Shown: positions 1-55,688, counted from the first letter of the stretch. The stretch is 55,688 bases of DNA from Kineosporiaceae bacterium (GCA_035541595.1 DATKNA010000146.1:1-55688), one strand, 5' to 3'. Numbers and translations: made by a program. The notes: a model not told the origin generated them from the letters alone.

Positions 1-297
1 CGACTTCCGCGACGCGTCGTGCACGTCGATGTCGGCGACCCCCGACGGCGCGTCGCGCTGGAGGCGGACAGCTTCGCCCACCACGGTTCCAGGTCCGATC
101 TCGTGCGCGACTGTGAGCGTTACGACGACCTCGCCGGCGAAGGCTGGAAGGTCCTGCGCTTCACCTGGGAGCACGTCATGTTCGAGCAGCCATGGGTCGC
201 CGAGGTCGTCGAGATGACGTGCCGACAACGGGGCGGTGGCGCCTTCGTCACCTCGCGGCGCGATGTCGTCCCGAGGCCGCGGGCGGGCGACGACTAG
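1..297 (+). CDS. DUF559 (Vsr-like endonuclease fold) protein, C-terminal part; reading frame open to the window edge
   Basis: Frame 1 has no stop from nt 1. The tail ALEADSFAHHGSRSDLVRDCERYDDLAGEGWKVLRFTWEHV looks like DUF559 C-termini. Stop TAG at 295-297. Confidence 0.6.
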   Translation, partial: RLPRRVVHVDVGDPRRRVALEADSFAHHGSRSDLVRDCERYDDLAGEGWKVLRFTWEHVMFEQPWVAEVVEMTCRQRGGGAFVTSRRDVVPRPRAGDD

Positions 298-306
298 CCT
301 GGTGAG

Positions 307-1440
307 GTGAACGAGATCGAGATCGGTCGGGGCAAGCGCGGCCGGCGGGCGTACACGTTCGACGACGTCGCCGTCGTCCCGAGCCGCCGGACCCGTGACC
401 CGGAGGAGGTCAGCGTCGCCTGGCAGATCGACGCCTACCGCTTCGAGATCCCGGTCGTCGCCGCACCGATGGACTCGGTGATGTCGCCGGCGACGGCTGT
501 CGCGCTGGGCCGCCTCGGCGGTCTGGGCGTCCTCGATCTCGAGGGCCTGTGGACCCGGTACGAGGACCCCCGGCCGTTGCTGGAGGAGATCGCCGGCCTC
601 GATGCCACCGAGTCGACCCGTCGCATGCAGGAGATCTACGCGGAGGAGATCAAACCGGACCTCATCGCGGCCCGGGTCAAGGAGATCCGCGACGGCGGGG
701 TGACCGTCGCCGGTGCCCTCACGCCGCAGCGCACCCAGCAGTTCTGGCGCACCGTGGTCGACGCCGGTGTCGATCTGTTCGTCATCCGGGGCACCACCGT
801 CAGCGCCGAGCACGTGTCCGGCCGCGCGGAGCCGCTCAACCTCAAACGCTTCATCTACGAGCTCGACGTGCCCGTGATCGTCGGCGGGTGCGCCACCTAC
901 ACGGCAGCGCTGCACCTCATGCGCACCGGAGCGGCGGGGGTCCTGGTCGGCTTCGGCGGGGGCGCCACCCATACGACCCGGACCACCTTGGGCATCCACG
1001 CGCCGATGGCGACGGCCATCGCCGACGTGGCCGAGGCCCGGCGCGACTACATGGACGAGTCCGGTGGCCGGTACGTCCACGTCATCGCGGACGGCGGCAT
1101 GGGCCGATCCGGCGAGATCGTCAAGGCGGTGGCCTGCGGCGCGGACGCCGTGATGCTCGGCGCCGCCCTGGCCAGGGCACACGAGGCGCCGGGGCGCGGC
1201 CATCACTGGGGGCCGGAGGCGCATCATCCGCTGGTGCCCCGCGGCGAGCGCGTCCACGTCGGGACGGCCGGCTCGTTGGCGGACATCCTGCTGGGCCCCG
1301 CGCGGACCGCCGACGGCACGACGAACCTCGTCGGCGCGCTGCGCCGGTCGATGGCCACCACGGGGTACTCCGATCTCAAGGAGTTCCAGCGGGTCGAGGT
1401 CGTCGTGTCCCCGTACCGCCCGAGTCGACCGGCCGGTTGA
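307..1440 (+). CDS. guaB3: GuaB3-type IMP dehydrogenase-related protein
   Basis: 377 aa. YTFDDVAVVPSRRTRDPEEVSVAWQIDAYRFEIPVVAAPMDSV and GGCATYTAALHLMRTGAAGVLVGFGGG match the actinobacterial GuaB3 family (Rv3410c-like). GTG start 9 nt after the preceding stop. Confidence 0.9.
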   Translation: MNEIEIGRGKRGRRAYTFDDVAVVPSRRTRDPEEVSVAWQIDAYRFEIPVVAAPMDSVMSPATAVALGRLGGLGVLDLEGLWTRYEDPRPLLEEIAGLDATESTRRMQEIYAEEIKPDLIAARVKEIRDGGVTVAGALTPQRTQQFWRTVVDAGVDLFVIRGTTVSAEHVSGRAEPLNLKRFIYELDVPVIVGGCATYTAALHLMRTGAAGVLVGFGGGATHTTRTTLGIHAPMATAIADVAEARRDYMDESGGRYVHVIADGGMGRSGEIVKAVACGADAVMLGAALARAHEAPGRGHHWGPEAHHPLVPRGERVHVGTAGSLADILLGPARTADGTTNLVGALRRSMATTGYSDLKEFQRVEVVVSPYRPSRPAG

Positions 1441-1668
1441 CGGGCCGGCTCGGCCGGCGCAGCGCCGGGGCAGCGCGGGCAGCTGGGGGCGCCCAGGGCA
1501 GTGCCGGGAGCCAGGGAGCGCTCTTCGGTCCTAAGGTCCTGCCGACCAGGGCGGGTGGGCCCTCCGGTGCGTCGGTCCGCGGGGCTACGGTGTGCCATCA
1601 GGCACGAACCACCGAGCTCCACGCAGGCCAGCGCCCGGGTCACCCGGCGGGCCGGGAAGAGGACACAG

Positions 1669-2604
1669 ATGCACTCACTTCGTCCACGCCTGGGCCGCTC
1701 GGCGCTCCTCGCGGCCGGCGTCGCCCTGCTCGCCGCCGTCGCCGCCTGTGGGGGCGGGAGCAGCGGGGGCACGACGTCGTCGTCGGCCGCCGGTAGCGGC
1801 AGCGCCTCGAGCATGCCGTCGATCAGCAAGGACGCCGCGCTCGCGAAGATGCTCCCGTCGTCGATCGCGAGCAAGGGGACCCTGACCATCGGCACCGACG
1901 CCTCGTACGCGCCGAGCGAGTTCGTCGACACCGACGGCAAGACCGTGATCGGCTTCGACGTCGACCTCGCCAAGGCCCTCGGTCAGGTCCTCGGCGTGCA
2001 GGTCAACGTCCAGAACGCCCCGTTCGGCACGATCATCGAGGGCGTCAAGAGCGGCAAGTTCGACCTGGGCATGTCGTCGTTCACCATCAGACCCGACCGG
2101 ATCAAGCAGGTCGACATGGTGAGCTACTACAGCGCCGGCACCGCCTGGGCGGTGGCCGCGGGCAACCCCGAAGGGGTGACGCCGGACAACGCCTGCGGCA
2201 AGAAGGTCGCGGTGCAGAAGGACACGGTTCAGGTCGACGACATCACCGCGCGCTCGAAGAAGTGCACCGACGCCGGCAAGCCGGCGATCGCCGTCGAGCA
2301 GTTCCCGCTGCAGACCGACGTCACCAGCGCGGTCGTCACGGGCAAGGACGACGCGGAGCTGGCGGACTCCCCGGTGATCGCCAACGCGATCAAGCAGACG
2401 AACGGCAAGCTGCAGCAGGTCGGCGAGGTCTACGCCTCGGCGCCGTACGGGATCGTCGTCCCCAAGAACTCCGGTGACTACGCCAAGGCGATCCAGGGCG
2501 CCGTGCAGAAGCTCATCGACAGCGGCGCCTACGAGACGATCCTCAAGAACTGGGGCGTCGAGGGCGGCGCCATCAAGACCTCCGAGATCAATCCGACGTC
2601 ATGA
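1669..2604 (+). CDS. Polar amino-acid ABC transporter substrate-binding lipoprotein
   Basis: Internal ATG at 1669 gives a signal peptide plus lipobox (LLAAVAAC) followed by a family-3 SBP body (TLTIGTDASYAPSEF...). The 1501 start would add an Arg-rich, non-protein-like leader. Confidence 0.85.
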   Translation: MHSLRPRLGRSALLAAGVALLAAVAACGGGSSGGTTSSSAAGSGSASSMPSISKDAALAKMLPSSIASKGTLTIGTDASYAPSEFVDTDGKTVIGFDVDLAKALGQVLGVQVNVQNAPFGTIIEGVKSGKFDLGMSSFTIRPDRIKQVDMVSYYSAGTAWAVAAGNPEGVTPDNACGKKVAVQKDTVQVDDITARSKKCTDAGKPAIAVEQFPLQTDVTSAVVTGKDDAELADSPVIANAIKQTNGKLQQVGEVYASAPYGIVVPKNSGDYAKAIQGAVQKLIDSGAYETILKNWGVEGGAIKTSEINPTS

Positions 2605-3524
2605 GTGACACGCTGACGAAGGGGCCCGAGACGCGGCCTGCGCCCATCAAGGCCGTCCCCGTCCGGCATCCGGGCCGGTGGGCCGCCGTCGTCGTCATCG
2701 CCGTGCTGGTGGCAATGGCGATCAACAGCATCGTCACGAACCCGAACTGGCAATGGGAGTTCCAGCTCCAGAACGCCTTCTCGGAACCCGTGCTGCACGG
2801 CGTGTGGACCACCCTGTGGCTGACGGTCGCCGCGATGGCGATGGGCGTCCTGCTCGGCATCGTCCTGGCGGTGATGAGGCTGTCGCCGAACCCGGTCCTC
2901 GCCGGCAGCGCCTGGTTCTACATCTGGATCTTCCGGGGGACCCCCGTGCTCGTCCAGCTCGTCATCTGGGCGAACCTCGGCTCGCTGTACCGGCAGATCT
3001 CCCTCGGCGTGCCGTTCGGGCCGGCCTGGTTCACGATCGACACCCGCAACCTCATTCCGAACGCGGTGGCCGCCCTGCTCGGGCTCGGTCTGAACGAGGC
3101 CGCGTACATGTCCGAGATCATCCGCGCCGGCATCCTGTCGGTGGATGAAGGCCAGTCCGAGGCGGCGTCCGCTCTCGGGTTCTCCCGGATGCAGACCCTG
3201 CGACGCGTCGTCCTGCCGCAGGCGATGCGGGTGGTCGTCCCGCCGACGGGCAACGAGACCATCTCGATGCTCAAGACCACCTCGCTGGTCAGCGCGGTGC
3301 CGTACGCCGAGTTGTTCTTCCAGACCTCGTCGATCGGCAGCCGCACCTTCCAGGTGTTCCCGACGCTGGTGATGGCCAGTCTGTGGTACCTCGCCATGAC
3401 GAGCGTGCTCATGATCGGCCAGTACTACATCGAGCGGTACTACGCGCGGGGTTCCGTGCGTGTGCTGCCGCCGACGCCGCTGCAGCGGCTGCGGATGCGG
3501 CTCACGGGGAAGGAGCTGCGATGA
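2601..3524 (+). CDS. Amino-acid ABC transporter permease
   Basis: 307 aa, multi-TM, with an EAA-type loop ([30 protein letters not shown]). ATGA overlap with the SBP gene. Confidence 0.9.
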
Positions 3525-4381
3525 GCGAGGGAACTCCGGTCCGCGGGCGCGGCCAACCGGACGCCGTCGAACCAGGCGTCGCCTCCGCAGCGACGGCGGG
3601 CGCCGGCGCGCCGGCGTCCGCGCCGCCGATGGTGAAGGCCGAGCAGCTTCACAAGTACTTCGGTGCGACACATGTGCTCAAGGGCATCGATCTCGAGGTG
3701 AAGCGCCGCGAGGTCATGTGCGTCGTCGGCCCGTCGGGGTCGGGCAAGTCCACGCTGCTGCGCTGCATCAACCACCTCGAGAAGATCGACGCCGGCCGGC
3801 TCTCGGTGGACGGCGAGCTCGTCGGTTACCGGGAGCGCAGCGGCAAGCTCTATGAGCTGCGCGAACGTGAGGTCGCCCACCAGCGCCGCGACATCGGCAT
3901 GGTGTTCCAGCGGTTCAACCTCTTCCCCCACATGACGGCCATGGAGAACGTCATGGAGGCGCCGTGCCGGGTGAAGAAGGAGCCGAAGAACGCCGTCCGT
4001 GAGCGCGCGCAGGCCTTGCTCGACCGGGTCGGCCTCGGCGACCGCGGCGGTGCCTATCCGAGCCAGCTGTCCGGTGGTCAGCAGCAGCGGGTCGCGATCG
4101 CCCGGGCGCTGGCCATGCAGCCCAAGCTCATGCTCTTCGACGAGCCGACGTCCGCGCTGGACCCGGAACTCGTGGGAGAGGTCCTCGACGTCATGCGCCG
4201 GCTCGCCCTCGACGGCATGACCATGGTCGTCGTGACGCACGAGATGGGCTTCGCCCGCGAGGTGGGTGACAGCCTGGTGTTCATGGACGACGGCGTCGTC
4301 GTCGAGGCCGGCGATCCCAAGGAAGTGCTCCTGCGCCCTCAGCACGAGCGCACGAAGACCTTTCTGTCGAAGGTGCTGTGA
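3521..4381 (+). CDS. Amino-acid ABC transporter ATP-binding protein
   Basis: ATG 3521 overlaps the permease stop (ATGA). Walker [10 protein letters not shown], signature [15 protein letters not shown], Walker [13 protein letters not shown]. Confidence 0.9.
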
Positions 4382-4536
4382 TTCGACCTGTACGCTTCCG
4401 CGACGTATTCCCCGATCGTGGTCGCCCGGGGGAATGACGATGATTCGGGGAGACGCGTCGCCGGCGGGAGTTGGCGAATGGGGGGACCGGGCCCGGCAAC
4501 CGGGGGTGCCGCGAACGCCGGCCGTACGCTGCTCCC

Positions 4537-6285
4537 ATGACGGACGGTCTCGACATTCGGTCCGGCCGCCTCGGGCCCGCGGAGCGCAGCGGGGCACTGG
4601 CCGCGATGACGGGTCGCCCGTTCGACGTCCTCATCGTCGGCGGGGGCGTGGTCGGCGCGGGTGCGGCGCTCGACGCGGCGACCCGGGGCCTCTCGGTCGC
4701 TCTCGTCGAGGGCCGTGACTGGGCCAGCGGCACGAGCTCGCGCTCGAGCAAGCTCATCCACGGCGGGCTGCGATACCTCGAGATGCTCGACTTCGCCCTC
4801 GTGGTGGAGGCGCTGCGGGAACGCGGCCTCATCCTCACCCGGCTCGCGCCCCACCTCACCCGGCCGGTCCCGTTCCTCTACCCGTTGCGGCACCGGGGCT
4901 GGGAGCGCGGCTACGTCGCGGCCGGCGTCACCCTGTACGACCTCATGGCGCGCACGGGCGGCTACGGCGCCGGCCTGCCGTTCCACCGCCACCTGACCCG
5001 GAAGCAGGCCCTGCGGGCCGTGCCCAGCATGCGCCGGGACGCCCTCGTCGGCGCCGTCCAGTACTTCGATGCGCAGCTGGACGACGCCCGCCACACGATG
5101 AACGTCGTCCGGACCGCCGCGGCGTACGGGGCGACGGTGGCGAACCGGGCACGAGTGGTCGGCTTCCTGCGCGAGGGGGAGCGCGTCGTCGGCGTACGCG
5201 TGCGGGACATGGAGCACTACCCGGCGCAGGGCGCCGAGATCGAGGTCCAGGCCCACCAGGTGATCAACGCGACCGGAGTCTGGACCGACGAGACCCAGGC
5301 GATGGTGGGTGAGCGAGGTCAGTTCAAGGTGCGTGCGTCGAAGGGGATCCACCTCGTCGTGCCGCGGGACCGCATCCTGTCGACCACCGGGATCATCCTG
5401 CGCACCGAGACGTCCGTGCTGTTCGTGATCCCCTGGGGCCGGCATTGGATCATCGGCACGACCGATACCGACTGGACCCTCGACAAGGCCCACCCCGCGG
5501 CGTCCAGCCGGGACATCGACTACCTGCTCGGTCAGGTGAACTCGGTGCTCGCCACCCCGCTGACGCGCGAGGACGTCGAGGGTGTCTACGCCGGTCTGCG
5601 CCCGCTGCTGGCCGGCGAGAGCGACCAGACGTCGAAGCTGTCCCGCGAGCACGTCGTCGCCCACCCGGTGCCCGGGCTCGTCGTCGTCGCCGGCGGCAAG
5701 TACACGACCTACCGGGTGATGGCGAAGGACGCGGTGGACGAAGCGGCCCGCGCCCTCGACTTCCGGGTGGCGCCGTCGTGCACCGACGAGGTGCCGCTGC
5801 TGGGAGCCGAAGGGTACCGGGCGGCGTGGAACTCCCGCGCCCGGACGGCGGCGCGCGCCGGCCTGCACGTGGCCAGGATCGAGCACCTGTTGCAGCGTTA
5901 CGGCTCGATGATCGACGAGGTCCTGGAGCTGTGCGCCCCGCCGACGGGCGACCCTGCGCTGGGCCGCCCGCTGCCCGGCGCGGACGACTACCTGGCCGCC
6001 GAGGTGGTGTACGCCGCCTCCCATGAGGGTGCCCGGCACCTGGACGACGTCCTGGCCCGGCGGACCCGGATCTCCATCGAGACCTGGGACCGCGGCGTGT
6101 CCACCGCGCCGCACGCGGCCCGGCTCATGGCGGGCGTCCTGGGCTGGTCCGGCGAGCAGATGGAGCGCGAGGTCCAGCACTACCTGGCCCGGGTCGAGGC
6201 GGAGCGGGCCTCCCAGGCCCAGCCGGACGACGAGTCCGCGGACGCCGCCCGCGTCGGCGCGCCCGAGATCGTCCCGCTGTCCTGA
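4537..6285 (+). CDS. glpD: FAD-dependent glycerol-3-phosphate dehydrogenase
   Basis: DVLIVGGGVVGAGAALDAATRGLSVALVE dinucleotide fold, GTSSRSSKLIHGGLRYLE, and a GlpD-type C-terminal domain. Start chosen at the internal ATG (MTDGLD...). Confidence 0.85.
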   Translation: MTDGLDIRSGRLGPAERSGALAAMTGRPFDVLIVGGGVVGAGAALDAATRGLSVALVEGRDWASGTSSRSSKLIHGGLRYLEMLDFALVVEALRERGLILTRLAPHLTRPVPFLYPLRHRGWERGYVAAGVTLYDLMARTGGYGAGLPFHRHLTRKQALRAVPSMRRDALVGAVQYFDAQLDDARHTMNVVRTAAAYGATVANRARVVGFLREGERVVGVRVRDMEHYPAQGAEIEVQAHQVINATGVWTDETQAMVGERGQFKVRASKGIHLVVPRDRILSTTGIILRTETSVLFVIPWGRHWIIGTTDTDWTLDKAHPAASSRDIDYLLGQVNSVLATPLTREDVEGVYAGLRPLLAGESDQTSKLSREHVVAHPVPGLVVVAGGKYTTYRVMAKDAVDEAARALDFRVAPSCTDEVPLLGAEGYRAAWNSRARTAARAGLHVARIEHLLQRYGSMIDEVLELCAPPTGDPALGRPLPGADDYLAAEVVYAASHEGARHLDDVLARRTRISIETWDRGVSTAPHAARLMAGVLGWSGEQMEREVQHYLARVEAERASQAQPDDESADAARVGAPEIVPLS

Positions 6286-6435
6286 GCTCATCCGGCGTCG
6301 TGTGCTCTCCGCCTGCGACGGACACGCCGAGAATCCGACACATCTGGGTGTACCAGGGCATTCCGGCGCGCGTTAAGGATTCTGCCGGTGCTGCCGAGGG
6401 GTAGACGGAGAGCCGCCGACCCTGGGGAGCACGAC

Positions 6436-6807
6436 ATGACGATCATCAAGGCCACCTGCCCCGTGTGCGGCGACGTCCAGCTCTCCCGTGACCAGGTCCG
6501 GCTCGTGCTGCACCCCGTGCGTGATCGTTCCTTCTACGCGTTCACGTGCAACGTCTGCGACGACGAGGTACGCAAGCCGGCCGGTCCCGAGGTGGTGCGG
6601 CTGCTCCGCATGGGTGGTGTCGTCCCGGAGAGCGCGGACTTCCCCGCCGAGGCGGCACAGGAGCACCACGGGCCGGCGCTGACCTACGACGACGTGCTCG
6701 ACTTCGTCACCTGGCTGCGCGGCGCGACGGCGATCGCGGCAGCCGCGGGGGCGGGCCTGCACCGGCGGATCGACGACACCTCGGACTCCGTCCGGCACCA
6801 GCCCTGA
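6436..6807 (+). CDS. Hypothetical small protein with a CxxC...CxxC zinc-ribbon-like N-terminus
   Basis: MTIIKATCPVCGD...FTCNVCDD. Protein-like composition. No family recognised. Confidence 0.5.
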   Translation: MTIIKATCPVCGDVQLSRDQVRLVLHPVRDRSFYAFTCNVCDDEVRKPAGPEVVRLLRMGGVVPESADFPAEAAQEHHGPALTYDDVLDFVTWLRGATAIAAAAGAGLHRRIDDTSDSVRHQP

Positions 6808-6842
6808 ACCGCAAGCCACGACGACGCGGGCCCCGCCGGCGT

Positions 6843-7631
6843 TCACCCTTCGGCGGCCAGCGCTCCGGCCGCAGAGAGGAGCTCGCCGACGACGTCCTGC
6901 GGAACGGACTCGCCCCTCGACGACACCGCCAACGCCCACCACGGTTCCGCGGCGTCCCGCCGGGCCACCAACGCCGCCGCGCAGGAGACGCCGTCGCGGA
7001 ACTGACCGTGCTCGGTCACGACGTGCTGCGCCCCCATCGCCGCCAGCTCGGTCTCCAGCTCGTCGACGTCGCGCGGCGTGCGGCTGGTGAACTGTCGCAG
7101 ACCCTGCTCGCGCAGGTACCCACGGCGGGCCTCACGGGACAGCGTCGCGAGCAGCGCCTTGCCCGCCGCTGAGGCGTGCGCGGACGCGTCCAGCCCGACC
7201 TCCAGGTCCTCGATGTAGGGGGACGCCGGGCCTTCGGCGAGATCGGTGACGACGACGCGACCCTCGACGAACCGGGTCAGGTACGCAGAGTGACCCGTCG
7301 CTGCCGCCAGCCGCCCCAGCACCCTGCCGGCGCCCGCGGGTCGGCCCAGCGCCGTCCGCAGGTCGTGGAACCGCCGCGCGACCTCGGGACCCGCGACGTA
7401 ACGCCCGTCCGGGTGTCGCACCAGGTAGCCCTCGTACGCCAGCGTCCGTGCCAGGTGATAGGTGGTCGACAGGTTGAGCCCGGCGCGCCGCGCCACGGCC
7501 TTCATGGTCAGCGGCACCGGACTGGCCGCCACCACCTCGAGCACGTGCAATGCCCGCGATACGCTCTGCACCTGGTCGCGCGGCTGCTCGCGATGCGGTG
7601 ACACGGGCGGCGCCCACCGTGATGTGGTCAT
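6843..7631 (-). CDS. IclR-family transcriptional regulator
   Basis: N-terminal wHTH (LHVLEVVAASPVPLTMKAVARRAGLNLSTTYHLARTLAYEGYL) plus an IclR effector-domain-length C-terminus. Divergent from the downstream enzyme genes. Confidence 0.85.
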   Translation of the reverse strand: MTTSRWAPPVSPHREQPRDQVQSVSRALHVLEVVAASPVPLTMKAVARRAGLNLSTTYHLARTLAYEGYLVRHPDGRYVAGPEVARRFHDLRTALGRPAGAGRVLGRLAAATGHSAYLTRFVEGRVVVTDLAEGPASPYIEDLEVGLDASAHASAAGKALLATLSREARRGYLREQGLRQFTSRTPRDVDELETELAAMGAQHVVTEHGQFRDGVSCAAALVARRDAAEPWWALAVSSRGESVPQDVVGELLSAAGALAAEG

Positions 7632-7789
7632 CCGTCACCTCCTCGCGGTGCAGGTCATCGTCCCCCGGTCGGGCGCCCGGTGCCAGCGGGATCTGCCCGA
7701 TCCGGGTCCGGACGTCGACCGCCTCGGGCCTTTCGCGATGTGAAAAGGACGCTCTCCTGGGGCGGCCTACAGCCGCCTACCGTCGTCGC

Positions 7790-8206
7790 ATGCCGACGGG
7801 CTCCGCTGGTCGTGGCGACCACCGCGAGGACTACACGGAGCAGGTCAGGTCGGCGCTGGCCGACGTCCACGATCCCTGCTGCCGGGAGAAGGGGATCTCC
7901 GTGACGGAGATGGGCCTGCTGCGGTCGGCGAGCAGGTCCGATGACGGGGACGTCCGGGTCGAGCTCCTGCTCACGTCGGGCTGGTGCCCGTTCGCCGCGA
8001 CCGTCCTCAGCGACGTGCGTGATCGCGTCGCGGCCCTGCCGGGCGTGACGAGCGCGGACGTCCAGATCGTCTGGGACGAGGCCTGGACGACGGAGCGCCT
8101 CTCGGCACGCGCTCGCGGCCTGCTGCGCTTCCTGCCCGACCCCGTCCGGGTGCCCGACCCCCGGGCCTACGCCCACGACCGACTGGAGGGCCGACATGAT
8201 CGGTGA
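7790..8206 (+). CDS. DUF59 (MIP18/PaaD-like metal-sulfur cluster assembly factor) domain protein
   Basis: ATG at 7790. VRSALADVHDPCC...ISVTEMGLL...TSGWCPF is a DUF59-like pattern. Overlaps the next gene by 11 nt. Confidence 0.65.
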   Translation: MPTGSAGRGDHREDYTEQVRSALADVHDPCCREKGISVTEMGLLRSASRSDDGDVRVELLLTSGWCPFAATVLSDVRDRVAALPGVTSADVQIVWDEAWTTERLSARARGLLRFLPDPVRVPDPRAYAHDRLEGRHDR

Positions 8207-9209
8207 CGCGTTCGTCTTCGACGGGGTGGCGCACCCCTTCAACTTCCATCCGAAGAACGTCCTCGGCGGCGCCGGGACGATGTTCGCCAACCACCTCTAT
8301 GCGTTCCACGCCACCCTGACACCGGACGGTGAACGCAGGATGACGGCCGAGGAGTTCCTGCGACAGTGGACACCGGACGACATCCGGCAGATGGTCTACC
8401 ACGAGTCCGACACGGACATGCTCGTGGCGATGCCGCTGCCGCTCACCGACCTGTTCAAGGACGGGCTCTCGAACTGGGAGGAGTGCGCCGACCTCGCGTC
8501 GCGGGAGCCGGACCGGACCGTGTTCTGGGGCACGGTGAATCCGCTGGAGGGCCGCAAGGCGCTGGACGACATGGAACGCCAGGTCGGCGAGTTCAATGCC
8601 AGGGCGTTCAAGTTCTACAACGTGCGCTACGACTTCGGTTCGCCGTTCCCGTGGCGGATGGACGATCCCCGCATCGCGTTCCCGATCTTCGAGAAGGCAC
8701 GTGACCTCGGCATCAACCTCATCGGCGTGCACAAGGGCGTGCCGCTGGGGCCACAGCCGATCGAGGCGACGCAGACCTGGGACATGGACGGGGCCGCGGC
8801 CAACTTCCCCGACATCAACTTCGTGATCTTCCACGTCGGGTTGCCGTTCATCGACGAGACCTGCTGGCAGCTGATCCGGTACCCGAACCTCTACGCGTCG
8901 CTCGCTGCCACGATCAACTTCCTGGTGCGCGCACCGCGCATGTTCGCGGAGATCCTCGGCAAGCTCCTGTTCTGGTGCGGCGAGGACAAGATCGTCTACG
9001 GCAGCGAGGCACCGATCTTCCATCCGCAGTGGGCCTTGCGCGCGTTCATGGAGTTCGAGCTCCCGCAGGACCTCGTCGAGGGCTACGGCTACCCGCAGCT
9101 CACCGACGTGGCCAAGCGGAAGATCCTGGGCGAGAACCTGCTGCGCCTGCACGGCTTCGACGTGGACGCCACGAAGGCCCGGCTCGCTCGTCCGCAGGCC
9201 CACGACTGA
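8196..9209 (+). CDS. Amidohydrolase-2 (PF04909-like; ACMSD/LigI/decarboxylase superfamily) protein
   Basis: 337 aa. FDGVAHPFNF..., VHKGVPLGP..., IFHVGLPF..., IVYGSEAPI look like TIM-barrel metal-hydrolase motifs. Confidence 0.8.
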   Translation: MIGDAFVFDGVAHPFNFHPKNVLGGAGTMFANHLYAFHATLTPDGERRMTAEEFLRQWTPDDIRQMVYHESDTDMLVAMPLPLTDLFKDGLSNWEECADLASREPDRTVFWGTVNPLEGRKALDDMERQVGEFNARAFKFYNVRYDFGSPFPWRMDDPRIAFPIFEKARDLGINLIGVHKGVPLGPQPIEATQTWDMDGAAANFPDINFVIFHVGLPFIDETCWQLIRYPNLYASLAATINFLVRAPRMFAEILGKLLFWCGEDKIVYGSEAPIFHPQWALRAFMEFELPQDLVEGYGYPQLTDVAKRKILGENLLRLHGFDVDATKARLARPQAHD

Positions 9210-9210
9210 C

Positions 9211-9228
9211 GGGCCGGCGCACCGGCCC
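9211..9228 (+). terminator. Short GC hairpin just after the amidohydrolase stop (I-shaped terminator candidate)
   Basis: GGGCCGG-cgca-CCGGCCC, a perfect 7-bp stem 2 nt after TGA 9207-9209. No U-tract. Confidence 0.4.
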
Positions 9229-9340
9229 GCGATGCGCGAGCGGGCGGGCGTGCGGCGAGGCCGGCGCGCGGTCGTGCGGCGAGGCGGGCGTGCGGCGAGG
9301 CGGGTGCGGGCGTGCGTGGGCGTGCACGCGCTGTCTTGGA

Positions 9341-9416
9341 ATGCACGGGTTGTGACGCTGTGGGGGCCCCTGTCAGCGCCACAACCCGTGCACGTCCGCA
9401 CAACGCGTGCACGCGG
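9341..9416. repeat. Dispersed palindromic intergenic element, copy A
   Basis: 18-bp arms GCACGGGTTGTGACGCTG / CAGCGCCACAACCCGTGC (1 mismatch) around TGGGGGCCCCTGT. About 67% ungapped identity over ~73 nt to 40557-40632. Confidence 0.6.
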
Positions 9417-9498
9417 AGCGCATGGGTGCGTGGGGCCGCGCGGCGAGGCGGTTACCGGCTGGTAGTCAGCGGCCGGTGGCGGGACATACCCTCGCGGT

Positions 9499-11097
9499 AT
9501 GCCGGAGCGTGCGCTGGCCGATCCCGAGTCCGACCCGACCGCGACGTGGGCGTTCGATCCCGCTCGCGCGCGTCGCCTGACCGCCCGCGTCGCCGCCGCC
9601 GCAGACGCCCGGCGGATGACGACGACGGCGCCGTTCACCAGTGCACCGCTTGCCGAACTGCCGGTCTCGACCCCGGACGACGTCCGCGCCGCCGTCGCCC
9701 GCGCTCGCAGCGCACAACCGGCCTGGGCCGCGCGCACGCCGCGCGAGCGGGCCGCCGTCCTGCTGCGACTGCACGACCTCGTGCTGGTCCGTCAGTCCGA
9801 GCTGCTGGACCTGGTGCAGCTCGAGAGCGGTAAGGCCCGCGGGCACGCCTACGAGGAGGTCGCGGACGTCGCGATCAACGCGCGCTGGTACGCGCGCCAC
9901 GGTCCGTCGCTGGTCGCGGATGCGCGGCATCCCGGCCTGGTGCCGGTGCTCACCCGGGTGACCGAGGTCCGTCACCCGAAGGGCGTTGTCGGAGTGGTCG
10001 CGCCCTGGAACTACCCGCTCACCCTGGCGATCTCGGACGCCCTGCCGGCGCTGCTCGCCGGGAACGCCGTCGTGCTCAAACCCGACACCCGGAGCGTGCT
10101 CACCGCCCTCGCCGGGGCCGAGCTGCTCGCCGAGGCCGGCGTTCCCGAGGACGTCTTCGCCGTGGTCGTCGGTGACGGGCCGGTCGTCGGCGCGGCGCTG
10201 GTGGATGTGGTGGACCACGTCTGCTTCACCGGGTCCACCGCGACCGGGCGGCTGGTAGCCCAGCAGGCCGCCGCCCGGCTGGTCGGCGCATCGCTCGAGC
10301 TCGGCGGCAAGAACGCGGGCTACGTTGCGGCGGACGCCGACCTGGACCGGGCTGCCGAGGGCGCCGTCCGCGACTGCTTCTCCAGCGCCGGGCAGCTGTG
10401 CGTCTCGATCGAACGATTGGTGCTGCACGAGGCGATCGCCGACGCCTTCCTCGACCGGTTCCTCGGGCGCGTCCGGCACCTGGAACTCGGCGCGGGCCTG
10501 GACTACCGGGCGGACGTCGGCAGCCTGGTCTCGGCCGAGCAGTTGGCCCGGGTGCGTGCTCACGTCGACGACGCCGTCGAGCGCGGCGCCACGCTCCTTG
10601 CCGGTGGACGAACCCGCCCCGACGTCGGGCCGCTCTTCTACGAGCCGACGGTGCTGGACAACGTCCCCGTCACGGCCGCCTGCTACCGCGAGGAGACCTT
10701 CGGGCCCGTCGTGTCAGTCCGCCGGGCCGGCTCGGACGCCGAGGCGGTCTCGATCATGAACGACACGGCGTACGGCCTCAACGCCACGATCTGGACCCGG
10801 GACACCCGGCGTGCGGGCGTGCTGGCCCGCCACGTCGTGGCCGGCACCGTGTCCGTCAACGAGAGCTACATCGCGAGCTGGGGGTCCGTCGCGTCGCCGA
10901 TGGGTGGGCGCCGGTCGTCCGGGCTCGGCCGGCGGCACGGGCGCGAGGGCATCCTGCGATTCACCGACCCGCAGACCATCGCCGTCCAGCGGTCGCCCGG
11001 GTTCCGGGTCCTCTACGCGCAGGGGCCGGAGCGATTCGCGGCGATCTTCACCGGTCTGCTCCAGGCGGCGCGCACCGCTCGACTGCCGTGGCCGTGA
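9499..11097 (+). CDS. NAD(P)-dependent aldehyde dehydrogenase, succinate-semialdehyde dehydrogenase (GabD2)-like
   Basis: Catalytic Glu in LELGGKN and Cys in GQLCVSIER. VVAPWNYPL. 532 aa with the long N-terminus typical of GabD2-like enzymes. Confidence 0.85.
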   Translation: MPERALADPESDPTATWAFDPARARRLTARVAAAADARRMTTTAPFTSAPLAELPVSTPDDVRAAVARARSAQPAWAARTPRERAAVLLRLHDLVLVRQSELLDLVQLESGKARGHAYEEVADVAINARWYARHGPSLVADARHPGLVPVLTRVTEVRHPKGVVGVVAPWNYPLTLAISDALPALLAGNAVVLKPDTRSVLTALAGAELLAEAGVPEDVFAVVVGDGPVVGAALVDVVDHVCFTGSTATGRLVAQQAAARLVGASLELGGKNAGYVAADADLDRAAEGAVRDCFSSAGQLCVSIERLVLHEAIADAFLDRFLGRVRHLELGAGLDYRADVGSLVSAEQLARVRAHVDDAVERGATLLAGGRTRPDVGPLFYEPTVLDNVPVTAACYREETFGPVVSVRRAGSDAEAVSIMNDTAYGLNATIWTRDTRRAGVLARHVVAGTVSVNESYIASWGSVASPMGGRRSSGLGRRHGREGILRFTDPQTIAVQRSPGFRVLYAQGPERFAAIFTGLLQAARTARLPWP

Positions 11098-11123
11098 CGG
11101 GTACCGGCCGGCCCTCGGAGCCG

Positions 11124-12962
11124 ATGGAGCCGCGGTCCGCCGACGCAGCCAGGCAGCGGCCGGCGCCGGGTCTCGACCACGACGTCGTCGTGGTCGGATC
11201 GGGGTTCGGCGGCTCCGTCGCCGCGCTCCGCCTGGCCGAGAAGGGGTACGACGTTCTCGTCGTCGAGGCGGGCCGACGGTTCGAGGACGCCGACTTCCCC
11301 CGGACCAGCTGGGACCTGCCGCGGTTCGTCTGGGCCCCGGCGCTCGGCTGGTTCGGCATCCAGCGGATCCACCGGCTGCGGGACGTCGTGGTGCTCGCCG
11401 GCGCTGGCGTCGGCGGCGGGTCGCTCAACTACGCGAACACCCTCTACGTCCCGCCGCCGGCCTTCTTCACCGATCCGCAGTGGGGCGGGATCACCGACTG
11501 GCAGGCCGAACTGGCGCCCTACTACGACCAGGCGTCGCGGATGCTCGGTGTCGTCACCAACCCGTGCACGGGTGTGGTGGAGGAGACGATGCGCGACGTC
11601 GCCGAGGAGATGGGCGTCGGGCACACGTTCCGCAAGACACCCGTCGGTGTGTTCTTCGGCCGCGGCGGCGAGCGGGAGCCCGGGGTCAGCGTCCCCGATC
11701 CGTACTTCGGCGGGATCGGCCCCGAACGGACCGGGTGCCTCGAATGCGGCAACTGCATGGTCGGCTGCCGCTACGGCGCGAAGAACACCCTGGTCAAGAA
11801 CTACCTCGCCCTCGCGGAACGGCACGGGGCACGGATCGAGCCGTTGCGCACCGTCGTCGGGGTGCAGCCGCGGGACCATCGGCGTCCGGAGCGGGGCTGG
11901 TTGGTGACCACCGTGCGCACCGGAGGGCGCGGCCGGCGTCGGGAGGCGAGGACCGTCACGGCCGCGCAGGTGGTGATCGCGGCCGGCGCCTGGGGCACGG
12001 CGACCCTGCTGCAGACCCTCCGCGCGGACGGGGTGCTCCCCGGCCTGTCGCCGCGGTTGGGCACGATGACGCGAACGAACTCGGAGGCCCTGCTGGGCGC
12101 ATGGCTGACCCGGACGCCCGCGGACGACCTCACCAGAGGCGTCGCGATCACCACCTCCTTCCACCCGGACGACGACACCCACGTCGAGAACGTCCGCTAC
12201 GGGGTGGACTCGAACGCGATGGGGCTGCTCAGCACGGTGCTGGTGGACGGGAACCCGGACTCCTCCCGCGGTCGGTGGCGGCGACTGACCGCCGTCCTCG
12301 CCCGGGACCCGGGGGCATTCCTGCGCTCCCTCTCGGTCCGGCGGTGGTCGCAGCGAGCCGTGATCGCCCTGGTCATGCAGTCGGTCGACAACTCGATGAC
12401 CGTGACCGCGGCGCCACGTCGATTCGGTCCGGTGCGGTTGCCGGGGTGGCGGCTGGACTCCCGGCCCGGGCACGGCGCCCCGAACCCCCGGTGGATCCCC
12501 CCGGGTCACGACGCCGTCCGCAGGCTCGCGCGCCGCCTGACCGAGCGCACCGGGGTCCCGGCCATCCCGGGCGGGGCGATCGGGGACCTGGCCGACGTCC
12601 CGATGACGGCGCACTTCATCGGCGGGTGCCCGATCGGGGCGACGCCGGAGGACGGCGTCGTGGACGCCTATCAGCGCGTCTTCGGATACCCCGGTCTGCA
12701 CGTGGTCGACGGTTCGGCGGTGTCGGCGAACCTCGGCGTCAACCCAGCACTGACGATCACGGCCCAGGCCGAGCGGGTGTTCGCGCTGTGGCCCTGTCGG
12801 GGCGAGGTCGATCCACGGCCCGACCTCGGGGCGGCGTACCGGCGGGTCGACGTGGTGCCGCCACGCCGGCCGGTCGTGCCCGACTCGGCGCCGGGCGCGC
12901 TGCGGCTGCGGACCCGTCCGGGGCCAGAAGGTGTCGCGCCGCGCGTGGCAGGCAGAGAATGA
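11124..12962 (+). CDS. GMC-family FAD oxidoreductase (ChoD / cholesterol-oxidase-like)
   Basis: DVVVVGSGFGGSVAALRLAEKGYDVLVVEAG FAD fold and a GMC C-terminal domain (HVVDGSAVSANLGVNP). An alternative GTG at 11094 would form a GTGA overlap with the ALDH stop. Confidence 0.85.
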   Translation: MEPRSADAARQRPAPGLDHDVVVVGSGFGGSVAALRLAEKGYDVLVVEAGRRFEDADFPRTSWDLPRFVWAPALGWFGIQRIHRLRDVVVLAGAGVGGGSLNYANTLYVPPPAFFTDPQWGGITDWQAELAPYYDQASRMLGVVTNPCTGVVEETMRDVAEEMGVGHTFRKTPVGVFFGRGGEREPGVSVPDPYFGGIGPERTGCLECGNCMVGCRYGAKNTLVKNYLALAERHGARIEPLRTVVGVQPRDHRRPERGWLVTTVRTGGRGRRREARTVTAAQVVIAAGAWGTATLLQTLRADGVLPGLSPRLGTMTRTNSEALLGAWLTRTPADDLTRGVAITTSFHPDDDTHVENVRYGVDSNAMGLLSTVLVDGNPDSSRGRWRRLTAVLARDPGAFLRSLSVRRWSQRAVIALVMQSVDNSMTVTAAPRRFGPVRLPGWRLDSRPGHGAPNPRWIPPGHDAVRRLARRLTERTGVPAIPGGAIGDLADVPMTAHFIGGCPIGATPEDGVVDAYQRVFGYPGLHVVDGSAVSANLGVNPALTITAQAERVFALWPCRGEVDPRPDLGAAYRRVDVVPPRRPVVPDSAPGALRLRTRPGPEGVAPRVAGRE

Positions 12963-12966
12963 TCGC

Positions 12967-13971
12967 GTGAGCGATGCCGGTTGGACACCTGCAGATCTGC
13001 CCGACCTCGGCGGGATGCGGGCGGTCGTCACCGGAGCGAACTCCGGGATCGGGTGGTACACGGCCCTGGAGCTGGCCCGGCGGGGAACGGTCGTCGTCCT
13101 GGCCGTTCGCGACGAGGAGCGGGGCGCGGCGGCCGCCGAGCGGCTGCGCTCGCTGGTGCCGGCCGCCCGGCTCGAGGTGTCCCGCCTGGACCTCGCCGAC
13201 CTCGCCTCGGTCCGGGCCTTCGCGGCCGGCCAGGTCCGCCGACGGCTCGACCTTCTGATCAACAATGCCGGCGTGATGGGCATCCCGCGCACCGAGACCG
13301 CCGACGGCTTCGAGACGCAGTTCGGTGTCAACCATCTGGGGCATTTCGCGCTCACCGGCCTGCTGCTGCCGACCCTGCTCACGGGCGGCGTCCGGCGGGG
13401 CCCGGCGCGGGTCGTGACCGTCTCCAGCCACCTGCATCGGCGTGGCCGCCTGCATCCCGATGACCTGATGGCGAAGGGCTGGTACACCCCGTTCGCCGCC
13501 TACGGGCAGTCGAAGCTGGCGAACCTGCTGTTCATGCGCGAGCTGCAGCGGCGGGTCGACGCCTGCGGCGTTCCCTTGGCGAGCATCGGCGCGCACCCCG
13601 GGTATGCGGCCACGAACCTGCAGGCGAGAGGTCCGCGGATGAGCGGGAGCCGGGTGGGCGAGATGATCGCCTGGCTGGCCAACCGGCTACTGGCGCAGTC
13701 CCCGGCGCAGGGCGCCTGGCCGACGTTGCGCGCCGCGACGGATCCCGGCGCCCGCGGGGGTGACTACTTCGGTCCCGGCGGGTTCGCCGAGCAGCGCGGT
13801 CACCCGGTGCTGGTGGGGATGAGCGCCGCGGCGTCGGGCGCCGACGACGCGCGGAGGCTCTGGGAGGCGTCCGTCGAGCTGACCGGGGTGGACTACACGC
13901 AGCTGAAGCCCTCGTTCCCCAGGACACCGCCCCTGGCGCCGAACGCGGAGCCGGGTACGCCGGGGCGTTGA
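12967..13971 (+). CDS. Short-chain dehydrogenase/reductase (SDR)
   Basis: VVTGANSGIGWYTALELARRG (TGxxxGxG), NNAG, and catalytic YGQSKLAN (YxxxK). GTG start 5 nt after the GMC stop. Confidence 0.85.
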   Translation: MSDAGWTPADLPDLGGMRAVVTGANSGIGWYTALELARRGTVVVLAVRDEERGAAAAERLRSLVPAARLEVSRLDLADLASVRAFAAGQVRRRLDLLINNAGVMGIPRTETADGFETQFGVNHLGHFALTGLLLPTLLTGGVRRGPARVVTVSSHLHRRGRLHPDDLMAKGWYTPFAAYGQSKLANLLFMRELQRRVDACGVPLASIGAHPGYAATNLQARGPRMSGSRVGEMIAWLANRLLAQSPAQGAWPTLRAATDPGARGGDYFGPGGFAEQRGHPVLVGMSAAASGADDARRLWEASVELTGVDYTQLKPSFPRTPPLAPNAEPGTPGR

Positions 13972-14211
13972 GACCGGCACGCCGGGCGCGTGCGCGGAGC
14001 CGGATATGCCGGCGTGGAGCCGCGCCCGCCGGCCGCGCCGCCGGGCCCGCCCTGCAGGTGGACGGGCTCGCCCCAGGGCGGAGCGAACCCGCGGACGTCC
14101 ACGAGCGGCTGAGTCCACCGGTCGCTGCCCGCGGCTGCCCGACAGGTCGCGGGGGCTGTCGGCAACCGACCCGCCGGATGTCCCCCCGGGACGCCGTGCG
14201 ACGCTGCTCGC

Positions 14212-15051
14212 GTGCTCCGCACGGCGCTCACACCCCGCTGGCTGGCCCTCCTGGCGATGGTCCTCGCGGCCGCCGCCGTGATGGCCCGGCTCGGCGAGTG
14301 GCAGCTCGACCGTGCGCGGCAGAAGGGCGAGCGTGACCGGGTCGAGGCCGCCCAGGCCGAGCCGCCTGCGCCGCTGACGTCGGTGCTCACCCCCCGGACG
14401 GCGTTTCCCGACGCCGCCGCGCACCGCCGGGTCACCGTCGAGGGCACCTGGGACTCCGCCCGTCAGCTGCTCGTCCCGGGTCGCCGGCTCGGCGACAGCA
14501 CCGGCTTGTGGGTGCTGACGCCGCTCCGGCTGGCCGACGGGTCCGGCGTCCCGGTGGTGAGGGGGTGGGTGCCGGACGCCGCCGATCCCCACGCCGACCC
14601 CCGCGCCCTGCCTCGCGGGCCGGTGGCCGTCGAGGGCGTCCTCGAACCGTCGGAGCCGGTGGAGGGCCTGGCGCCCGGAGAGGCGAGCAGCGTCCCGGCC
14701 GGGCAGGTCGCGCTGGTGGCCGCGCCCTTGCTCGTGCAGAGGTGGCCGTACCCCCTGATGACGGGTTACGTCGTGCAGGCCGGCGCCCGGCCCGGCGCGA
14801 CGGGCCAGGCCGCCGCGCTCGCCGCCGTCCCGCCGAGCACGGGCGGCGGACTCGCCCTGCAGAACCTCTCCTACGCGCTGCAGTGGTGGCTGTTCTCCGC
14901 CTTCGGGATCTTCTTCTGGTGGCGCGTGGTCCGGGACGACCACCGTGGCCGGCTCCGACGGGCCACCGTCGGCGCGGACCCACCACCTGTTCCCGGCCGT
15001 GAGCACGACGCCGAGCCCGTTCCGACCCCCGACGCAGGAGAACGACCGTGA
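14212..15051 (+). CDS. SURF1-family (cytochrome oxidase assembly) membrane protein
   Basis: N-terminal TM followed by GEWQLDRARQK, a C-terminal TM (YALQWWLFSAFGIFFWW), and a SURF1-like length. Confidence 0.7.
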   Translation: MLRTALTPRWLALLAMVLAAAAVMARLGEWQLDRARQKGERDRVEAAQAEPPAPLTSVLTPRTAFPDAAAHRRVTVEGTWDSARQLLVPGRRLGDSTGLWVLTPLRLADGSGVPVVRGWVPDAADPHADPRALPRGPVAVEGVLEPSEPVEGLAPGEASSVPAGQVALVAAPLLVQRWPYPLMTGYVVQAGARPGATGQAAALAAVPPSTGGGLALQNLSYALQWWLFSAFGIFFWWRVVRDDHRGRLRRATVGADPPPVPGREHDAEPVPTPDAGERP

Positions 15052-15440
15052 AGGCGGCTCTGACCCGTTACCGCATCCTCGCCTACGCCACGGGTGTGTT
15101 CCTGCTCCTGCTGACCGTCCACGTGATCGTGCAGTGGTACCAGGCGAGCTCGCAGGAGCTGGCCTTCGCCGACGCCCCCGGCCTTGGCCGCTGGATCCCG
15201 GGAGCCGAGCACTGGGTTCCGATCACGCACGGGTACCTCTACCTCGCCTACGTGATCGTCGCGGTCGATCTGTGGTTCCGCACCCGGCTGCCGTCCGGGA
15301 GGATGGTGCTCGTCGTCCTCGCCGGCACCGTGCCCGGCATGTCCTTCGTCGCGGAGCGCTGGGTCACGCACCGGGTGCGCCCGATGCTGGCCGCCCAGGC
15401 CTCGTCGTCGTCACCGGCGCGGACGTCGACGGGTCCCTGA
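15048..15440 (+). CDS. DUF3817-like small integral membrane protein
   Basis: 130 aa, about 4 TM. RYRILAYATGVFLLLLTVHV opening typical of DUF3817. GTGA overlap with SURF1. Confidence 0.6.
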   Translation: MKAALTRYRILAYATGVFLLLLTVHVIVQWYQASSQELAFADAPGLGRWIPGAEHWVPITHGYLYLAYVIVAVDLWFRTRLPSGRMVLVVLAGTVPGMSFVAERWVTHRVRPMLAAQASSSSPARTSTGP

Positions 15441-15493
15441 TCCCGCCGTCCACAGGCGGCCGCGGTGCGCGATCGGCCGCTGCCGCCCGCCGT

Positions 15494-15499
15494 TAGGCT
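15494..15499 (+). promoter_or_regulatory. -10-like hexamer TAGGCT positioned for a leaderless guaA transcript
   Basis: TAnnnT hexamer ends 6 nt before GTG 15506. No Shine-Dalgarno in between. Confidence 0.3.
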
Positions 15500-15505
15500 G
15501 CGGTC

Positions 15506-17245
15506 GTGACGCAGACGGGTCCTCACGCAGCCGCTCCTCCCGGGGTCCGAACGGACGCCGGGGCGCGGCGCGCCGGTGACCCGACCGATGATCTCCTCGC
15601 CGACGGGTCGCCTGACGAGGGGCCGTTGGAGGCCGGGGCGGACGCGCCCGAGCGCCTCGCTGAACGCATCCATCCGCCCGTGCTGGTGGTCGACTACGGC
15701 GCTCAGTACGCCCAACTGATCGCCCGCCGGGTCCGTGAGGCGAAGGTCTACTCCGAGGTCGTCCCGCACGACCTTCCGGTCGACGAGATCGTGGCCCGCA
15801 GGCCGGCGGCTGTGATCCTCTCGGGGGGGCCCGCGTCGGTCTACGAGCCGGGAGCGCCGCAGGTCGACCCCGCGTTGTTCGACGCCGGCGTTCCCGTGCT
15901 CGGCATCTGCTACGGCTTCCAGGCGATGGCGCAGGCCCTGGGCGGCCGGGTGGCGCACACGGGGTTGCGCGAGTACGGCGGGACGACGGTCGACACCCGG
16001 CCCGAGCGCTCCGTCCTGCTGCACGGGCAGCCCGCCGAGCAGTCGGTGTGGATGAGCCACGGGGACAGCGTCAGCCAGGCGCCCGAAGGGTTCGAGGTCG
16101 TCGCCGGGACGGCGGGCGCGCCAGTCGCGGCATTCGAGGACGAGCGACGCCGGCTCTTCGGCGTCCAATGGCACCCGGAGGTCCGGCATTCCACCTTCGG
16201 GCAGCGCGTCATCGCCAACTTCCTCACCCGCGGCGCCGGCATCACGCCCGACTGGACGACCGGCAGCGTCATCGAGGAGCAGGTCGCCCGCATTCGTGAG
16301 CAGGTGCGCTCGGCGCGGGTCATCTGTGGCCTCTCGGGCGGCGTCGACTCCGCCGTCGCCGCGGCGCTGGTCCAGCGCGCCGTGGGTGACCAGCTCAGCT
16401 GCGTCTTCGTCGATCACGGTCTGCTGCGCGCGGGGGAGGCCGAGCAGGTCGAGCGCGACTTCGTCGCCGTCACCGGCGTGCGGTTGAAGGTCGTCGAGGC
16501 GCAGGGCCGGTTCCTGTCCTCGCTCGCCGGCGTCGCCGACCCCGAGGAGAAGCGCAAGGTGATCGGGCGGGAGTTCATCCGGGTCTTCGAGCAGGCCGCG
16601 CGTGAGGTGGTGGCGGAGGCCGGGGCCGACCGGGAGGAGGTCAGGTTCCTGGTCCAAGGCACCTTGTACCCGGACGTCGTCGAGTCCGGCGGTGCCCTGC
16701 ACGAGGGGAAGAGCGGCGCGGCGACGATCAAGAGCCATCACAACGTCGGCGGCCTCCCTGACGACCTGCGCTTCGAGCTCATCGAGCCGCTCCGGACCCT
16801 GTTCAAGGACGAGGTGCGGGCGGTGGGTCTGGAGCTGGGGCTCCCCGAGGAGATCGTCCACCGGCAGCCGTTCCCCGGCCCGGGCCTGGCCATCCGGATC
16901 GTCGGCGAGGTCACGTGCGATCGCCTGCAGACCCTTCGAGCCGCGGACGCCATCGTGCGTCACGAGCTCATGGCCGCCGGGCTCGACCGTGAGATCTGGC
17001 AGTGCCCGGTCGTCCTCCTCGCCGACATCCGGTCGGTCGGCGTGCAGGGAGACGGCCGTTCGTACGGGCACCCGGTGGTCCTGCGGCCGGTCTCGAGCGA
17101 GGACGCCATGACCGCCGACTGGACCCGCCTGCCCTACGACGTGCTCGCCCGGATGTCCACGCGGATCACCAACGAGGTCCCGGGGGTGAACCGGGTCGTC
17201 CTCGACGTCACCAGCAAGCCGCCGGGGACGATCGAGTGGGAGTGA
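15506..17245 (+). CDS. guaA: Glutamine-hydrolysing GMP synthase
   Basis: GATase Cys in [11 protein letters not shown]-loop SGGVDSAV, and a conserved C-terminal dimerisation domain ending TIEWE. The start is uncertain (GTG 15506 preceded by TAGGCT, or TTG 15626). Confidence 0.92.
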
Positions 17246-17296
17246 CGATGACGATCGGGTCGGCGTCCCGGTGGACCGGTGGACCGGCGCGGTGCG

Positions 17297-18595
17297 TCAC
17301 TCCTCGGTCGGCGGGGTCTGCGCCGGCCGGGCGACCCAGGCGCTGAAGACGGGAAGGCCGAACCAGGACGGTGCGATGCGGTCGGCCGCCGAGGAGGGTC
17401 GGGCCCTGTCGTCGGGCGCGGTGTCGACCGGCGGCCTGACCGCGACGGCCACGGCGGCGTAGGGGCGGTTGAAGCGGAGGGTCAGCCTTCGCCGCGGGAT
17501 CTCGGCCGGGACCATGGTGAACGCCAGCCGGACGGCGACGGCGGTGACCGCGGCCGCCTCGAAACCCTCGCGGGTGTATCGGGCGACGGCGACCTGCTGT
17601 GCCTGGAGATTCAGCGGCCCTCCCGGGAGCAGGGCGTGCAGCAGCCGCCCGGCGGCGGTGAACGCCTCGCGGGGCGGCCCACGCAACAGATCCAGCTGCG
17701 TCGACGCCTGCCAGGCCGGCAGCACGGCGACGCCCTCCTCGACCCGCCCGAACCGGCCCTTCGCCGGTACGGTGTCCTCGGCGATCTCGCCGAGCTCGGA
17801 CGCGCCGGCCGGCACGTCGAACAGCGACACCGGATCATCGATCCTCGCCCCGTCGAGGCGAGCAGCGACCTCGTCCGCGGCGGCGAGCACGCTGGATCGG
17901 TCGACGTTCGTCGGCCCGAGGACGGACACCACCGCCAGCCCGTCCGCGGAGGCGGCCACGTGCGCGCCCACGAGACCGGCGGCGCTCGTCCGGACCAGCC
18001 GCACGTCGTGTCCCTCCACCGAACGCAGGGCTCGCGCCACCCGCGCCCCGAAGTCGTCCCCGCGTCCCGGCGCAGCGAGCTCGCTGCCCGGCACCACCTC
18101 GAACGCGCGGAGCCACCGCACCCTGGTCGCGAGCGCCGACGCGAGCACGAGCAGCACGTCGGGCGTGACGTCGACGGGGAACCGGTCGATGAGCCCCAGG
18201 GTGTGCTCACGCGCCCAGGTGTCCAGCTGCCGCTGACCCGGCAGGGCGCCGCGGGTGGCGACGTCCGGGAGCCGCGCCTCGTAGTCGCGGAGGCGGTCGG
18301 TGGCGACGTCCTCGCGCCACCACAGCCCCACCGCAGCGGCTACCGCCGGATGCGGCTCGTCGAGGAGGTCCGCGGCGACCCGGCCGGCGTCCGCCAGCGG
18401 CATGCCGAGCGCGGTCTCCACCTCCCGCCGCGCGGCGGTGTCCGTGCCGTCGTCCGCGAGACCGGCGAGGGCGAGCACCAGCCAGGCGCCGAGCGCGGAG
18501 ACCACGTGCTGTTCCGATCCCGCGGCCTGGTGCAGCCTCGCCCCGTACCGTGTGATCGCCGCAGCCGCCCGGGTGGAGACGTCGTCCGTCGTCAT
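17297..18595 (-). CDS. Serpin-family protein without a signal peptide
   Basis: Start MTTDD at 18595. Helix-A/B region VVSALGAWLVLALAG, hinge-like REGFEAAAVTAVAV, and FNRPY near the C-terminus, close to the serpin signature. ATGA overlap with the upstream gene. Confidence 0.75.
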   Translation of the reverse strand: MTTDDVSTRAAAAITRYGARLHQAAGSEQHVVSALGAWLVLALAGLADDGTDTAARREVETALGMPLADAGRVAADLLDEPHPAVAAAVGLWWREDVATDRLRDYEARLPDVATRGALPGQRQLDTWAREHTLGLIDRFPVDVTPDVLLVLASALATRVRWLRAFEVVPGSELAAPGRGDDFGARVARALRSVEGHDVRLVRTSAAGLVGAHVAASADGLAVVSVLGPTNVDRSSVLAAADEVAARLDGARIDDPVSLFDVPAGASELGEIAEDTVPAKGRFGRVEEGVAVLPAWQASTQLDLLRGPPREAFTAAGRLLHALLPGGPLNLQAQQVAVARYTREGFEAAAVTAVAVRLAFTMVPAEIPRRRLTLRFNRPYAAVAVAVRPPVDTAPDDRARPSSAADRIAPSWFGLPVFSAWVARPAQTPPTEE

Positions 18596-19431
18596 GACGT
18601 CCAGGATCCCCCGTCTGCGGCGGTTGGCGAGGCGGGCACCGTGATCGGGGCGGTGCGGGTACCCGCCCGGATCGACTCGACGAGGTGCTCGTCCGGCCCG
18701 ACATAGGCGCCGTCCCACACCACGCAGCGCTCGACCGTGCCCGCGACGACGGCTGTCGGGTCCACGACACTCCGCCCGCCGCCGGCGTGCAAGTTCGCCG
18801 CGAGGTAGTCCGCCGGCGTCCCGCAGTCGATCGCCACGGAACCGGCGGCGACTCCGGCCAGCGTGACGAGCTCGAGCCGGCCGCGGGCGATCTCCTCCTG
18901 CCAGAGCACCTCGTAGAGACCGGACGGTGTCGTGGGGAGCGACCGCACCGCCGCCCACGGCAGCAGGCACGCCCCCACGTAGCGCAGGCCCGGCCGGACC
19001 GACGGGAAGTCACCGGCGCCGGCGACGGTGGAGCAGAGCAATCGGCAGCGCTCGCCGTCCCAGTCCTGGGCCAGCGCGCCGAGGCCGCCCGGGAGATAGG
19101 CGTCCGCGTTGGTGACCACGACGGACCGTCCCCCGATCCAGTCGCGCAGCAGGCCGAGGGCGCCCGCGGTCCCCCGGGCCCGGCCCGCCTCCACCGACAC
19201 GTGCGCGCGGTCGCCGACGTGCTCCGCCACCAGCGGCGCGAAGGCGTGCGCGTTGACGGCGACGTCGTCCACCCCCACCCCCGACAGGCCTGCCAGCCTG
19301 GCGAGCGCGCTGTCCACCATCGGCACCGTGCCGATGGGGCACAGCGCCTTGGGCCGCAGCAGCGTCAACGGACGCAGCCTGGTCCCGGCGCCGGCGGCGA
19401 GCACGACGCCGGCGAGCACGTGCCCGCTCAC
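18592..19431 (-). CDS. Sugar-phosphate nucleotidyltransferase (NTP_transferase domain with a short hexapeptide-like tail)
   Basis: GTG 19431. N-terminus GVVLAAGAGTRLRPLTLLRPKALCPI (GxGTRLxPLT), then a VVDPTAVVAGTVERCVVWDGAYVG LbH-like tail. Confidence 0.75.
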   Translation of the reverse strand: MSGHVLAGVVLAAGAGTRLRPLTLLRPKALCPIGTVPMVDSALARLAGLSGVGVDDVAVNAHAFAPLVAEHVGDRAHVSVEAGRARGTAGALGLLRDWIGGRSVVVTNADAYLPGGLGALAQDWDGERCRLLCSTVAGAGDFPSVRPGLRYVGACLLPWAAVRSLPTTPSGLYEVLWQEEIARGRLELVTLAGVAAGSVAIDCGTPADYLAANLHAGGGRSVVDPTAVVAGTVERCVVWDGAYVGPDEHLVESIRAGTRTAPITVPASPTAADGGSWTS

Positions 19432-19501
19432 CCGTCCCGGCTCACGACCACGACTCCCCGGGTGCGGGCAGCCGGGGACGGCGCCGGCCGCGACCGCCCC
19501 G

Positions 19502-20035
19502 TCACTCCGGCAGCACGCGGCCGGAGTGGATCGCGGGCCCGGCTGTCTTCCAGACCTCGAAGGCCGCCAGCGACCCGCGGGTCTGCTCGTCGACCTCGCC
19601 CACGTCCGACGGGCGCAGCCATGCCGCCCCCACGGCCTCCCCGGCCGGTCGCGCCGCGACCTCCGTCTCCACCGGGACATGGAAGAGGATGTCGATCCGG
19701 CGGCTGCGCGGCTCGACCAGGGTCGCGAACGGGAACCCCACCTCGACGTGCAGCCCGGTCTCCTCACGGACCTCGCGGGCCACCGCAGTCGCGGCGTCCT
19801 CTCCCCGGTTGATGAGGCCGCCGGGGAGCGTCCACCCCCTTCGGTGGTGCTGGCGCAGCAGCAGGATGTCGCCGCGCCGCTCGATGAAGCACAATGCGCC
19901 GGCGGTGTGGGCCGGGGCGATCACGCGGATGGCGAGGATCCGCACCGGTCTCGGCAGCCCCCGGAACGTGCGCAGGGCGAGGCGTCGGGTGGCACCCACG
20001 GTGGCTTCCCTCCCCGGGCGCGGCGGCGACGTCAT
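19502..20035 (-). CDS. Nudix hydrolase
   Basis: Canonical Nudix box GGLINRGEDAATAVAREVREETGL (Gx5Ex7REVxEExGL). 177 aa from ATG 20035. Confidence 0.85.
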   Translation of the reverse strand: MTSPPRPGREATVGATRRLALRTFRGLPRPVRILAIRVIAPAHTAGALCFIERRGDILLLRQHHRRGWTLPGGLINRGEDAATAVAREVREETGLHVEVGFPFATLVEPRSRRIDILFHVPVETEVAARPAGEAVGAAWLRPSDVGEVDEQTRGSLAAFEVWKTAGPAIHSGRVLPE

Positions 20036-20047
20036 AGCGGGCAGGGT

Positions 20048-20977
20048 ATGCGGACGGACCGGTACGGTCCCACCGTGCGTGCCGAGCAGCGGGTCGCCGC
20101 CCACGGCGTCCTGGTGGCGCCGGACGGCTCGATCGCCCTGGTGCGGGCGCGCGACGGCGGCGCCGGGCAGCCCCGCTGGCGGCTGCCCGGCGGCACCGTC
20201 CGCCACGGCGAGCACCCGCGGGAGACGGTCCGCCGCGTCGCCTCCGAGGAGCTCGGCTTCGGGGTCGAGCCGACCAGGGTCAGGGACGCCACCGCGGACG
20301 TGGTCGACCTGCTCGAGCGGGCCGTGAGCCTGCACACCGTCCGGCTCGTCTACCACCTGCAGGCCGGGGTCGACTGGTGGGCGGACGTGCCGGGCCTCGA
20401 CGCCGACCCGCCGGCCGTCGCGGCGGCCGCGACCGGCCGGTTGACCCTGGTGGACCTTGCGCCCTTCACCGCCCGCGCGCTGGGCCTGGTCGGCCCCGAC
20501 GCGCCGGCGCCGATCCGGCGCGTCGAGGGCCGGTCCGTGGAGGAGCCGGAGGACAGCGGCCCGCCCAGGGTCCAGCGGGTGGGCGCCTACGCGGTCGTCC
20601 CCGACGCCGGTCGCCTGCTGCTCACCCGGTACACCGGCTCCGGGCGCTGGTCCCTGCCCGGGGGCGGGATCGACCACGGCGAACTGCCGCACGAGGCCCT
20701 GGACCGCGAGGTCCACGAGGAGACGGGGCTGACGCTTGCCGACGTCCGGCTCGCCGACGTGGACAGCGTCCACTTCACCGGGCACGCTCCCGACGGCACG
20801 CTGGAGGACTTCCACGCCGTGCGGATCATCTACCACGCCAGCGTCCCGCCGGACGCCGAACCGGCGGTGGTCGAGGTCGACGGCTCGAGCGACGCCGCGG
20901 CCTGGATCCCGCTGGACCAGCTCGACCGTCACCTCGTGACCGGTTTCGTCGGCGTCGCCCTCCGGTTGCTCGGGTGA
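20048..20977 (+). CDS. Tandem (double) Nudix-domain protein
   Basis: Box 1 GGTVRHGEHPRETVRRVASEELGF has RV in place of RE. Box 2 GGGIDHGELPHEALDREVHEETGL is canonical. ATG 20048 lies 12 nt from the divergent Nudix start. Confidence 0.8.
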   Translation: MRTDRYGPTVRAEQRVAAHGVLVAPDGSIALVRARDGGAGQPRWRLPGGTVRHGEHPRETVRRVASEELGFGVEPTRVRDATADVVDLLERAVSLHTVRLVYHLQAGVDWWADVPGLDADPPAVAAAATGRLTLVDLAPFTARALGLVGPDAPAPIRRVEGRSVEEPEDSGPPRVQRVGAYAVVPDAGRLLLTRYTGSGRWSLPGGGIDHGELPHEALDREVHEETGLTLADVRLADVDSVHFTGHAPDGTLEDFHAVRIIYHASVPPDAEPAVVEVDGSSDAAAWIPLDQLDRHLVTGFVGVALRLLG

Positions 20978-23208
20978 CCGCTGTCCCCACGAGGTTCGCG
21001 GGCCGGCCGGCCCCGGACGCCGCCGACGCCGCCGCGCTGGTGCTGGCGGCTGCGGCCGGCCTGACCGACGGCGACGGCGCGGTTGCCGACGATCCCGGCG
21101 GCTGGCGGGACGCAGCAGTCCGGGCGGCGCTCGTCGAGGCCGGGGAACGCGGGGACGACGATGCGCTGCGGGCGCTGGCCGACGGCTACGGCGGCCTCCT
21201 GCTCGTCGTGCCCGAGCGCGTCGCCGGCCGCGTCCGGCTCGTGCCGTGCGGGGCGGGGGAGCGCCGCCGGCGGGGCGCCTTCGCGACTCCGCCGCGGCTG
21301 GCGGCGACCCTGGCCCGGCACGCGCTGCCGCCGACCGCGGCGCAACCAGGGCCGGTCCCGCGGGTGGTCGACCCGGCGTGCGGACCGGGCGCGCTGCTGA
21401 GGGCGGCCTTCTCGCGGCTCGTCGGGCTCGGCGTCACCGCGCGCGCGGCGTTCGGCGCGCTCCACGGCGTGGACGCCGACCCGGTGGCCGTCGAGCTCTG
21501 CCGTGCGGCGCTCGCGGCGGACGCGCGCGCCGCCGGCCTGGGCGTCTCGGCCGGCGACCTGGCCGGCCTCACCGGCCGGATCGTCGTGGGTGACGCGCTG
21601 CTCGGCCCCTCGGCCGGTCTCGACTGGCCGGCCGCCTTCCCGCAGGTCCTGGCGGTGCCGGGCGCGGAGCCCGAGCCGGTCACCGGCTGGCGCGGCGGTT
21701 TCGACGCGGTGGTCCTCAACCCGCCGTGGGAGCGGCTCAAGGTCGCCGTGCGGGACTGGGCGGGAAGCCCGCCGCGGCTGCTCCGCGAGGAACGTGCACG
21801 GGCGGCGAGGGCGGTCCGTCAGGACGGGCGCCACCCGCTCGTCGGGGCGGGGGAGGTCAACGCCTACCTGCCGTTCCTGGAGACGAGCTGGCGGCTGCTC
21901 GCGCCCTCCGGCCGCGCGGCGGCCGTGGTGCCGGCCGGCGTGGTCTCCGACCGGTCGTCGGCCCGGCTCCTGGGCGGCTTGCTGGAGGCCGACGCGCTCG
22001 AGAGCGTGCACGTCCTCGCACCGGAGGCGGCCGTGTTCGACGGCGTCAGCTCACGCGTGGGGTCGGCCGTCGTGGTGTTCCGATGCGGCCCTCACGCCGG
22101 GCACGCCGGCGGCACCGGGCACGCTGGCGGCGCCGGGCACGCCGGCGGCGCCGGGCGCGCCGTCCGCCGACTGCGGGCGCCTCGCGGCGCCAGCGCCGCC
22201 ATCGGGCTGTCCGACCCCGACGCGGATCCGGGACCGCGTGCCTGGCGGGTGGATGCGGCGACGGTGGCGCTGGTCAACCCGAACACCCGCACCGTGCCCG
22301 CGTTCGGTTCGGCGGCCGAGGCGCGGCTGGTGGCCGGTGTGCACCGGCGGGTACCGGTGCTCGTGCGGCGGGGCCCGGACGGCGCCGTCGTCGACGACCC
22401 CTGGCGGCTGCGCCTCGTCACCCCGTTGCACATGACCCGGGACGCGCGATGGTTCGCGTCGTCCCCCGGTGTCGGCCTGTTGCCGCTGTGGGAGGCCAAG
22501 CACGCCGGCCTGCTGGACCACCGGGGCGGCGGCCGGCCGCGCCCGCGCTACTGGGTACCGGAGGAGCTCGTGCGCTCCCGGTTCGCCGGCCTGGTGGAGC
22601 GGGGGTGGCTGGCGGGCTACCGGAACGTCACGACCGCCTCGTCGGCGCGCACCCTCCTGCCGTGCGCCCTGCCGGTCGTCGGCGTCGGCAACTCCCTGCC
22701 GCTGATCTGCGCGCCCCGGCTGCCGCTGCTGCTGGCCGCGCTCGCCAGCCTCCCGGTGGACCACCTCGCGCGATGCCGGCACGCCGGCCCGAACCTCAAC
22801 TTCTTCAAGCTCGAGCAGGTGCCGGTCCCGCCACCCGCGGCGTACGACGCGCCCGCACCGTGGGACCCATCGACGACGGTGGAGCGGTGGGTGCTGGAGC
22901 GGTTCGCGCGTGCCGTGGCCTGGGCGCCGGAACTGTCGGGGCTGGCGGCGGAGCTGGGCCTGCTCGGCGTGACCGTGCCGGTGCCGCTCGCCCCGGCGGC
23001 GCCCGGGGTCCGGGCGCTGGCCTTCGCCGACCTGGACGCCGCGCACGCCGTCCTGCTCGGGCTCGACCGCGCCGAGCTCGAGCGCGTTCTCTCGACGTTC
23101 GAGGAGTTGCGGGCCCGCGAGCTGTCGGCGTCGGGGCGCTTCGTGACGGCCGAGCGGGTGCTCGGGGCCTACGACCGGCTCCGGGCCGGAGCCGCGGACG
23201 GCCAATGA
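20974..23208 (+). CDS. Gamma-class N6-adenine DNA methyltransferase (Eco57I/type IIG-like MTase+TRD), no nuclease partner seen
   Basis: Motif X GAFATPPRLA, motif I VVDPACGPGALL, motif IV NPPW (21718-21729), and C-terminal LWEAKHAGLLDHR / NLNFFKLEQVPVP typical of this family. GTGA overlap with the tandem Nudix gene. Confidence 0.85.
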   Translation: MTAVPTRFAGRPAPDAADAAALVLAAAAGLTDGDGAVADDPGGWRDAAVRAALVEAGERGDDDALRALADGYGGLLLVVPERVAGRVRLVPCGAGERRRRGAFATPPRLAATLARHALPPTAAQPGPVPRVVDPACGPGALLRAAFSRLVGLGVTARAAFGALHGVDADPVAVELCRAALAADARAAGLGVSAGDLAGLTGRIVVGDALLGPSAGLDWPAAFPQVLAVPGAEPEPVTGWRGGFDAVVLNPPWERLKVAVRDWAGSPPRLLREERARAARAVRQDGRHPLVGAGEVNAYLPFLETSWRLLAPSGRAAAVVPAGVVSDRSSARLLGGLLEADALESVHVLAPEAAVFDGVSSRVGSAVVVFRCGPHAGHAGGTGHAGGAGHAGGAGRAVRRLRAPRGASAAIGLSDPDADPGPRAWRVDAATVALVNPNTRTVPAFGSAAEARLVAGVHRRVPVLVRRGPDGAVVDDPWRLRLVTPLHMTRDARWFASSPGVGLLPLWEAKHAGLLDHRGGGRPRPRYWVPEELVRSRFAGLVERGWLAGYRNVTTASSARTLLPCALPVVGVGNSLPLICAPRLPLLLAALASLPVDHLARCRHAGPNLNFFKLEQVPVPPPAAYDAPAPWDPSTTVERWVLERFARAVAWAPELSGLAAELGLLGVTVPVPLAPAAPGVRALAFADLDAAHAVLLGLDRAELERVLSTFEELRARELSASGRFVTAERVLGAYDRLRAGAADGQ
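22099..22152 (+). repeat. In-frame 18-bp tandem repeat x3 inside the methyltransferase gene, encoding (GHAGG[T/A])3
   Basis: gggcacgccggcggcacc / gggcacgctggcggcgcc / gggcacgccggcggcgcc, with degenerate flanks. The codon phase matches the MTase frame. Confidence 0.85.
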
Positions 23209-23338
23209 TCCGCTCCGCCCCGCCGGTCGAGTGATCGGCTCCGCCCCGCCGGCCGGGTGATCGACTCGGCTCCCGCCGGCCGGGTGATCGGCTCCGCCCC
23301 CGCCGGCCGGGTGATCGACTCGGCTCCCGCCGGCCGCC
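23206..23338. repeat. Five tandem 26-27-bp units, each starting TGATC, beginning exactly at the MTase stop codon
   Basis: TGA-initiated units at 23206, 23232, 23258, 23285 and 23312. Units 3 and 5 are identical; units 2 and 4 are near-identical. Confidence 0.85.
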
Positions 23339-23369
23339 GCGACACGCCGTGATGCGTACGGCGTGTCGC
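23339..23369. terminator. Perfect 12-bp-stem hairpin between convergent genes (bidirectional terminator candidate)
   Basis: GCGACACGCCGT-gatgcgt-ACGGCGTGTCGC. Confidence 0.5.
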
Positions 23370-23404
23370 CGGGATCGGGCGCTGCTTCGCCGATCATGAA
23401 CGCG

Positions 23405-23839
23405 TCAGGGGGTGCTGCGCCGGTCCCCCCGGGCCTCCCGGACGGCGGCCACCACGCCGCCGCCGAGCAGCAGCGCGCCGGCGGCGATGAGGATCGTCAG
23501 CAGGACGGCGGCGTCGTCGACATGGACGTCGGTCAGGAGCCGGAGGAGCGACGTGCCGCTGAGGGTCAGCAGCACGAGCCCGAACACGACGGTGCGCCAA
23601 CGGACACCGCGCGGGGCGGGCGCCTCGTCGTCCGCGGCGGCAGCGGACCCGGATAGCGCCACGGTGGTGGCGGGCCGCCCGGTGGACATGGGCACCGTGT
23701 CGCTGGACCCGAGCACCGTGCGGGCCTGCTCGTCCGGCGCAGCGGCCCGCCCGGCGGGGGAGGGCGAGCCGTCCGCGTCGGGTGACAGCGAGGATCCGGG
23801 CCCGGACGCGGGGGTCGACGGGGCATCGTCGGTGGTCAT
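23405..23839 (-). CDS. Hypothetical small membrane protein (Pro/Ser/Ala-rich N-terminus, two C-terminal TM helices)
   Basis: 144 aa. TVVFGLVLLTLSGTSLL and AVLLTILIAAGALLLGGGVV. Lies 23 nt downstream of the PspC/LiaF-like gene on the same strand. Confidence 0.5.
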   Translation of the reverse strand: MTTDDAPSTPASGPGSSLSPDADGSPSPAGRAAAPDEQARTVLGSSDTVPMSTGRPATTVALSGSAAAADDEAPAPRGVRWRTVVFGLVLLTLSGTSLLRLLTDVHVDDAAVLLTILIAAGALLLGGGVVAAVREARGDRRSTP

Positions 23840-23862
23840 GGTGACGGTCTCCTAGATGTCGG

Positions 23863-25404
23863 CTAGCTGTCGGCCTTGTCGATGGTCAGGTTGCCGAGGC
23901 CGACCTCCGCCCGGACGACGATCACCGGGTTCGGCGCGGTCTGGAGGTCGACGTCGGCGGACGGGCCGTGATGGGCCGCCGTCGCCGGCACGGGCTGGGC
24001 GCCGGGGCTCGGCGCGAGCTGTGCGGCGTTCTCGATGTTGCCGGCCGCGGTGGTGCCCAGGATCCGCACGGCCGTCCCGGTCGGGACGGTGACCGTGAGA
24101 TTTCCGACGCCGACCCGCGCATCCACCTCTGCGGGCGACCCGGTCGAGGCGTTCGGTGCGCTGACCTGACGCAGATCGAGGCGGGCGTTGCCCACGCCGA
24201 GGGTGTACGAGGTCGTGCCGGACGCCAGGGGCCCCGGCGTCCAGGTCCGCTCGCCCGCCCACATGACCCGTCCGGTGACCGAGCTCCCGACGAGCGCGAC
24301 GACGGCGAGGCCGATGCCGATCGGGGCCAGGCCGCCGGCGCGGCGGCCGGTCAGGCCGGCGGCGACGACACCGAGCGCCACGATGCCCAGGGCGACGGCC
24401 GCGGCGACGAAGCCGACCGGTGCTCCGACACCCCACGCGAGGTTCCAGAGCAGGACGATCGCCGCACCCAGCAGCGCGACGCCGAGGAAGGCGTTCGTCA
24501 GCGCGTGCGACGGACGGTGCGGGTCGGGGCGGGTGGCCCGCCGTGCCGGCGCGGGGGGTGCCGTGACGGTGGTCGCGCCGCCGGGCGCCAGCCGGTTCGT
24601 CGCCGACGTCGGCCAGCTCGTGCCGGACGACGCAGGCCAGGCCGGCTCCGGAGCCGTCGACGAGAACGGCACCGGCGGTGCGGGCGGGGTCCCGTAGGGC
24701 GGGATCTCGCCGGCGGCCTCGCCCGGCCGGTCGGCCGACCCACCGGCACCCGTGCCGGCGGGCCCGGCGACGCCGGTGGAGCCGCTGGAGTCCGGCTCGA
24801 CGTTGCCGGCTGTCGCCGGCGGGGTCGTGCCGGTCGACGCGGTAGAGCCCGGCGCCGAGCCGCCGATGCCGTTCGAGCCGCCCGCGTGCCTGCCGGGCTC
24901 GGCCGGCGCACCGGAGCTGCCCCAGCCGTGCCGCGCGCCGCGGTGCCGGCCCGTCGAGAACCACCAGACCCCGAGGGCGACGAGACCCACCAGCAGGAAT
25001 CCGCCGCCGAACGGGTGCGGGCCGGGGTACCAGCCGTCCCGCGCCCACCCGCTGCCCCCGAGGTCGAGCAGTACGCAGAGCAGGCCCCCGACGAAGCCTG
25101 CCGTGACCGTGCCGCGCAGGACCTCCTGGGCATGGATCCGGCCGTCGGGCTGGGGCAGGAAGAGCCAGCCGAGGCCGTACAGCAAGAGGCCGACCCCGCC
25201 GAAGACCGCAAGGATGACGAACCCGCCGCGGACGAGCAGGGGATCGACGCCCCACCGACGGGCGAGTGCGGCGGCGACGCCTGCCAACCAGCGGCCGTCG
25301 TTCGGACGGACCGCGCCGTAGCCCCGGATGCGGTCGAAGAAGGAGGCCACGCCCGGCCCGCCCGGTGGCGGGGTCTCCGGTGCGGGCGGAGGTTGGGCTG
25401 TCAT
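23863..25404 (-). CDS. PspC-domain membrane protein with a LiaF-like C-terminal domain
   Basis: PspC domain RPNDGRWLAGVAAALARRWGVDPLLVRGGFVILAVFGGVGLLLYGLGWLFLP, a low-complexity linker, TM cluster, and a beta-rich tail (GVGNLTV...GLGNLTI). Confidence 0.8.
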   Translation of the reverse strand: MTAQPPPAPETPPPGGPGVASFFDRIRGYGAVRPNDGRWLAGVAAALARRWGVDPLLVRGGFVILAVFGGVGLLLYGLGWLFLPQPDGRIHAQEVLRGTVTAGFVGGLLCVLLDLGGSGWARDGWYPGPHPFGGGFLLVGLVALGVWWFSTGRHRGARHGWGSSGAPAEPGRHAGGSNGIGGSAPGSTASTGTTPPATAGNVEPDSSGSTGVAGPAGTGAGGSADRPGEAAGEIPPYGTPPAPPVPFSSTAPEPAWPASSGTSWPTSATNRLAPGGATTVTAPPAPARRATRPDPHRPSHALTNAFLGVALLGAAIVLLWNLAWGVGAPVGFVAAAVALGIVALGVVAAGLTGRRAGGLAPIGIGLAVVALVGSSVTGRVMWAGERTWTPGPLASGTTSYTLGVGNARLDLRQVSAPNASTGSPAEVDARVGVGNLTVTVPTGTAVRILGTTAAGNIENAAQLAPSPGAQPVPATAAHHGPSADVDLQTAPNPVIVVRAEVGLGNLTIDKADS

Positions 25405-25449
25405 ACGTCCACGATGCCGCTCCCGGCGGGACCCGGGGTATCAGGAAGC

Positions 25450-25490
25450 ACCCTGATCGCACCCTGAGCGGCCCTGGCCGGCGACCCTGA
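25450..25490. promoter_or_regulatory. Four phased ACCCTGA-like heptamers in the divergent PspC/LiaF - PspC-kinase intergenic region (candidate response-regulator operator)
   Basis: ACCCTGA at 25450, 25461 and 25484, and GCCCTGG at 25471. Spacing is 10-13 bp. Confidence 0.35.
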
Positions 25491-25563
25491 ATCCCGCCCG
25501 GGTCTTCCCTGGTCCTGCCGGCGCACCGGCGTCACTGTCGGGGGGGCGAGTCATGATGGGGAG

Positions 25564-26955
25564 GTGGCGACGACGAGCGGGCAGCGGGCGCGGGGGCAGC
25601 CGGCCGCGCATGCTCGCGTGGGCTGGAGCCCCACGCCGGTCCGGCCGGTACCGGGCCCCGTCCGCCCGCCGCTCGTGCGGCCCAGCTCGGGCCGGGTGAT
25701 CGCGGGTGTGGCCGCCGGTGTCGCGGCCCACGTCGGGCTGCCGGTGCGGATCGTGCGCTTGCTGTTCGTCGTGGCGGCTCTGTTCGGTGGCGCCGGAGCC
25801 GTGCTCTACCTGTGGCTGTGGGCGCTGGCACCCTCGGGTGAGGCCCCGGCCGTCGCCGGCGGGCCTGCGGCGACCTCCGGGGGGCCGCGCACGGGCGTCC
25901 CGCCTCCGTCGACGGCGGCCGGAGCGTCGCGGCCCGTGGCGGGCGGGCCGACCGGCCCGCCGCAGGCCGGCCGGGTGGCCGACCTCGTCGTCGGTGGGCT
26001 CCTGCTGCTTGCCGGCGGAGCCCTCCTGGGCGACCGGTTCGGTTACGACGTGTCGCTGTCGTTCGTGCTGCCCGTCCTCGTCGTCCTCGGCGGCGCCCTG
26101 CTCGCCTACACCCAGCTCGACGAGGTGGAGCGCTCCCGCTGGAACGCCCTGGCCGGTGGGGGCGGCCCACGCGGCGCGGTCCTGCGGGTCGCCGCGGGTC
26201 TCCTGCTCGTGCTGATCGGGGTCGTGCTCGTCGTCGTCCAGGGGGACCTGGCGTCGGCCGGGCGTGTCCTCGTCGCCGCGGTGGCTGTCCTGGCCGGGGC
26301 GATCGTGGTCCTGGCGCCGTGGGGGGTGCGGCTGTGGCGCGACCTGGACGCCGAACGCGCCGCCCGGGCGCGCGAGGTCGAGCGGGCCGAGATCGCCGCG
26401 CACCTGCACGACTCGGTGCTGCAGACGCTCGCGCTGATCCAGCGCCGCAGCGACGACCCTGGGCAGGTCGCCCGGCTGGCCCGGGCCCAGGAGCGGGACC
26501 TGCGGTCATGGCTCTACGGCGGCGATCCGGCCGACGCCGGCACCGTGGCGGCGCAGGTGAAGGCCGCCGCGGCCGAGGTCGAGGACCGTCATGGCGCGTC
26601 GATCGACGTCGTCGTCGTCGGGGACGTCCCCGCGGACGAGCGGACGGCCGCCCTGACCGCAGCTCTGCGGGAGGCGATGGTCAACGCCGTCAAGCACGGT
26701 CAGCCGGGCCCTGGCTCGCCCGTCCAGGTCTACGTGGAGGCCGGTGCCGACGGCGTCGAGGCCTTCGTCCGCGATCGTGGGCCGGGCTTCGACCCCGACG
26801 CCGTCCCGGGTGATCGGGTCGGCGTCCGCGAATCGATCGTCGGGCGGACGGAGCGGCACGGCGGAACGGCGACGATCAAGAGCGTACCGGGCGAGGGGAC
26901 CGAGGTGCGGCTGCGGATGCCCCCGGCTGCGGAGACGACGGGAGCCACCGCATGA
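25564..26955 (+). CDS. PspC-domain sensor histidine kinase (HisKA_3/NarX-type)
   Basis: PspC domain RPSSGRVIAGVAAGVAAHVGLPVRIVRLLFVV, TMs, H-box IAAHLHDSVLQTLALI, and an HATPase_c tail. The start could instead be GTG 25618. Confidence 0.85.
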   Translation: MATTSGQRARGQPAAHARVGWSPTPVRPVPGPVRPPLVRPSSGRVIAGVAAGVAAHVGLPVRIVRLLFVVAALFGGAGAVLYLWLWALAPSGEAPAVAGGPAATSGGPRTGVPPPSTAAGASRPVAGGPTGPPQAGRVADLVVGGLLLLAGGALLGDRFGYDVSLSFVLPVLVVLGGALLAYTQLDEVERSRWNALAGGGGPRGAVLRVAAGLLLVLIGVVLVVVQGDLASAGRVLVAAVAVLAGAIVVLAPWGVRLWRDLDAERAARAREVERAEIAAHLHDSVLQTLALIQRRSDDPGQVARLARAQERDLRSWLYGGDPADAGTVAAQVKAAAAEVEDRHGASIDVVVVGDVPADERTAALTAALREAMVNAVKHGQPGPGSPVQVYVEAGADGVEAFVRDRGPGFDPDAVPGDRVGVRESIVGRTERHGGTATIKSVPGEGTEVRLRMPPAAETTGATA

Positions 26956-27629
26956 CGACGGAGCCGGTCCGCATCGTGCTCGTGGACGACCACGGCATGT
27001 TCCGCAGCGGAGTGCGCGCCGAGCTCGCCGACGACAGGTCGATCGAGGTCGTCGACGAGGCCGCGGACGTCCCCGGGGCGGTCGCGGCCGTACACGCCAC
27101 CCGGCCGGACGTCGTCCTGCTCGATGTGCACCTGCCCGGCGGCGCGCAGCGTCCCGGCGGCCGCGAGGTGCTCCACGCCTGCGCCGACCTGCTGTCCGGG
27201 CCCGAGCCCGTGCGATTCCTGGCGCTGTCCGTGTCCGACGCGGCGGAGGACGTCATCGCCGTCATCCGCGCGGGCGCCCGTGGCTACGTCACCAAGACGA
27301 TCTCCGGCACCGAACTCTCCGCCGCGATCCATCGGGTGGCCGAAGGGGACGCCGTCTTCTCGCCGCGGCTGGCCGGGTTCGTGCTCGACGCGTTCGGCGC
27401 CGGCGCCGGCGAGGTCGCCAGCGTCGACGACGAGCTCGATCGGCTCACCCAGCGGGAGCGGGAGGTGATGCGGCTCATCGCCCGTGGCTATTCCTACAAG
27501 GAGGTCGCCCGCGAGCTGTACTTGTCGGTCAAGACGATCGAGACGCATGTCTCGGCCGTGCTGCGCAAGCTGCAGTTGTCGAACCGCTACGAGCTGACGC
27601 GCTGGGCGGCGGACCGGCGCCTGCTCTGA
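26952..27629 (+). CDS. LuxR/NarL-family response regulator
   Basis: Receiver domain (IVLVDDHGMFR...VVLLDVHLP) plus HTH LTQREREVMRLIARGYSYKEVARELYLSVKTIETHVSAVLRKL. ATGA overlap with the kinase gene. Confidence 0.92.
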   Translation: MTTEPVRIVLVDDHGMFRSGVRAELADDRSIEVVDEAADVPGAVAAVHATRPDVVLLDVHLPGGAQRPGGREVLHACADLLSGPEPVRFLALSVSDAAEDVIAVIRAGARGYVTKTISGTELSAAIHRVAEGDAVFSPRLAGFVLDAFGAGAGEVASVDDELDRLTQREREVMRLIARGYSYKEVARELYLSVKTIETHVSAVLRKLQLSNRYELTRWAADRRLL

Positions 27630-27666
27630 CGCGGGCCCCGGCCTTTACACGGTGGCGAGCCCGGCC

Positions 27667-28395
27667 TTACGAACGGCCGGTGGCGAGCACCCGGTACGCC
27701 TCGGCCAGCCGAGTCCTCGCGAGTCCGGCTACCGCCGCGGTCGCACGCCCCCACCTCCGGAGGCGGTCGTCGAGGTCGTGCATGTGGCCCGTTTGGCTCA
27801 TGTGCGCCCGCAGCGCCTCGATCTTGCGGTCGAACGTGTCGGTGATGTCGACCCAGTGGTTCGGCTGCGGAGCCGCCGTCAACCACACCTCCCCGACCAC
27901 CCACGGCTCCAGGGCCTCCTCGGTGAGCAGTTCGGGGTAGGCGAAGGGATTGCGGGCGGCCGGGTACACGGCACGGATGGACGCTTCGCCGGCGGCGAGG
28001 TGATCGGGATGGCTCGCGCCGATGCGGTCCCAGTTGCGCTCCGGCGACTGGAAGAGCATCCGGTCCGGGCGGACCTGACGGATCACCCGGACGATCGCCC
28101 GCTGCAGGTCGTGGTTCGGCTCGAGCCAGCCGTCGCGGAACCCGTCGAGGAAGCGGACGTCGTCCACGCCGACCACCGCCGCGGCGTCGCGTTGCTCCTG
28201 CTCGCGGATGGCGGGCACGAGCTCGCGCGGCGTCTCGTCGAAACCCCCCTGGTCCCCGCGGGTGCAGACCAGGTAGGTCACGGCAAGTCCCGCGCGCGTC
28301 CAGCCCGCGACGGTACCGGCTGCGCCGAACTCCAGGTCGTCCGGGTGCGCGGCCACGCAGAGCACGCGCTGCACGTCGGCGTCGTCGATCGGCAC
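27667..28395 (-). CDS. PIG-L family deacetylase (MshB/LmbE-like)
   Basis: VLCVAAHPDDLEFGAAGTVA (AHPDD motif), later HPDH. 242 aa. Confidence 0.85.
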   Translation of the reverse strand: MPIDDADVQRVLCVAAHPDDLEFGAAGTVAGWTRAGLAVTYLVCTRGDQGGFDETPRELVPAIREQEQRDAAAVVGVDDVRFLDGFRDGWLEPNHDLQRAIVRVIRQVRPDRMLFQSPERNWDRIGASHPDHLAAGEASIRAVYPAARNPFAYPELLTEEALEPWVVGEVWLTAAPQPNHWVDITDTFDRKIEALRAHMSQTGHMHDLDDRLRRWGRATAAVAGLARTRLAEAYRVLATGRS

Positions 28396-28419
28396 GCCGC
28401 CATGCTACGGACGGGGCCT

Positions 28420-28457
28420 GGGCGCGGCCGGCCATGGGCGCGGCCGGCCATGGGCGG
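28420..28457. repeat. 16-bp tandem repeat (GGGCGCGGCCGGCCAT) x2.3
   Basis: Copies start at 28420, 28436 and 28452 (last one partial), between the divergent PIG-L and pcrA genes. Confidence 0.6.
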
Positions 28458-28522
28458 GGCCCGCCACGAGCGATGCGGACGTCGTCGTCGGCTCGTCCGG
28501 CGATCCCGCAGGGCCCGCCGGA

Positions 28523-28545
28523 GTGTCGGTGTCACGACGTACGCT
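28523..28545 (+). promoter_or_regulatory. RecA-NDp (PafBC-type DNA-damage) promoter motif upstream of pcrA
   Basis: GTGTCGGTG-N8-TACGCT matches tTGTCRgtg-8nt-TAnnnT. The -10 ends 10 nt before ATG 28556, so the mRNA would be near-leaderless. Confidence 0.6.
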
Positions 28546-28555
28546 GGCGGGCGAG

Positions 28556-31054
28556 ATGAGCACCCTCTTCGACGATCTTCCGCTGCCGGGTGTGCCCGCG
28601 ACCGGCGACCTCCGCGACGACCAGGGGCCGCCGGGGGGGCTGCGGATCCGGGTGCCTACGGCCGGGAGCGCCGCGCGGGCGCCCGGCACCCGTGCGGACA
28701 ACTCCGCCGGGGGTGGCGACGGCGCAGCGAGAGCTCGCCGGGTGCAGGCCCTCCTGGAGGGGCTCAACGAGCAGCAGCGGGCGGCGGTGCTGCACGAGGG
28801 CTCACCCCTGCTCATCATCGCCGGGGCGGGGTCGGGCAAGACCCGGGTGCTGACCCACCGGATCGCGTACCTGCTGGCGGCGCGGGGGGTCCGGTCCGGC
28901 CAGGTGCTCGCGATCACGTTCACCAACAAGGCGGCGGGCGAGATGCGCGAACGCGTAACCGGGCTCGTCGGGCCTGCCGCCGAGACCATGTGGGTCTCCA
29001 CCTTCCACTCCGCGTGCGTGCGCATCCTCCGGCGCGAGGCCACGAAGGTGGGGCTGCGCTCGAACTTCTCCATCTACGACGCGGCGGACAGCCAGCGACT
29101 GATGGCCCTGGTGTGCCGCGAGCTCGACCTCGACCCGAAGCGCTACCCCCACCGCTCCTTCAGCGCACAGGTGAGCAACCTCAAGAACGAACTCGTCGAC
29201 GAGGAGAGCTACGCCGCCACGGTCGCTGACGGCACGCACACCGAGCGGATGCTCGCCGAGGCGTACGCCGCGTACCAGCGGCGTCTGCGCCAGGCCAACG
29301 CGCTCGACTTCGACGACCTCATCATGACGACGGTCAACATCCTGCAGGCCTTCCCGGACGTCGCCGAGCACTACCGCCGCCGGTTCCGGCACGTCCTCGT
29401 CGACGAGTACCAGGACACGAACCACGCCCAGTACGTGCTCGTCCGGGAGCTCGTCGGCGGTGCGCTGTCCCAGGTGGTCGCCCGGGCGGAACGTGAGCAG
29501 CTGGGCGAGGTGCCGGACGGCGAGCACGCCGGGGCGGGCGAGGTCCCGCCGGCGGAGCTCACCGTGGTCGGCGACGCGGATCAGTCCATCTACGCGTTCC
29601 GCGGGGCGACCATCCGCAACATCCTGGAGTTCGAGGACGACTATCCCAACGCGCGGACGATCCTGCTGGAGCAGAACTACCGGTCGACGCAGACGATCCT
29701 GTCCGCGGCGAACGCCGTCATCGAGCGAAATCCGCAGCGCAAGCCGAAGCGGCTGTGGACGGCCGCCGGTCACGGCCCGCGGATCATCGGCTACGTCGCC
29801 GACAACGAGCACGATGAGGCGTCCTTCATCGCCGAGGAGATCGACCGCCTGACCGACGCCGGCGAGGCGGTGCCCGGTGACGTCGCCGTGTTCTACCGGA
29901 CCAACGCGCAGTCCCGCGCCCTGGAGGAGGTCTTCGTCCGGGTCGGCCTGCCGTACAAGGTGGTGGGCGGTACCCGGTTCTACGAGCGGCGCGAGGTCAA
30001 GGACGCCCTGGCGTACCTACGGGTGCTGGCGAACCCCGATGACACGGTCAACCTCCGGCGCATCCTCAACGTGCCCAAGCGGGGGATCGGCGAACGGGCC
30101 GAGGCGGTCGTCGCCGCGTTCGCCGAACGCGAGCGGATCGGGTTCGGCGCGGCACTCCTGCGCGCCGCCGAGGCGCCCGGGATCGTCACCCGCTCGGTCG
30201 CCGCGATCAACCAGTTCACCGAGCTGCTGGAGGAGATGCGCACTCTGGTGGAGGCGGGTTCGGGTCCGTCCACCCTGCTCGAGGCCGTGCTCGAGCAGAC
30301 CGGCTACCTGGCAGAGCTGCGGGCCAGCCACGACCCGCAGGACGAGTCGCGCGTGGAGAACCTCGCCGAGCTCGTGGCCGTCGCGCAGGAGTACGAGCGC
30401 AACGCCCCCGAGGGCACCCTGACCGAGTTCCTCGAGCAGGTCTCCCTGGTCGCAGACTCCGACGAGGTCCCCGACGGCGCGATCGCCGACGGAGCGCACG
30501 GTCACGGCGAAGGTGGCGGCGTCGTCACGCTGATGACCTTGCACACCGCCAAGGGGCTGGAGTTCCCCGTGGTCTTCCTCACCGGCCTCGAGGACGGCAC
30601 CTTCCCGCACATGCGCTCTCTCGCCGACCAGACGGAGCTGGCCGAGGAACGCCGCCTCGCCTACGTGGGGATCACGCGCGCACGGCAGCGCCTGTACCTC
30701 TCCCGCGCCGCCGTCCGCAGCGCCTGGGGGCAGCCGACCTACGCGCCGGCGAGCCGGTTCGTGGGGGAGATCCCGCCGGAGCTGGTCGAATGGCGTCGCT
30801 CGGAGTCCACGGCGACGCAGCCGTCGTCCCAGCCCGCGGTGGCCCGGCTGGCGTCCCGCGCGGGCGTGAACTCACCAGGGGCACGGGAGATCGTCCATCT
30901 CGAACCGGGGGACCGTGTGACGCATGACGCGTTCGGGCTGGGCACGGTGATCGAGGTCGAGGGCACCGGCGACCGGAGCGTCGCCAAGGTCGACTTCCGG
31001 GGCCAGGGCGTCAAGCGCCTTCTCCTGCGCTACGCCCCCGTCGAGAAGCTGTAG
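28556..31054 (+). CDS. pcrA: ATP-dependent DNA helicase PcrA/UvrD1
   Basis: Walker A AGAGSGKTRVLTHR, motif II VDEYQDTN, LEQNYRST, TLHTAKGLEFPVVF, VGITRARQ, and a Tudor-like C-terminus (GDRVTHDAFGLGTV). ATG 28556 sits just downstream of a promoter motif. Confidence 0.92.
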   Translation: MSTLFDDLPLPGVPATGDLRDDQGPPGGLRIRVPTAGSAARAPGTRADNSAGGGDGAARARRVQALLEGLNEQQRAAVLHEGSPLLIIAGAGSGKTRVLTHRIAYLLAARGVRSGQVLAITFTNKAAGEMRERVTGLVGPAAETMWVSTFHSACVRILRREATKVGLRSNFSIYDAADSQRLMALVCRELDLDPKRYPHRSFSAQVSNLKNELVDEESYAATVADGTHTERMLAEAYAAYQRRLRQANALDFDDLIMTTVNILQAFPDVAEHYRRRFRHVLVDEYQDTNHAQYVLVRELVGGALSQVVARAEREQLGEVPDGEHAGAGEVPPAELTVVGDADQSIYAFRGATIRNILEFEDDYPNARTILLEQNYRSTQTILSAANAVIERNPQRKPKRLWTAAGHGPRIIGYVADNEHDEASFIAEEIDRLTDAGEAVPGDVAVFYRTNAQSRALEEVFVRVGLPYKVVGGTRFYERREVKDALAYLRVLANPDDTVNLRRILNVPKRGIGERAEAVVAAFAERERIGFGAALLRAAEAPGIVTRSVAAINQFTELLEEMRTLVEAGSGPSTLLEAVLEQTGYLAELRASHDPQDESRVENLAELVAVAQEYERNAPEGTLTEFLEQVSLVADSDEVPDGAIADGAHGHGEGGGVVTLMTLHTAKGLEFPVVFLTGLEDGTFPHMRSLADQTELAEERRLAYVGITRARQRLYLSRAAVRSAWGQPTYAPASRFVGEIPPELVEWRRSESTATQPSSQPAVARLASRAGVNSPGAREIVHLEPGDRVTHDAFGLGTVIEVEGTGDRSVAKVDFRGQGVKRLLLRYAPVEKL

Positions 31055-31083
31055 CCGGGGCGTCGCGGCTCGGCGCGCGGTCG

Positions 31084-31147
31084 CTGCCGGTCGGCCCGTG
31101 AGTCCTGCCGGTCGGCCCGTGAGTCGCTGCCGGTCGGCCTGTGAGCA
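31084..31147. repeat. 21-22-bp tandem repeat x3 (CTGCCGGTCGGCCCGTGAGTC)
   Basis: Copies at 31084, 31105 and 31127, between convergent pcrA and the cupin gene. Confidence 0.85.
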
Positions 31148-31154
31148 GCGGACG

Positions 31155-31520
31155 TCAGCCCGCGTAGTAGTCGTTGCCGCGGGAGAACTCGACGAAGCGG
31201 GCCGGCTCCTCCCCGACGGTCCACGCGTCGTGGCCCGGCGGCAGGAGCATCACATCACCCGTCGAGAAATCCTGCGTCGAGCCGTCGTCCAGCGCGACAC
31301 GCAGGGTCCCGCCCAGCACCAGGGCGACGTGCGGCAATGCGCACGAGGCTGTTCCGGCGTAGGCCTTGAGGTCCTCCGACCACCGGGCGCCCACCCCGAA
31401 GGTCACTTCAGTGACGCTGACGCCGTCCAGCTGGGCCGTGCGCTTGCTGATGCGCCCGTGGACGTCGGGGGCCACGTCGGCAAGGTGGGCGCGCTGGAGC
31501 GTGGGGTTGTACGTCGGCAT
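31155..31520 (-). CDS. Cupin-domain small protein
   Basis: 121 aa from ATG 31520 with GGAGGA 4 nt upstream. Beta-rich; GDVMLLPPGHDAWTV is a cupin-like motif. Confidence 0.7.
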   Translation of the reverse strand: MPTYNPTLQRAHLADVAPDVHGRISKRTAQLDGVSVTEVTFGVGARWSEDLKAYAGTASCALPHVALVLGGTLRVALDDGSTQDFSTGDVMLLPPGHDAWTVGEEPARFVEFSRGNDYYAG

Positions 31521-31582
31521 GAGCTCCTCCGCGGTCGTGTCCGGGCGTGCTGCTACCTGGTGGTGCGTGGTCGTGAGGGGGG

Positions 31583-32092
31583 TCAGATGGCTGCTGTGGG
31601 TCGTCGGTCTGCCGTCCGGAGGCGGATGTCGTTGCAGGCTTCGCAGACGCTCCCCGGGACGATGCCTCGGCGTATAAGGACGCCGAAGATCGTGCACCCG
31701 ATGCAGAAGCCCGCGGCCGATTCCAGGGTCGCGGCGACGACGACGAGTGCGACGGTGACCCGTCCGGCGGTCCCGGCTCCGGTCACAGCGAGTACCAGGG
31801 CCAGCGTCGACAGCAGCGCTCCGATGCCCTGGGCGAAGCGCTTGGGCGGTCCGGGCACCGGCCTGGGTGCCAGCGGGAGCCGGGGTCTGAGCCACGTGGT
31901 GACGAACAGGGCCAGGGGGCTGAAGCGGGGGCCGTTGAGGACCCGGGCGACGAAGCCGTAGGCGAGCAGGGCCACCAGCGGGGTCCAGCCCGTGAGGACG
32001 TAGGACCCGGCCAGGACGACCACGCCGGCTGCAACCAGCCGCGCAGAGACCTCGTCCACGGGATTCGGGAACGAGGGGAGCGTGAGTGACAT
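31583..32092 (-). CDS. DUF4395-like membrane protein
   Basis: About 4 TM. C-terminal AAGFCIGCTIF...GSVCEAC cysteine pairs typical of DUF4395. ATG 32092 has GAGG 6 nt upstream; an alternative ATG is at 32107. Confidence 0.65.
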   Translation of the reverse strand: MSLTLPSFPNPVDEVSARLVAAGVVVLAGSYVLTGWTPLVALLAYGFVARVLNGPRFSPLALFVTTWLRPRLPLAPRPVPGPPKRFAQGIGALLSTLALVLAVTGAGTAGRVTVALVVVAATLESAAGFCIGCTIFGVLIRRGIVPGSVCEACNDIRLRTADRRPTAAI

Positions 32093-32376
32093 GGGTGACC
32101 TCGGCATTCCATGACGCAGCGCAGCGGGGGAAGACGGCGGAGCCGACCGGGCGGGCTGGGCCGGAACCGGGCGAGGTCAGGCCCGACAGCAGTGGCTCGC
32201 GACGCGCATGAGGTCGACGTGAAGGCGTCTCACCAGCCGCACGACGTCCTCCGCTCCTGCGCTTGCCCCGCGCGCCGTTGCGCCGGGCCAGGTCGACACC
32301 CGGGGCACCCCGCCGAGGAGGAGGGTTGCCGGCCAGCAAGCCGGGGCTTGACGCTGGCGCTCATGACCGCGCCATT

Positions 32377-32405
32377 ACGGTAAGCACGCCCGGCAGGGGC
32401 GTCAA
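32377..32405 (-). promoter_or_regulatory. SigA-like promoter TTGACG-17-TACCGT reading toward the DUF4395/cupin genes
   Basis: Reverse complement of 32377-32405 is TTGACGcccctgccgggcgtgctTACCGT. It lies about 280 nt upstream of ATG 32092. Confidence 0.5.
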
Positions 32406-32418
32406 TACGCGGCGATCG

Positions 32419-33636
32419 CTAGCGCCGGCGCCGGCCCCTCGTCACCACGGTCTCCTCGAGCAGCGGTGTGACGCCGGCGCGCAGGGTCGTGCCGTCCCAG
32501 TCGAGCTGACTCAGCACGGCGGAGATCTCGTGGACCACACGGCCGTCCAGCGGCAACGACATGTGCCCCACGCCGTGCACCCGCACGTTGCGCACGGACA
32601 GGTCGTCGTGTTCGAGGCGCGCGTTGGCGTGCGGCAGGATGACCTGGTCGAGGTCGGACCAGTAGACGATGAAGCGGGTGCGGCATCGTTCGGCGGCCTC
32701 GGCCAGCTCGTCGTAGAGATCGCTGCCCGGGCGCAGCTGCCGGCAGAGCCGGACGGGCACCAGGCACGCGGTCAGCGTTCCGGCGTGCGGTGTGCCGAGC
32801 GTGACCAGGGTGTGCACGCGCTCGTCGCCACCGAGCCGCTGCACGTAATAGCGCGCGATGAGGCCTCCGAGGCTGTGACCGACGAGGTGGATCCGTTCGT
32901 AGCCGGTCTGCGCGATCAAGGCCTCCACCTCGGCCGCGAGATCGCGGGCCGCCTGCCGGATGTCGTTGGTCACCGGCGAGTAGTTGATGGTCACGACCCG
33001 GCCGAAGCCTCGCCGGCGCAACCGGCGCCTCAGCACGGTGAAGATCGCGCGATTGTCGACCATGCCGTGGACCAGCAGGATCGGCGTCCCTGCTGCCTCG
33101 ATGTCCCGGACGGCGAGCCCTCGTTGGGCCGGCCTCAGGCCCTCCAACGCGTACCGGTCGCTCGGTTCCGGCCGCTCCCGGAGCAGCCCGAACGGGTAGA
33201 TCGCCAGGTGAGCCGACATCCAGACCGTCTCCACCACGGCGCCGCGCATGCCGGCCGGGGTGAGCAGGGGACGGACGTCCTCGCGCAGCACTCGCAGGGT
33301 GCTCCGGCGGGCAGCGGCCGACCCGTGACCGTCCGGTGCCCGCTGCGCAGGTACCGCACCTGTGATCGAGCCGGCGGAGCCCACGATCCCGCCGGAGATC
33401 GCGGTGACGGGTGCGAGCAGGGGCTCCGACCCGGACCCGGGAACCCCCGGCCCCGGACCTCCGCCGTCTCGCCTGGTCACGACTCCTCCTCGAGCCTCGA
33501 GTCGGTCGATCCGCCCCTCCTGTCGTTCACCGGCGCCGGAAGATGCGGGAGTGGCACCGGCCGTTCGGCCCGACGCCGAAAGGGGCGGATCGTCTTCACG
33601 GTAAGCCCGTCGGGGCGATCCGTCAGGCTGGAACAT
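32419..33636 (-). CDS. Alpha/beta-hydrolase, lipase/esterase-like
   Basis: [10 protein letters not shown], nucleophile elbow [17 protein letters not shown]. Start ATG 33636 is preceded by AAGGA at 7 nt. The N-terminal ~130 aa are low-complexity. Confidence 0.75.
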
Positions 33637-33776
33637 GGGATGATCCTTACGTTGGCCACCCGGAGGTCCCCCGAACGGCTGCCGGGTCGCACCTCGGCCC
33701 GATATCTCCCGAGTCACCCCGGGATAGGGTCGGGTATCCGGCCCGGCGCCCGCCCGGTCCGCGCAAGGAGGCAGCC

Positions 33777-34175
33777 ATGGCGCCGATCAGGATCGTCATC
33801 GCGAAGCCCGGCCTGGACGGGCACGACCGCGGCGCCAAGGTGGTCGCCCGCGCGCTGCGGGACGCCGGCATGGAGGTGGTCTACACCGGGTTGCACCAGA
33901 CGCCCGAGCAGATCGTCGAGGCGGCGCTCCAGGAGGACGCCGACGCGATCGGCCTCTCCGTCCTGTCCGGCGCGCACCTGACCTTGTTCCCCAGGGTGGT
34001 CGAGTTGCTGCGCGATCGTGGCGCCGCCGACATCGTCGTCTTCGGCGGAGGGATCATTCCCGAGGCCGACATCACCGAGCTGGAACGCCTCGGCGTCCGC
34101 AAGGTGTTCACTCCCGGCACGTCGATGCACGAGATCGTCGAGTGGGTGCGCGCCAACGTGGGCCAGACCGTCTGA
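33777..34175 (+). CDS. Stand-alone cobalamin (B12)-binding domain protein (methylmalonyl/isobutyryl-CoA mutase small-subunit-like)
   Basis: 132 aa. [22 protein letters not shown] (DxHxxG), [25 protein letters not shown] Shine-Dalgarno 5 nt upstream. Confidence 0.85.
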
Positions 34176-34289
34176 CCCTGCCTCGTCTGCGTGACGCGGG
34201 GCACGCCGGGGCCGTCCCGGGGAGCGGCGCCGAGGGCTAGGGTGGCGACCGAATCCCTGCCCGTCGCCCCCAACGGTGAGGACGCACCT

Positions 34290-35501
34290 GTGGATCTGTT
34301 CGAGTACCAGGCGCGGGACCTGTTGGCCGCGCACGGCGTGCCGGTGCTGGACGCGCGGGTCGCGACCACACCGGAGGAGGCCCGCGTGGCCGCGGAGAAG
34401 CTCAGCCCCTCCTCGGGCGGCGTGGTCGTCGTCAAGGCCCAGGTGAAGACCGGCGGCCGCGGCAAAGCGGGCGGCGTCAAGCTGGCCCGCTCGCCGCAGG
34501 AGGCGGCGGACCGCGCCGGCGAGATCCTCGGCATGGACATCAAGGGCCACACCGTCCATCGCGTCATGATCGCGCAGGGCGCCGAGATCGCTGAGGAGTA
34601 CTACTTCTCGGTGCTCGTCGACCGCGCGAACCGCACCTACCTGGCGATGGCGTCGCGCGAGGGCGGGATGGAGATCGAGCAGCTCGCCGTCGAGCGGCCG
34701 GAGGCCCTGGCCCGGGTCCCGGTCGATGCGATGGTGGGCATCGACACCGTGAAGGCGCGCGAGATCGTCGCAGCGGCCCGCTTCCCGGACGACGTCGCGG
34801 ACCAGGTGGCCGACGTCATCGTCAAGCTCTGGAACGTCTTCGTCGCGGAGGATGCCACCCTCGTCGAGGTCAATCCGCTGGTGAAGACCGAGGACGGCGC
34901 CGTCGTCGCGCTCGACGCCAAGGTGACTCTGGACGACAACGCGACGTTCCGCCACCCAGAGCACGCGGAACTGGCCGACCGCAGCGCCGTGGACCCGATC
35001 GAACAACGGGCCAAGGAGAGGCATCTGAACTACGTCAAGCTCGGCGGCTCGGTGGGGATCATCGGCAACGGCGCCGGCCTGGTGATGAGCACTCTCGACG
35101 TCGTGGCCTACGCGGGCGAGCGGTACGGCGGCGTGAAGCCTGCGAACTTCCTCGACATCGGCGGTGGCGCGAGCGCCGAGGTGATGGCGAACGGCCTCGA
35201 CATCGTGCTGTCGGATCCTCAGGTGAAGAGCGTTTTCGTCAACGTCTTCGGTGGCATCACGGCCTGCGACGCGGTGGCGAACGGGATCGTGCAGGCGTTC
35301 GAACTGCTCGAGAAGAACGGGACGCCGGTGACGCTGCCGATCGTCGTCCGGCTGGACGGCAACAACGCCGATCTCGGCCACGAGATCCTCGACAGCTTCA
35401 CGGCGACGCTGCCGCCCGGTGCGATAGAGCGGGTCGAGACCATGGACGATGCCGCTCGCCGGGCGGCCGAGCTGGCCGCGGGCCAGGGACAGGGAGCCTA
35501 A
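34290..35501 (+). CDS. sucC: Succinyl-CoA synthetase beta subunit
   Basis: GTG 34290 gives [19 protein letters not shown], the canonical SucC N-terminus. ATP-grasp plus CoA-ligase domains. Confidence 0.92.
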
Positions 35502-35504
35502 CCG

Positions 35505-36392
35505 ATGGCTATCTGGCTGACCCATCAGAGCCGGGTGCTCGTCCAGGGCATGACCGGTGCCGAGGGTCGCAAGCACACCCAGCGGATGATCAATGCCGGG
35601 ACGAACATCGTCGGCGGCGTCACGCCGGGCAAGGGCGGACAGACGGTCGAGTTCAACGACCGCATCGAGAAGCCCGTGTTCGACTCGGTGGCGGACGCCG
35701 TGGCGACGTCCGGCGCCGACGTGTCGGTCATCTTCGTGCCCGCGAAGGGCACGAAGAGTGCAGTCGTCGAGGCCGTCGACGTCGGCGTGCCGCTCGTCGT
35801 CGTCATCACCGAGGGCGTCCCGGTGCATGACACCGCCTCGTTCTTCCAGTACGCCCAGGACACGGGCACGACCCGGATCATCGGCCCCAACTGTCCCGGG
35901 CTGATCAGCCCCGGGCGCTCGAACGTCGGCATCATCCCGGCGAACATCACCAAGCACGGGCCGATCGGTCTGGTGAGCAAGTCGGGCACGCTCACCTATC
36001 AGTTGATGTACGAGCTTCGCGACATCGGCTTCGCGACGAATGTCGGCATCGGCGGCGACCCGATCATCGGGACCACGCACATCGACTGCCTCGCCGCCTA
36101 CGAGGAGGACCCGGAGACCAAGGCCGTCGTCGTGATCGGCGAGATCGGTGGTGACGCCGAGGAGCGCGCCGCGGCCTTCATCAAGGAGAACGTGACCAAG
36201 CCCGTGGTCGGCTACGTCGCGGGCTTCACCGCTCCCGAGGGCAAGACGATGGGCCACGCCGGGGCGATCGTCTCCGGCTCGGCCGGCACTGCTGCCGCGA
36301 AGAAGGAGGCGCTCGAAGCCGCCGGTGTCAAGGTCGGCCGGACGCCCAATGAGACGGCGCGCCTGATGCGCGAGGTGATGGCGTCGCTGTAG
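35505..36392 (+). CDS. sucD: Succinyl-CoA synthetase alpha subunit
   Basis: [23 protein letters not shown], and phosphohistidine loop GHAGAIVSG. Starts 3 nt after sucC. Confidence 0.95.
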
Positions 36393-36408
36393 CCCCTCTG
36401 CGCGCGCA

Positions 36409-36468
36409 CTTGTGTGCGCTGCTCGGGGTCATTGTGGCCAGATGAACCCCGGTCAGCGCACACAAGTC
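36409..36468 (+). terminator. Long hairpin after sucD (14-bp perfect arms plus an inner 6-bp stem)
   Basis: ACTTGTGTGCGCTG..CGGGGT-loop-ACCCCG..CAGCGCACACAAGT, starting 17 nt after the sucD stop. No U-tract. Confidence 0.5.
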
Positions 36469-36538
36469 GCCGAGGGGGCCGAGCGCCATCGAGATCGAGG
36501 GGCCGTTTCCGGCTGACCGGTGGCACATGGTCGAGCTT

Positions 36539-36618
36539 GTGATCCCTTCAGGGATACATCACAGGTCACAGAAGTTTCTTGTGGCGCGCGTGTCACAACA
36601 GTCCCTTGCTTCTCACAG
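36539..36618 (+). promoter_or_regulatory. Low-GC stretch with repeated TCACA/TGTGA pentamers upstream of perM
   Basis: TGTGA at 36539; TCACA at 36560, 36567, 36594 and 36614 (as ATCACA, GTCACA, GTCACA, CTCACA). Confidence 0.3.
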
Positions 36619-36638
36619 GGCGCGACCATGGGGGGACC

Positions 36639-37904
36639 ATGGTGAGCCTTCTCGACCGACCTCCCGGTCCGCCCGCACCGCTCGACGTCCGTCCCGCGCC
36701 GGCCGCCGCGGCCGCCGCAGCCGCCGGACAGGCCGCCGCGGCCTCGCTCGTCGCTGTCCTCGCCCCCGTCGTCCTCGCTTGGGTCGTGGACTCGGACGGC
36801 CGGGGCACCTGGTTGCAGGCCGTCCGGCTGTCACTCGCGCTGTGGCTGTTGGCCCAGCACGGCGGCATCGCCGTGGCCGGGGGACACGTCGGGCTCGTCC
36901 CGCTGGGTCTCACCCTCGCGCCGCTCGCGGCCTGCTGGTTCGGCGGCCGTCGGCTCTCCCGGCTGCTCGACCCGCGGGCCGAGGCCTACGCCGCGGGCGC
37001 GAGCCGGGCCGGACCCACCTGGCCGCCGGCCGTCGCCTTGGCCTCGTTCGCCGCGACATACTGCCTCGCCGTCGCCGCGGCCGCCCTCGTGGCGGACATG
37101 CCCGGTGCCCACCCCATCGGCCTGCAGGCGGTGATCGGGGGGGCCGTCGTCGCGTCGGCGTCGGGGACGCTCGGCGCGGCCTCCTATCGGTACGGCGGCG
37201 TCGGCGCCGGCCTGCACCACCTGAGGCGAATCCTGCCGGCGCCCGCCGTCCGCTGGTCGAGGCCCGCGCTCGCCGCACTCGTGGTGCAACTGCTCGCAGC
37301 GGCGGTGGTGCTCATCGTCATGATCGGTGCCGGACGCGACCGCGTCCTCGCCCTGCACCGCGCCCTCGAACCCGGCGTCGCCGGTGGTGCCGTGCTCGCA
37401 CTCGGTCAGATCCTGTTGCTGCCCAACCTCGTCGTGTGGACCGCCGCGGCCCTGGCGGGAACAGGTTTCGCGGTGGGTTCGGCCAGCTGGATCACGCTCG
37501 CGTCCGCCCAGCTCGGCCCGCTACCCGCGGTGCCCGTGCTCGGCGCTCTGCCGGGCGCAGGCCCGATGCCGCGGATCGCGATGGCGCTCCTGGTCGTCCC
37601 CGTGTCCGCGGGTGTCGTGGGCGGCGTCCTGCTCGTGCGCGCCGGTCCGGGCGCCGGTGCCTGGGGAACGGGTTGGCGAGCCGTGGCGGCGGACGTCGGC
37701 GGTGTCGGCGGGCTCGTCGCGGCATCGTCGACCGCCTTGGCGTGGCTGTCGGGCGGTCCCGCCGGTCCGGGGAACCTGGCGGTCACCGGTCCCGAGCCGA
37801 TCTGGACGGGAGCCGCGGTCGGCGCGGAGGTCGCGGTCGGTGTCGCGCTCGCTCTCGCCGGGGCGGCGACGTGGCGCCGGTGGCGCCCGGTGCTGCCCGG
37901 ATAG
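36639..37904 (+). CDS. perM: PerM-like (DUF6350) polytopic membrane protein
   Basis: About 10 TM, Ala/Gly/Leu-rich. Its position between sucD and purN matches M. tuberculosis Rv0955 (perM). Start set at the ATG just after the low-GC region. Confidence 0.7.
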   Translation: MVSLLDRPPGPPAPLDVRPAPAAAAAAAAGQAAAASLVAVLAPVVLAWVVDSDGRGTWLQAVRLSLALWLLAQHGGIAVAGGHVGLVPLGLTLAPLAACWFGGRRLSRLLDPRAEAYAAGASRAGPTWPPAVALASFAATYCLAVAAAALVADMPGAHPIGLQAVIGGAVVASASGTLGAASYRYGGVGAGLHHLRRILPAPAVRWSRPALAALVVQLLAAAVVLIVMIGAGRDRVLALHRALEPGVAGGAVLALGQILLLPNLVVWTAAALAGTGFAVGSASWITLASAQLGPLPAVPVLGALPGAGPMPRIAMALLVVPVSAGVVGGVLLVRAGPGAGAWGTGWRAVAADVGGVGGLVAASSTALAWLSGGPAGPGNLAVTGPEPIWTGAAVGAEVAVGVALALAGAATWRRWRPVLPG

Positions 37905-37915
37905 GGTCGGCCATC

Positions 37916-38536
37916 GTGGCCGAGCACCCTGGGCGTGAGCGCGTCGTCGTGCTCGTCTCGGGTGAGGGCACCCTGCTCCAGGCGCTGCTCGACGCGGCCC
38001 GCGCCCCCGAGGCCCCGTTCCGGGTGGTCGGCGTCGTCTCCGACCGGGCCGGCGCCCGTGGCCTCGAGCGCGCCCGAGACGCCGGAGTCCCCACCGCGGT
38101 GGTCGCTCCCGCCGACTTCCCCGACCGGCCGGCCTGGGACGCCGGGGTGGCGCGTGCCGTCGGCGTCCTCCGTCCTCGGCTGGTGGTGCTCGCCGGCTTC
38201 ATGCGCCTGCTCGGCGCGGCCTACCTCGCCCAGTTCGGCGACCGGACGATCAACACCCATCCCGCTCTGCTGCCGTCCTTCCCGGGCGCCCGCGGCGTCC
38301 GCGACGCCTTGGCCCACGGCGTCAAGGTGACCGGTGCGAGTGTCATCCTCGTCGACGAGGGGACGGACACCGGGCCGATCGTCGCGCAGCGGCCGGTCGA
38401 GGTGCTCGACGCGGACGACGAGGCCGCCTTGCACGAACGGATCAAGGTCGTCGAGCGCGAGCTGCTCGTCGACGTCGTGCGCCGGATGACGGCCCACGGC
38501 TGGCAGGTGACCGACAGGAAGGTGCGACTCGGATGA
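37916..38536 (+). CDS. purN: Phosphoribosylglycinamide formyltransferase
   Basis: [47 protein letters not shown] start is approximate. Confidence 0.9.
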
Positions 38537-40152
38537 GCGAGCGCGGCGACGGGACCGGGCGGCGGATCGTCCGGCGGGCGCTGGTGTCCGTCTACGACAA
38601 GAGCGGGCTGGAGCAGCTGGCCCGCGGTCTGCACGAGGCGGGTGTCGCGCTCGTCTCGACGGGTTCGACCGCGGCTCGGATCGCCGCCGCAGGGGTCCCG
38701 GTGACATCGGTCGAACGGGTCACCGGCTTTCCGGAGGGCTTCGACGGACGGGTGAAGACACTGCACCCGCACGTCCACGCCGGGTTGCTCGCGGACCAGG
38801 GCAACCCCGACCACGTCCGGCGCCTCGCCGAGCTGGGCATCGCCGCCTTCGACCTGCTGGTCGTCAATCTGTACCCGTTCCGCGAGACCGTGCTGTCGGG
38901 GGCCGGACCCGCCGAGGTCGTCGAGCAGATCGACATCGGCGGCCCGGCGATGGTGCGGGCGGGGGCGAAGAACCACGCGAGCGTGGCCGTCGTGACCGAC
39001 CCCGCGGAGTACGGCGCCGCGCTCGACGCCGTCCGCGCCGGCGGCTTCGACCTCGCCCAGCGGCAGGTGCTGGCCGCGCGGGCCTTCGCCCACACCGCCG
39101 CCTATGACGTGGCGGTGGCCACGTGGATGGGCACGGTCCTCGCGGACACCACCGACGGGACCGGCTTCCCGGCCTTCGCCGGTGCGACGTGGAGCCGGGC
39201 CAGCGGCCTGCGCTACGGGGAGAACCCGCACCAGGCGGCGGCGCTGTACCGAGATGCGCGGCAGGGGGGATCCGGCGGCCTCGCCCAGGCGGAGCAGGTG
39301 CACGGCAAGGAGATGTCGTACAACAACTACGTCGACGCCGATGCCGCCTGGCGAGCCGTGCACGACTTCGCCCAGCCCTGTATTGCGATCATCAAGCACA
39401 ACAATCCCTGCGGGATCGCCGTCGGCGCCGACCTTGCCCAGGCGTACGGTCGGGCGTTCGCCTGCGATCCGGTGTCCGCCTACGGCGGCGTCGTGGCCGC
39501 CAACGCGGTGGTCACCCTGGCCGTGGCCGAGCAGATCGCCGACGTCTTCACCGAGGTCGTGGCGGCGGCCGGGTTCGAGCCCGACGCTCTCGAGATGCTT
39601 CGGCGCAAGAAGAACGTGCGCCTGCTGAGGGTGCCGTCGGGGCCCGCCGATCCCGTCGAGTTCCGGCCCATCAGCGGCGGCGTCCTGGCCCAGACGGTGG
39701 ACCGGCTGGACGCGGTCGTGTCCGCGACCGGGGACGGCGACCCTGGCGGCGGCGATGATCCGGCGCGCTGGCGGCTGGCGACGGGTCACCCCGCCGACCC
39801 GGCCACCCTCGCCGACCTCGCCTTCGCCTGGCGTGCCGTGCGTGCGGTGAAGTCCAACGCCGTCCTGCTCGCGCGGCGCGGCGCCAGCGTCGGCATCGGC
39901 ATGGGCCAGGTCAACCGGGTGGACTCCTGCCGGCTGGCCGTCGCCCGCGCGGGGGAGGAGCGGGTGCGGGGCGCGGTCGCGGCGTCGGACGCCTTCTTCC
40001 CGTTCCCCGACGGCCTCGAGGTACTGCTCGAGGCGGGCGTCCGCGCCGTGGTGCAACCCGGCGGGTCGGTCCGCGACGACGAGGTGATCGCCGCGGCGCG
40101 GGCGGCGCGAGCGACGATGTACCTCACCGGTACCCGGCACTTCTCGCACTGA
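38533..40152 (+). CDS. purH: Bifunctional AICAR formyltransferase / IMP cyclohydrolase
   Basis: [29 protein letters not shown]-terminal [15 protein letters not shown] overlap with purN. Confidence 0.95.
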
Positions 40153-40174
40153 TCAACGTCCGAAGGCAGCCGCG

Positions 40175-40447
40175 ATGGTGCGCTGGGAGGTCCCACCGGA
40201 ACGGCGGGTGGCTTTCACGCTCGTCCTCGTCGTGCTGGCCCTGTCCGTCGCGGTGACGGTGGTCGTGGACTTCCGTGCCGGCGGCTACGTCCTGGCCGCG
40301 TCGCTGGGCCTCGCCGCGCTGTTCCGGGCGGTGCTCCCGGAGCGGTACTGCCTCGGGCTGCTGGTCCGGACCCGCCGGATGGACGTCACCGCCGCCGTGG
40401 TGCTGGCGGTCGCGGTCGCGGTGCTCGCCGGCATCGTCCCGAACTGA
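40175..40447 (+). CDS. DUF3017-like small membrane protein
   Basis: 90 aa, two TM helices flanking RAVLPERYCLGLLVRTRRMD. Immediately follows purH, as in other actinobacteria. Confidence 0.6.
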   Translation: MVRWEVPPERRVAFTLVLVVLALSVAVTVVVDFRAGGYVLAASLGLAALFRAVLPERYCLGLLVRTRRMDVTAAVVLAVAVAVLAGIVPN

Positions 40448-40462
40448 CCCTTCCTCGTTGGC

Positions 40463-40510
40463 GGCCGCTGCCCGTCGTGCGTCCGGCCCTCGGCCGCTGC
40501 CCGTCGTGCG
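40463..40510. repeat. 19-bp direct repeat (GGCCGCTGCCCGTCGTGCG) x2, 29-bp period
   Basis: Identical copies at 40463-40481 and 40492-40510. Confidence 0.8.
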
Positions 40511-40556
40511 GCCGCTCATCCGGGAGTTCGGCCACCCTTGCGCGCGTTCGGCGACG

Positions 40557-40632
40557 ATGCACCCGTTATGTCGCTCGGGGGCGCCGACCTGTGGTCACAA
40601 CGCGTGCATCGCAGGACGACGCGTGCACGACC
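40557..40632. repeat. Dispersed palindromic intergenic element, copy B (degenerate)
   Basis: ATGCACCCGTTATGTCGCT...GGTCACAACGCGTGCAT...ACGCGTGCACG is colinear with 9341-9416. Confidence 0.55.
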
Positions 40633-40703
40633 GGAGGCGGACGACCGGAGGCGGACGACCGGAGGCGGACGCCCGGGGGGACGACCGGGGGGACGACCGG
40701 AGG
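40627..40703. repeat. Tandem 14/12-bp repeats (ACGACCGGAGGCGG x3, ACG[A/C]CCGGGGGG x2, partial)
   Basis: Units start at 40627, 40641, 40655, 40669, 40681 and 40693. There are four GGAGG motifs. Confidence 0.85.
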
Positions 40704-40799
40704 ATCGGGCCCTCACGCCGACGGCTCGGCGACGGGCTCGCCGACGCGAACTGGCCGACCCAGGGGGTGTCTCGACCACAACGGTCGCGACCTGATGTG

Positions 40800-42029
40800 A
40801 TGACAGTCATGACCGAGTCCCAGCCGCTGGCGCCGCCGGCCGCCGAGCCCGCCGCCCTCACCCTGACGGCGCCCGCGCCGCCGCAGCCCGTCGCCGCGAC
40901 CGCCGCCCCGAAGATGGCGCCGGCCGTGCCGACGGCGGCCCTGCCCGGGCTGGACCAGAAGGTGGACACCTACCTGACGGGCCTGCTCGGCACCTCGACC
41001 AACTCGCCGGACTTCTCAGCGAGGGCCAGTGACGTCCGCACCATGGGCGACGATGAGATCCGCCGTGCCGCGGAGACGAGCAACCGCCTGTTGAAGAGCC
41101 CGGTCAAGGCGCTCCAGGAGGGTGGGCTGTCGGAGGGGTCCAAGGTCGGCGGCACGCTGCTCGAGCTCCGCCGGACCGTGGAGGAGCTCGATCCCAAGGG
41201 TGCGCAGGGCTCGCGCAAGCTGCTCGGGATGATCCCGTTCGGGGACCGGCTCACGGACTACTTCCGCAAGTACCAGAGCGCGCAGGGCCACCTCAATGCG
41301 ATCATGAGCGCGCTCTACGACGGCCAGGACGAGCTACGCCGCGACAACGCCGCCCTGAACCAGGAGAAGCAGCAGCTCTGGGACACGATGGGGCGGCTGA
41401 ACCAGTACATCTACATCGCGGAACGGCTCGACGCGCGGCTGTCGGCGGCCATCGCCGACCTCGACGCCACCGATCCGGAGAAGGCCAGGGCCATGCGCCA
41501 GGACGTGCTCTTCTACGTCCGGCAGAAGCACCAGGACCTGCTGACCCAGCTCGCGGTCTCCATCCAGAACTACCTGGCGATCGACGTCGTGATCAAGAAC
41601 AACATCGAACTCGTCAAGGGCGTCGACCGGGCCACCACCACGACGGTCTCCGCGCTGCGGACCGCTGTCATCGTAGCCCAGGCGCTCAACAACCAGAAGC
41701 TCGTCCTCGACCAGATCACGGCGCTCAACACGACGACGTCCGGCCTCATCCAGCGCACGAGCGAGATGCTGCGGGACAACTCGGTGCGGATCCAGGAGCA
41801 GGCGGCGTCAGCCACCATCGGACTGCCGCAGCTGCAGGCCGCGTTCCAGAACGTCTACCAGACCATGGACGCCATCGATACGTTCAAGGTCCAGGCGCTC
41901 GACAACATGGCGGCGACAGTCGGTGTGCTCGAGAACGAGGTCGCGAAGTCGCAGGAGTACCTCGAGCGGGTGAAGAAGCGCGACGAGCGGCTCGCGAGCG
42001 GCAGCCTCGACATCGGGACCGGACGGTAA
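40800..42029 (+). CDS. telA: TelA-family toxic-anion-resistance protein
   Basis: 409 aa, all-helical. DVRTMGDDEIRRAAETSNRLL..., LLELRRTVEELDP, NAALNQEKQQLW, YLAIDVVIKNNIELVKGV are typical of TelA/YaaN (PF05816-like). Confidence 0.8.
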   Translation: MTVMTESQPLAPPAAEPAALTLTAPAPPQPVAATAAPKMAPAVPTAALPGLDQKVDTYLTGLLGTSTNSPDFSARASDVRTMGDDEIRRAAETSNRLLKSPVKALQEGGLSEGSKVGGTLLELRRTVEELDPKGAQGSRKLLGMIPFGDRLTDYFRKYQSAQGHLNAIMSALYDGQDELRRDNAALNQEKQQLWDTMGRLNQYIYIAERLDARLSAAIADLDATDPEKARAMRQDVLFYVRQKHQDLLTQLAVSIQNYLAIDVVIKNNIELVKGVDRATTTTVSALRTAVIVAQALNNQKLVLDQITALNTTTSGLIQRTSEMLRDNSVRIQEQAASATIGLPQLQAAFQNVYQTMDAIDTFKVQALDNMAATVGVLENEVAKSQEYLERVKKRDERLASGSLDIGTGR

Positions 42030-42037
42030 GGGGAGGC

Positions 42038-42583
42038 GTGCCCTTCTTCAGGGACCTGTTCGACACCCTGGCCGGCCGGCGGCCGGCGGCATCGACCCCC
42101 GAGGTCACGCTGCCACCGGTACCGACCGGGGCGGAGCTGCTGGACAAGATCGCTGGCATCGACGCGGACATCGACGCGAAGGTCGCCCAGGGGCGGGTAC
42201 CCGAGCTCGTCGCGGCCCGGGTGCACCGGATCACGGCGACCGCCCGCGACGCGGTGCCGGGGCTCGACAAGCTGGGCGCCGGCAGCCGCGACGCGCACGC
42301 CGTCATGGCCACCGTGACGAGCTACCTGCCGGAGGCGCTCGACGGCTACCTGCGTCTGCCGCGCGCCTACGCCGACCGCCGTCCCGTCGACGGCGCCAAG
42401 ACGTCGCTGATGGTCCTCGTCGACCAGCTCGACCTGCTCGCCGCCACGATGGACAAGATCCTCGACGCGGTCTACCGCGCCGACGCCGAGGCGTTGGTCG
42501 CCCACGGGCGCTTCCTCGCCGAGAAGTTCGGACACTCCACGCTCGACGGCCTCGACATCAGCGACCCCGGCACCGCCCCGTGA
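42038..42583 (+). CDS. Hypothetical helical protein, TelA-associated (possibly XpaC-like, unverified)
   Basis: 181 aa. GTG start with AGGGGAGG 3 nt upstream, 8 nt after the telA stop. No TM. Family not recognised with certainty. Confidence 0.5.
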   Translation: MPFFRDLFDTLAGRRPAASTPEVTLPPVPTGAELLDKIAGIDADIDAKVAQGRVPELVAARVHRITATARDAVPGLDKLGAGSRDAHAVMATVTSYLPEALDGYLRLPRAYADRRPVDGAKTSLMVLVDQLDLLAATMDKILDAVYRADAEALVAHGRFLAEKFGHSTLDGLDISDPGTAP

Positions 42584-42611
42584 TCGGTCTGGTGATCCGT
42601 GATGAGCCGCG

Positions 42612-44006
42612 ATGAGCGCTGAGGGAAGCCTTGCGGCGGCGCTCGACGCGCTGGTCGCCGCTGGCGTCGAGGCCGGCATCGAGCCCGGGGACGCCCGCGC
42701 CGAGGGCGCCGCGTTCGCCGCCGCGCTGGTCGAGTCGGTGCCCGGAGCGGCCCAGGCCTGGGCCGCCGAGCTCGGCCTGACGGTTCAGGCGTTCTTCGAC
42801 GCCGCCGTCCGGGCCCGGCGCTGGCGCCAGGCGCCCACCGCCCAGCTCGCCGGGCTGGTCGCCGCCGGTTCCACGCACGCGGCCGACTACGCGCGTGCGC
42901 TCGTCGAGGTCGCCTCGGCGGCGTGCGACCTGGGCGAGCCGACGATCACCGCGGTCGCGAACGCCTCCGTGGCCTCCGCGGCCCAGTTGGACGCCGCCGG
43001 CGTCCGGCCGCCCGCGCCGGTCACCGACCCCACGCTGCTGCGCCTCGCCGAGGCCGGCCTCCATCCGCGCCGAGACGGCGCCGACGGCCTCCGGCCCGGT
43101 GTGCAGCCCGCCGGCCGGACGGCGGTGCAGACGGCGGGGGCGACCGAGACCGAGCCGGCGGCACCGGAGAAGACGCTCGAGGAGCTGCTCGCCGAGCTCG
43201 ACGGGCTGACCGGGCTGACCGCCGTCAAGCGTGAGGTGCACCGGCAGGCCCAGCTGTTGCGCGTCGAGCAGCTCCGTACCGCCGCGGGCCTCCGCAGCCC
43301 GACGATCACCCGGCATCTGATCTTCCTGGGCAATCCCGGGACCGGCAAGACCACGGTCGCCCGGCTGGTGGCGGGGATCTATCGTGCGCTCGGCCTGCTG
43401 TCCAAGGGCCAGCTGGTCGAGGTCGACCGGTCCGAGCTCGTCGCGGGCTACCTGGGGCAGACGGCAGTCAAGACGGCCGAGGTCGTGGCGAGGGCCATCG
43501 GCGGGGTCCTGTTCATCGACGAGGCGTACGCGCTCGCGGGCGACCAGTACGGCGAGGAGGCGGTCGACACCCTGGTCAAGGAGATGGAGGACCATCGCGA
43601 CGACCTGGTGGTCGTGGTCGCGGGATACCCCGGGCCGATGGAGCGCTTCATCCGGTCCAATCCGGGGCTGGCCAGCCGGTTCCGGACGACGATCAGTTTC
43701 GCCGACTACACCGACGACGAGCTCGTGCAGATCCTCGTCCGGCTGGCCTCCGACGCCGACTACGCCCCGACGCCGGCGTTCCTCGATCGGTTCCGGGAGA
43801 TCCTGGCGGCGACGCCGCGCGGGGAGGGATTCGGGAACGGACGGTTCGCGCGGAACGTCCTCGAAGCAGCGATCGGACGCCACGCCTGGCGCCTGCGGGA
43901 CGTCGCCGAGCCCACGGTCGAGCAGCTGCGCGAGCTGCTCCCCGAGGATCTCGACGACGAGCCCGCCCAGCAGGAGCCGGACGCGGCGACAGGAGGGGCA
44001 CAGTGA
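42612..44006 (+). CDS. AAA+ ATPase of the CbbX/SpoVK/EccA type with an uncharacterised ~190-aa N-terminal domain
   Basis: LTGLTAVKREVHRQ, Walker A GNPGTGKTT, Walker B VLFIDEAYAL, AGYPGPMERFIRSNPGLASRF. Confidence 0.85.
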   Translation: MSAEGSLAAALDALVAAGVEAGIEPGDARAEGAAFAAALVESVPGAAQAWAAELGLTVQAFFDAAVRARRWRQAPTAQLAGLVAAGSTHAADYARALVEVASAACDLGEPTITAVANASVASAAQLDAAGVRPPAPVTDPTLLRLAEAGLHPRRDGADGLRPGVQPAGRTAVQTAGATETEPAAPEKTLEELLAELDGLTGLTAVKREVHRQAQLLRVEQLRTAAGLRSPTITRHLIFLGNPGTGKTTVARLVAGIYRALGLLSKGQLVEVDRSELVAGYLGQTAVKTAEVVARAIGGVLFIDEAYALAGDQYGEEAVDTLVKEMEDHRDDLVVVVAGYPGPMERFIRSNPGLASRFRTTISFADYTDDELVQILVRLASDADYAPTPAFLDRFREILAATPRGEGFGNGRFARNVLEAAIGRHAWRLRDVAEPTVEQLRELLPEDLDDEPAQQEPDAATGGAQ

Positions 44007-45364
44007 CCCAGACGACCACGGCGGCCGGGCCCGCCCCGGATCATCGCGGCCGGCACGTCGACGCACCTCCTCCGGGCGGCGGGGCGCGGCCGCAGCCGGC
44101 GAGCACACCGGCTCCCGGCCGGCTGCGCGGCCGGGTGCGGTCGGCCTTCCAGGGGACGCCGGGCGCGCTGCGCCTCGCCGCCATCATCGGCGTGCTGGTC
44201 TGCCTGGTGTTCGCGGTGCTCGGCGGGAACGCCTTCAAGGCCCGCGGGGAGGCCCTCGACGAGGCACGCAACAGTGCGGCGCAGCTCGTCCGGGTGCAGC
44301 AGATCGCCACCGACCTGGTCCGCGCCGACTCGCTCGTGACCAATGCCTTCCTCCAGGGAGGGCGCCAGGGCTCCGCCGGCGTTCCCGGCTATCAGGCGGC
44401 CGTCACCGACGCGAGCACGCTGCTCGCCGAAGCGGCCCAGGCCCAGCCGGGCGACGCCCGGGCCCTGGCCGCGGTCAACGACGCCCTGACGAGGTACACG
44501 GCGGCGGTCGCCACCGCCCAGGCCAACAACGCGCAGGGCTACCAGGTGGGTGGGGCCTACCTGCGGCAGGCGTCGGACCTGTTGCGGACGCCGACCTCCA
44601 CCCAGCCGGCGATGCTCCCCACGCTCGAGGCCGTCGTCGACGCCGACGCCCACCGGGTGGACGACGCGTTCACCGCTTTCAACCGGGCGTCGCTGGTGCT
44701 CGCCCTCGCCGGCATCGTCGTGTTCGGCGGCCTGCTCGGCGTCCAGATCTGGCTCGCCCGACGCACACGACGGGTGTTCAACGTGCCGCTGACGTTCGGG
44801 ACAGGTGTCGTGCTCGTCGCGCTCGTCCTCGGCGGATTGGCGATGATCTTCACGCAGTCGTCCGTGGACACGGTCCGCGACACCAACTACGCCGCCACCC
44901 GCGCCCTGTCGCAGGCGCGGATCGCGGCGTTCGACGCGAAGTCGAACGAGAGCCTCTCCCTCGTCGACCAGAGCGCCGCGGGCGATTACGAGAAGCAATA
45001 CCAGAGCCTGGTCGCGACCGCGGACCAGGAACTGGGTGCCGCGAGCAACGCGGGCGCGGGCGACGTGGGCCAGGCGGAGCTCCAGGCATGGACCGACGTC
45101 CATGCCAAGATCCGTGAAGCTGACGCGAAGGGCGATTGGAGCACGGCCGTCGATCGGGCGACCGGCGCGTCGAATGCCACGTTCCAGGCCCTGGATGCGA
45201 AGACCGGGTCTGCTCTGACCAGCGAAGCGAACCAGGTGTCCGACAACCTCGGCTCGCCGCACCTGATCCTGGTGGTCCTCGGGTGGCTGACCCTGCTGCT
45301 CGGCCTCGTCGCCGCGATCTCGGCCTGGCTGGGCGTGGCCCGGCGGTTGGAGGAGTACCGATGA
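44003..45364 (+). CDS. glnX: GlnX-like four-TM membrane protein with two extracytoplasmic helical-bundle domains
   Basis: TMs at about aa 57-76, 232-254, 266-286 and 421-444, separating two ~150-aa helical segments. Its position directly upstream of glnH-pknG matches Rv0412c/GlnX topology. GTGA overlap with the AAA+ gene. Confidence 0.6.
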   Translation: MTQTTTAAGPAPDHRGRHVDAPPPGGGARPQPASTPAPGRLRGRVRSAFQGTPGALRLAAIIGVLVCLVFAVLGGNAFKARGEALDEARNSAAQLVRVQQIATDLVRADSLVTNAFLQGGRQGSAGVPGYQAAVTDASTLLAEAAQAQPGDARALAAVNDALTRYTAAVATAQANNAQGYQVGGAYLRQASDLLRTPTSTQPAMLPTLEAVVDADAHRVDDAFTAFNRASLVLALAGIVVFGGLLGVQIWLARRTRRVFNVPLTFGTGVVLVALVLGGLAMIFTQSSVDTVRDTNYAATRALSQARIAAFDAKSNESLSLVDQSAAGDYEKQYQSLVATADQELGAASNAGAGDVGQAELQAWTDVHAKIREADAKGDWSTAVDRATGASNATFQALDAKTGSALTSEANQVSDNLGSPHLILVVLGWLTLLLGLVAAISAWLGVARRLEEYR

Positions 45365-46371
45365 GACGCCGCGCCCTGGTGCCGATCGTCATCGCGACGC
45401 TCGGTCTCCTCCTGGTTGCCTGCTCCGGTCCGGACCGCACGCCGCAGATCCCGCTCGCGAGCCCGGCACCCGCGGCGTCCGCGGCGAGCGCGCCGGCCGC
45501 GTCGGACTGCACTCCGGCCGCCCGGGCGTCCTATCGACCGCTCGCGAGCCAGCCCCCGCCCCGGGCGATGCCTGACGGCACCCTCATGTCCCAGATCCAG
45601 GAGCGTGGGTACCTGCTGGTCGGCACCTCCTCGGACACCCGCCTGCTCAGCGACCGCAACCCGCTGCTCAACCCCGACGACCCGAAGCTGTACGAGGGGT
45701 TCGACATCGAGATGGCCAGACGCGTCGCCGAAGCGATCTTCGGGGACGACTCGCCCGAGCACCTGCGCTTCCGCGCCATCAGCGCCGCCGACCGCGTGCC
45801 GTTCGTCAACAACGGGGTGGCGAAGGGCGGCGTCGACATGATCGCCCGTGCCATGACGGTCAACTGCCCGCGGTGGAATCAGGTCGACTTCTCCTCGGTC
45901 TACTTCGAGTCGACGCAGCAGGTCCTGGTCCGCAAGGGTGCCAAGGAGACCACCCTCGCGGACCTGGGAAGGGCCAAGAAGAAGGTGTGCGCCACGAACG
46001 GATCGACGAGCATCGCCTCGCTCACCAAGTTCCCGGGCATCCAGCCCGTCGGCGTCAAGTACACGACGGACTGCATGGCACTCTGGCAGCAGGGCGCGGT
46101 GGACGCCATCACCGGCGACGACGCGATCCTGGCAGGACTCACCGCGCAAGACCCCTCGGCCGTCGTGCCAGGTCGGGAGAGCATCGAGAAGGAGCCCTAC
46201 GGCCTCGCGGTCGCGAAGGACCACCCAGAGTTCGCACAGTTCATCAACGGCGTGCTCGAGCAGCTACGCAAGGACGGCGGATGGCAGAAGGCGTACACGA
46301 GCTCCGGCCTCGCGGCCCGCCTGCCGGGCCGGACCCAGCCTCCCGCGGACTTCTCACGGCCCTTGCCATGA
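45361..46371 (+). CDS. glnH: GlnH-like amino-acid (Glu/Asp/Gln) binding lipoprotein
   Basis: ATG 45361 (ATGA overlap). Lipobox LLLVAC. Family-3 SBP body (YLLVGTSSDTRLLSDRN..., GVDMIARAMTV..., DAITGDDAIL). Confidence 0.8.
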   Translation: MRRRALVPIVIATLGLLLVACSGPDRTPQIPLASPAPAASAASAPAASDCTPAARASYRPLASQPPPRAMPDGTLMSQIQERGYLLVGTSSDTRLLSDRNPLLNPDDPKLYEGFDIEMARRVAEAIFGDDSPEHLRFRAISAADRVPFVNNGVAKGGVDMIARAMTVNCPRWNQVDFSSVYFESTQQVLVRKGAKETTLADLGRAKKKVCATNGSTSIASLTKFPGIQPVGVKYTTDCMALWQQGAVDAITGDDAILAGLTAQDPSAVVPGRESIEKEPYGLAVAKDHPEFAQFINGVLEQLRKDGGWQKAYTSSGLAARLPGRTQPPADFSRPLP

Positions 46372-47549
46372 CCGGTCCCGCCACGCTGGCCGTCGCGCCG
46401 GCCGCGCCCGGGCGGTTGGGCGAGCCGCTCGCGGTGGACGCGGCCCGCACCTACCTGCTCGACCTGGGCCGCTGGCGGGACGCCCGCAAACATGAGCTCG
46501 ACCTGCTCGACGAGGCGTCCCTGCGCTCGTCCGACCCCGCCGCCTACACCGGCGACGTGACGCTGTCCATGTCCCTGTGGCAGGCCGTGGACGACCGCTA
46601 CGGCCAGATGCTGACGGTGTGGGACGACGGCCGCGCCGACGCCGTCGCCCGGGACCGGCTCTCCCAGCTCGTCTGGGGCCGGTTGGCGAGCGGCGGCCTC
46701 GGGGTCAACGTCGTCGAGGCCACTCGGCTCTCCGACGCGCTCTCCGCCCAGTTGCGGGCCCGGCTCTCCTTCGATCCGCGGGCCGCGGAGTCGGGCGCAC
46801 GGGTGGCCGCGCTGCGCGCGGCCCTCGAACGGCTCCGCGAGCTCGTCAAGCAGGAGCCCGGCTGGGCTCCGCAGGTCGAACTGCTCGCCACTCGCGTCGA
46901 CGACGTCGCGACCCGGGCGGCCCGCGGCGGCGAGGTCGACGCCGTGCTGACCGGGCTCGAGACCGACGCCGCACGGGCGGAGCGCGACCTCGTCGTCTCG
47001 ACGGCGAGGCGGCGCATCATGGCGCGGGCCGCCGAGCAGGCCGCCGCCGCGCTCGTCACCGACCGGGTGCGGGCCACGAACGAGATCGCGGCGCTGGCGG
47101 CCCGCGAGCAGCAGGCGCGCGAGCTCGTCGCCCGGTGCCGCGCGGTCGTCGCCGACCCGCCCCGGTTCGCCGTTCCGGACGTCGACTCGCTCGGTCCCGT
47201 CCCGCAGGACCGCCAGGCGCTGGACGCCTACCTGCGGCGGCTGGGCGACGTCGCCCGCGCCCTCGGCGTGGTCGAGGCCGCCTACAGCAAGCCGCTCGCC
47301 GAGCTCGACGAGTTGCGCGGCCTGCTGGGCGGCTACCTCACCCGTGCCGCCCGGACCGGCCGCCTCACCGACCCTGGCGTGCAGCGCGCCGCCGCCGCCG
47401 CGCGGTCCGCGCTCGAGGCCGGGCCTGCCCGGCTCGGCGACGTCCGCACCCTGGTGAACCGCTTCACCGAGCTCGTGCGCGCCGGCGCAACGCCGACGAA
47501 TCCTTCGTCGTCGACCCCCTCGACCCTGCCACCAGGAGCTCCGTCATGA
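46368..47549 (+). CDS. Hypothetical cytoplasmic all-alpha (coiled-coil-like) protein
   Basis: 393 aa, Ala/Arg/Leu/Asp-rich but heptad-like. No TM and no recognisable motif. ATGA overlaps at both ends. Confidence 0.6.
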   Translation: MTGPATLAVAPAAPGRLGEPLAVDAARTYLLDLGRWRDARKHELDLLDEASLRSSDPAAYTGDVTLSMSLWQAVDDRYGQMLTVWDDGRADAVARDRLSQLVWGRLASGGLGVNVVEATRLSDALSAQLRARLSFDPRAAESGARVAALRAALERLRELVKQEPGWAPQVELLATRVDDVATRAARGGEVDAVLTGLETDAARAERDLVVSTARRRIMARAAEQAAAALVTDRVRATNEIAALAAREQQARELVARCRAVVADPPRFAVPDVDSLGPVPQDRQALDAYLRRLGDVARALGVVEAAYSKPLAELDELRGLLGGYLTRAARTGRLTDPGVQRAAAAARSALEAGPARLGDVRTLVNRFTELVRAGATPTNPSSSTPSTLPPGAPS

Positions 47550-49834
47550 CCGCCGACCCTGCGCTCGCGGCGCGGCGCTGCGCCGTCCCCGGCTGCCCGG
47601 GCGTCATCGAGGACGGGTACTGCAACGTCTGCGGTACACCGGCCGGAGCCGTCCCGGTCGGGTCCGCCGCCACGGCCGTCCCGGCGCAGTCCAGCCCGTC
47701 GCCGGACGCCGGCGGCTCCGCGGCGACATCGCCCGCCGCGTCCACCCGCTCCAAGCTGACGTCATCCTCCAATCGGCTCGCCAGCACGCCGCTCGGCTCG
47801 ATCCGGACCGGCGGCTCGCGGGCCACCCGCCGGCTCGGCACCTCGTCCACCCGGCTGCGCGGGGCGCGCCTGGGCGCCGGCCTGACGACGATCCCCTCGG
47901 TCCCGCCGATCGACCCGGCGAAGGCCGTCCTGCAGGACCCGCAGGTGCCGGAGGACCGCCGGTTCTGCGCCAAGTGCGGCTCGCCCGTCGGGCGCTCCCG
48001 CGACGGAAGGCCCGGCCGCTCCGAGGGCTTCTGCCCGCAGTGCCGGACGCCGTTCTCCTTCACGCCGAAGCTGAAGCCGGGCGACATCGTCGGGGGTCAG
48101 TACGAGGTCGTCGGCTGCCTCGCGCACGGCGGCCTCGGTTGGATCTACCTGGGCCGGGACACCGTGCTGAGCGGGCGCTGGGTGGTGCTCAAGGGCCTGC
48201 TCAACTCCGGCGACCCGGACGCGTACGCCGCGGCGGTCGCCGAGCGTGAGTTCCTCGCCAAGGTCGAGCACCCGCTCATCGTGGAGATCTTCAACTTCGT
48301 GCTCTACGAGGGCGCCGGCTACATCGTCATGGAGTACGTCGGCGGGACCTCGCTCAAGGCGATCCTCAAGGAGCGGATGATCAAGAACGGCGGCCGGTAC
48401 GACCCGATCCCCGTCGACCAGGCCATCGCCTACATCGTCGAGATCCTGCCCGCGTTCAGCTACCTGCACGACATGAGCCTGCTGTACTGCGACTTCAAGC
48501 CGGACAACATCATCCAGGTCGGCGACGCGGTCAAGCTCATCGACCTCGGCGGCGTCCGGCGGATCGACGACCTGGACTCGCCGATCTACGGCACCGTCGG
48601 CTACCAGGCCCCCGAGGTCCCCGACATCGGCCCGTCGATCGCCTCCGACATCTACACCCTCGGCCGCACCCTCGCCGTGCTGTCGATGGAGTTCCGCGGA
48701 TACCAGTCGACCTACGTCTCCTCGTTGCCACCGGTCGCCGAGTCGCCGCTGTTCCAGCAGTACGACTCGTTCTACCGGCTGCTCGCCAAGGCGTGCGCGA
48801 CGGATCCTGCCGACCGCTTCCAGACGGCGGACGAGCTGCGTGTGCAGCTGCTGGGCGTGCTGCGGGAGATCGTCGCCACCCAGAGCCCCGACGGTGGGCG
48901 CGCCCGGCACTCGGCGGCGTCCGTGCTGTTCGAAGCACCCGTGGTCGAGGCGGACACGATCGACTGGCGGCACCTGCCGGCGCTCAAGGTCGATTCCGGC
49001 GACCCGATGGCGGCCTGGTTGTCCGCGCTCTCCGTGACCGACCCGGTCGACCGGATGAACGCCCTCTACGCGGCGCCCCAGGACACCGTCGAGGTGCGGC
49101 TGGACCTGGCGCGGACGGCGATCGCCGCCGGCCGGCCCGAGGTCGCCGACGGTGCGCTGACCCAGATCCTGCACGACGATCCGTGGGAGTGGCGGGCGGT
49201 CTGGGTGTCCGGACTGTCGGCGCTCGCCGCCGGGGACGACGCGGCGGCCCGCGCCGCCTTCAACGCCGTCTACGGACAGGTGCCGGGCGAGCTCGCACCC
49301 AAGCTGGCGCTGGCGCTGGCCTGCGAGCGGTCCGCGGAGTACGACGTCGCCGAGGCGCTCTACACGGTGTGCGCGCGGACGGATGCGAACTACACCGCGC
49401 CGGCGGCGTTCGGTCTGGCCCGGATCCGGACCACCCGGAAGGATCTCGACGGTGCCCTCGCAGCGCTGGACCTGGTCCCGGCGACGAGCCGCGGCTACGT
49501 CGAGGCGCGGCGGCAGCGGGCCGCCCTGCTCGCGGGATCCGGGCGTGGCCTCGTCGCGCTGTCGGACGCGATGGGCAGTATCGAGTCCGTGACCATCGAC
49601 CCCGTCGACCGCGCCCGCCTGCTGACCGGTGTCCTCGACGCCGCCCTCGACGTCGTGACGACCAAGGGCGCCCAGGAGAAGGTGCTCATCGCCGGTGTGC
49701 CGGCCAAGGAGGCGCCGTTGCGCGACGCGCTCGAGCACGCCTATCGCGACCTCGCCGCCCTCACCCCCGCGGGCGACGAGCGGGTCCGACTCGTCGACCA
49801 GGCGAACTCGGTGCGGCGCTGGACGCTGCGATGA
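47546..49834 (+). CDS. pknG: Serine/threonine protein kinase PknG (extra N-terminal Zn-ribbon, rubredoxin-like module, kinase domain, TPR tail)
   Basis: RRFCAKCGSPVGRS...GFCPQCRTPFSFTPKLKPGDIVGGQYEVVGCLAHGGLGWIYLGRD lines up closely with M. tuberculosis PknG as recalled. YCDFKPDNI, GTVGYQAPE, and a TPR-like C-terminus ending VDQANSVRRWTLR. Confidence 0.9.
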   Translation: MTADPALAARRCAVPGCPGVIEDGYCNVCGTPAGAVPVGSAATAVPAQSSPSPDAGGSAATSPAASTRSKLTSSSNRLASTPLGSIRTGGSRATRRLGTSSTRLRGARLGAGLTTIPSVPPIDPAKAVLQDPQVPEDRRFCAKCGSPVGRSRDGRPGRSEGFCPQCRTPFSFTPKLKPGDIVGGQYEVVGCLAHGGLGWIYLGRDTVLSGRWVVLKGLLNSGDPDAYAAAVAEREFLAKVEHPLIVEIFNFVLYEGAGYIVMEYVGGTSLKAILKERMIKNGGRYDPIPVDQAIAYIVEILPAFSYLHDMSLLYCDFKPDNIIQVGDAVKLIDLGGVRRIDDLDSPIYGTVGYQAPEVPDIGPSIASDIYTLGRTLAVLSMEFRGYQSTYVSSLPPVAESPLFQQYDSFYRLLAKACATDPADRFQTADELRVQLLGVLREIVATQSPDGGRARHSAASVLFEAPVVEADTIDWRHLPALKVDSGDPMAAWLSALSVTDPVDRMNALYAAPQDTVEVRLDLARTAIAAGRPEVADGALTQILHDDPWEWRAVWVSGLSALAAGDDAAARAAFNAVYGQVPGELAPKLALALACERSAEYDVAEALYTVCARTDANYTAPAAFGLARIRTTRKDLDGALAALDLVPATSRGYVEARRQRAALLAGSGRGLVALSDAMGSIESVTIDPVDRARLLTGVLDAALDVVTTKGAQEKVLIAGVPAKEAPLRDALEHAYRDLAALTPAGDERVRLVDQANSVRRWTLR

Positions 49835-50958
49835 TCAGGGATCTCCTGGTGGCCTGCCCGAGCTGCGGTGCGCCCGTCACGGAGGGCGAGCGGTTCTGCG
49901 AGAACTGCGGCGCGGAGCTGGCGTCCGCGCCGGCCCCGCCGGTGGTGCCGGCTGACCCCGTCGGCGCCGTCTCACGGCCGGCCGTGTCCGTCCGGGAGGG
50001 CGTCGCAGTGGCGCCGGTCGACCTCGGCAGGCCCGCGGTCGTCTGCGCGGCCTGCGGTGGAGCCGTGGCGCCCGACGGCTACTGCGAGCAGTGCGGCACG
50101 CCGGCGGTCCGGCCGCGCGACCATTGGATCGATCAGCCGGTGCCCTGGGTCGCGGCCGTCTGCGACCGAGGCGTCCGGCATGCCCGCAACGAGGACGCGG
50201 TGGCGGTCGCGGCGGAGCCCGCGCCCGGCTCCTTCGCGGTCCTCGTCGTGTGCGACGGCGTCTCGTCCGCGCCGGACTCGGACCTGGCCAGTCTCGCGGC
50301 CGCCCGCGCGGCCCGGGACGTGCTCGCCGGCCCCGACCTGACTCCCGCGCCGCAGGCAGCGGACGCCGACGGTGCGGGCCGGATCGCGGACGCCGTCGTC
50401 GGGGCCGGCAGGGCCGCGCACGAGGCCGCGTCCGAGATCGCCAGGAGGGTGGCCGGGCAAGGTCGGGGCAACCCGCCGTCCACGACGTTCGTCGCCGGCG
50501 TGCTGGCGGCCCACCGGCTCGTCGTGGGATGGGTGGGTGACAGCCGTGCCTACTGGCTCCCGGACGCCGGCGAATCCCGGCAGCTCACCACGGACGACTC
50601 GTGGGCCGCCGAGGCGATGGCCCTCGGCGTGAGCCGCGAGGAGGCCGAGAACGGGCCGAACGCGCACGCGATCACCCGGTGGCTCGGCGCCGACGCTCCG
50701 GATCCACGCCCGCACGTCGTCGACACGGTGCTCGACGGCCCAGGCTGGGTCCTGCTCTGCTCCGACGGCCTGTGGAACTACTGCTCGCCGGCCGCGGAGC
50801 TGGGCGGGCTGGTCGCGCGCACCGCCTCGGCGTACGGCGACGCCCACGGCGGGGCCCCGGTGCCGGCCGGCGTCCTGGCCACCGACCTCGTCGCCTGGGC
50901 CGTGGCGCAGGGCGGGGCGGACAACGTCAGCGTGGCCCTGGCCCGTCTGGACAGCTGA
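49831..50958 (+). CDS. PP2C-family Ser/Thr phosphatase with two N-terminal zinc ribbons
   Basis: CPSCGAPVTEGERFCENCG and CAACGGAVAPDGYCEQCG, then PP2C motifs RNEDAVAV, VVCDGVSS, GADNVSVALARL. ATGA overlap with pknG. Confidence 0.85.
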   Translation: MIRDLLVACPSCGAPVTEGERFCENCGAELASAPAPPVVPADPVGAVSRPAVSVREGVAVAPVDLGRPAVVCAACGGAVAPDGYCEQCGTPAVRPRDHWIDQPVPWVAAVCDRGVRHARNEDAVAVAAEPAPGSFAVLVVCDGVSSAPDSDLASLAAARAARDVLAGPDLTPAPQAADADGAGRIADAVVGAGRAAHEAASEIARRVAGQGRGNPPSTTFVAGVLAAHRLVVGWVGDSRAYWLPDAGESRQLTTDDSWAAEAMALGVSREEAENGPNAHAITRWLGADAPDPRPHVVDTVLDGPGWVLLCSDGLWNYCSPAAELGGLVARTASAYGDAHGGAPVPAGVLATDLVAWAVAQGGADNVSVALARLDS

Positions 50959-50982
50959 ACCGAGAACCCGGAGAGGAACCCG

Positions 50983-52263
50983 ATGGCCCAGTTCACCGCC
51001 GAGGTCTACCAGAACGAGTTCCTGCCCCAGGGCGGCACGGACGTGCACGCGATCGTCACCATCACCTGCACCGGTGCCGGCGAGGCCGGCCGCGGCGAGG
51101 GCGGCGACGCCGCCGAGATCGTCATCCTGGACACGTCGGGGTCCATGCAGGGTGAGCGGTTCGCCAACGCCCAGCGGGCCGCCGCCGCCGCGATCGACCA
51201 GATCCTCGACGGCACGTGGTTCGCCGTGATCGCCGGCACCGACCAGGCGGCACGCGTCTTCCCCTATCCCAACGCCGTCTCGCCCATGGTCCGGATGGAG
51301 CCGGCGGCCCGCGAGGAGGCCAAGCGCGCAGTGCGCCAGCTCCTCGCCGGCGGCGGCACCGCGATGGGGACCTGGTTGCGCCTGGCCACCCAGCTCTTCC
51401 TCTCGGTGCCGACCGCGACGCAGCGGCATGCCATCCTGCTCACCGACGGGAAGAACCAGAGCGAGTCGCCGCGCATGCTCCAGGACGCGCTGCGCCAGGC
51501 GCAGGGCGTCTTCCAGTGCGACTGCCGGGGCGTCGGCGCCGACTGGGACGTGCGGGAGCTACGCGGGATCGCGACCGCCCTGCTCGGCACGGTCGATCTC
51601 GTGCCGGCCCCGGCGCAGCTCGCCTCCACCTTCGAGGAGCTGATGCGCAACGCCATGCGCCGGGGCGTGTCGCAGGCGTGGCTGCGGGTGTGGGCACCGC
51701 AGGGCGCGCAGGTGCTGTTCGTGCGGCAGGTCGCGCCGACCGTGGAGGACCTCACCGGCCGCCGGCAGGACGTCAACCCGCTCACCGGGGCCTACCCGAC
51801 CGGGGCGTGGGGCGACGAGACCCGCGACTACCACGTCGCCGTCCGGCTGGCCGCCAAGCCCGTGGGCGCCGAGCAGCTGGCCGCGCGGGTCCAGCTCGTG
51901 GTCGCCGACCAGGTCGTCGCGCAGGGCCTGGTCAAGGCCCTCTGGTCCGACGACGACGCGCTGACGACCCGGATCAGTCCGGCGGTCGCCCACTACACCG
52001 GGCAGGCGGAGCTCGCCCAGGCCATCCAGGAGGGGCTGGAGGCCAAGGCCGCCGGAGACACCGCGACGGCGACCACCAAGCTCGGCCGCGCCGTGCAGTT
52101 GGCCGCGGAGACCGGCAACGACGAGGCGACCTCCCGGCTGCGGAAGGTCGTCGAGATCGACGACCCGGGTACGGGTACCGTGCGTCTGCGCCGCAATGTC
52201 GACAAGCTCGACGAGATGGCGCTCGACACGAGCTCGACCAAGACGACGCGGGTGAAGCGCTGA
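50983..52263 (+). CDS. von Willebrand factor A (TerY-like) domain protein with a ~200-aa C-terminal extension
   Basis: MIDAS DTSGSM, later GGGTAMG and LLTDGKN. GGAGAGGA Shine-Dalgarno upstream. Confidence 0.8.
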   Translation: MAQFTAEVYQNEFLPQGGTDVHAIVTITCTGAGEAGRGEGGDAAEIVILDTSGSMQGERFANAQRAAAAAIDQILDGTWFAVIAGTDQAARVFPYPNAVSPMVRMEPAAREEAKRAVRQLLAGGGTAMGTWLRLATQLFLSVPTATQRHAILLTDGKNQSESPRMLQDALRQAQGVFQCDCRGVGADWDVRELRGIATALLGTVDLVPAPAQLASTFEELMRNAMRRGVSQAWLRVWAPQGAQVLFVRQVAPTVEDLTGRRQDVNPLTGAYPTGAWGDETRDYHVAVRLAAKPVGAEQLAARVQLVVADQVVAQGLVKALWSDDDALTTRISPAVAHYTGQAELAQAIQEGLEAKAAGDTATATTKLGRAVQLAAETGNDEATSRLRKVVEIDDPGTGTVRLRRNVDKLDEMALDTSSTKTTRVKR

Positions 52264-52299
52264 CCCGAGCGGGTCGGCGAGGCGAAAGGGACGGCCGCG

Positions 52300-53082
52300 G
52301 TGGCGACGTACACCTGCCCGGACGGGCATACCTCCCAGTCCGCGGACTACTGCGACGTCTGCGGCCTGCCGATCCGGTCCGGCACGACTCCGGCAGCGGC
52401 CGCCGCGCCGGCCGGTTCGCCGGTCACGCCCCCGCCGTTGCCCGACGCGGGCGGCGGCGCGGTCGCCCACACCTCACCGTTGACGATCGGGCGGGCGGAC
52501 GTCGCCGGCGCGACGGCCGGCGTGCGCTCCTGCCCGAACTGCGGGACCGACAACCCGCCCGGCGCGTTGTTCTGCGAGAACTGCGGCTACGACTTCACCA
52601 CGGGCCAGCTGCCGCAGCCGCTCCCCCCACCGGACGTCGCGGCGGAGCTCGCGGCCGCCCACCCGGTTCCCCCGCCGGCCGCCCCCGACGGCGCCGTCGA
52701 CTGGGTGGCCGAGGTATGGGTGGATCCCGACTGGTACGCGGCGCAGGGCGTCACGGATCAGCTGCCCAGCGTCGGGGCCCCCGTCGTGGTACCGCTCGCC
52801 GAGCGGACGCTGCTCATCGGCCGGACCTCCACCAGCCGCAACATCCATCCGCAGATCGACGTCTCGGGCGACAACGGCGTCTCGCGCCGGCACGCCCAGC
52901 TGACCACGGACGGGCAGCGCTGGTGGATCGAGGACCTGCAGTCCTCCAACGGGACGTTCATCGGCGCCGCCGGCCAGGCCCTCCCGACGACGCCGACCGT
53001 GCCCGGCCAGCGCGTCGAGCTCGCCGAGGACGACCGCGTCTACATCGGCGCCTGGACCCGGATCGTCGTCCGCAAGGCCTGA
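52300..53082 (+). CDS. FHA-domain protein with two N-terminal zinc ribbons
   Basis: CPDGH...YCDVCG and CPNCGTDNPPGALFCENCG. FHA core LLIGR...VSRRHAQL...DLQSSNGTF...RVYIGAWTRIVV. Confidence 0.85.
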   Translation: MATYTCPDGHTSQSADYCDVCGLPIRSGTTPAAAAAPAGSPVTPPPLPDAGGGAVAHTSPLTIGRADVAGATAGVRSCPNCGTDNPPGALFCENCGYDFTTGQLPQPLPPPDVAAELAAAHPVPPPAAPDGAVDWVAEVWVDPDWYAAQGVTDQLPSVGAPVVVPLAERTLLIGRTSTSRNIHPQIDVSGDNGVSRRHAQLTTDGQRWWIEDLQSSNGTFIGAAGQALPTTPTVPGQRVELAEDDRVYIGAWTRIVVRKA

Positions 53083-53110
53083 CGCCCGCGCACCGCCGCC
53101 CCCACGGGCG

Positions 53111-53194
53111 TGATCATGCAATCCCCGCTGATCATGCAATCCGTGTCGATCACGTAGTCGACCGGTTACTTGATCGACACGGATCGCATGATCA
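53111..53194. repeat. Low-GC nested palindrome with three copies of TGATCATGC[A/G]ATCC (two direct, one inverted)
   Basis: 24-bp arms at 53129-53152 and 53171-53194 (1 mismatch) around an 18-nt loop, plus an extra direct copy at 53111-53124. Six GATC sites in 84 bp. Confidence 0.8.
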
Positions 53195-53311
53195 CGGCGA
53201 GGGGGCCGGCGGGAGTCGGCGAGCCCGAGCTCACAGGGCGGGCGGGCCGGACAGGCGATGGACTCGATAGCCTCGAGTCAATCGGCAACCGATCCGAAGG
53301 GGACCCCCGCA

Positions 53312-54268
53312 ATGGCGCGCAAGGGTACGGCGACCGTCGTCGGCGCAGGCTTCTACGGCAGCACCACCGCACAGCGGCTGGCTGAGTACGACATCTTCGA
53401 GAAGGTCGTGCTGACCGACATCCGGGACGGCTGGGCGGAAGGGCTGGCGCTCGACCTGAACCAGTCCCGCCCCGTCGAGGGGTTCGAGACCGAGGTGGTC
53501 GGCAGGACGACGGGCCAGGGCGGCGAGGGCTACGAGGTCATCGCGGGCTCGGACATCGTGGTCATCACCGCCGGGCTGCCGCGCAAGCCCGGCATGAGCC
53601 GGATGGACCTGCTCGAGGTCAACGGCAGGATCGTCCGCCAGGTCTCCGAGAACGTCGCCCGGCACGCCCCGGAGGCGGTGGTGATCGTCGTGTCCAACCC
53701 GCTGGACGAGATGACCACCCTGGCCCAGACCGCCACCGGCTTCCCGCACCGGCGGGTGATGGGGCAGGCGGGGATGCTCGACACGGCGAGGTTCACGTAC
53801 TTCGTGGCCGAGCGGCTGGCAGTGCCGGTCGGGTCCGTGCGCACTCTCACGCTGGGCTCGCACGGCGACACCATGGTTCCCGTCCCGAGCGCGTGCACCG
53901 TCGACGGCAGGCCGTTGTCGGAATTCCTCGACGAGCCGACGGTCGAGGAGCTCCTCACCCGGACCCGGAACGGCGGTGCCGAGGTCGTCGCGCTGCTCAA
54001 GACCGGTTCGGCCTACTACGCGCCGTCGGCGGCGGCCGCGCGGATGGCGCGGGCCGTCGCCGAGGACTCGGGGGCGATCATGCCGGTCTGCGCGTGGGTC
54101 GACGGGCAGTACGGCATCGAGGGGGTCTACCTGGGCGTCGAGGCCGAGCTCGGGGCGACCGGCGTCCGCCGGGTGGTCGAGCGCGACCTCACCGAGAGCG
54201 AGCTGGCGGGTCTGCGGGAAGCCGCCGAGGCGGTCAGGGCCAAAGCCAAGGACGTCGCTTCGCTCTGA
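53312..54268 (+). CDS. mdh: Malate dehydrogenase (LDH-like type)
   Basis: [46 protein letters not shown] Shine-Dalgarno 8 nt upstream of ATG 53312. Confidence 0.92.
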
Positions 54269-54422
54269 CCTCCGGCACCCGTCAGCGGACGCCGGCGAGG
54301 GTCCGCGCCACGCTCTCGCCATGCTGCTCGTGCGCGATCGGGGCGATCCCCGCCGCCTGCCGTCGATAGGCTGCGATGCATCAGGTGGCGTGGCCGCCGA
54401 TGTCGTCGAAGGAGTCGTGCCC

Positions 54423-55640
54423 GTGGCGAAGATCAAGGTTGAGGGCGCCGTCGTCGAGCTCGACGGTGACGAGATGACCAGGATCATCTGGCGGTTCATC
54501 AAAGACCGGCTGATCCATCCCTACCTCGACGTCGACCTGCGCTACTACGACCTGTCGATCCAGCACCGGGACGCCACCGACGACCAGGTCACCGTGGACG
54601 CGGCGAACGCCATCAAGACGTACGGCGTCGGGGTCAAGTGCGCGACCATAACGCCGGACGAGGCCCGGGTCGCCGAGTTCGGCCTCAAGCGGATGTGGCG
54701 CTCGCCGAACGGCACGATCCGGAACATCCTCGGCGGCGTCGTCTTCCGCGAGCCGATCATCATCAGCAACATCCCCCGGCTCGTCCCCGGCTGGACGAAG
54801 CCCATCGTCATCGGCCGTCACGCCCACGGCGACCAGTACAAGGCGACGGATTTCAAGGTCGTCGGGCCCGGTGCGGTGACCATCACCTTCACCCCGGACG
54901 ACGGCGGCGAGCCGATCGAGTTCGAGGTCGTGAGGATGCCCGAGGACGGCGGTGTCGTGCTCGGCATGTACAACTTCAAGCGGTCCATCGAGGACTTCGC
55001 GCGGGCGTCGCTCTCCTACGGGCTCAAGCGGCATTACCCCGTCTACATGTCGACGAAGAACACGATCCTGAAGGCCTACGACGGCATGTTCAAGGACACT
55101 TTCGCCGAGATCTTCGAGGCGGAGTTCAAGGCCGATTTCGAGGCCGCCGGCCTGACCTACGAGCACCGCCTGATCGACGACATGGTGGCCGCCGCGCTGA
55201 AGTGGGAGGGCGGCTACGTCTGGGCGTGCAAGAACTACGACGGCGACGTCCAGTCGGATACCGTGGCGCAGGGCTTCGGCTCGCTCGGCCTCATGACGAG
55301 CGTCCTCATGACGCCCGACGGCAAGACCGTCGAGGCCGAGGCGGCGCACGGCACGGTCACCCGGCACTACCGGCAGCACGAGCAGGGCAAGCCGACGTCG
55401 ACCAACCCGATCGCCAGCATCTACGCCTGGACCGGCGGCCTGAAGCATCGCGGCGAGCTCGACGGGACCCCCGAGGTGATCCGCTTCGCGGAGACCCTCG
55501 AGCGGGTCTGCGTCGAGACCGTCGAGAGCGGCAAGATGACCAAGGACCTCGCGCTGCTCGTGGGGCCGGAGCAGTCCTGGCTGACCACCGAGGAGTTCCT
55601 GGGCTCCCTGGACGAGAACCTGCAGAAGGCGCTGGCCTGA
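54423..55640 (+). CDS. icd: NADP-dependent isocitrate dehydrogenase (dimeric IDH1-like type)
   Basis: [23 protein letters not shown]..., [34 protein letters not shown] 54423 has GAAGGAG 8 nt upstream. A TAGGCT -10-like hexamer is at 54367-54372. Confidence 0.95.
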
Positions 55641-55653
55641 CCCCCCTCCGTCC

Positions 55654-55682
55654 GTGATCAAGGAATAAGTGGTGATCAAGGA
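55654..55682. repeat. 11-bp direct repeat GTGATCAAGGA x2 (18-bp period) after icd
   Basis: Copies at 55654-55664 and 55672-55682, in an AT-richer tract at the window edge. Confidence 0.6.
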
Positions 55683-55688
55683 CGTCTG

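Follow-up and report, generated by a model that had tools for sequence, protein, structure and literature searches.

The window, a 55,688-nt stretch of DNA from a Kineosporiaceae bacterium, carries ten consecutive genes on the + strand at 40800-53082, as delimited by GC3 frame analysis and ORF coordinates. In order, these encode a TelA-family protein (telA, 40800-42029; Pfam TelA PF05816), a helical protein of 181 aa (42038-42583; an ORF with no family match), an AAA+ ATPase (42612-44006; Pfam AAA and AAA_lid_6), GlnX (44003-45364; NCBIfam NF058618), GlnH (45361-46371; Pfam SBP_bac_3), a helical protein of 393 aa (46368-47549; an ORF with an AlphaFold2 model), the kinase PknG (47546-49834; Pfam PknG_rubred, Pkinase and PknG_TPR), a PP2C phosphatase with zinc ribbons (49831-50958; Pfam DZR and PP2C_2), a vWA protein (50983-52263; Pfam VWA_3 and VWA_3_C), and a zinc-ribbon FHA (ZnR-FHA) protein (52300-53082; Pfam DZR and FHA). 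This gene list and order are those of the original prediction, and Pfam finds each of the domains that it had named.

The genes are tightly packed. Overlaps of 4 nt are present at the five successive junctions from the AAA+ gene through glnX, glnH, the 393-aa gene, and pknG to the PP2C gene, and the remaining gaps measure only 8, 28, 24, and 36 nt. Equivalent overlaps are possible in approximately 85-95% of loci at the junctions 181-aa/AAA+, AAA+/glnX, glnX/glnH, 393-aa/pknG, and pknG/PP2C. The overlap between the AAA+ stop and the glnX start, possible in 59 of 65 loci, points to co-translation and to selection for equal dosage. No internal terminator was found inside the block, which would best be read as one translationally coupled operon; this forms part of the explanation that we favor below.

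The sole long gap ahead of the block is a non-coding leader or promoter region of 352 nt (40448..40799, + strand), delimited from sequence and repeat families. It contains six copies of GGCGGACGACCGGAGG, spaced by 12-14 nt, at 40622-40703, and a search of this leader for a sigma-70-type consensus found none. Past the stop of the FHA gene, a repeat search located a 28-nt inverted repeat with 93% complementarity (53129..53194, + strand), and the RNA of 53083-53257 folds at -104.6 kcal/mol (z = -5.9 relative to shuffled sequences) with a strong hairpin, which probably either marks the 3' end of the operon or serves as an operator for mdh. The block sits here amid housekeeping genes. The TCA-cycle flanks described in the original prediction are immediate on the downstream side, where mdh and icd follow directly, but not on the upstream side, where purN, purH, and a DUF3017 gene stand between sucCD and telA. 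They do not belong to the unit, since the flanks of the window are kept only in Kineosporiaceae-like genomes and the neighboring genes are unrelated from family to family.

Sequence comparison identifies GlnH, GlnX, and PknG as orthologues of the mycobacterial and corynebacterial amino-acid sensing relay, in agreement with the original prediction. GlnX scores above the cutoff of the NCBIfam GlnX family NF058618 (285 versus 250 bits) and has four TM segments in a hydropathy scan, and its orthologues elsewhere match Pfam Sensor_actino. GlnH, whose best PDB match is GlnH from M. tuberculosis (6H2T/6H1U, 2.6e-41), has a signal peptide with the lipobox LLVAC, i.e., a lipoprotein signal. It retains the backbone-binding residues and R147 of the M. 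tuberculosis protein, whereas the residues conferring side-chain specificity are changed (K161R, T162A, and W232T). PknG aligns with M. tuberculosis PknG (2PZI) over residues 108-758 at 1.6e-134. Its architecture comprises an extra N-terminal zinc ribbon (C12-C29), a conserved Ser/Thr-rich segment at about residues 73-117, and the rubredoxin, kinase, and TPR domains. The ribbon cysteines are invariant in alignment A1 and present in all 76 orthologues; M. tuberculosis PknG is not known to have this ribbon. The gene always found directly 5' of pknG encodes the 393-aa protein, which is predicted to be cytoplasmic and belongs to an unnamed family. At E<1e-30, its homologues fall into 209 clusters (50% identity), and more distant homologues occupy the equivalent position in Catenulispora, Pseudonocardiaceae, Actinocrinis, and Nonomuraea. 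The 393-aa protein has no match in Pfam, NCBIfam, or PDB, and its AlphaFold2 model (pLDDT 91), which is all-helical and elongated, retrieves nothing with E<1 from PDB by Foldseek.

The three genes downstream of pknG encode the phosphatase and its putative partners. The PP2C protein (NCBIfam Stp1-like) has two N-terminal zinc ribbons and the catalytic motifs RxxNED, DG, GDS, SDG, and DN. The vWA protein carries the MIDAS motif DTSGSM and is homologous over its full length to PDB 4FX5 (1.6e-115), a structure with the tripartite ArnB/vWA2 fold (PMC6509490) that shares with ArnB both the three domains and the MIDAS (PMC6509490, PMC12852372). Its layout would thus be ArnB-like, with a MIDAS vWA domain, a beta-sandwich, a C-terminal helical domain (VWA_3_C), and a Thr-rich tail. 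This tail (DEMALDTxSTKTTR[VI][KR][KR]) is near-invariant among 78 orthologues, and its residue T421 never varies in alignment A3, where distant orders are represented too. In the FHA protein, two zinc ribbons precede a C-terminal FHA domain with the phosphothreonine-binding residues GR, SxxH, and NG. Its best PDB matches are ArnA structures (8S05_C and 5A8I), with GarA ranking behind, and its identification as OdhI was ruled out (28.9 bits, where the cutoff is 200). In one locus (L062), the cluster is separated by 4.6 kb from an OdhI-like gene with gcvH-odhI-ftsR synteny, which suggests that the FHA protein of the cluster is an extra partner rather than a replacement of OdhI. N-terminal zinc ribbons are common to PknG, PP2C, and the FHA protein, and their knuckles DGYCxxCG and FCExCG are found in 76/76, 77/77, and 61/64 orthologues, respectively.

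At the other end of the block, TelA (409 aa; 316 bits to PF05816) is predicted to be cytoplasmic, as a hydropathy scan reveals no TM segment, and it is the most conserved protein of the block, with a median identity of 76% over 66 loci; a sequence search found no solved structure for it. The 181-aa protein matches nothing in Pfam, NCBIfam, or PDB, and its single-sequence AlphaFold2 model is helical with low confidence (pLDDT 49). Its gene is present in every complete locus, with telA invariably on one side and the AAA+ gene on the other, and the median identity is 58%. The AAA+ protein consists of about 185 uncharacterized N-terminal residues followed by a CbbX/EccA/SpoVK-type module, in which the Walker A (GNPGTGKT) and Walker B (FIDEAY) motifs are both intact. 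In PDB, it matches CbbX (2e-57) and EccA1 (1e-53), and its NCBIfam matches to SpoVK, EccA, and CbbX all fall under the equivalog cutoff.

Of the 57 related loci with enough flank, 56 keep all ten genes in colinear order, so that the block is conserved as a unit, as originally predicted, and independent gene calls with Pfam labels in another genome return the same ten genes. This form occurs in Kineosporiaceae, Kribbella, Cellulomonas, Dermatophilaceae, Agreia, and Propionibacteriaceae, and the arrangement is far beyond chance. A seven-gene form running from glnX to the FHA gene without the TelA module is found in Catenulispora and Actinocrinis. The same seven genes are reordered in Nonomuraea, where those from the 393-aa-like gene to the FHA gene precede glnX and glnH, and Pseudonocardiaceae retain at least the 393-aa-like, pknG, PP2C, vWA, and FHA genes. 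No TelA or AAA+ gene was found within 8-12 kb of the PknG module in Catenulispora, Actinocrinis, or Nonomuraea; TelA, proposed to head the block, is therefore not obligatory to it, and the absence of its module from beside the cluster in three orders suggests that its role may be separate. Altogether, six or more actinobacterial orders show GlnH, GlnX, and PknG co-inherited and translationally coupled with PP2C, the vWA protein, the ZnR-FHA protein, and the 393-aa protein; in three of these orders, the coupling extends to TelA, the 181-aa protein, and the CbbX/EccA-type AAA+ protein. Genuine plasmid or phage copies of the block were not found, the single "plasmid" match being a chromosome of 11.85 Mb.

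Our favored explanation, held with moderate confidence, is that the block is a single operon for an extended PknG Ser/Thr signaling system, in which the vWA/ZnR-FHA pair would be switched besides OdhI; beyond the identity of the domains, we infer its working from sequence. An extracellular amino acid, the putative ligand, would be bound by GlnH, and the 4-TM protein GlnX would pass the signal on to PknG, at its TPR domain; the 393-aa protein is a candidate for an adaptor that links these two. Active PknG would then phosphorylate threonines, likely in its own N-terminal Ser/Thr-rich segment and in OdhI/GarA, encoded elsewhere; a further predicted target is the conserved C-terminal tail of the vWA protein (STKTTR, with T421). 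By analogy with archaea, the vWA protein, once phosphorylated, would be bound by the ZnR-FHA protein through its FHA domain, a state that the dedicated PP2C would undo. In Sulfolobus, ArnB (vWA) and ArnA (ZnF-FHA) form a complex that the kinase ArnC and the phosphatase PP2A toggle between a loose and a tight form depending on the nutrient supply (PMC6509490, PMC12852372), and the phosphosites of ArnB lie in C-terminal ...ETTRR motifs (PMC6509490). The zinc finger of ArnA docks on the beta-sandwich/helical domain of ArnB; through their paralogous N-terminal ribbons, PknG, PP2C, and the FHA protein may likewise all dock on the vWA protein, which would then be the hub of a kinase/phosphatase/reader complex. 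TelA, the 181-aa protein, and the AAA+ protein would be an accessory that varies among lineages and might serve as a membrane-proximal output or as an assembly or remodeling factor.

Such an ArnB-like phospho-switch is suggested by the homology of the vWA protein to 4FX5, its VWA_3_C domain and Thr-rich tail, and the ArnA-like ZnF-plus-FHA architecture. A profile search returns ArnB (8S05_A) at 4e-6, over the vWA domain only and no better than unrelated vWA proteins, so that sequence similarity stays at the generic vWA level and the likeness in fold rests on the published 4FX5 comparison. Since the phosphatase here is a PP2C and not PP2A, that part of the comparison is an analogy only.

The presence of vWA, PP2C, and Ser/Thr kinase genes with telA in the same operon led to the original labeling of the triad as TerY-P, a signaling switch also described as a stand-alone defense system (PMC10542128). 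The block would then be a stress or anti-phage conflict system, with a metal- or infection-sensing phospho-switch linked to resistance of the Ter type against tellurite or phage, and with TelA as a Ter component. We regard this as very improbable. No PADLOC TerY-P match was obtained: with the threshold relaxed to E<=10, the vWA, FHA, and TelA proteins still match no PADLOC model and PP2C has only one weak match, to PDC-M21C, while the kinase matches only generic kinase models. A genuine PknG, the kinase carries a TPR domain and has neither a zinc ribbon nor an OB fold at its C terminus; the vWA protein falls in the 4FX5/VWA_3_C family; and TerD, TerC, TerB, and TerY_C domains are absent, as is any nuclease or toxin effector. 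High sequence conservation across orders, colinearity, the housekeeping surroundings, and the lack of phage or true plasmid matches likewise indicate a core chromosomal context.

Two further explanations accept the PknG relay. In one, which we consider a minor possibility, an envelope- or membrane-stress module (TelA, the 181-aa protein, and AAA+) and the seven-gene PknG module would merely share a transcript in some lineages, with no direct biochemical link. The PknG modules of Catenulispora, Actinocrinis, and Nonomuraea and the many other contexts of TelA-family proteins fit this separation; however, where both modules occur, they are always adjacent, in constant order and with unrelated flanks, in three orders, and the AAA+/glnX overlap recurs in the window and about 59 of 65 loci. 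In the other, which is unlikely, PP2C, vWA, and FHA would only tune PknG through autophosphorylation reset, localization, or feedback, leaving OdhI as the sole physiological output. The conservation of the Ser/Thr-rich segment, the recruitment of FHA substrates by the phosphorylated N-terminus of PknG in M. tuberculosis and C. glutamicum, and the coexistence of an OdhI-like gene with the cluster speak for it. Against it, the Thr-rich vWA tail and the ArnB/ArnA precedent suggest that the vWA protein is itself a substrate, and this protein is more conserved than PknG (median identities of 71% and 65%).

The extended PknG system can be compared with several known ones, even though no description of the combined ten-gene architecture was found in the literature searched, as the original prediction had supposed. 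With the GlnH-GlnX-PknG-OdhI/GarA pathway of Mycobacterium and Corynebacterium it shares the rubredoxin/kinase/TPR PknG, GlnX, the lipoprotein GlnH, the order glnX-glnH-...-pknG, and an OdhI-like gene in a cluster-bearing genome. The published operon is, as predicted, only glnX-glnH-pknG; the block adds seven co-conserved genes, with the 393-aa gene between glnH and pknG, and differs in three GlnH specificity residues. Since the ten-gene operon is conserved in several orders, the three-gene one looks like a cut-down version and would be a reduced derivative. A well-studied nutrient-sensing kinase would thus have a conserved setting that adds a phosphatase, an ArnB/ArnA-like pair, a helical protein, and a TelA/AAA+ module.

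The TerY-P triad has the same three domain types adjacent, with telA nearby (PMC10542128), but the block differs from it in its PknG kinase, its 4FX5/VWA_3_C vWA protein, the lack of other Ter genes, and its core chromosomal rather than mobile location. The Esr threat-sensing systems of Actinomycetales also gather AAA+, vWA, a kinase/phosphatase pair, FHA, and often zinc fingers in one cluster, and their output is set through threonine phosphorylation of the FHA protein (PMC13622651, bioRxiv 2026). Their AAA+ protein is nevertheless a MoxR and not of the CbbX/EccA type, and the block, whose sensor is GlnH/GlnX, lacks their beta-propeller surface sensor, transglutaminase, and Esx linkage. Compared by domain types, the DRA0331-DRA0334 operon of Deinococcus radiodurans shares vWA, STPK, FHA, and PP2C, for which a kinase/phosphatase push-pull via FHA docking has been proposed (bioRxiv 2026); it has another type of kinase and a PP2C fused to a KI-FHA domain, and lacks GlnH/GlnX, TelA, AAA+, and zinc ribbons.

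ArnA/ArnB from Sulfolobus acidocaldarius share with the block the pairing of a vWA protein (intact MIDAS, beta-sandwich, and helical C-terminal domain) with a zinc-ribbon/FHA protein, Thr-rich C-terminal (phospho)sites, a TPR-like region in the kinase, a dedicated phosphatase, and nutrient-dependent behavior. Contrary to the actinobacterial block, this archaeal system uses the kinases ArnC/ArnD, whose genes do not share an operon with the pair, and PP2A, a phosphatase of the PPP family; ArnA has one zinc finger, where the FHA protein of the block has two and further ribbons are present on kinase and phosphatase, and the Arn output, archaellum expression, has no counterpart here. For the vWA/ZnR-FHA pair, the nutrient-responsive ArnB/ArnA phospho-switch would still be a better comparison than TerY-P.

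The ten genes telA, a gene for a 181-aa protein, a gene for an AAA+ ATPase, glnX, glnH, a gene for a 393-aa helical protein, pknG, and the genes for a PP2C phosphatase, a vWA protein and an FHA protein lie within 40800-53082 of the forward strand, as placed by ORF listing and start-codon assignment. Together they form a conserved composite, in which a PknG relay is combined with a switch resembling the archaeal ArnB/ArnA pair and with an optional TelA/AAA+ module. In this DNA of approximately 72% GC, the third-position GC plot marks a single coding frame at any point from 40.8 to 55.6 kb, always on the forward strand. The genes are tightly packed, with the stops of the AAA+ gene, glnX, glnH, the gene of the 393-aa protein, and pknG overlapping the next start by 4 nt, and the remaining four intergenic gaps of the block measuring 8-36 nt. 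No internal terminator was found in the block, promoter and terminator consensus scans of DNA with such a composition gave nothing useful, and an Rfam scan returned no RNA element. Both ends of the block carry repeats. Downstream, a relatively AT-rich inverted repeat (53129-53194; 28 nt, 93% complementary) in the interval from the FHA stop to mdh folds into a very stable hairpin (fold z = -5.9), which could be the operon terminator or a palindromic mdh operator. Upstream, the 352-nt non-coding region 5' of telA contains six tandem copies of GGCGGACGACCGGAGG spaced by 12-14 nt (40622-40703), as well as a 24-nt direct repeat (40462-40514); these repeats may serve the operon as operators or as part of its leader.

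Upstream of the block are sucC, sucD, purN, purH, and a gene for a 90-aa DUF3017 membrane protein (40175-40447, between purH and telA), and downstream are mdh and icd. The original prediction of a block flanked by TCA-cycle genes is thus right about mdh and icd, which follow immediately, but not about sucCD, from which the block is separated by purN, purH and the DUF3017 gene. Kineosporia loci share the order purH-DUF3017-telA, as does an unrelated genome of 7.3 Mb. The pairs purH/DUF3017 and mdh/icd occur as flanks in Kineosporiaceae-like loci only, and when nine loci were compared across families, their flanking ORFs had essentially nothing in common. Being lineage-restricted and unrelated between families, the TCA-cycle flanks were ruled out as a component of the system. 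The rest of the window is housekeeping in nature, including an IMPDH/GMP-reductase-family gene (guaB-like), guaA, a pcrA/uvrD-type helicase gene, sucCD, and purNH; it also encodes a PspC-domain histidine kinase (25468-26955), a sensor of the envelope-stress type, and a second SBP_bac_3 solute-binding protein (1441-2604).

Judged by its PknG homologues, the window comes from Kineosporiaceae or from near that family. A scan based on a PknG alignment, with one genome per species, resulted in 80 loci distributed among Kineosporiaceae, Kribbella, Nocardioides/Marmoricola, Propionibacteriaceae, Cellulomonas, Cellulosimicrobium, Oerskovia, Dermatophilaceae/Intrasporangiaceae, and Agreia. With the ten window proteins as tblastn queries, 57 loci had enough flank to be compared, and 56 of these carry all ten genes on one strand and in an unchanged order; in the exception, locus L052, all ten are present as fragments. 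The block is therefore kept as a unit in its relatives despite unrelated flanks, as had been predicted. Median identity among these loci is highest for TelA (76%) and the vWA protein (71%), followed by PknG (65%), the AAA+ protein (63%), the 181-aa protein (58%), PP2C and the FHA protein (52% each), GlnH and the 393-aa protein (43% each), and GlnX (38%). At five junctions, around 85-95% of loci offer a start codon that shares 4 or 1 nt with the stop of the preceding gene, and one of these five is AAA+>glnX, where the TelA module (TelA, 181-aa protein, and AAA+) joins the seven genes of the PknG module. Gene calls made independently and carrying precomputed Pfam labels also show the ten-gene layout in the 7.3-Mb genome.

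More distant lineages were reached with the reconstructed sequence of 4FX5, a PDB structure homologous to the vWA protein, as the query. Catenulispora subtropica and an Actinocrinis MAG have glnX-glnH-(410-aa helical)-pknG-PP2C-vWA-FHA, without TelA and AAA+; a Pseudonocardiaceae MAG has (434-aa)-pknG-PP2C-vWA-FHA; in Actinophytocola the contig begins at pknG and continues with PP2C-vWA-FHA; and in Nonomuraea gerenzanensis the order is (409-aa)-pknG-PP2C-vWA-FHA-glnX-glnH, with the sensor pair relocated downstream. The record carrying this last, rearranged cluster (NZ_LT559118.1) is listed in the plasmid collection as 'plasmid I', and with 11.85 Mb is evidently a chromosome. From these layouts it follows that the invariant core is helical protein-PknG-PP2C-vWA-FHA, to which GlnX and GlnH are attached nearly always, and the TelA/181-aa/AAA+ module is an addition of Kineosporiales, Propionibacteriales, and Micrococcales. 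The operon published for Mycobacterium and Corynebacterium has three genes.

Every domain that had been named in the block was recovered by Pfam. The kinase is an orthologue of PknG, with the rubredoxin domain, Hanks kinase and PknG-type TPR that characterize this protein (PknG_rubred 102 bits, Pkinase 88 bits, PknG_TPR 188 bits), an alignment to residues 108-758 of M. tuberculosis PknG (2PZI, 1.6e-134), and the catalytic K, D, and N plus the DLG motif in its sequence. GlnX, encoded with pknG, is a 4-TM protein of the GlnX family, scoring 285.5 bits against an NCBIfam cutoff of 250 (NF058618) and having four hydrophobic segments. GlnH (45361-46371) is a solute-binding lipoprotein with a signal peptide and an LLVAC lipobox, whose top PDB match is M. 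tuberculosis GlnH. GlnX and GlnH are the only envelope proteins of the block, the other eight being cytoplasmic. Set against M. tuberculosis GlnH, the protein retains the residues that bind the amino-acid backbone (S164(T), R169, and D250) as well as R147, whereas three side-chain contacts are replaced (K161R, T162A, and W232T), because of which its ligand may be other than Asp or Glu. No gene for a separately encoded OdhI/GarA substrate is present within the 55.7-kb window. With a score of 28.9 bits against an OdhI cutoff of 200, the in-cluster FHA protein is not OdhI. Furthermore, in an uncultured Actinomycetota (locus L062), a gcvH-odhI-ftsR locus (16321-18046) lies 4.6 kb downstream of the ten-gene cluster; its OdhI-like protein reaches 177.5 bits to the OdhI model and has an N-terminal ESTT motif, and the synteny matches the M. 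tuberculosis garA region. This genome thus has both kinds of FHA protein.

The vWA protein has an intact MIDAS (DTSGSM...T...D) and matches Pfam VWA_3_C with 76.9 bits, a family which we take to be the same as InterPro ArnB_C. Over its full length it is homologous to 4FX5 (Caci_2163; E = 1.6e-115). [quoted passage not shown] In a PDB search with a profile of 20 vWA orthologues, the match to ArnB itself (8S05_A) had an E-value of 4.2e-6 and was confined to the vWA domain. A specific homology to ArnB was rejected on this match, which is weaker than those of several unrelated vWA proteins. Because the search finds ArnB only at the generic vWA level, the likeness is one of architecture and fold, not demonstrated orthology. 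The C-terminal tail of the protein, DEMALDT[AS]STKTTR[VI][KR][KR], is near-invariant in 78 orthologues, and T421 is invariant even among distant orders in the alignment. The FHA gene directly follows the vWA gene, often overlapping it. Its product (Pfam DZR and FHA) has the ArnA-type architecture, with two zinc ribbons, one of them a CxxC-x10-CxxC ribbon at residues 78-95, and an FHA domain with intact GR/SxxH/NG phosphothreonine-binding residues; ArnA (8S05_C and 5A8I) provides its top PDB matches, ahead of GarA.

N-terminal zinc ribbons are common to PknG, PP2C, and the FHA protein, and present two knuckle types. One of these, DGYCxxCG, is that of the PknG ribbon, of PP2C ribbon 2, and of FHA ribbon 1; the other, FCExCG, is that of PP2C ribbon 1 and FHA ribbon 2. 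These ribbons are kept in 76/76 PknG, 77/77 PP2C, and 61/64 FHA orthologues. The metal-binding motifs of PP2C are intact in its sequence.

The 393-aa protein gives a confident all-helical AlphaFold2 model, for which Foldseek against the PDB returned only chance-level matches (E>1), with PDB sequence searches being empty. It belongs to an unnamed family of around 209 clusters at E<1e-30, and the gene upstream of pknG in the distant lineages encodes a remote homologue (E 1e-10 to 1e-18 by profile), mainly over the C-terminal 75 residues. A database protein of 640 aa (P0224, in the region 3824-7236 of locus L088) appears to join the 393-aa protein and the rubredoxin domain of PknG in a 'fusion'. 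Its contig contains fragmented, frameshifted genes, so that this fusion is most likely a frameshift artefact; other apparent 393-aa/PknG fusions in the databases may be the same artefact, and such fusions were discarded as evidence.

Regarding the TelA module, TelA is a full-length family match (PF05816, 316 bits, profile positions 14-332 of 332) with no solved relative, and the 181-aa protein, which is unassigned, gave no usable fold (single-sequence AlphaFold2, pLDDT 49). The AAA+ protein has intact Walker A and B motifs and scores below the NCBIfam equivalog cutoffs of SpoVK (256/423 bits), EccA (234/467), and CbbX (214/459); it is a relative within the CbbX/EccA/SpoVK clade and a member of none of the three named families. 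No family was assigned to its N-terminal 185 residues.

The vWA, PP2C, and kinase genes had originally been read as a triad of the TerY-P type, a type listed among candidate anti-phage systems, with another Ter-associated protein, TelA, at the head of the block. This reading is not supported. PADLOC-DB 2.0, which presumably includes TerY-P models, was scanned at E<=0.01 and E<=10, and even at the latter threshold the vWA protein had zero matches and PP2C matched only PDC-M21C (E 0.006). TerY-P kinases have a C-terminal zinc ribbon or OB fold (PMC10542128), whereas the C-terminus of the block kinase is the PknG TPR, its zinc ribbon and rubredoxin being N-terminal. Moreover, TelA is the only Ter gene in these housekeeping surroundings, the block is kept across orders in the core chromosome, and plasmid and phage searches gave no phage match and no genuine plasmid match. 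Membership in a TerY-P or defence system was rejected on the PADLOC results plus these searches. For the TelA part, it is possible that two independent modules simply share one transcript, as its absence beside the cluster in three orders would suggest; against it speak the overlap conserved at AAA+>glnX and the fact that the two modules are strictly adjacent. A more modest alternative, in which PP2C, the vWA protein, and the FHA protein would only regulate PknG, represents a weaker version of the model proposed below.

In the composite that we propose, GlnH would sense an extracellular amino acid and GlnX would relay the signal to the PknG TPR domain, with the helical 393-aa protein as a possible bridge between GlnX and PknG. 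Once activated, PknG would have three targets for phosphorylation: OdhI, the tail of the vWA protein, and the conserved N-terminal segment, rich in Ser and Thr, of PknG itself. The phosphorylated vWA protein would then be bound by the FHA protein, PP2C would reset the switch, and the vWA protein would serve the kinase, the phosphatase, and the reader as a docking site for their shared zinc ribbons. The predicted phosphorylation of the vWA tail and its reading by the FHA protein find support in the near-invariant tail and in the presence of the phosphothreonine-binding residues. The three products of the TelA module may act as a lineage-variable accessory or output. In its most ambitious form, which we put forward as a speculation with rather low odds of being correct, the vWA protein would be the hub of a membrane-associated signalosome, recruiting PknG, PP2C, and the FHA reader through paralogous ribbons, switched at its tail by the GlnH/GlnX amino-acid signal, and having a non-OdhI output through TelA/AAA+, such as membrane or envelope remodelling. 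This would be a bacterial counterpart, possibly an evolutionary relative, of the archaeal Arn network, and the ancestral PknG pathway, reduced to three genes in Mycobacterium and Corynebacterium.

PknG is among the most studied bacterial Ser/Thr kinases, relevant to both tuberculosis virulence and industrial glutamate production, and the current model of its pathway, GlnH > GlnX > PknG > OdhI, is built on a three-gene operon. Should most other Actinomycetia retain pknG together with PP2C, the vWA/FHA pair, and the helical partner, often with TelA/AAA+, this textbook pathway would be a reduced form, and PknG would probably have a second, unstudied phospho-target and output. The 393-aa protein would become a new candidate adaptor for GlnX-PknG communication, the orphan structural-genomics entry 4FX5 would acquire a functional context, and an archaeal nutrient-responsive phospho-switch would acquire a candidate bacterial counterpart. 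The expectation that the combined architecture had not been described agrees with the literature searched, where the PknG papers describe the three-gene operon, and PknG is unreported with PP2C and vWA or with ArnB; a prior mention is possible in the 2012 comparative genomics of Ter systems, which lies outside that search. In the ArnA/ArnB papers, 4FX5 appears solely for its structural relationship, and PknG is absent.

Among known systems, the Esr threat-sensing pathway combines a MoxR-type AAA+ protein with a beta-propeller surface sensor, whereas the AAA+ protein of the block is of the CbbX/EccA type and no beta-propeller gene was found in the block by Pfam. Another parallel is the Arn network of Sulfolobus. 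According to the ArnA/ArnB papers, ArnA is a zinc-finger and FHA protein, and the C-terminal threonines of ArnB (...ETTRR motifs) are phosphorylated by the kinase ArnC, which has a TPR-like region; PP2A removes the phosphate groups. In the unphosphorylated state, the ArnA zinc finger docks on the beta-sandwich/helical domain of ArnB; upon ArnB phosphorylation, the FHA domain of ArnA binds, in a switch that tracks nutrient supply. The block resembles this pair in its zinc-ribbon FHA protein, its adjacent vWA and FHA genes, and its Thr-rich vWA tail.
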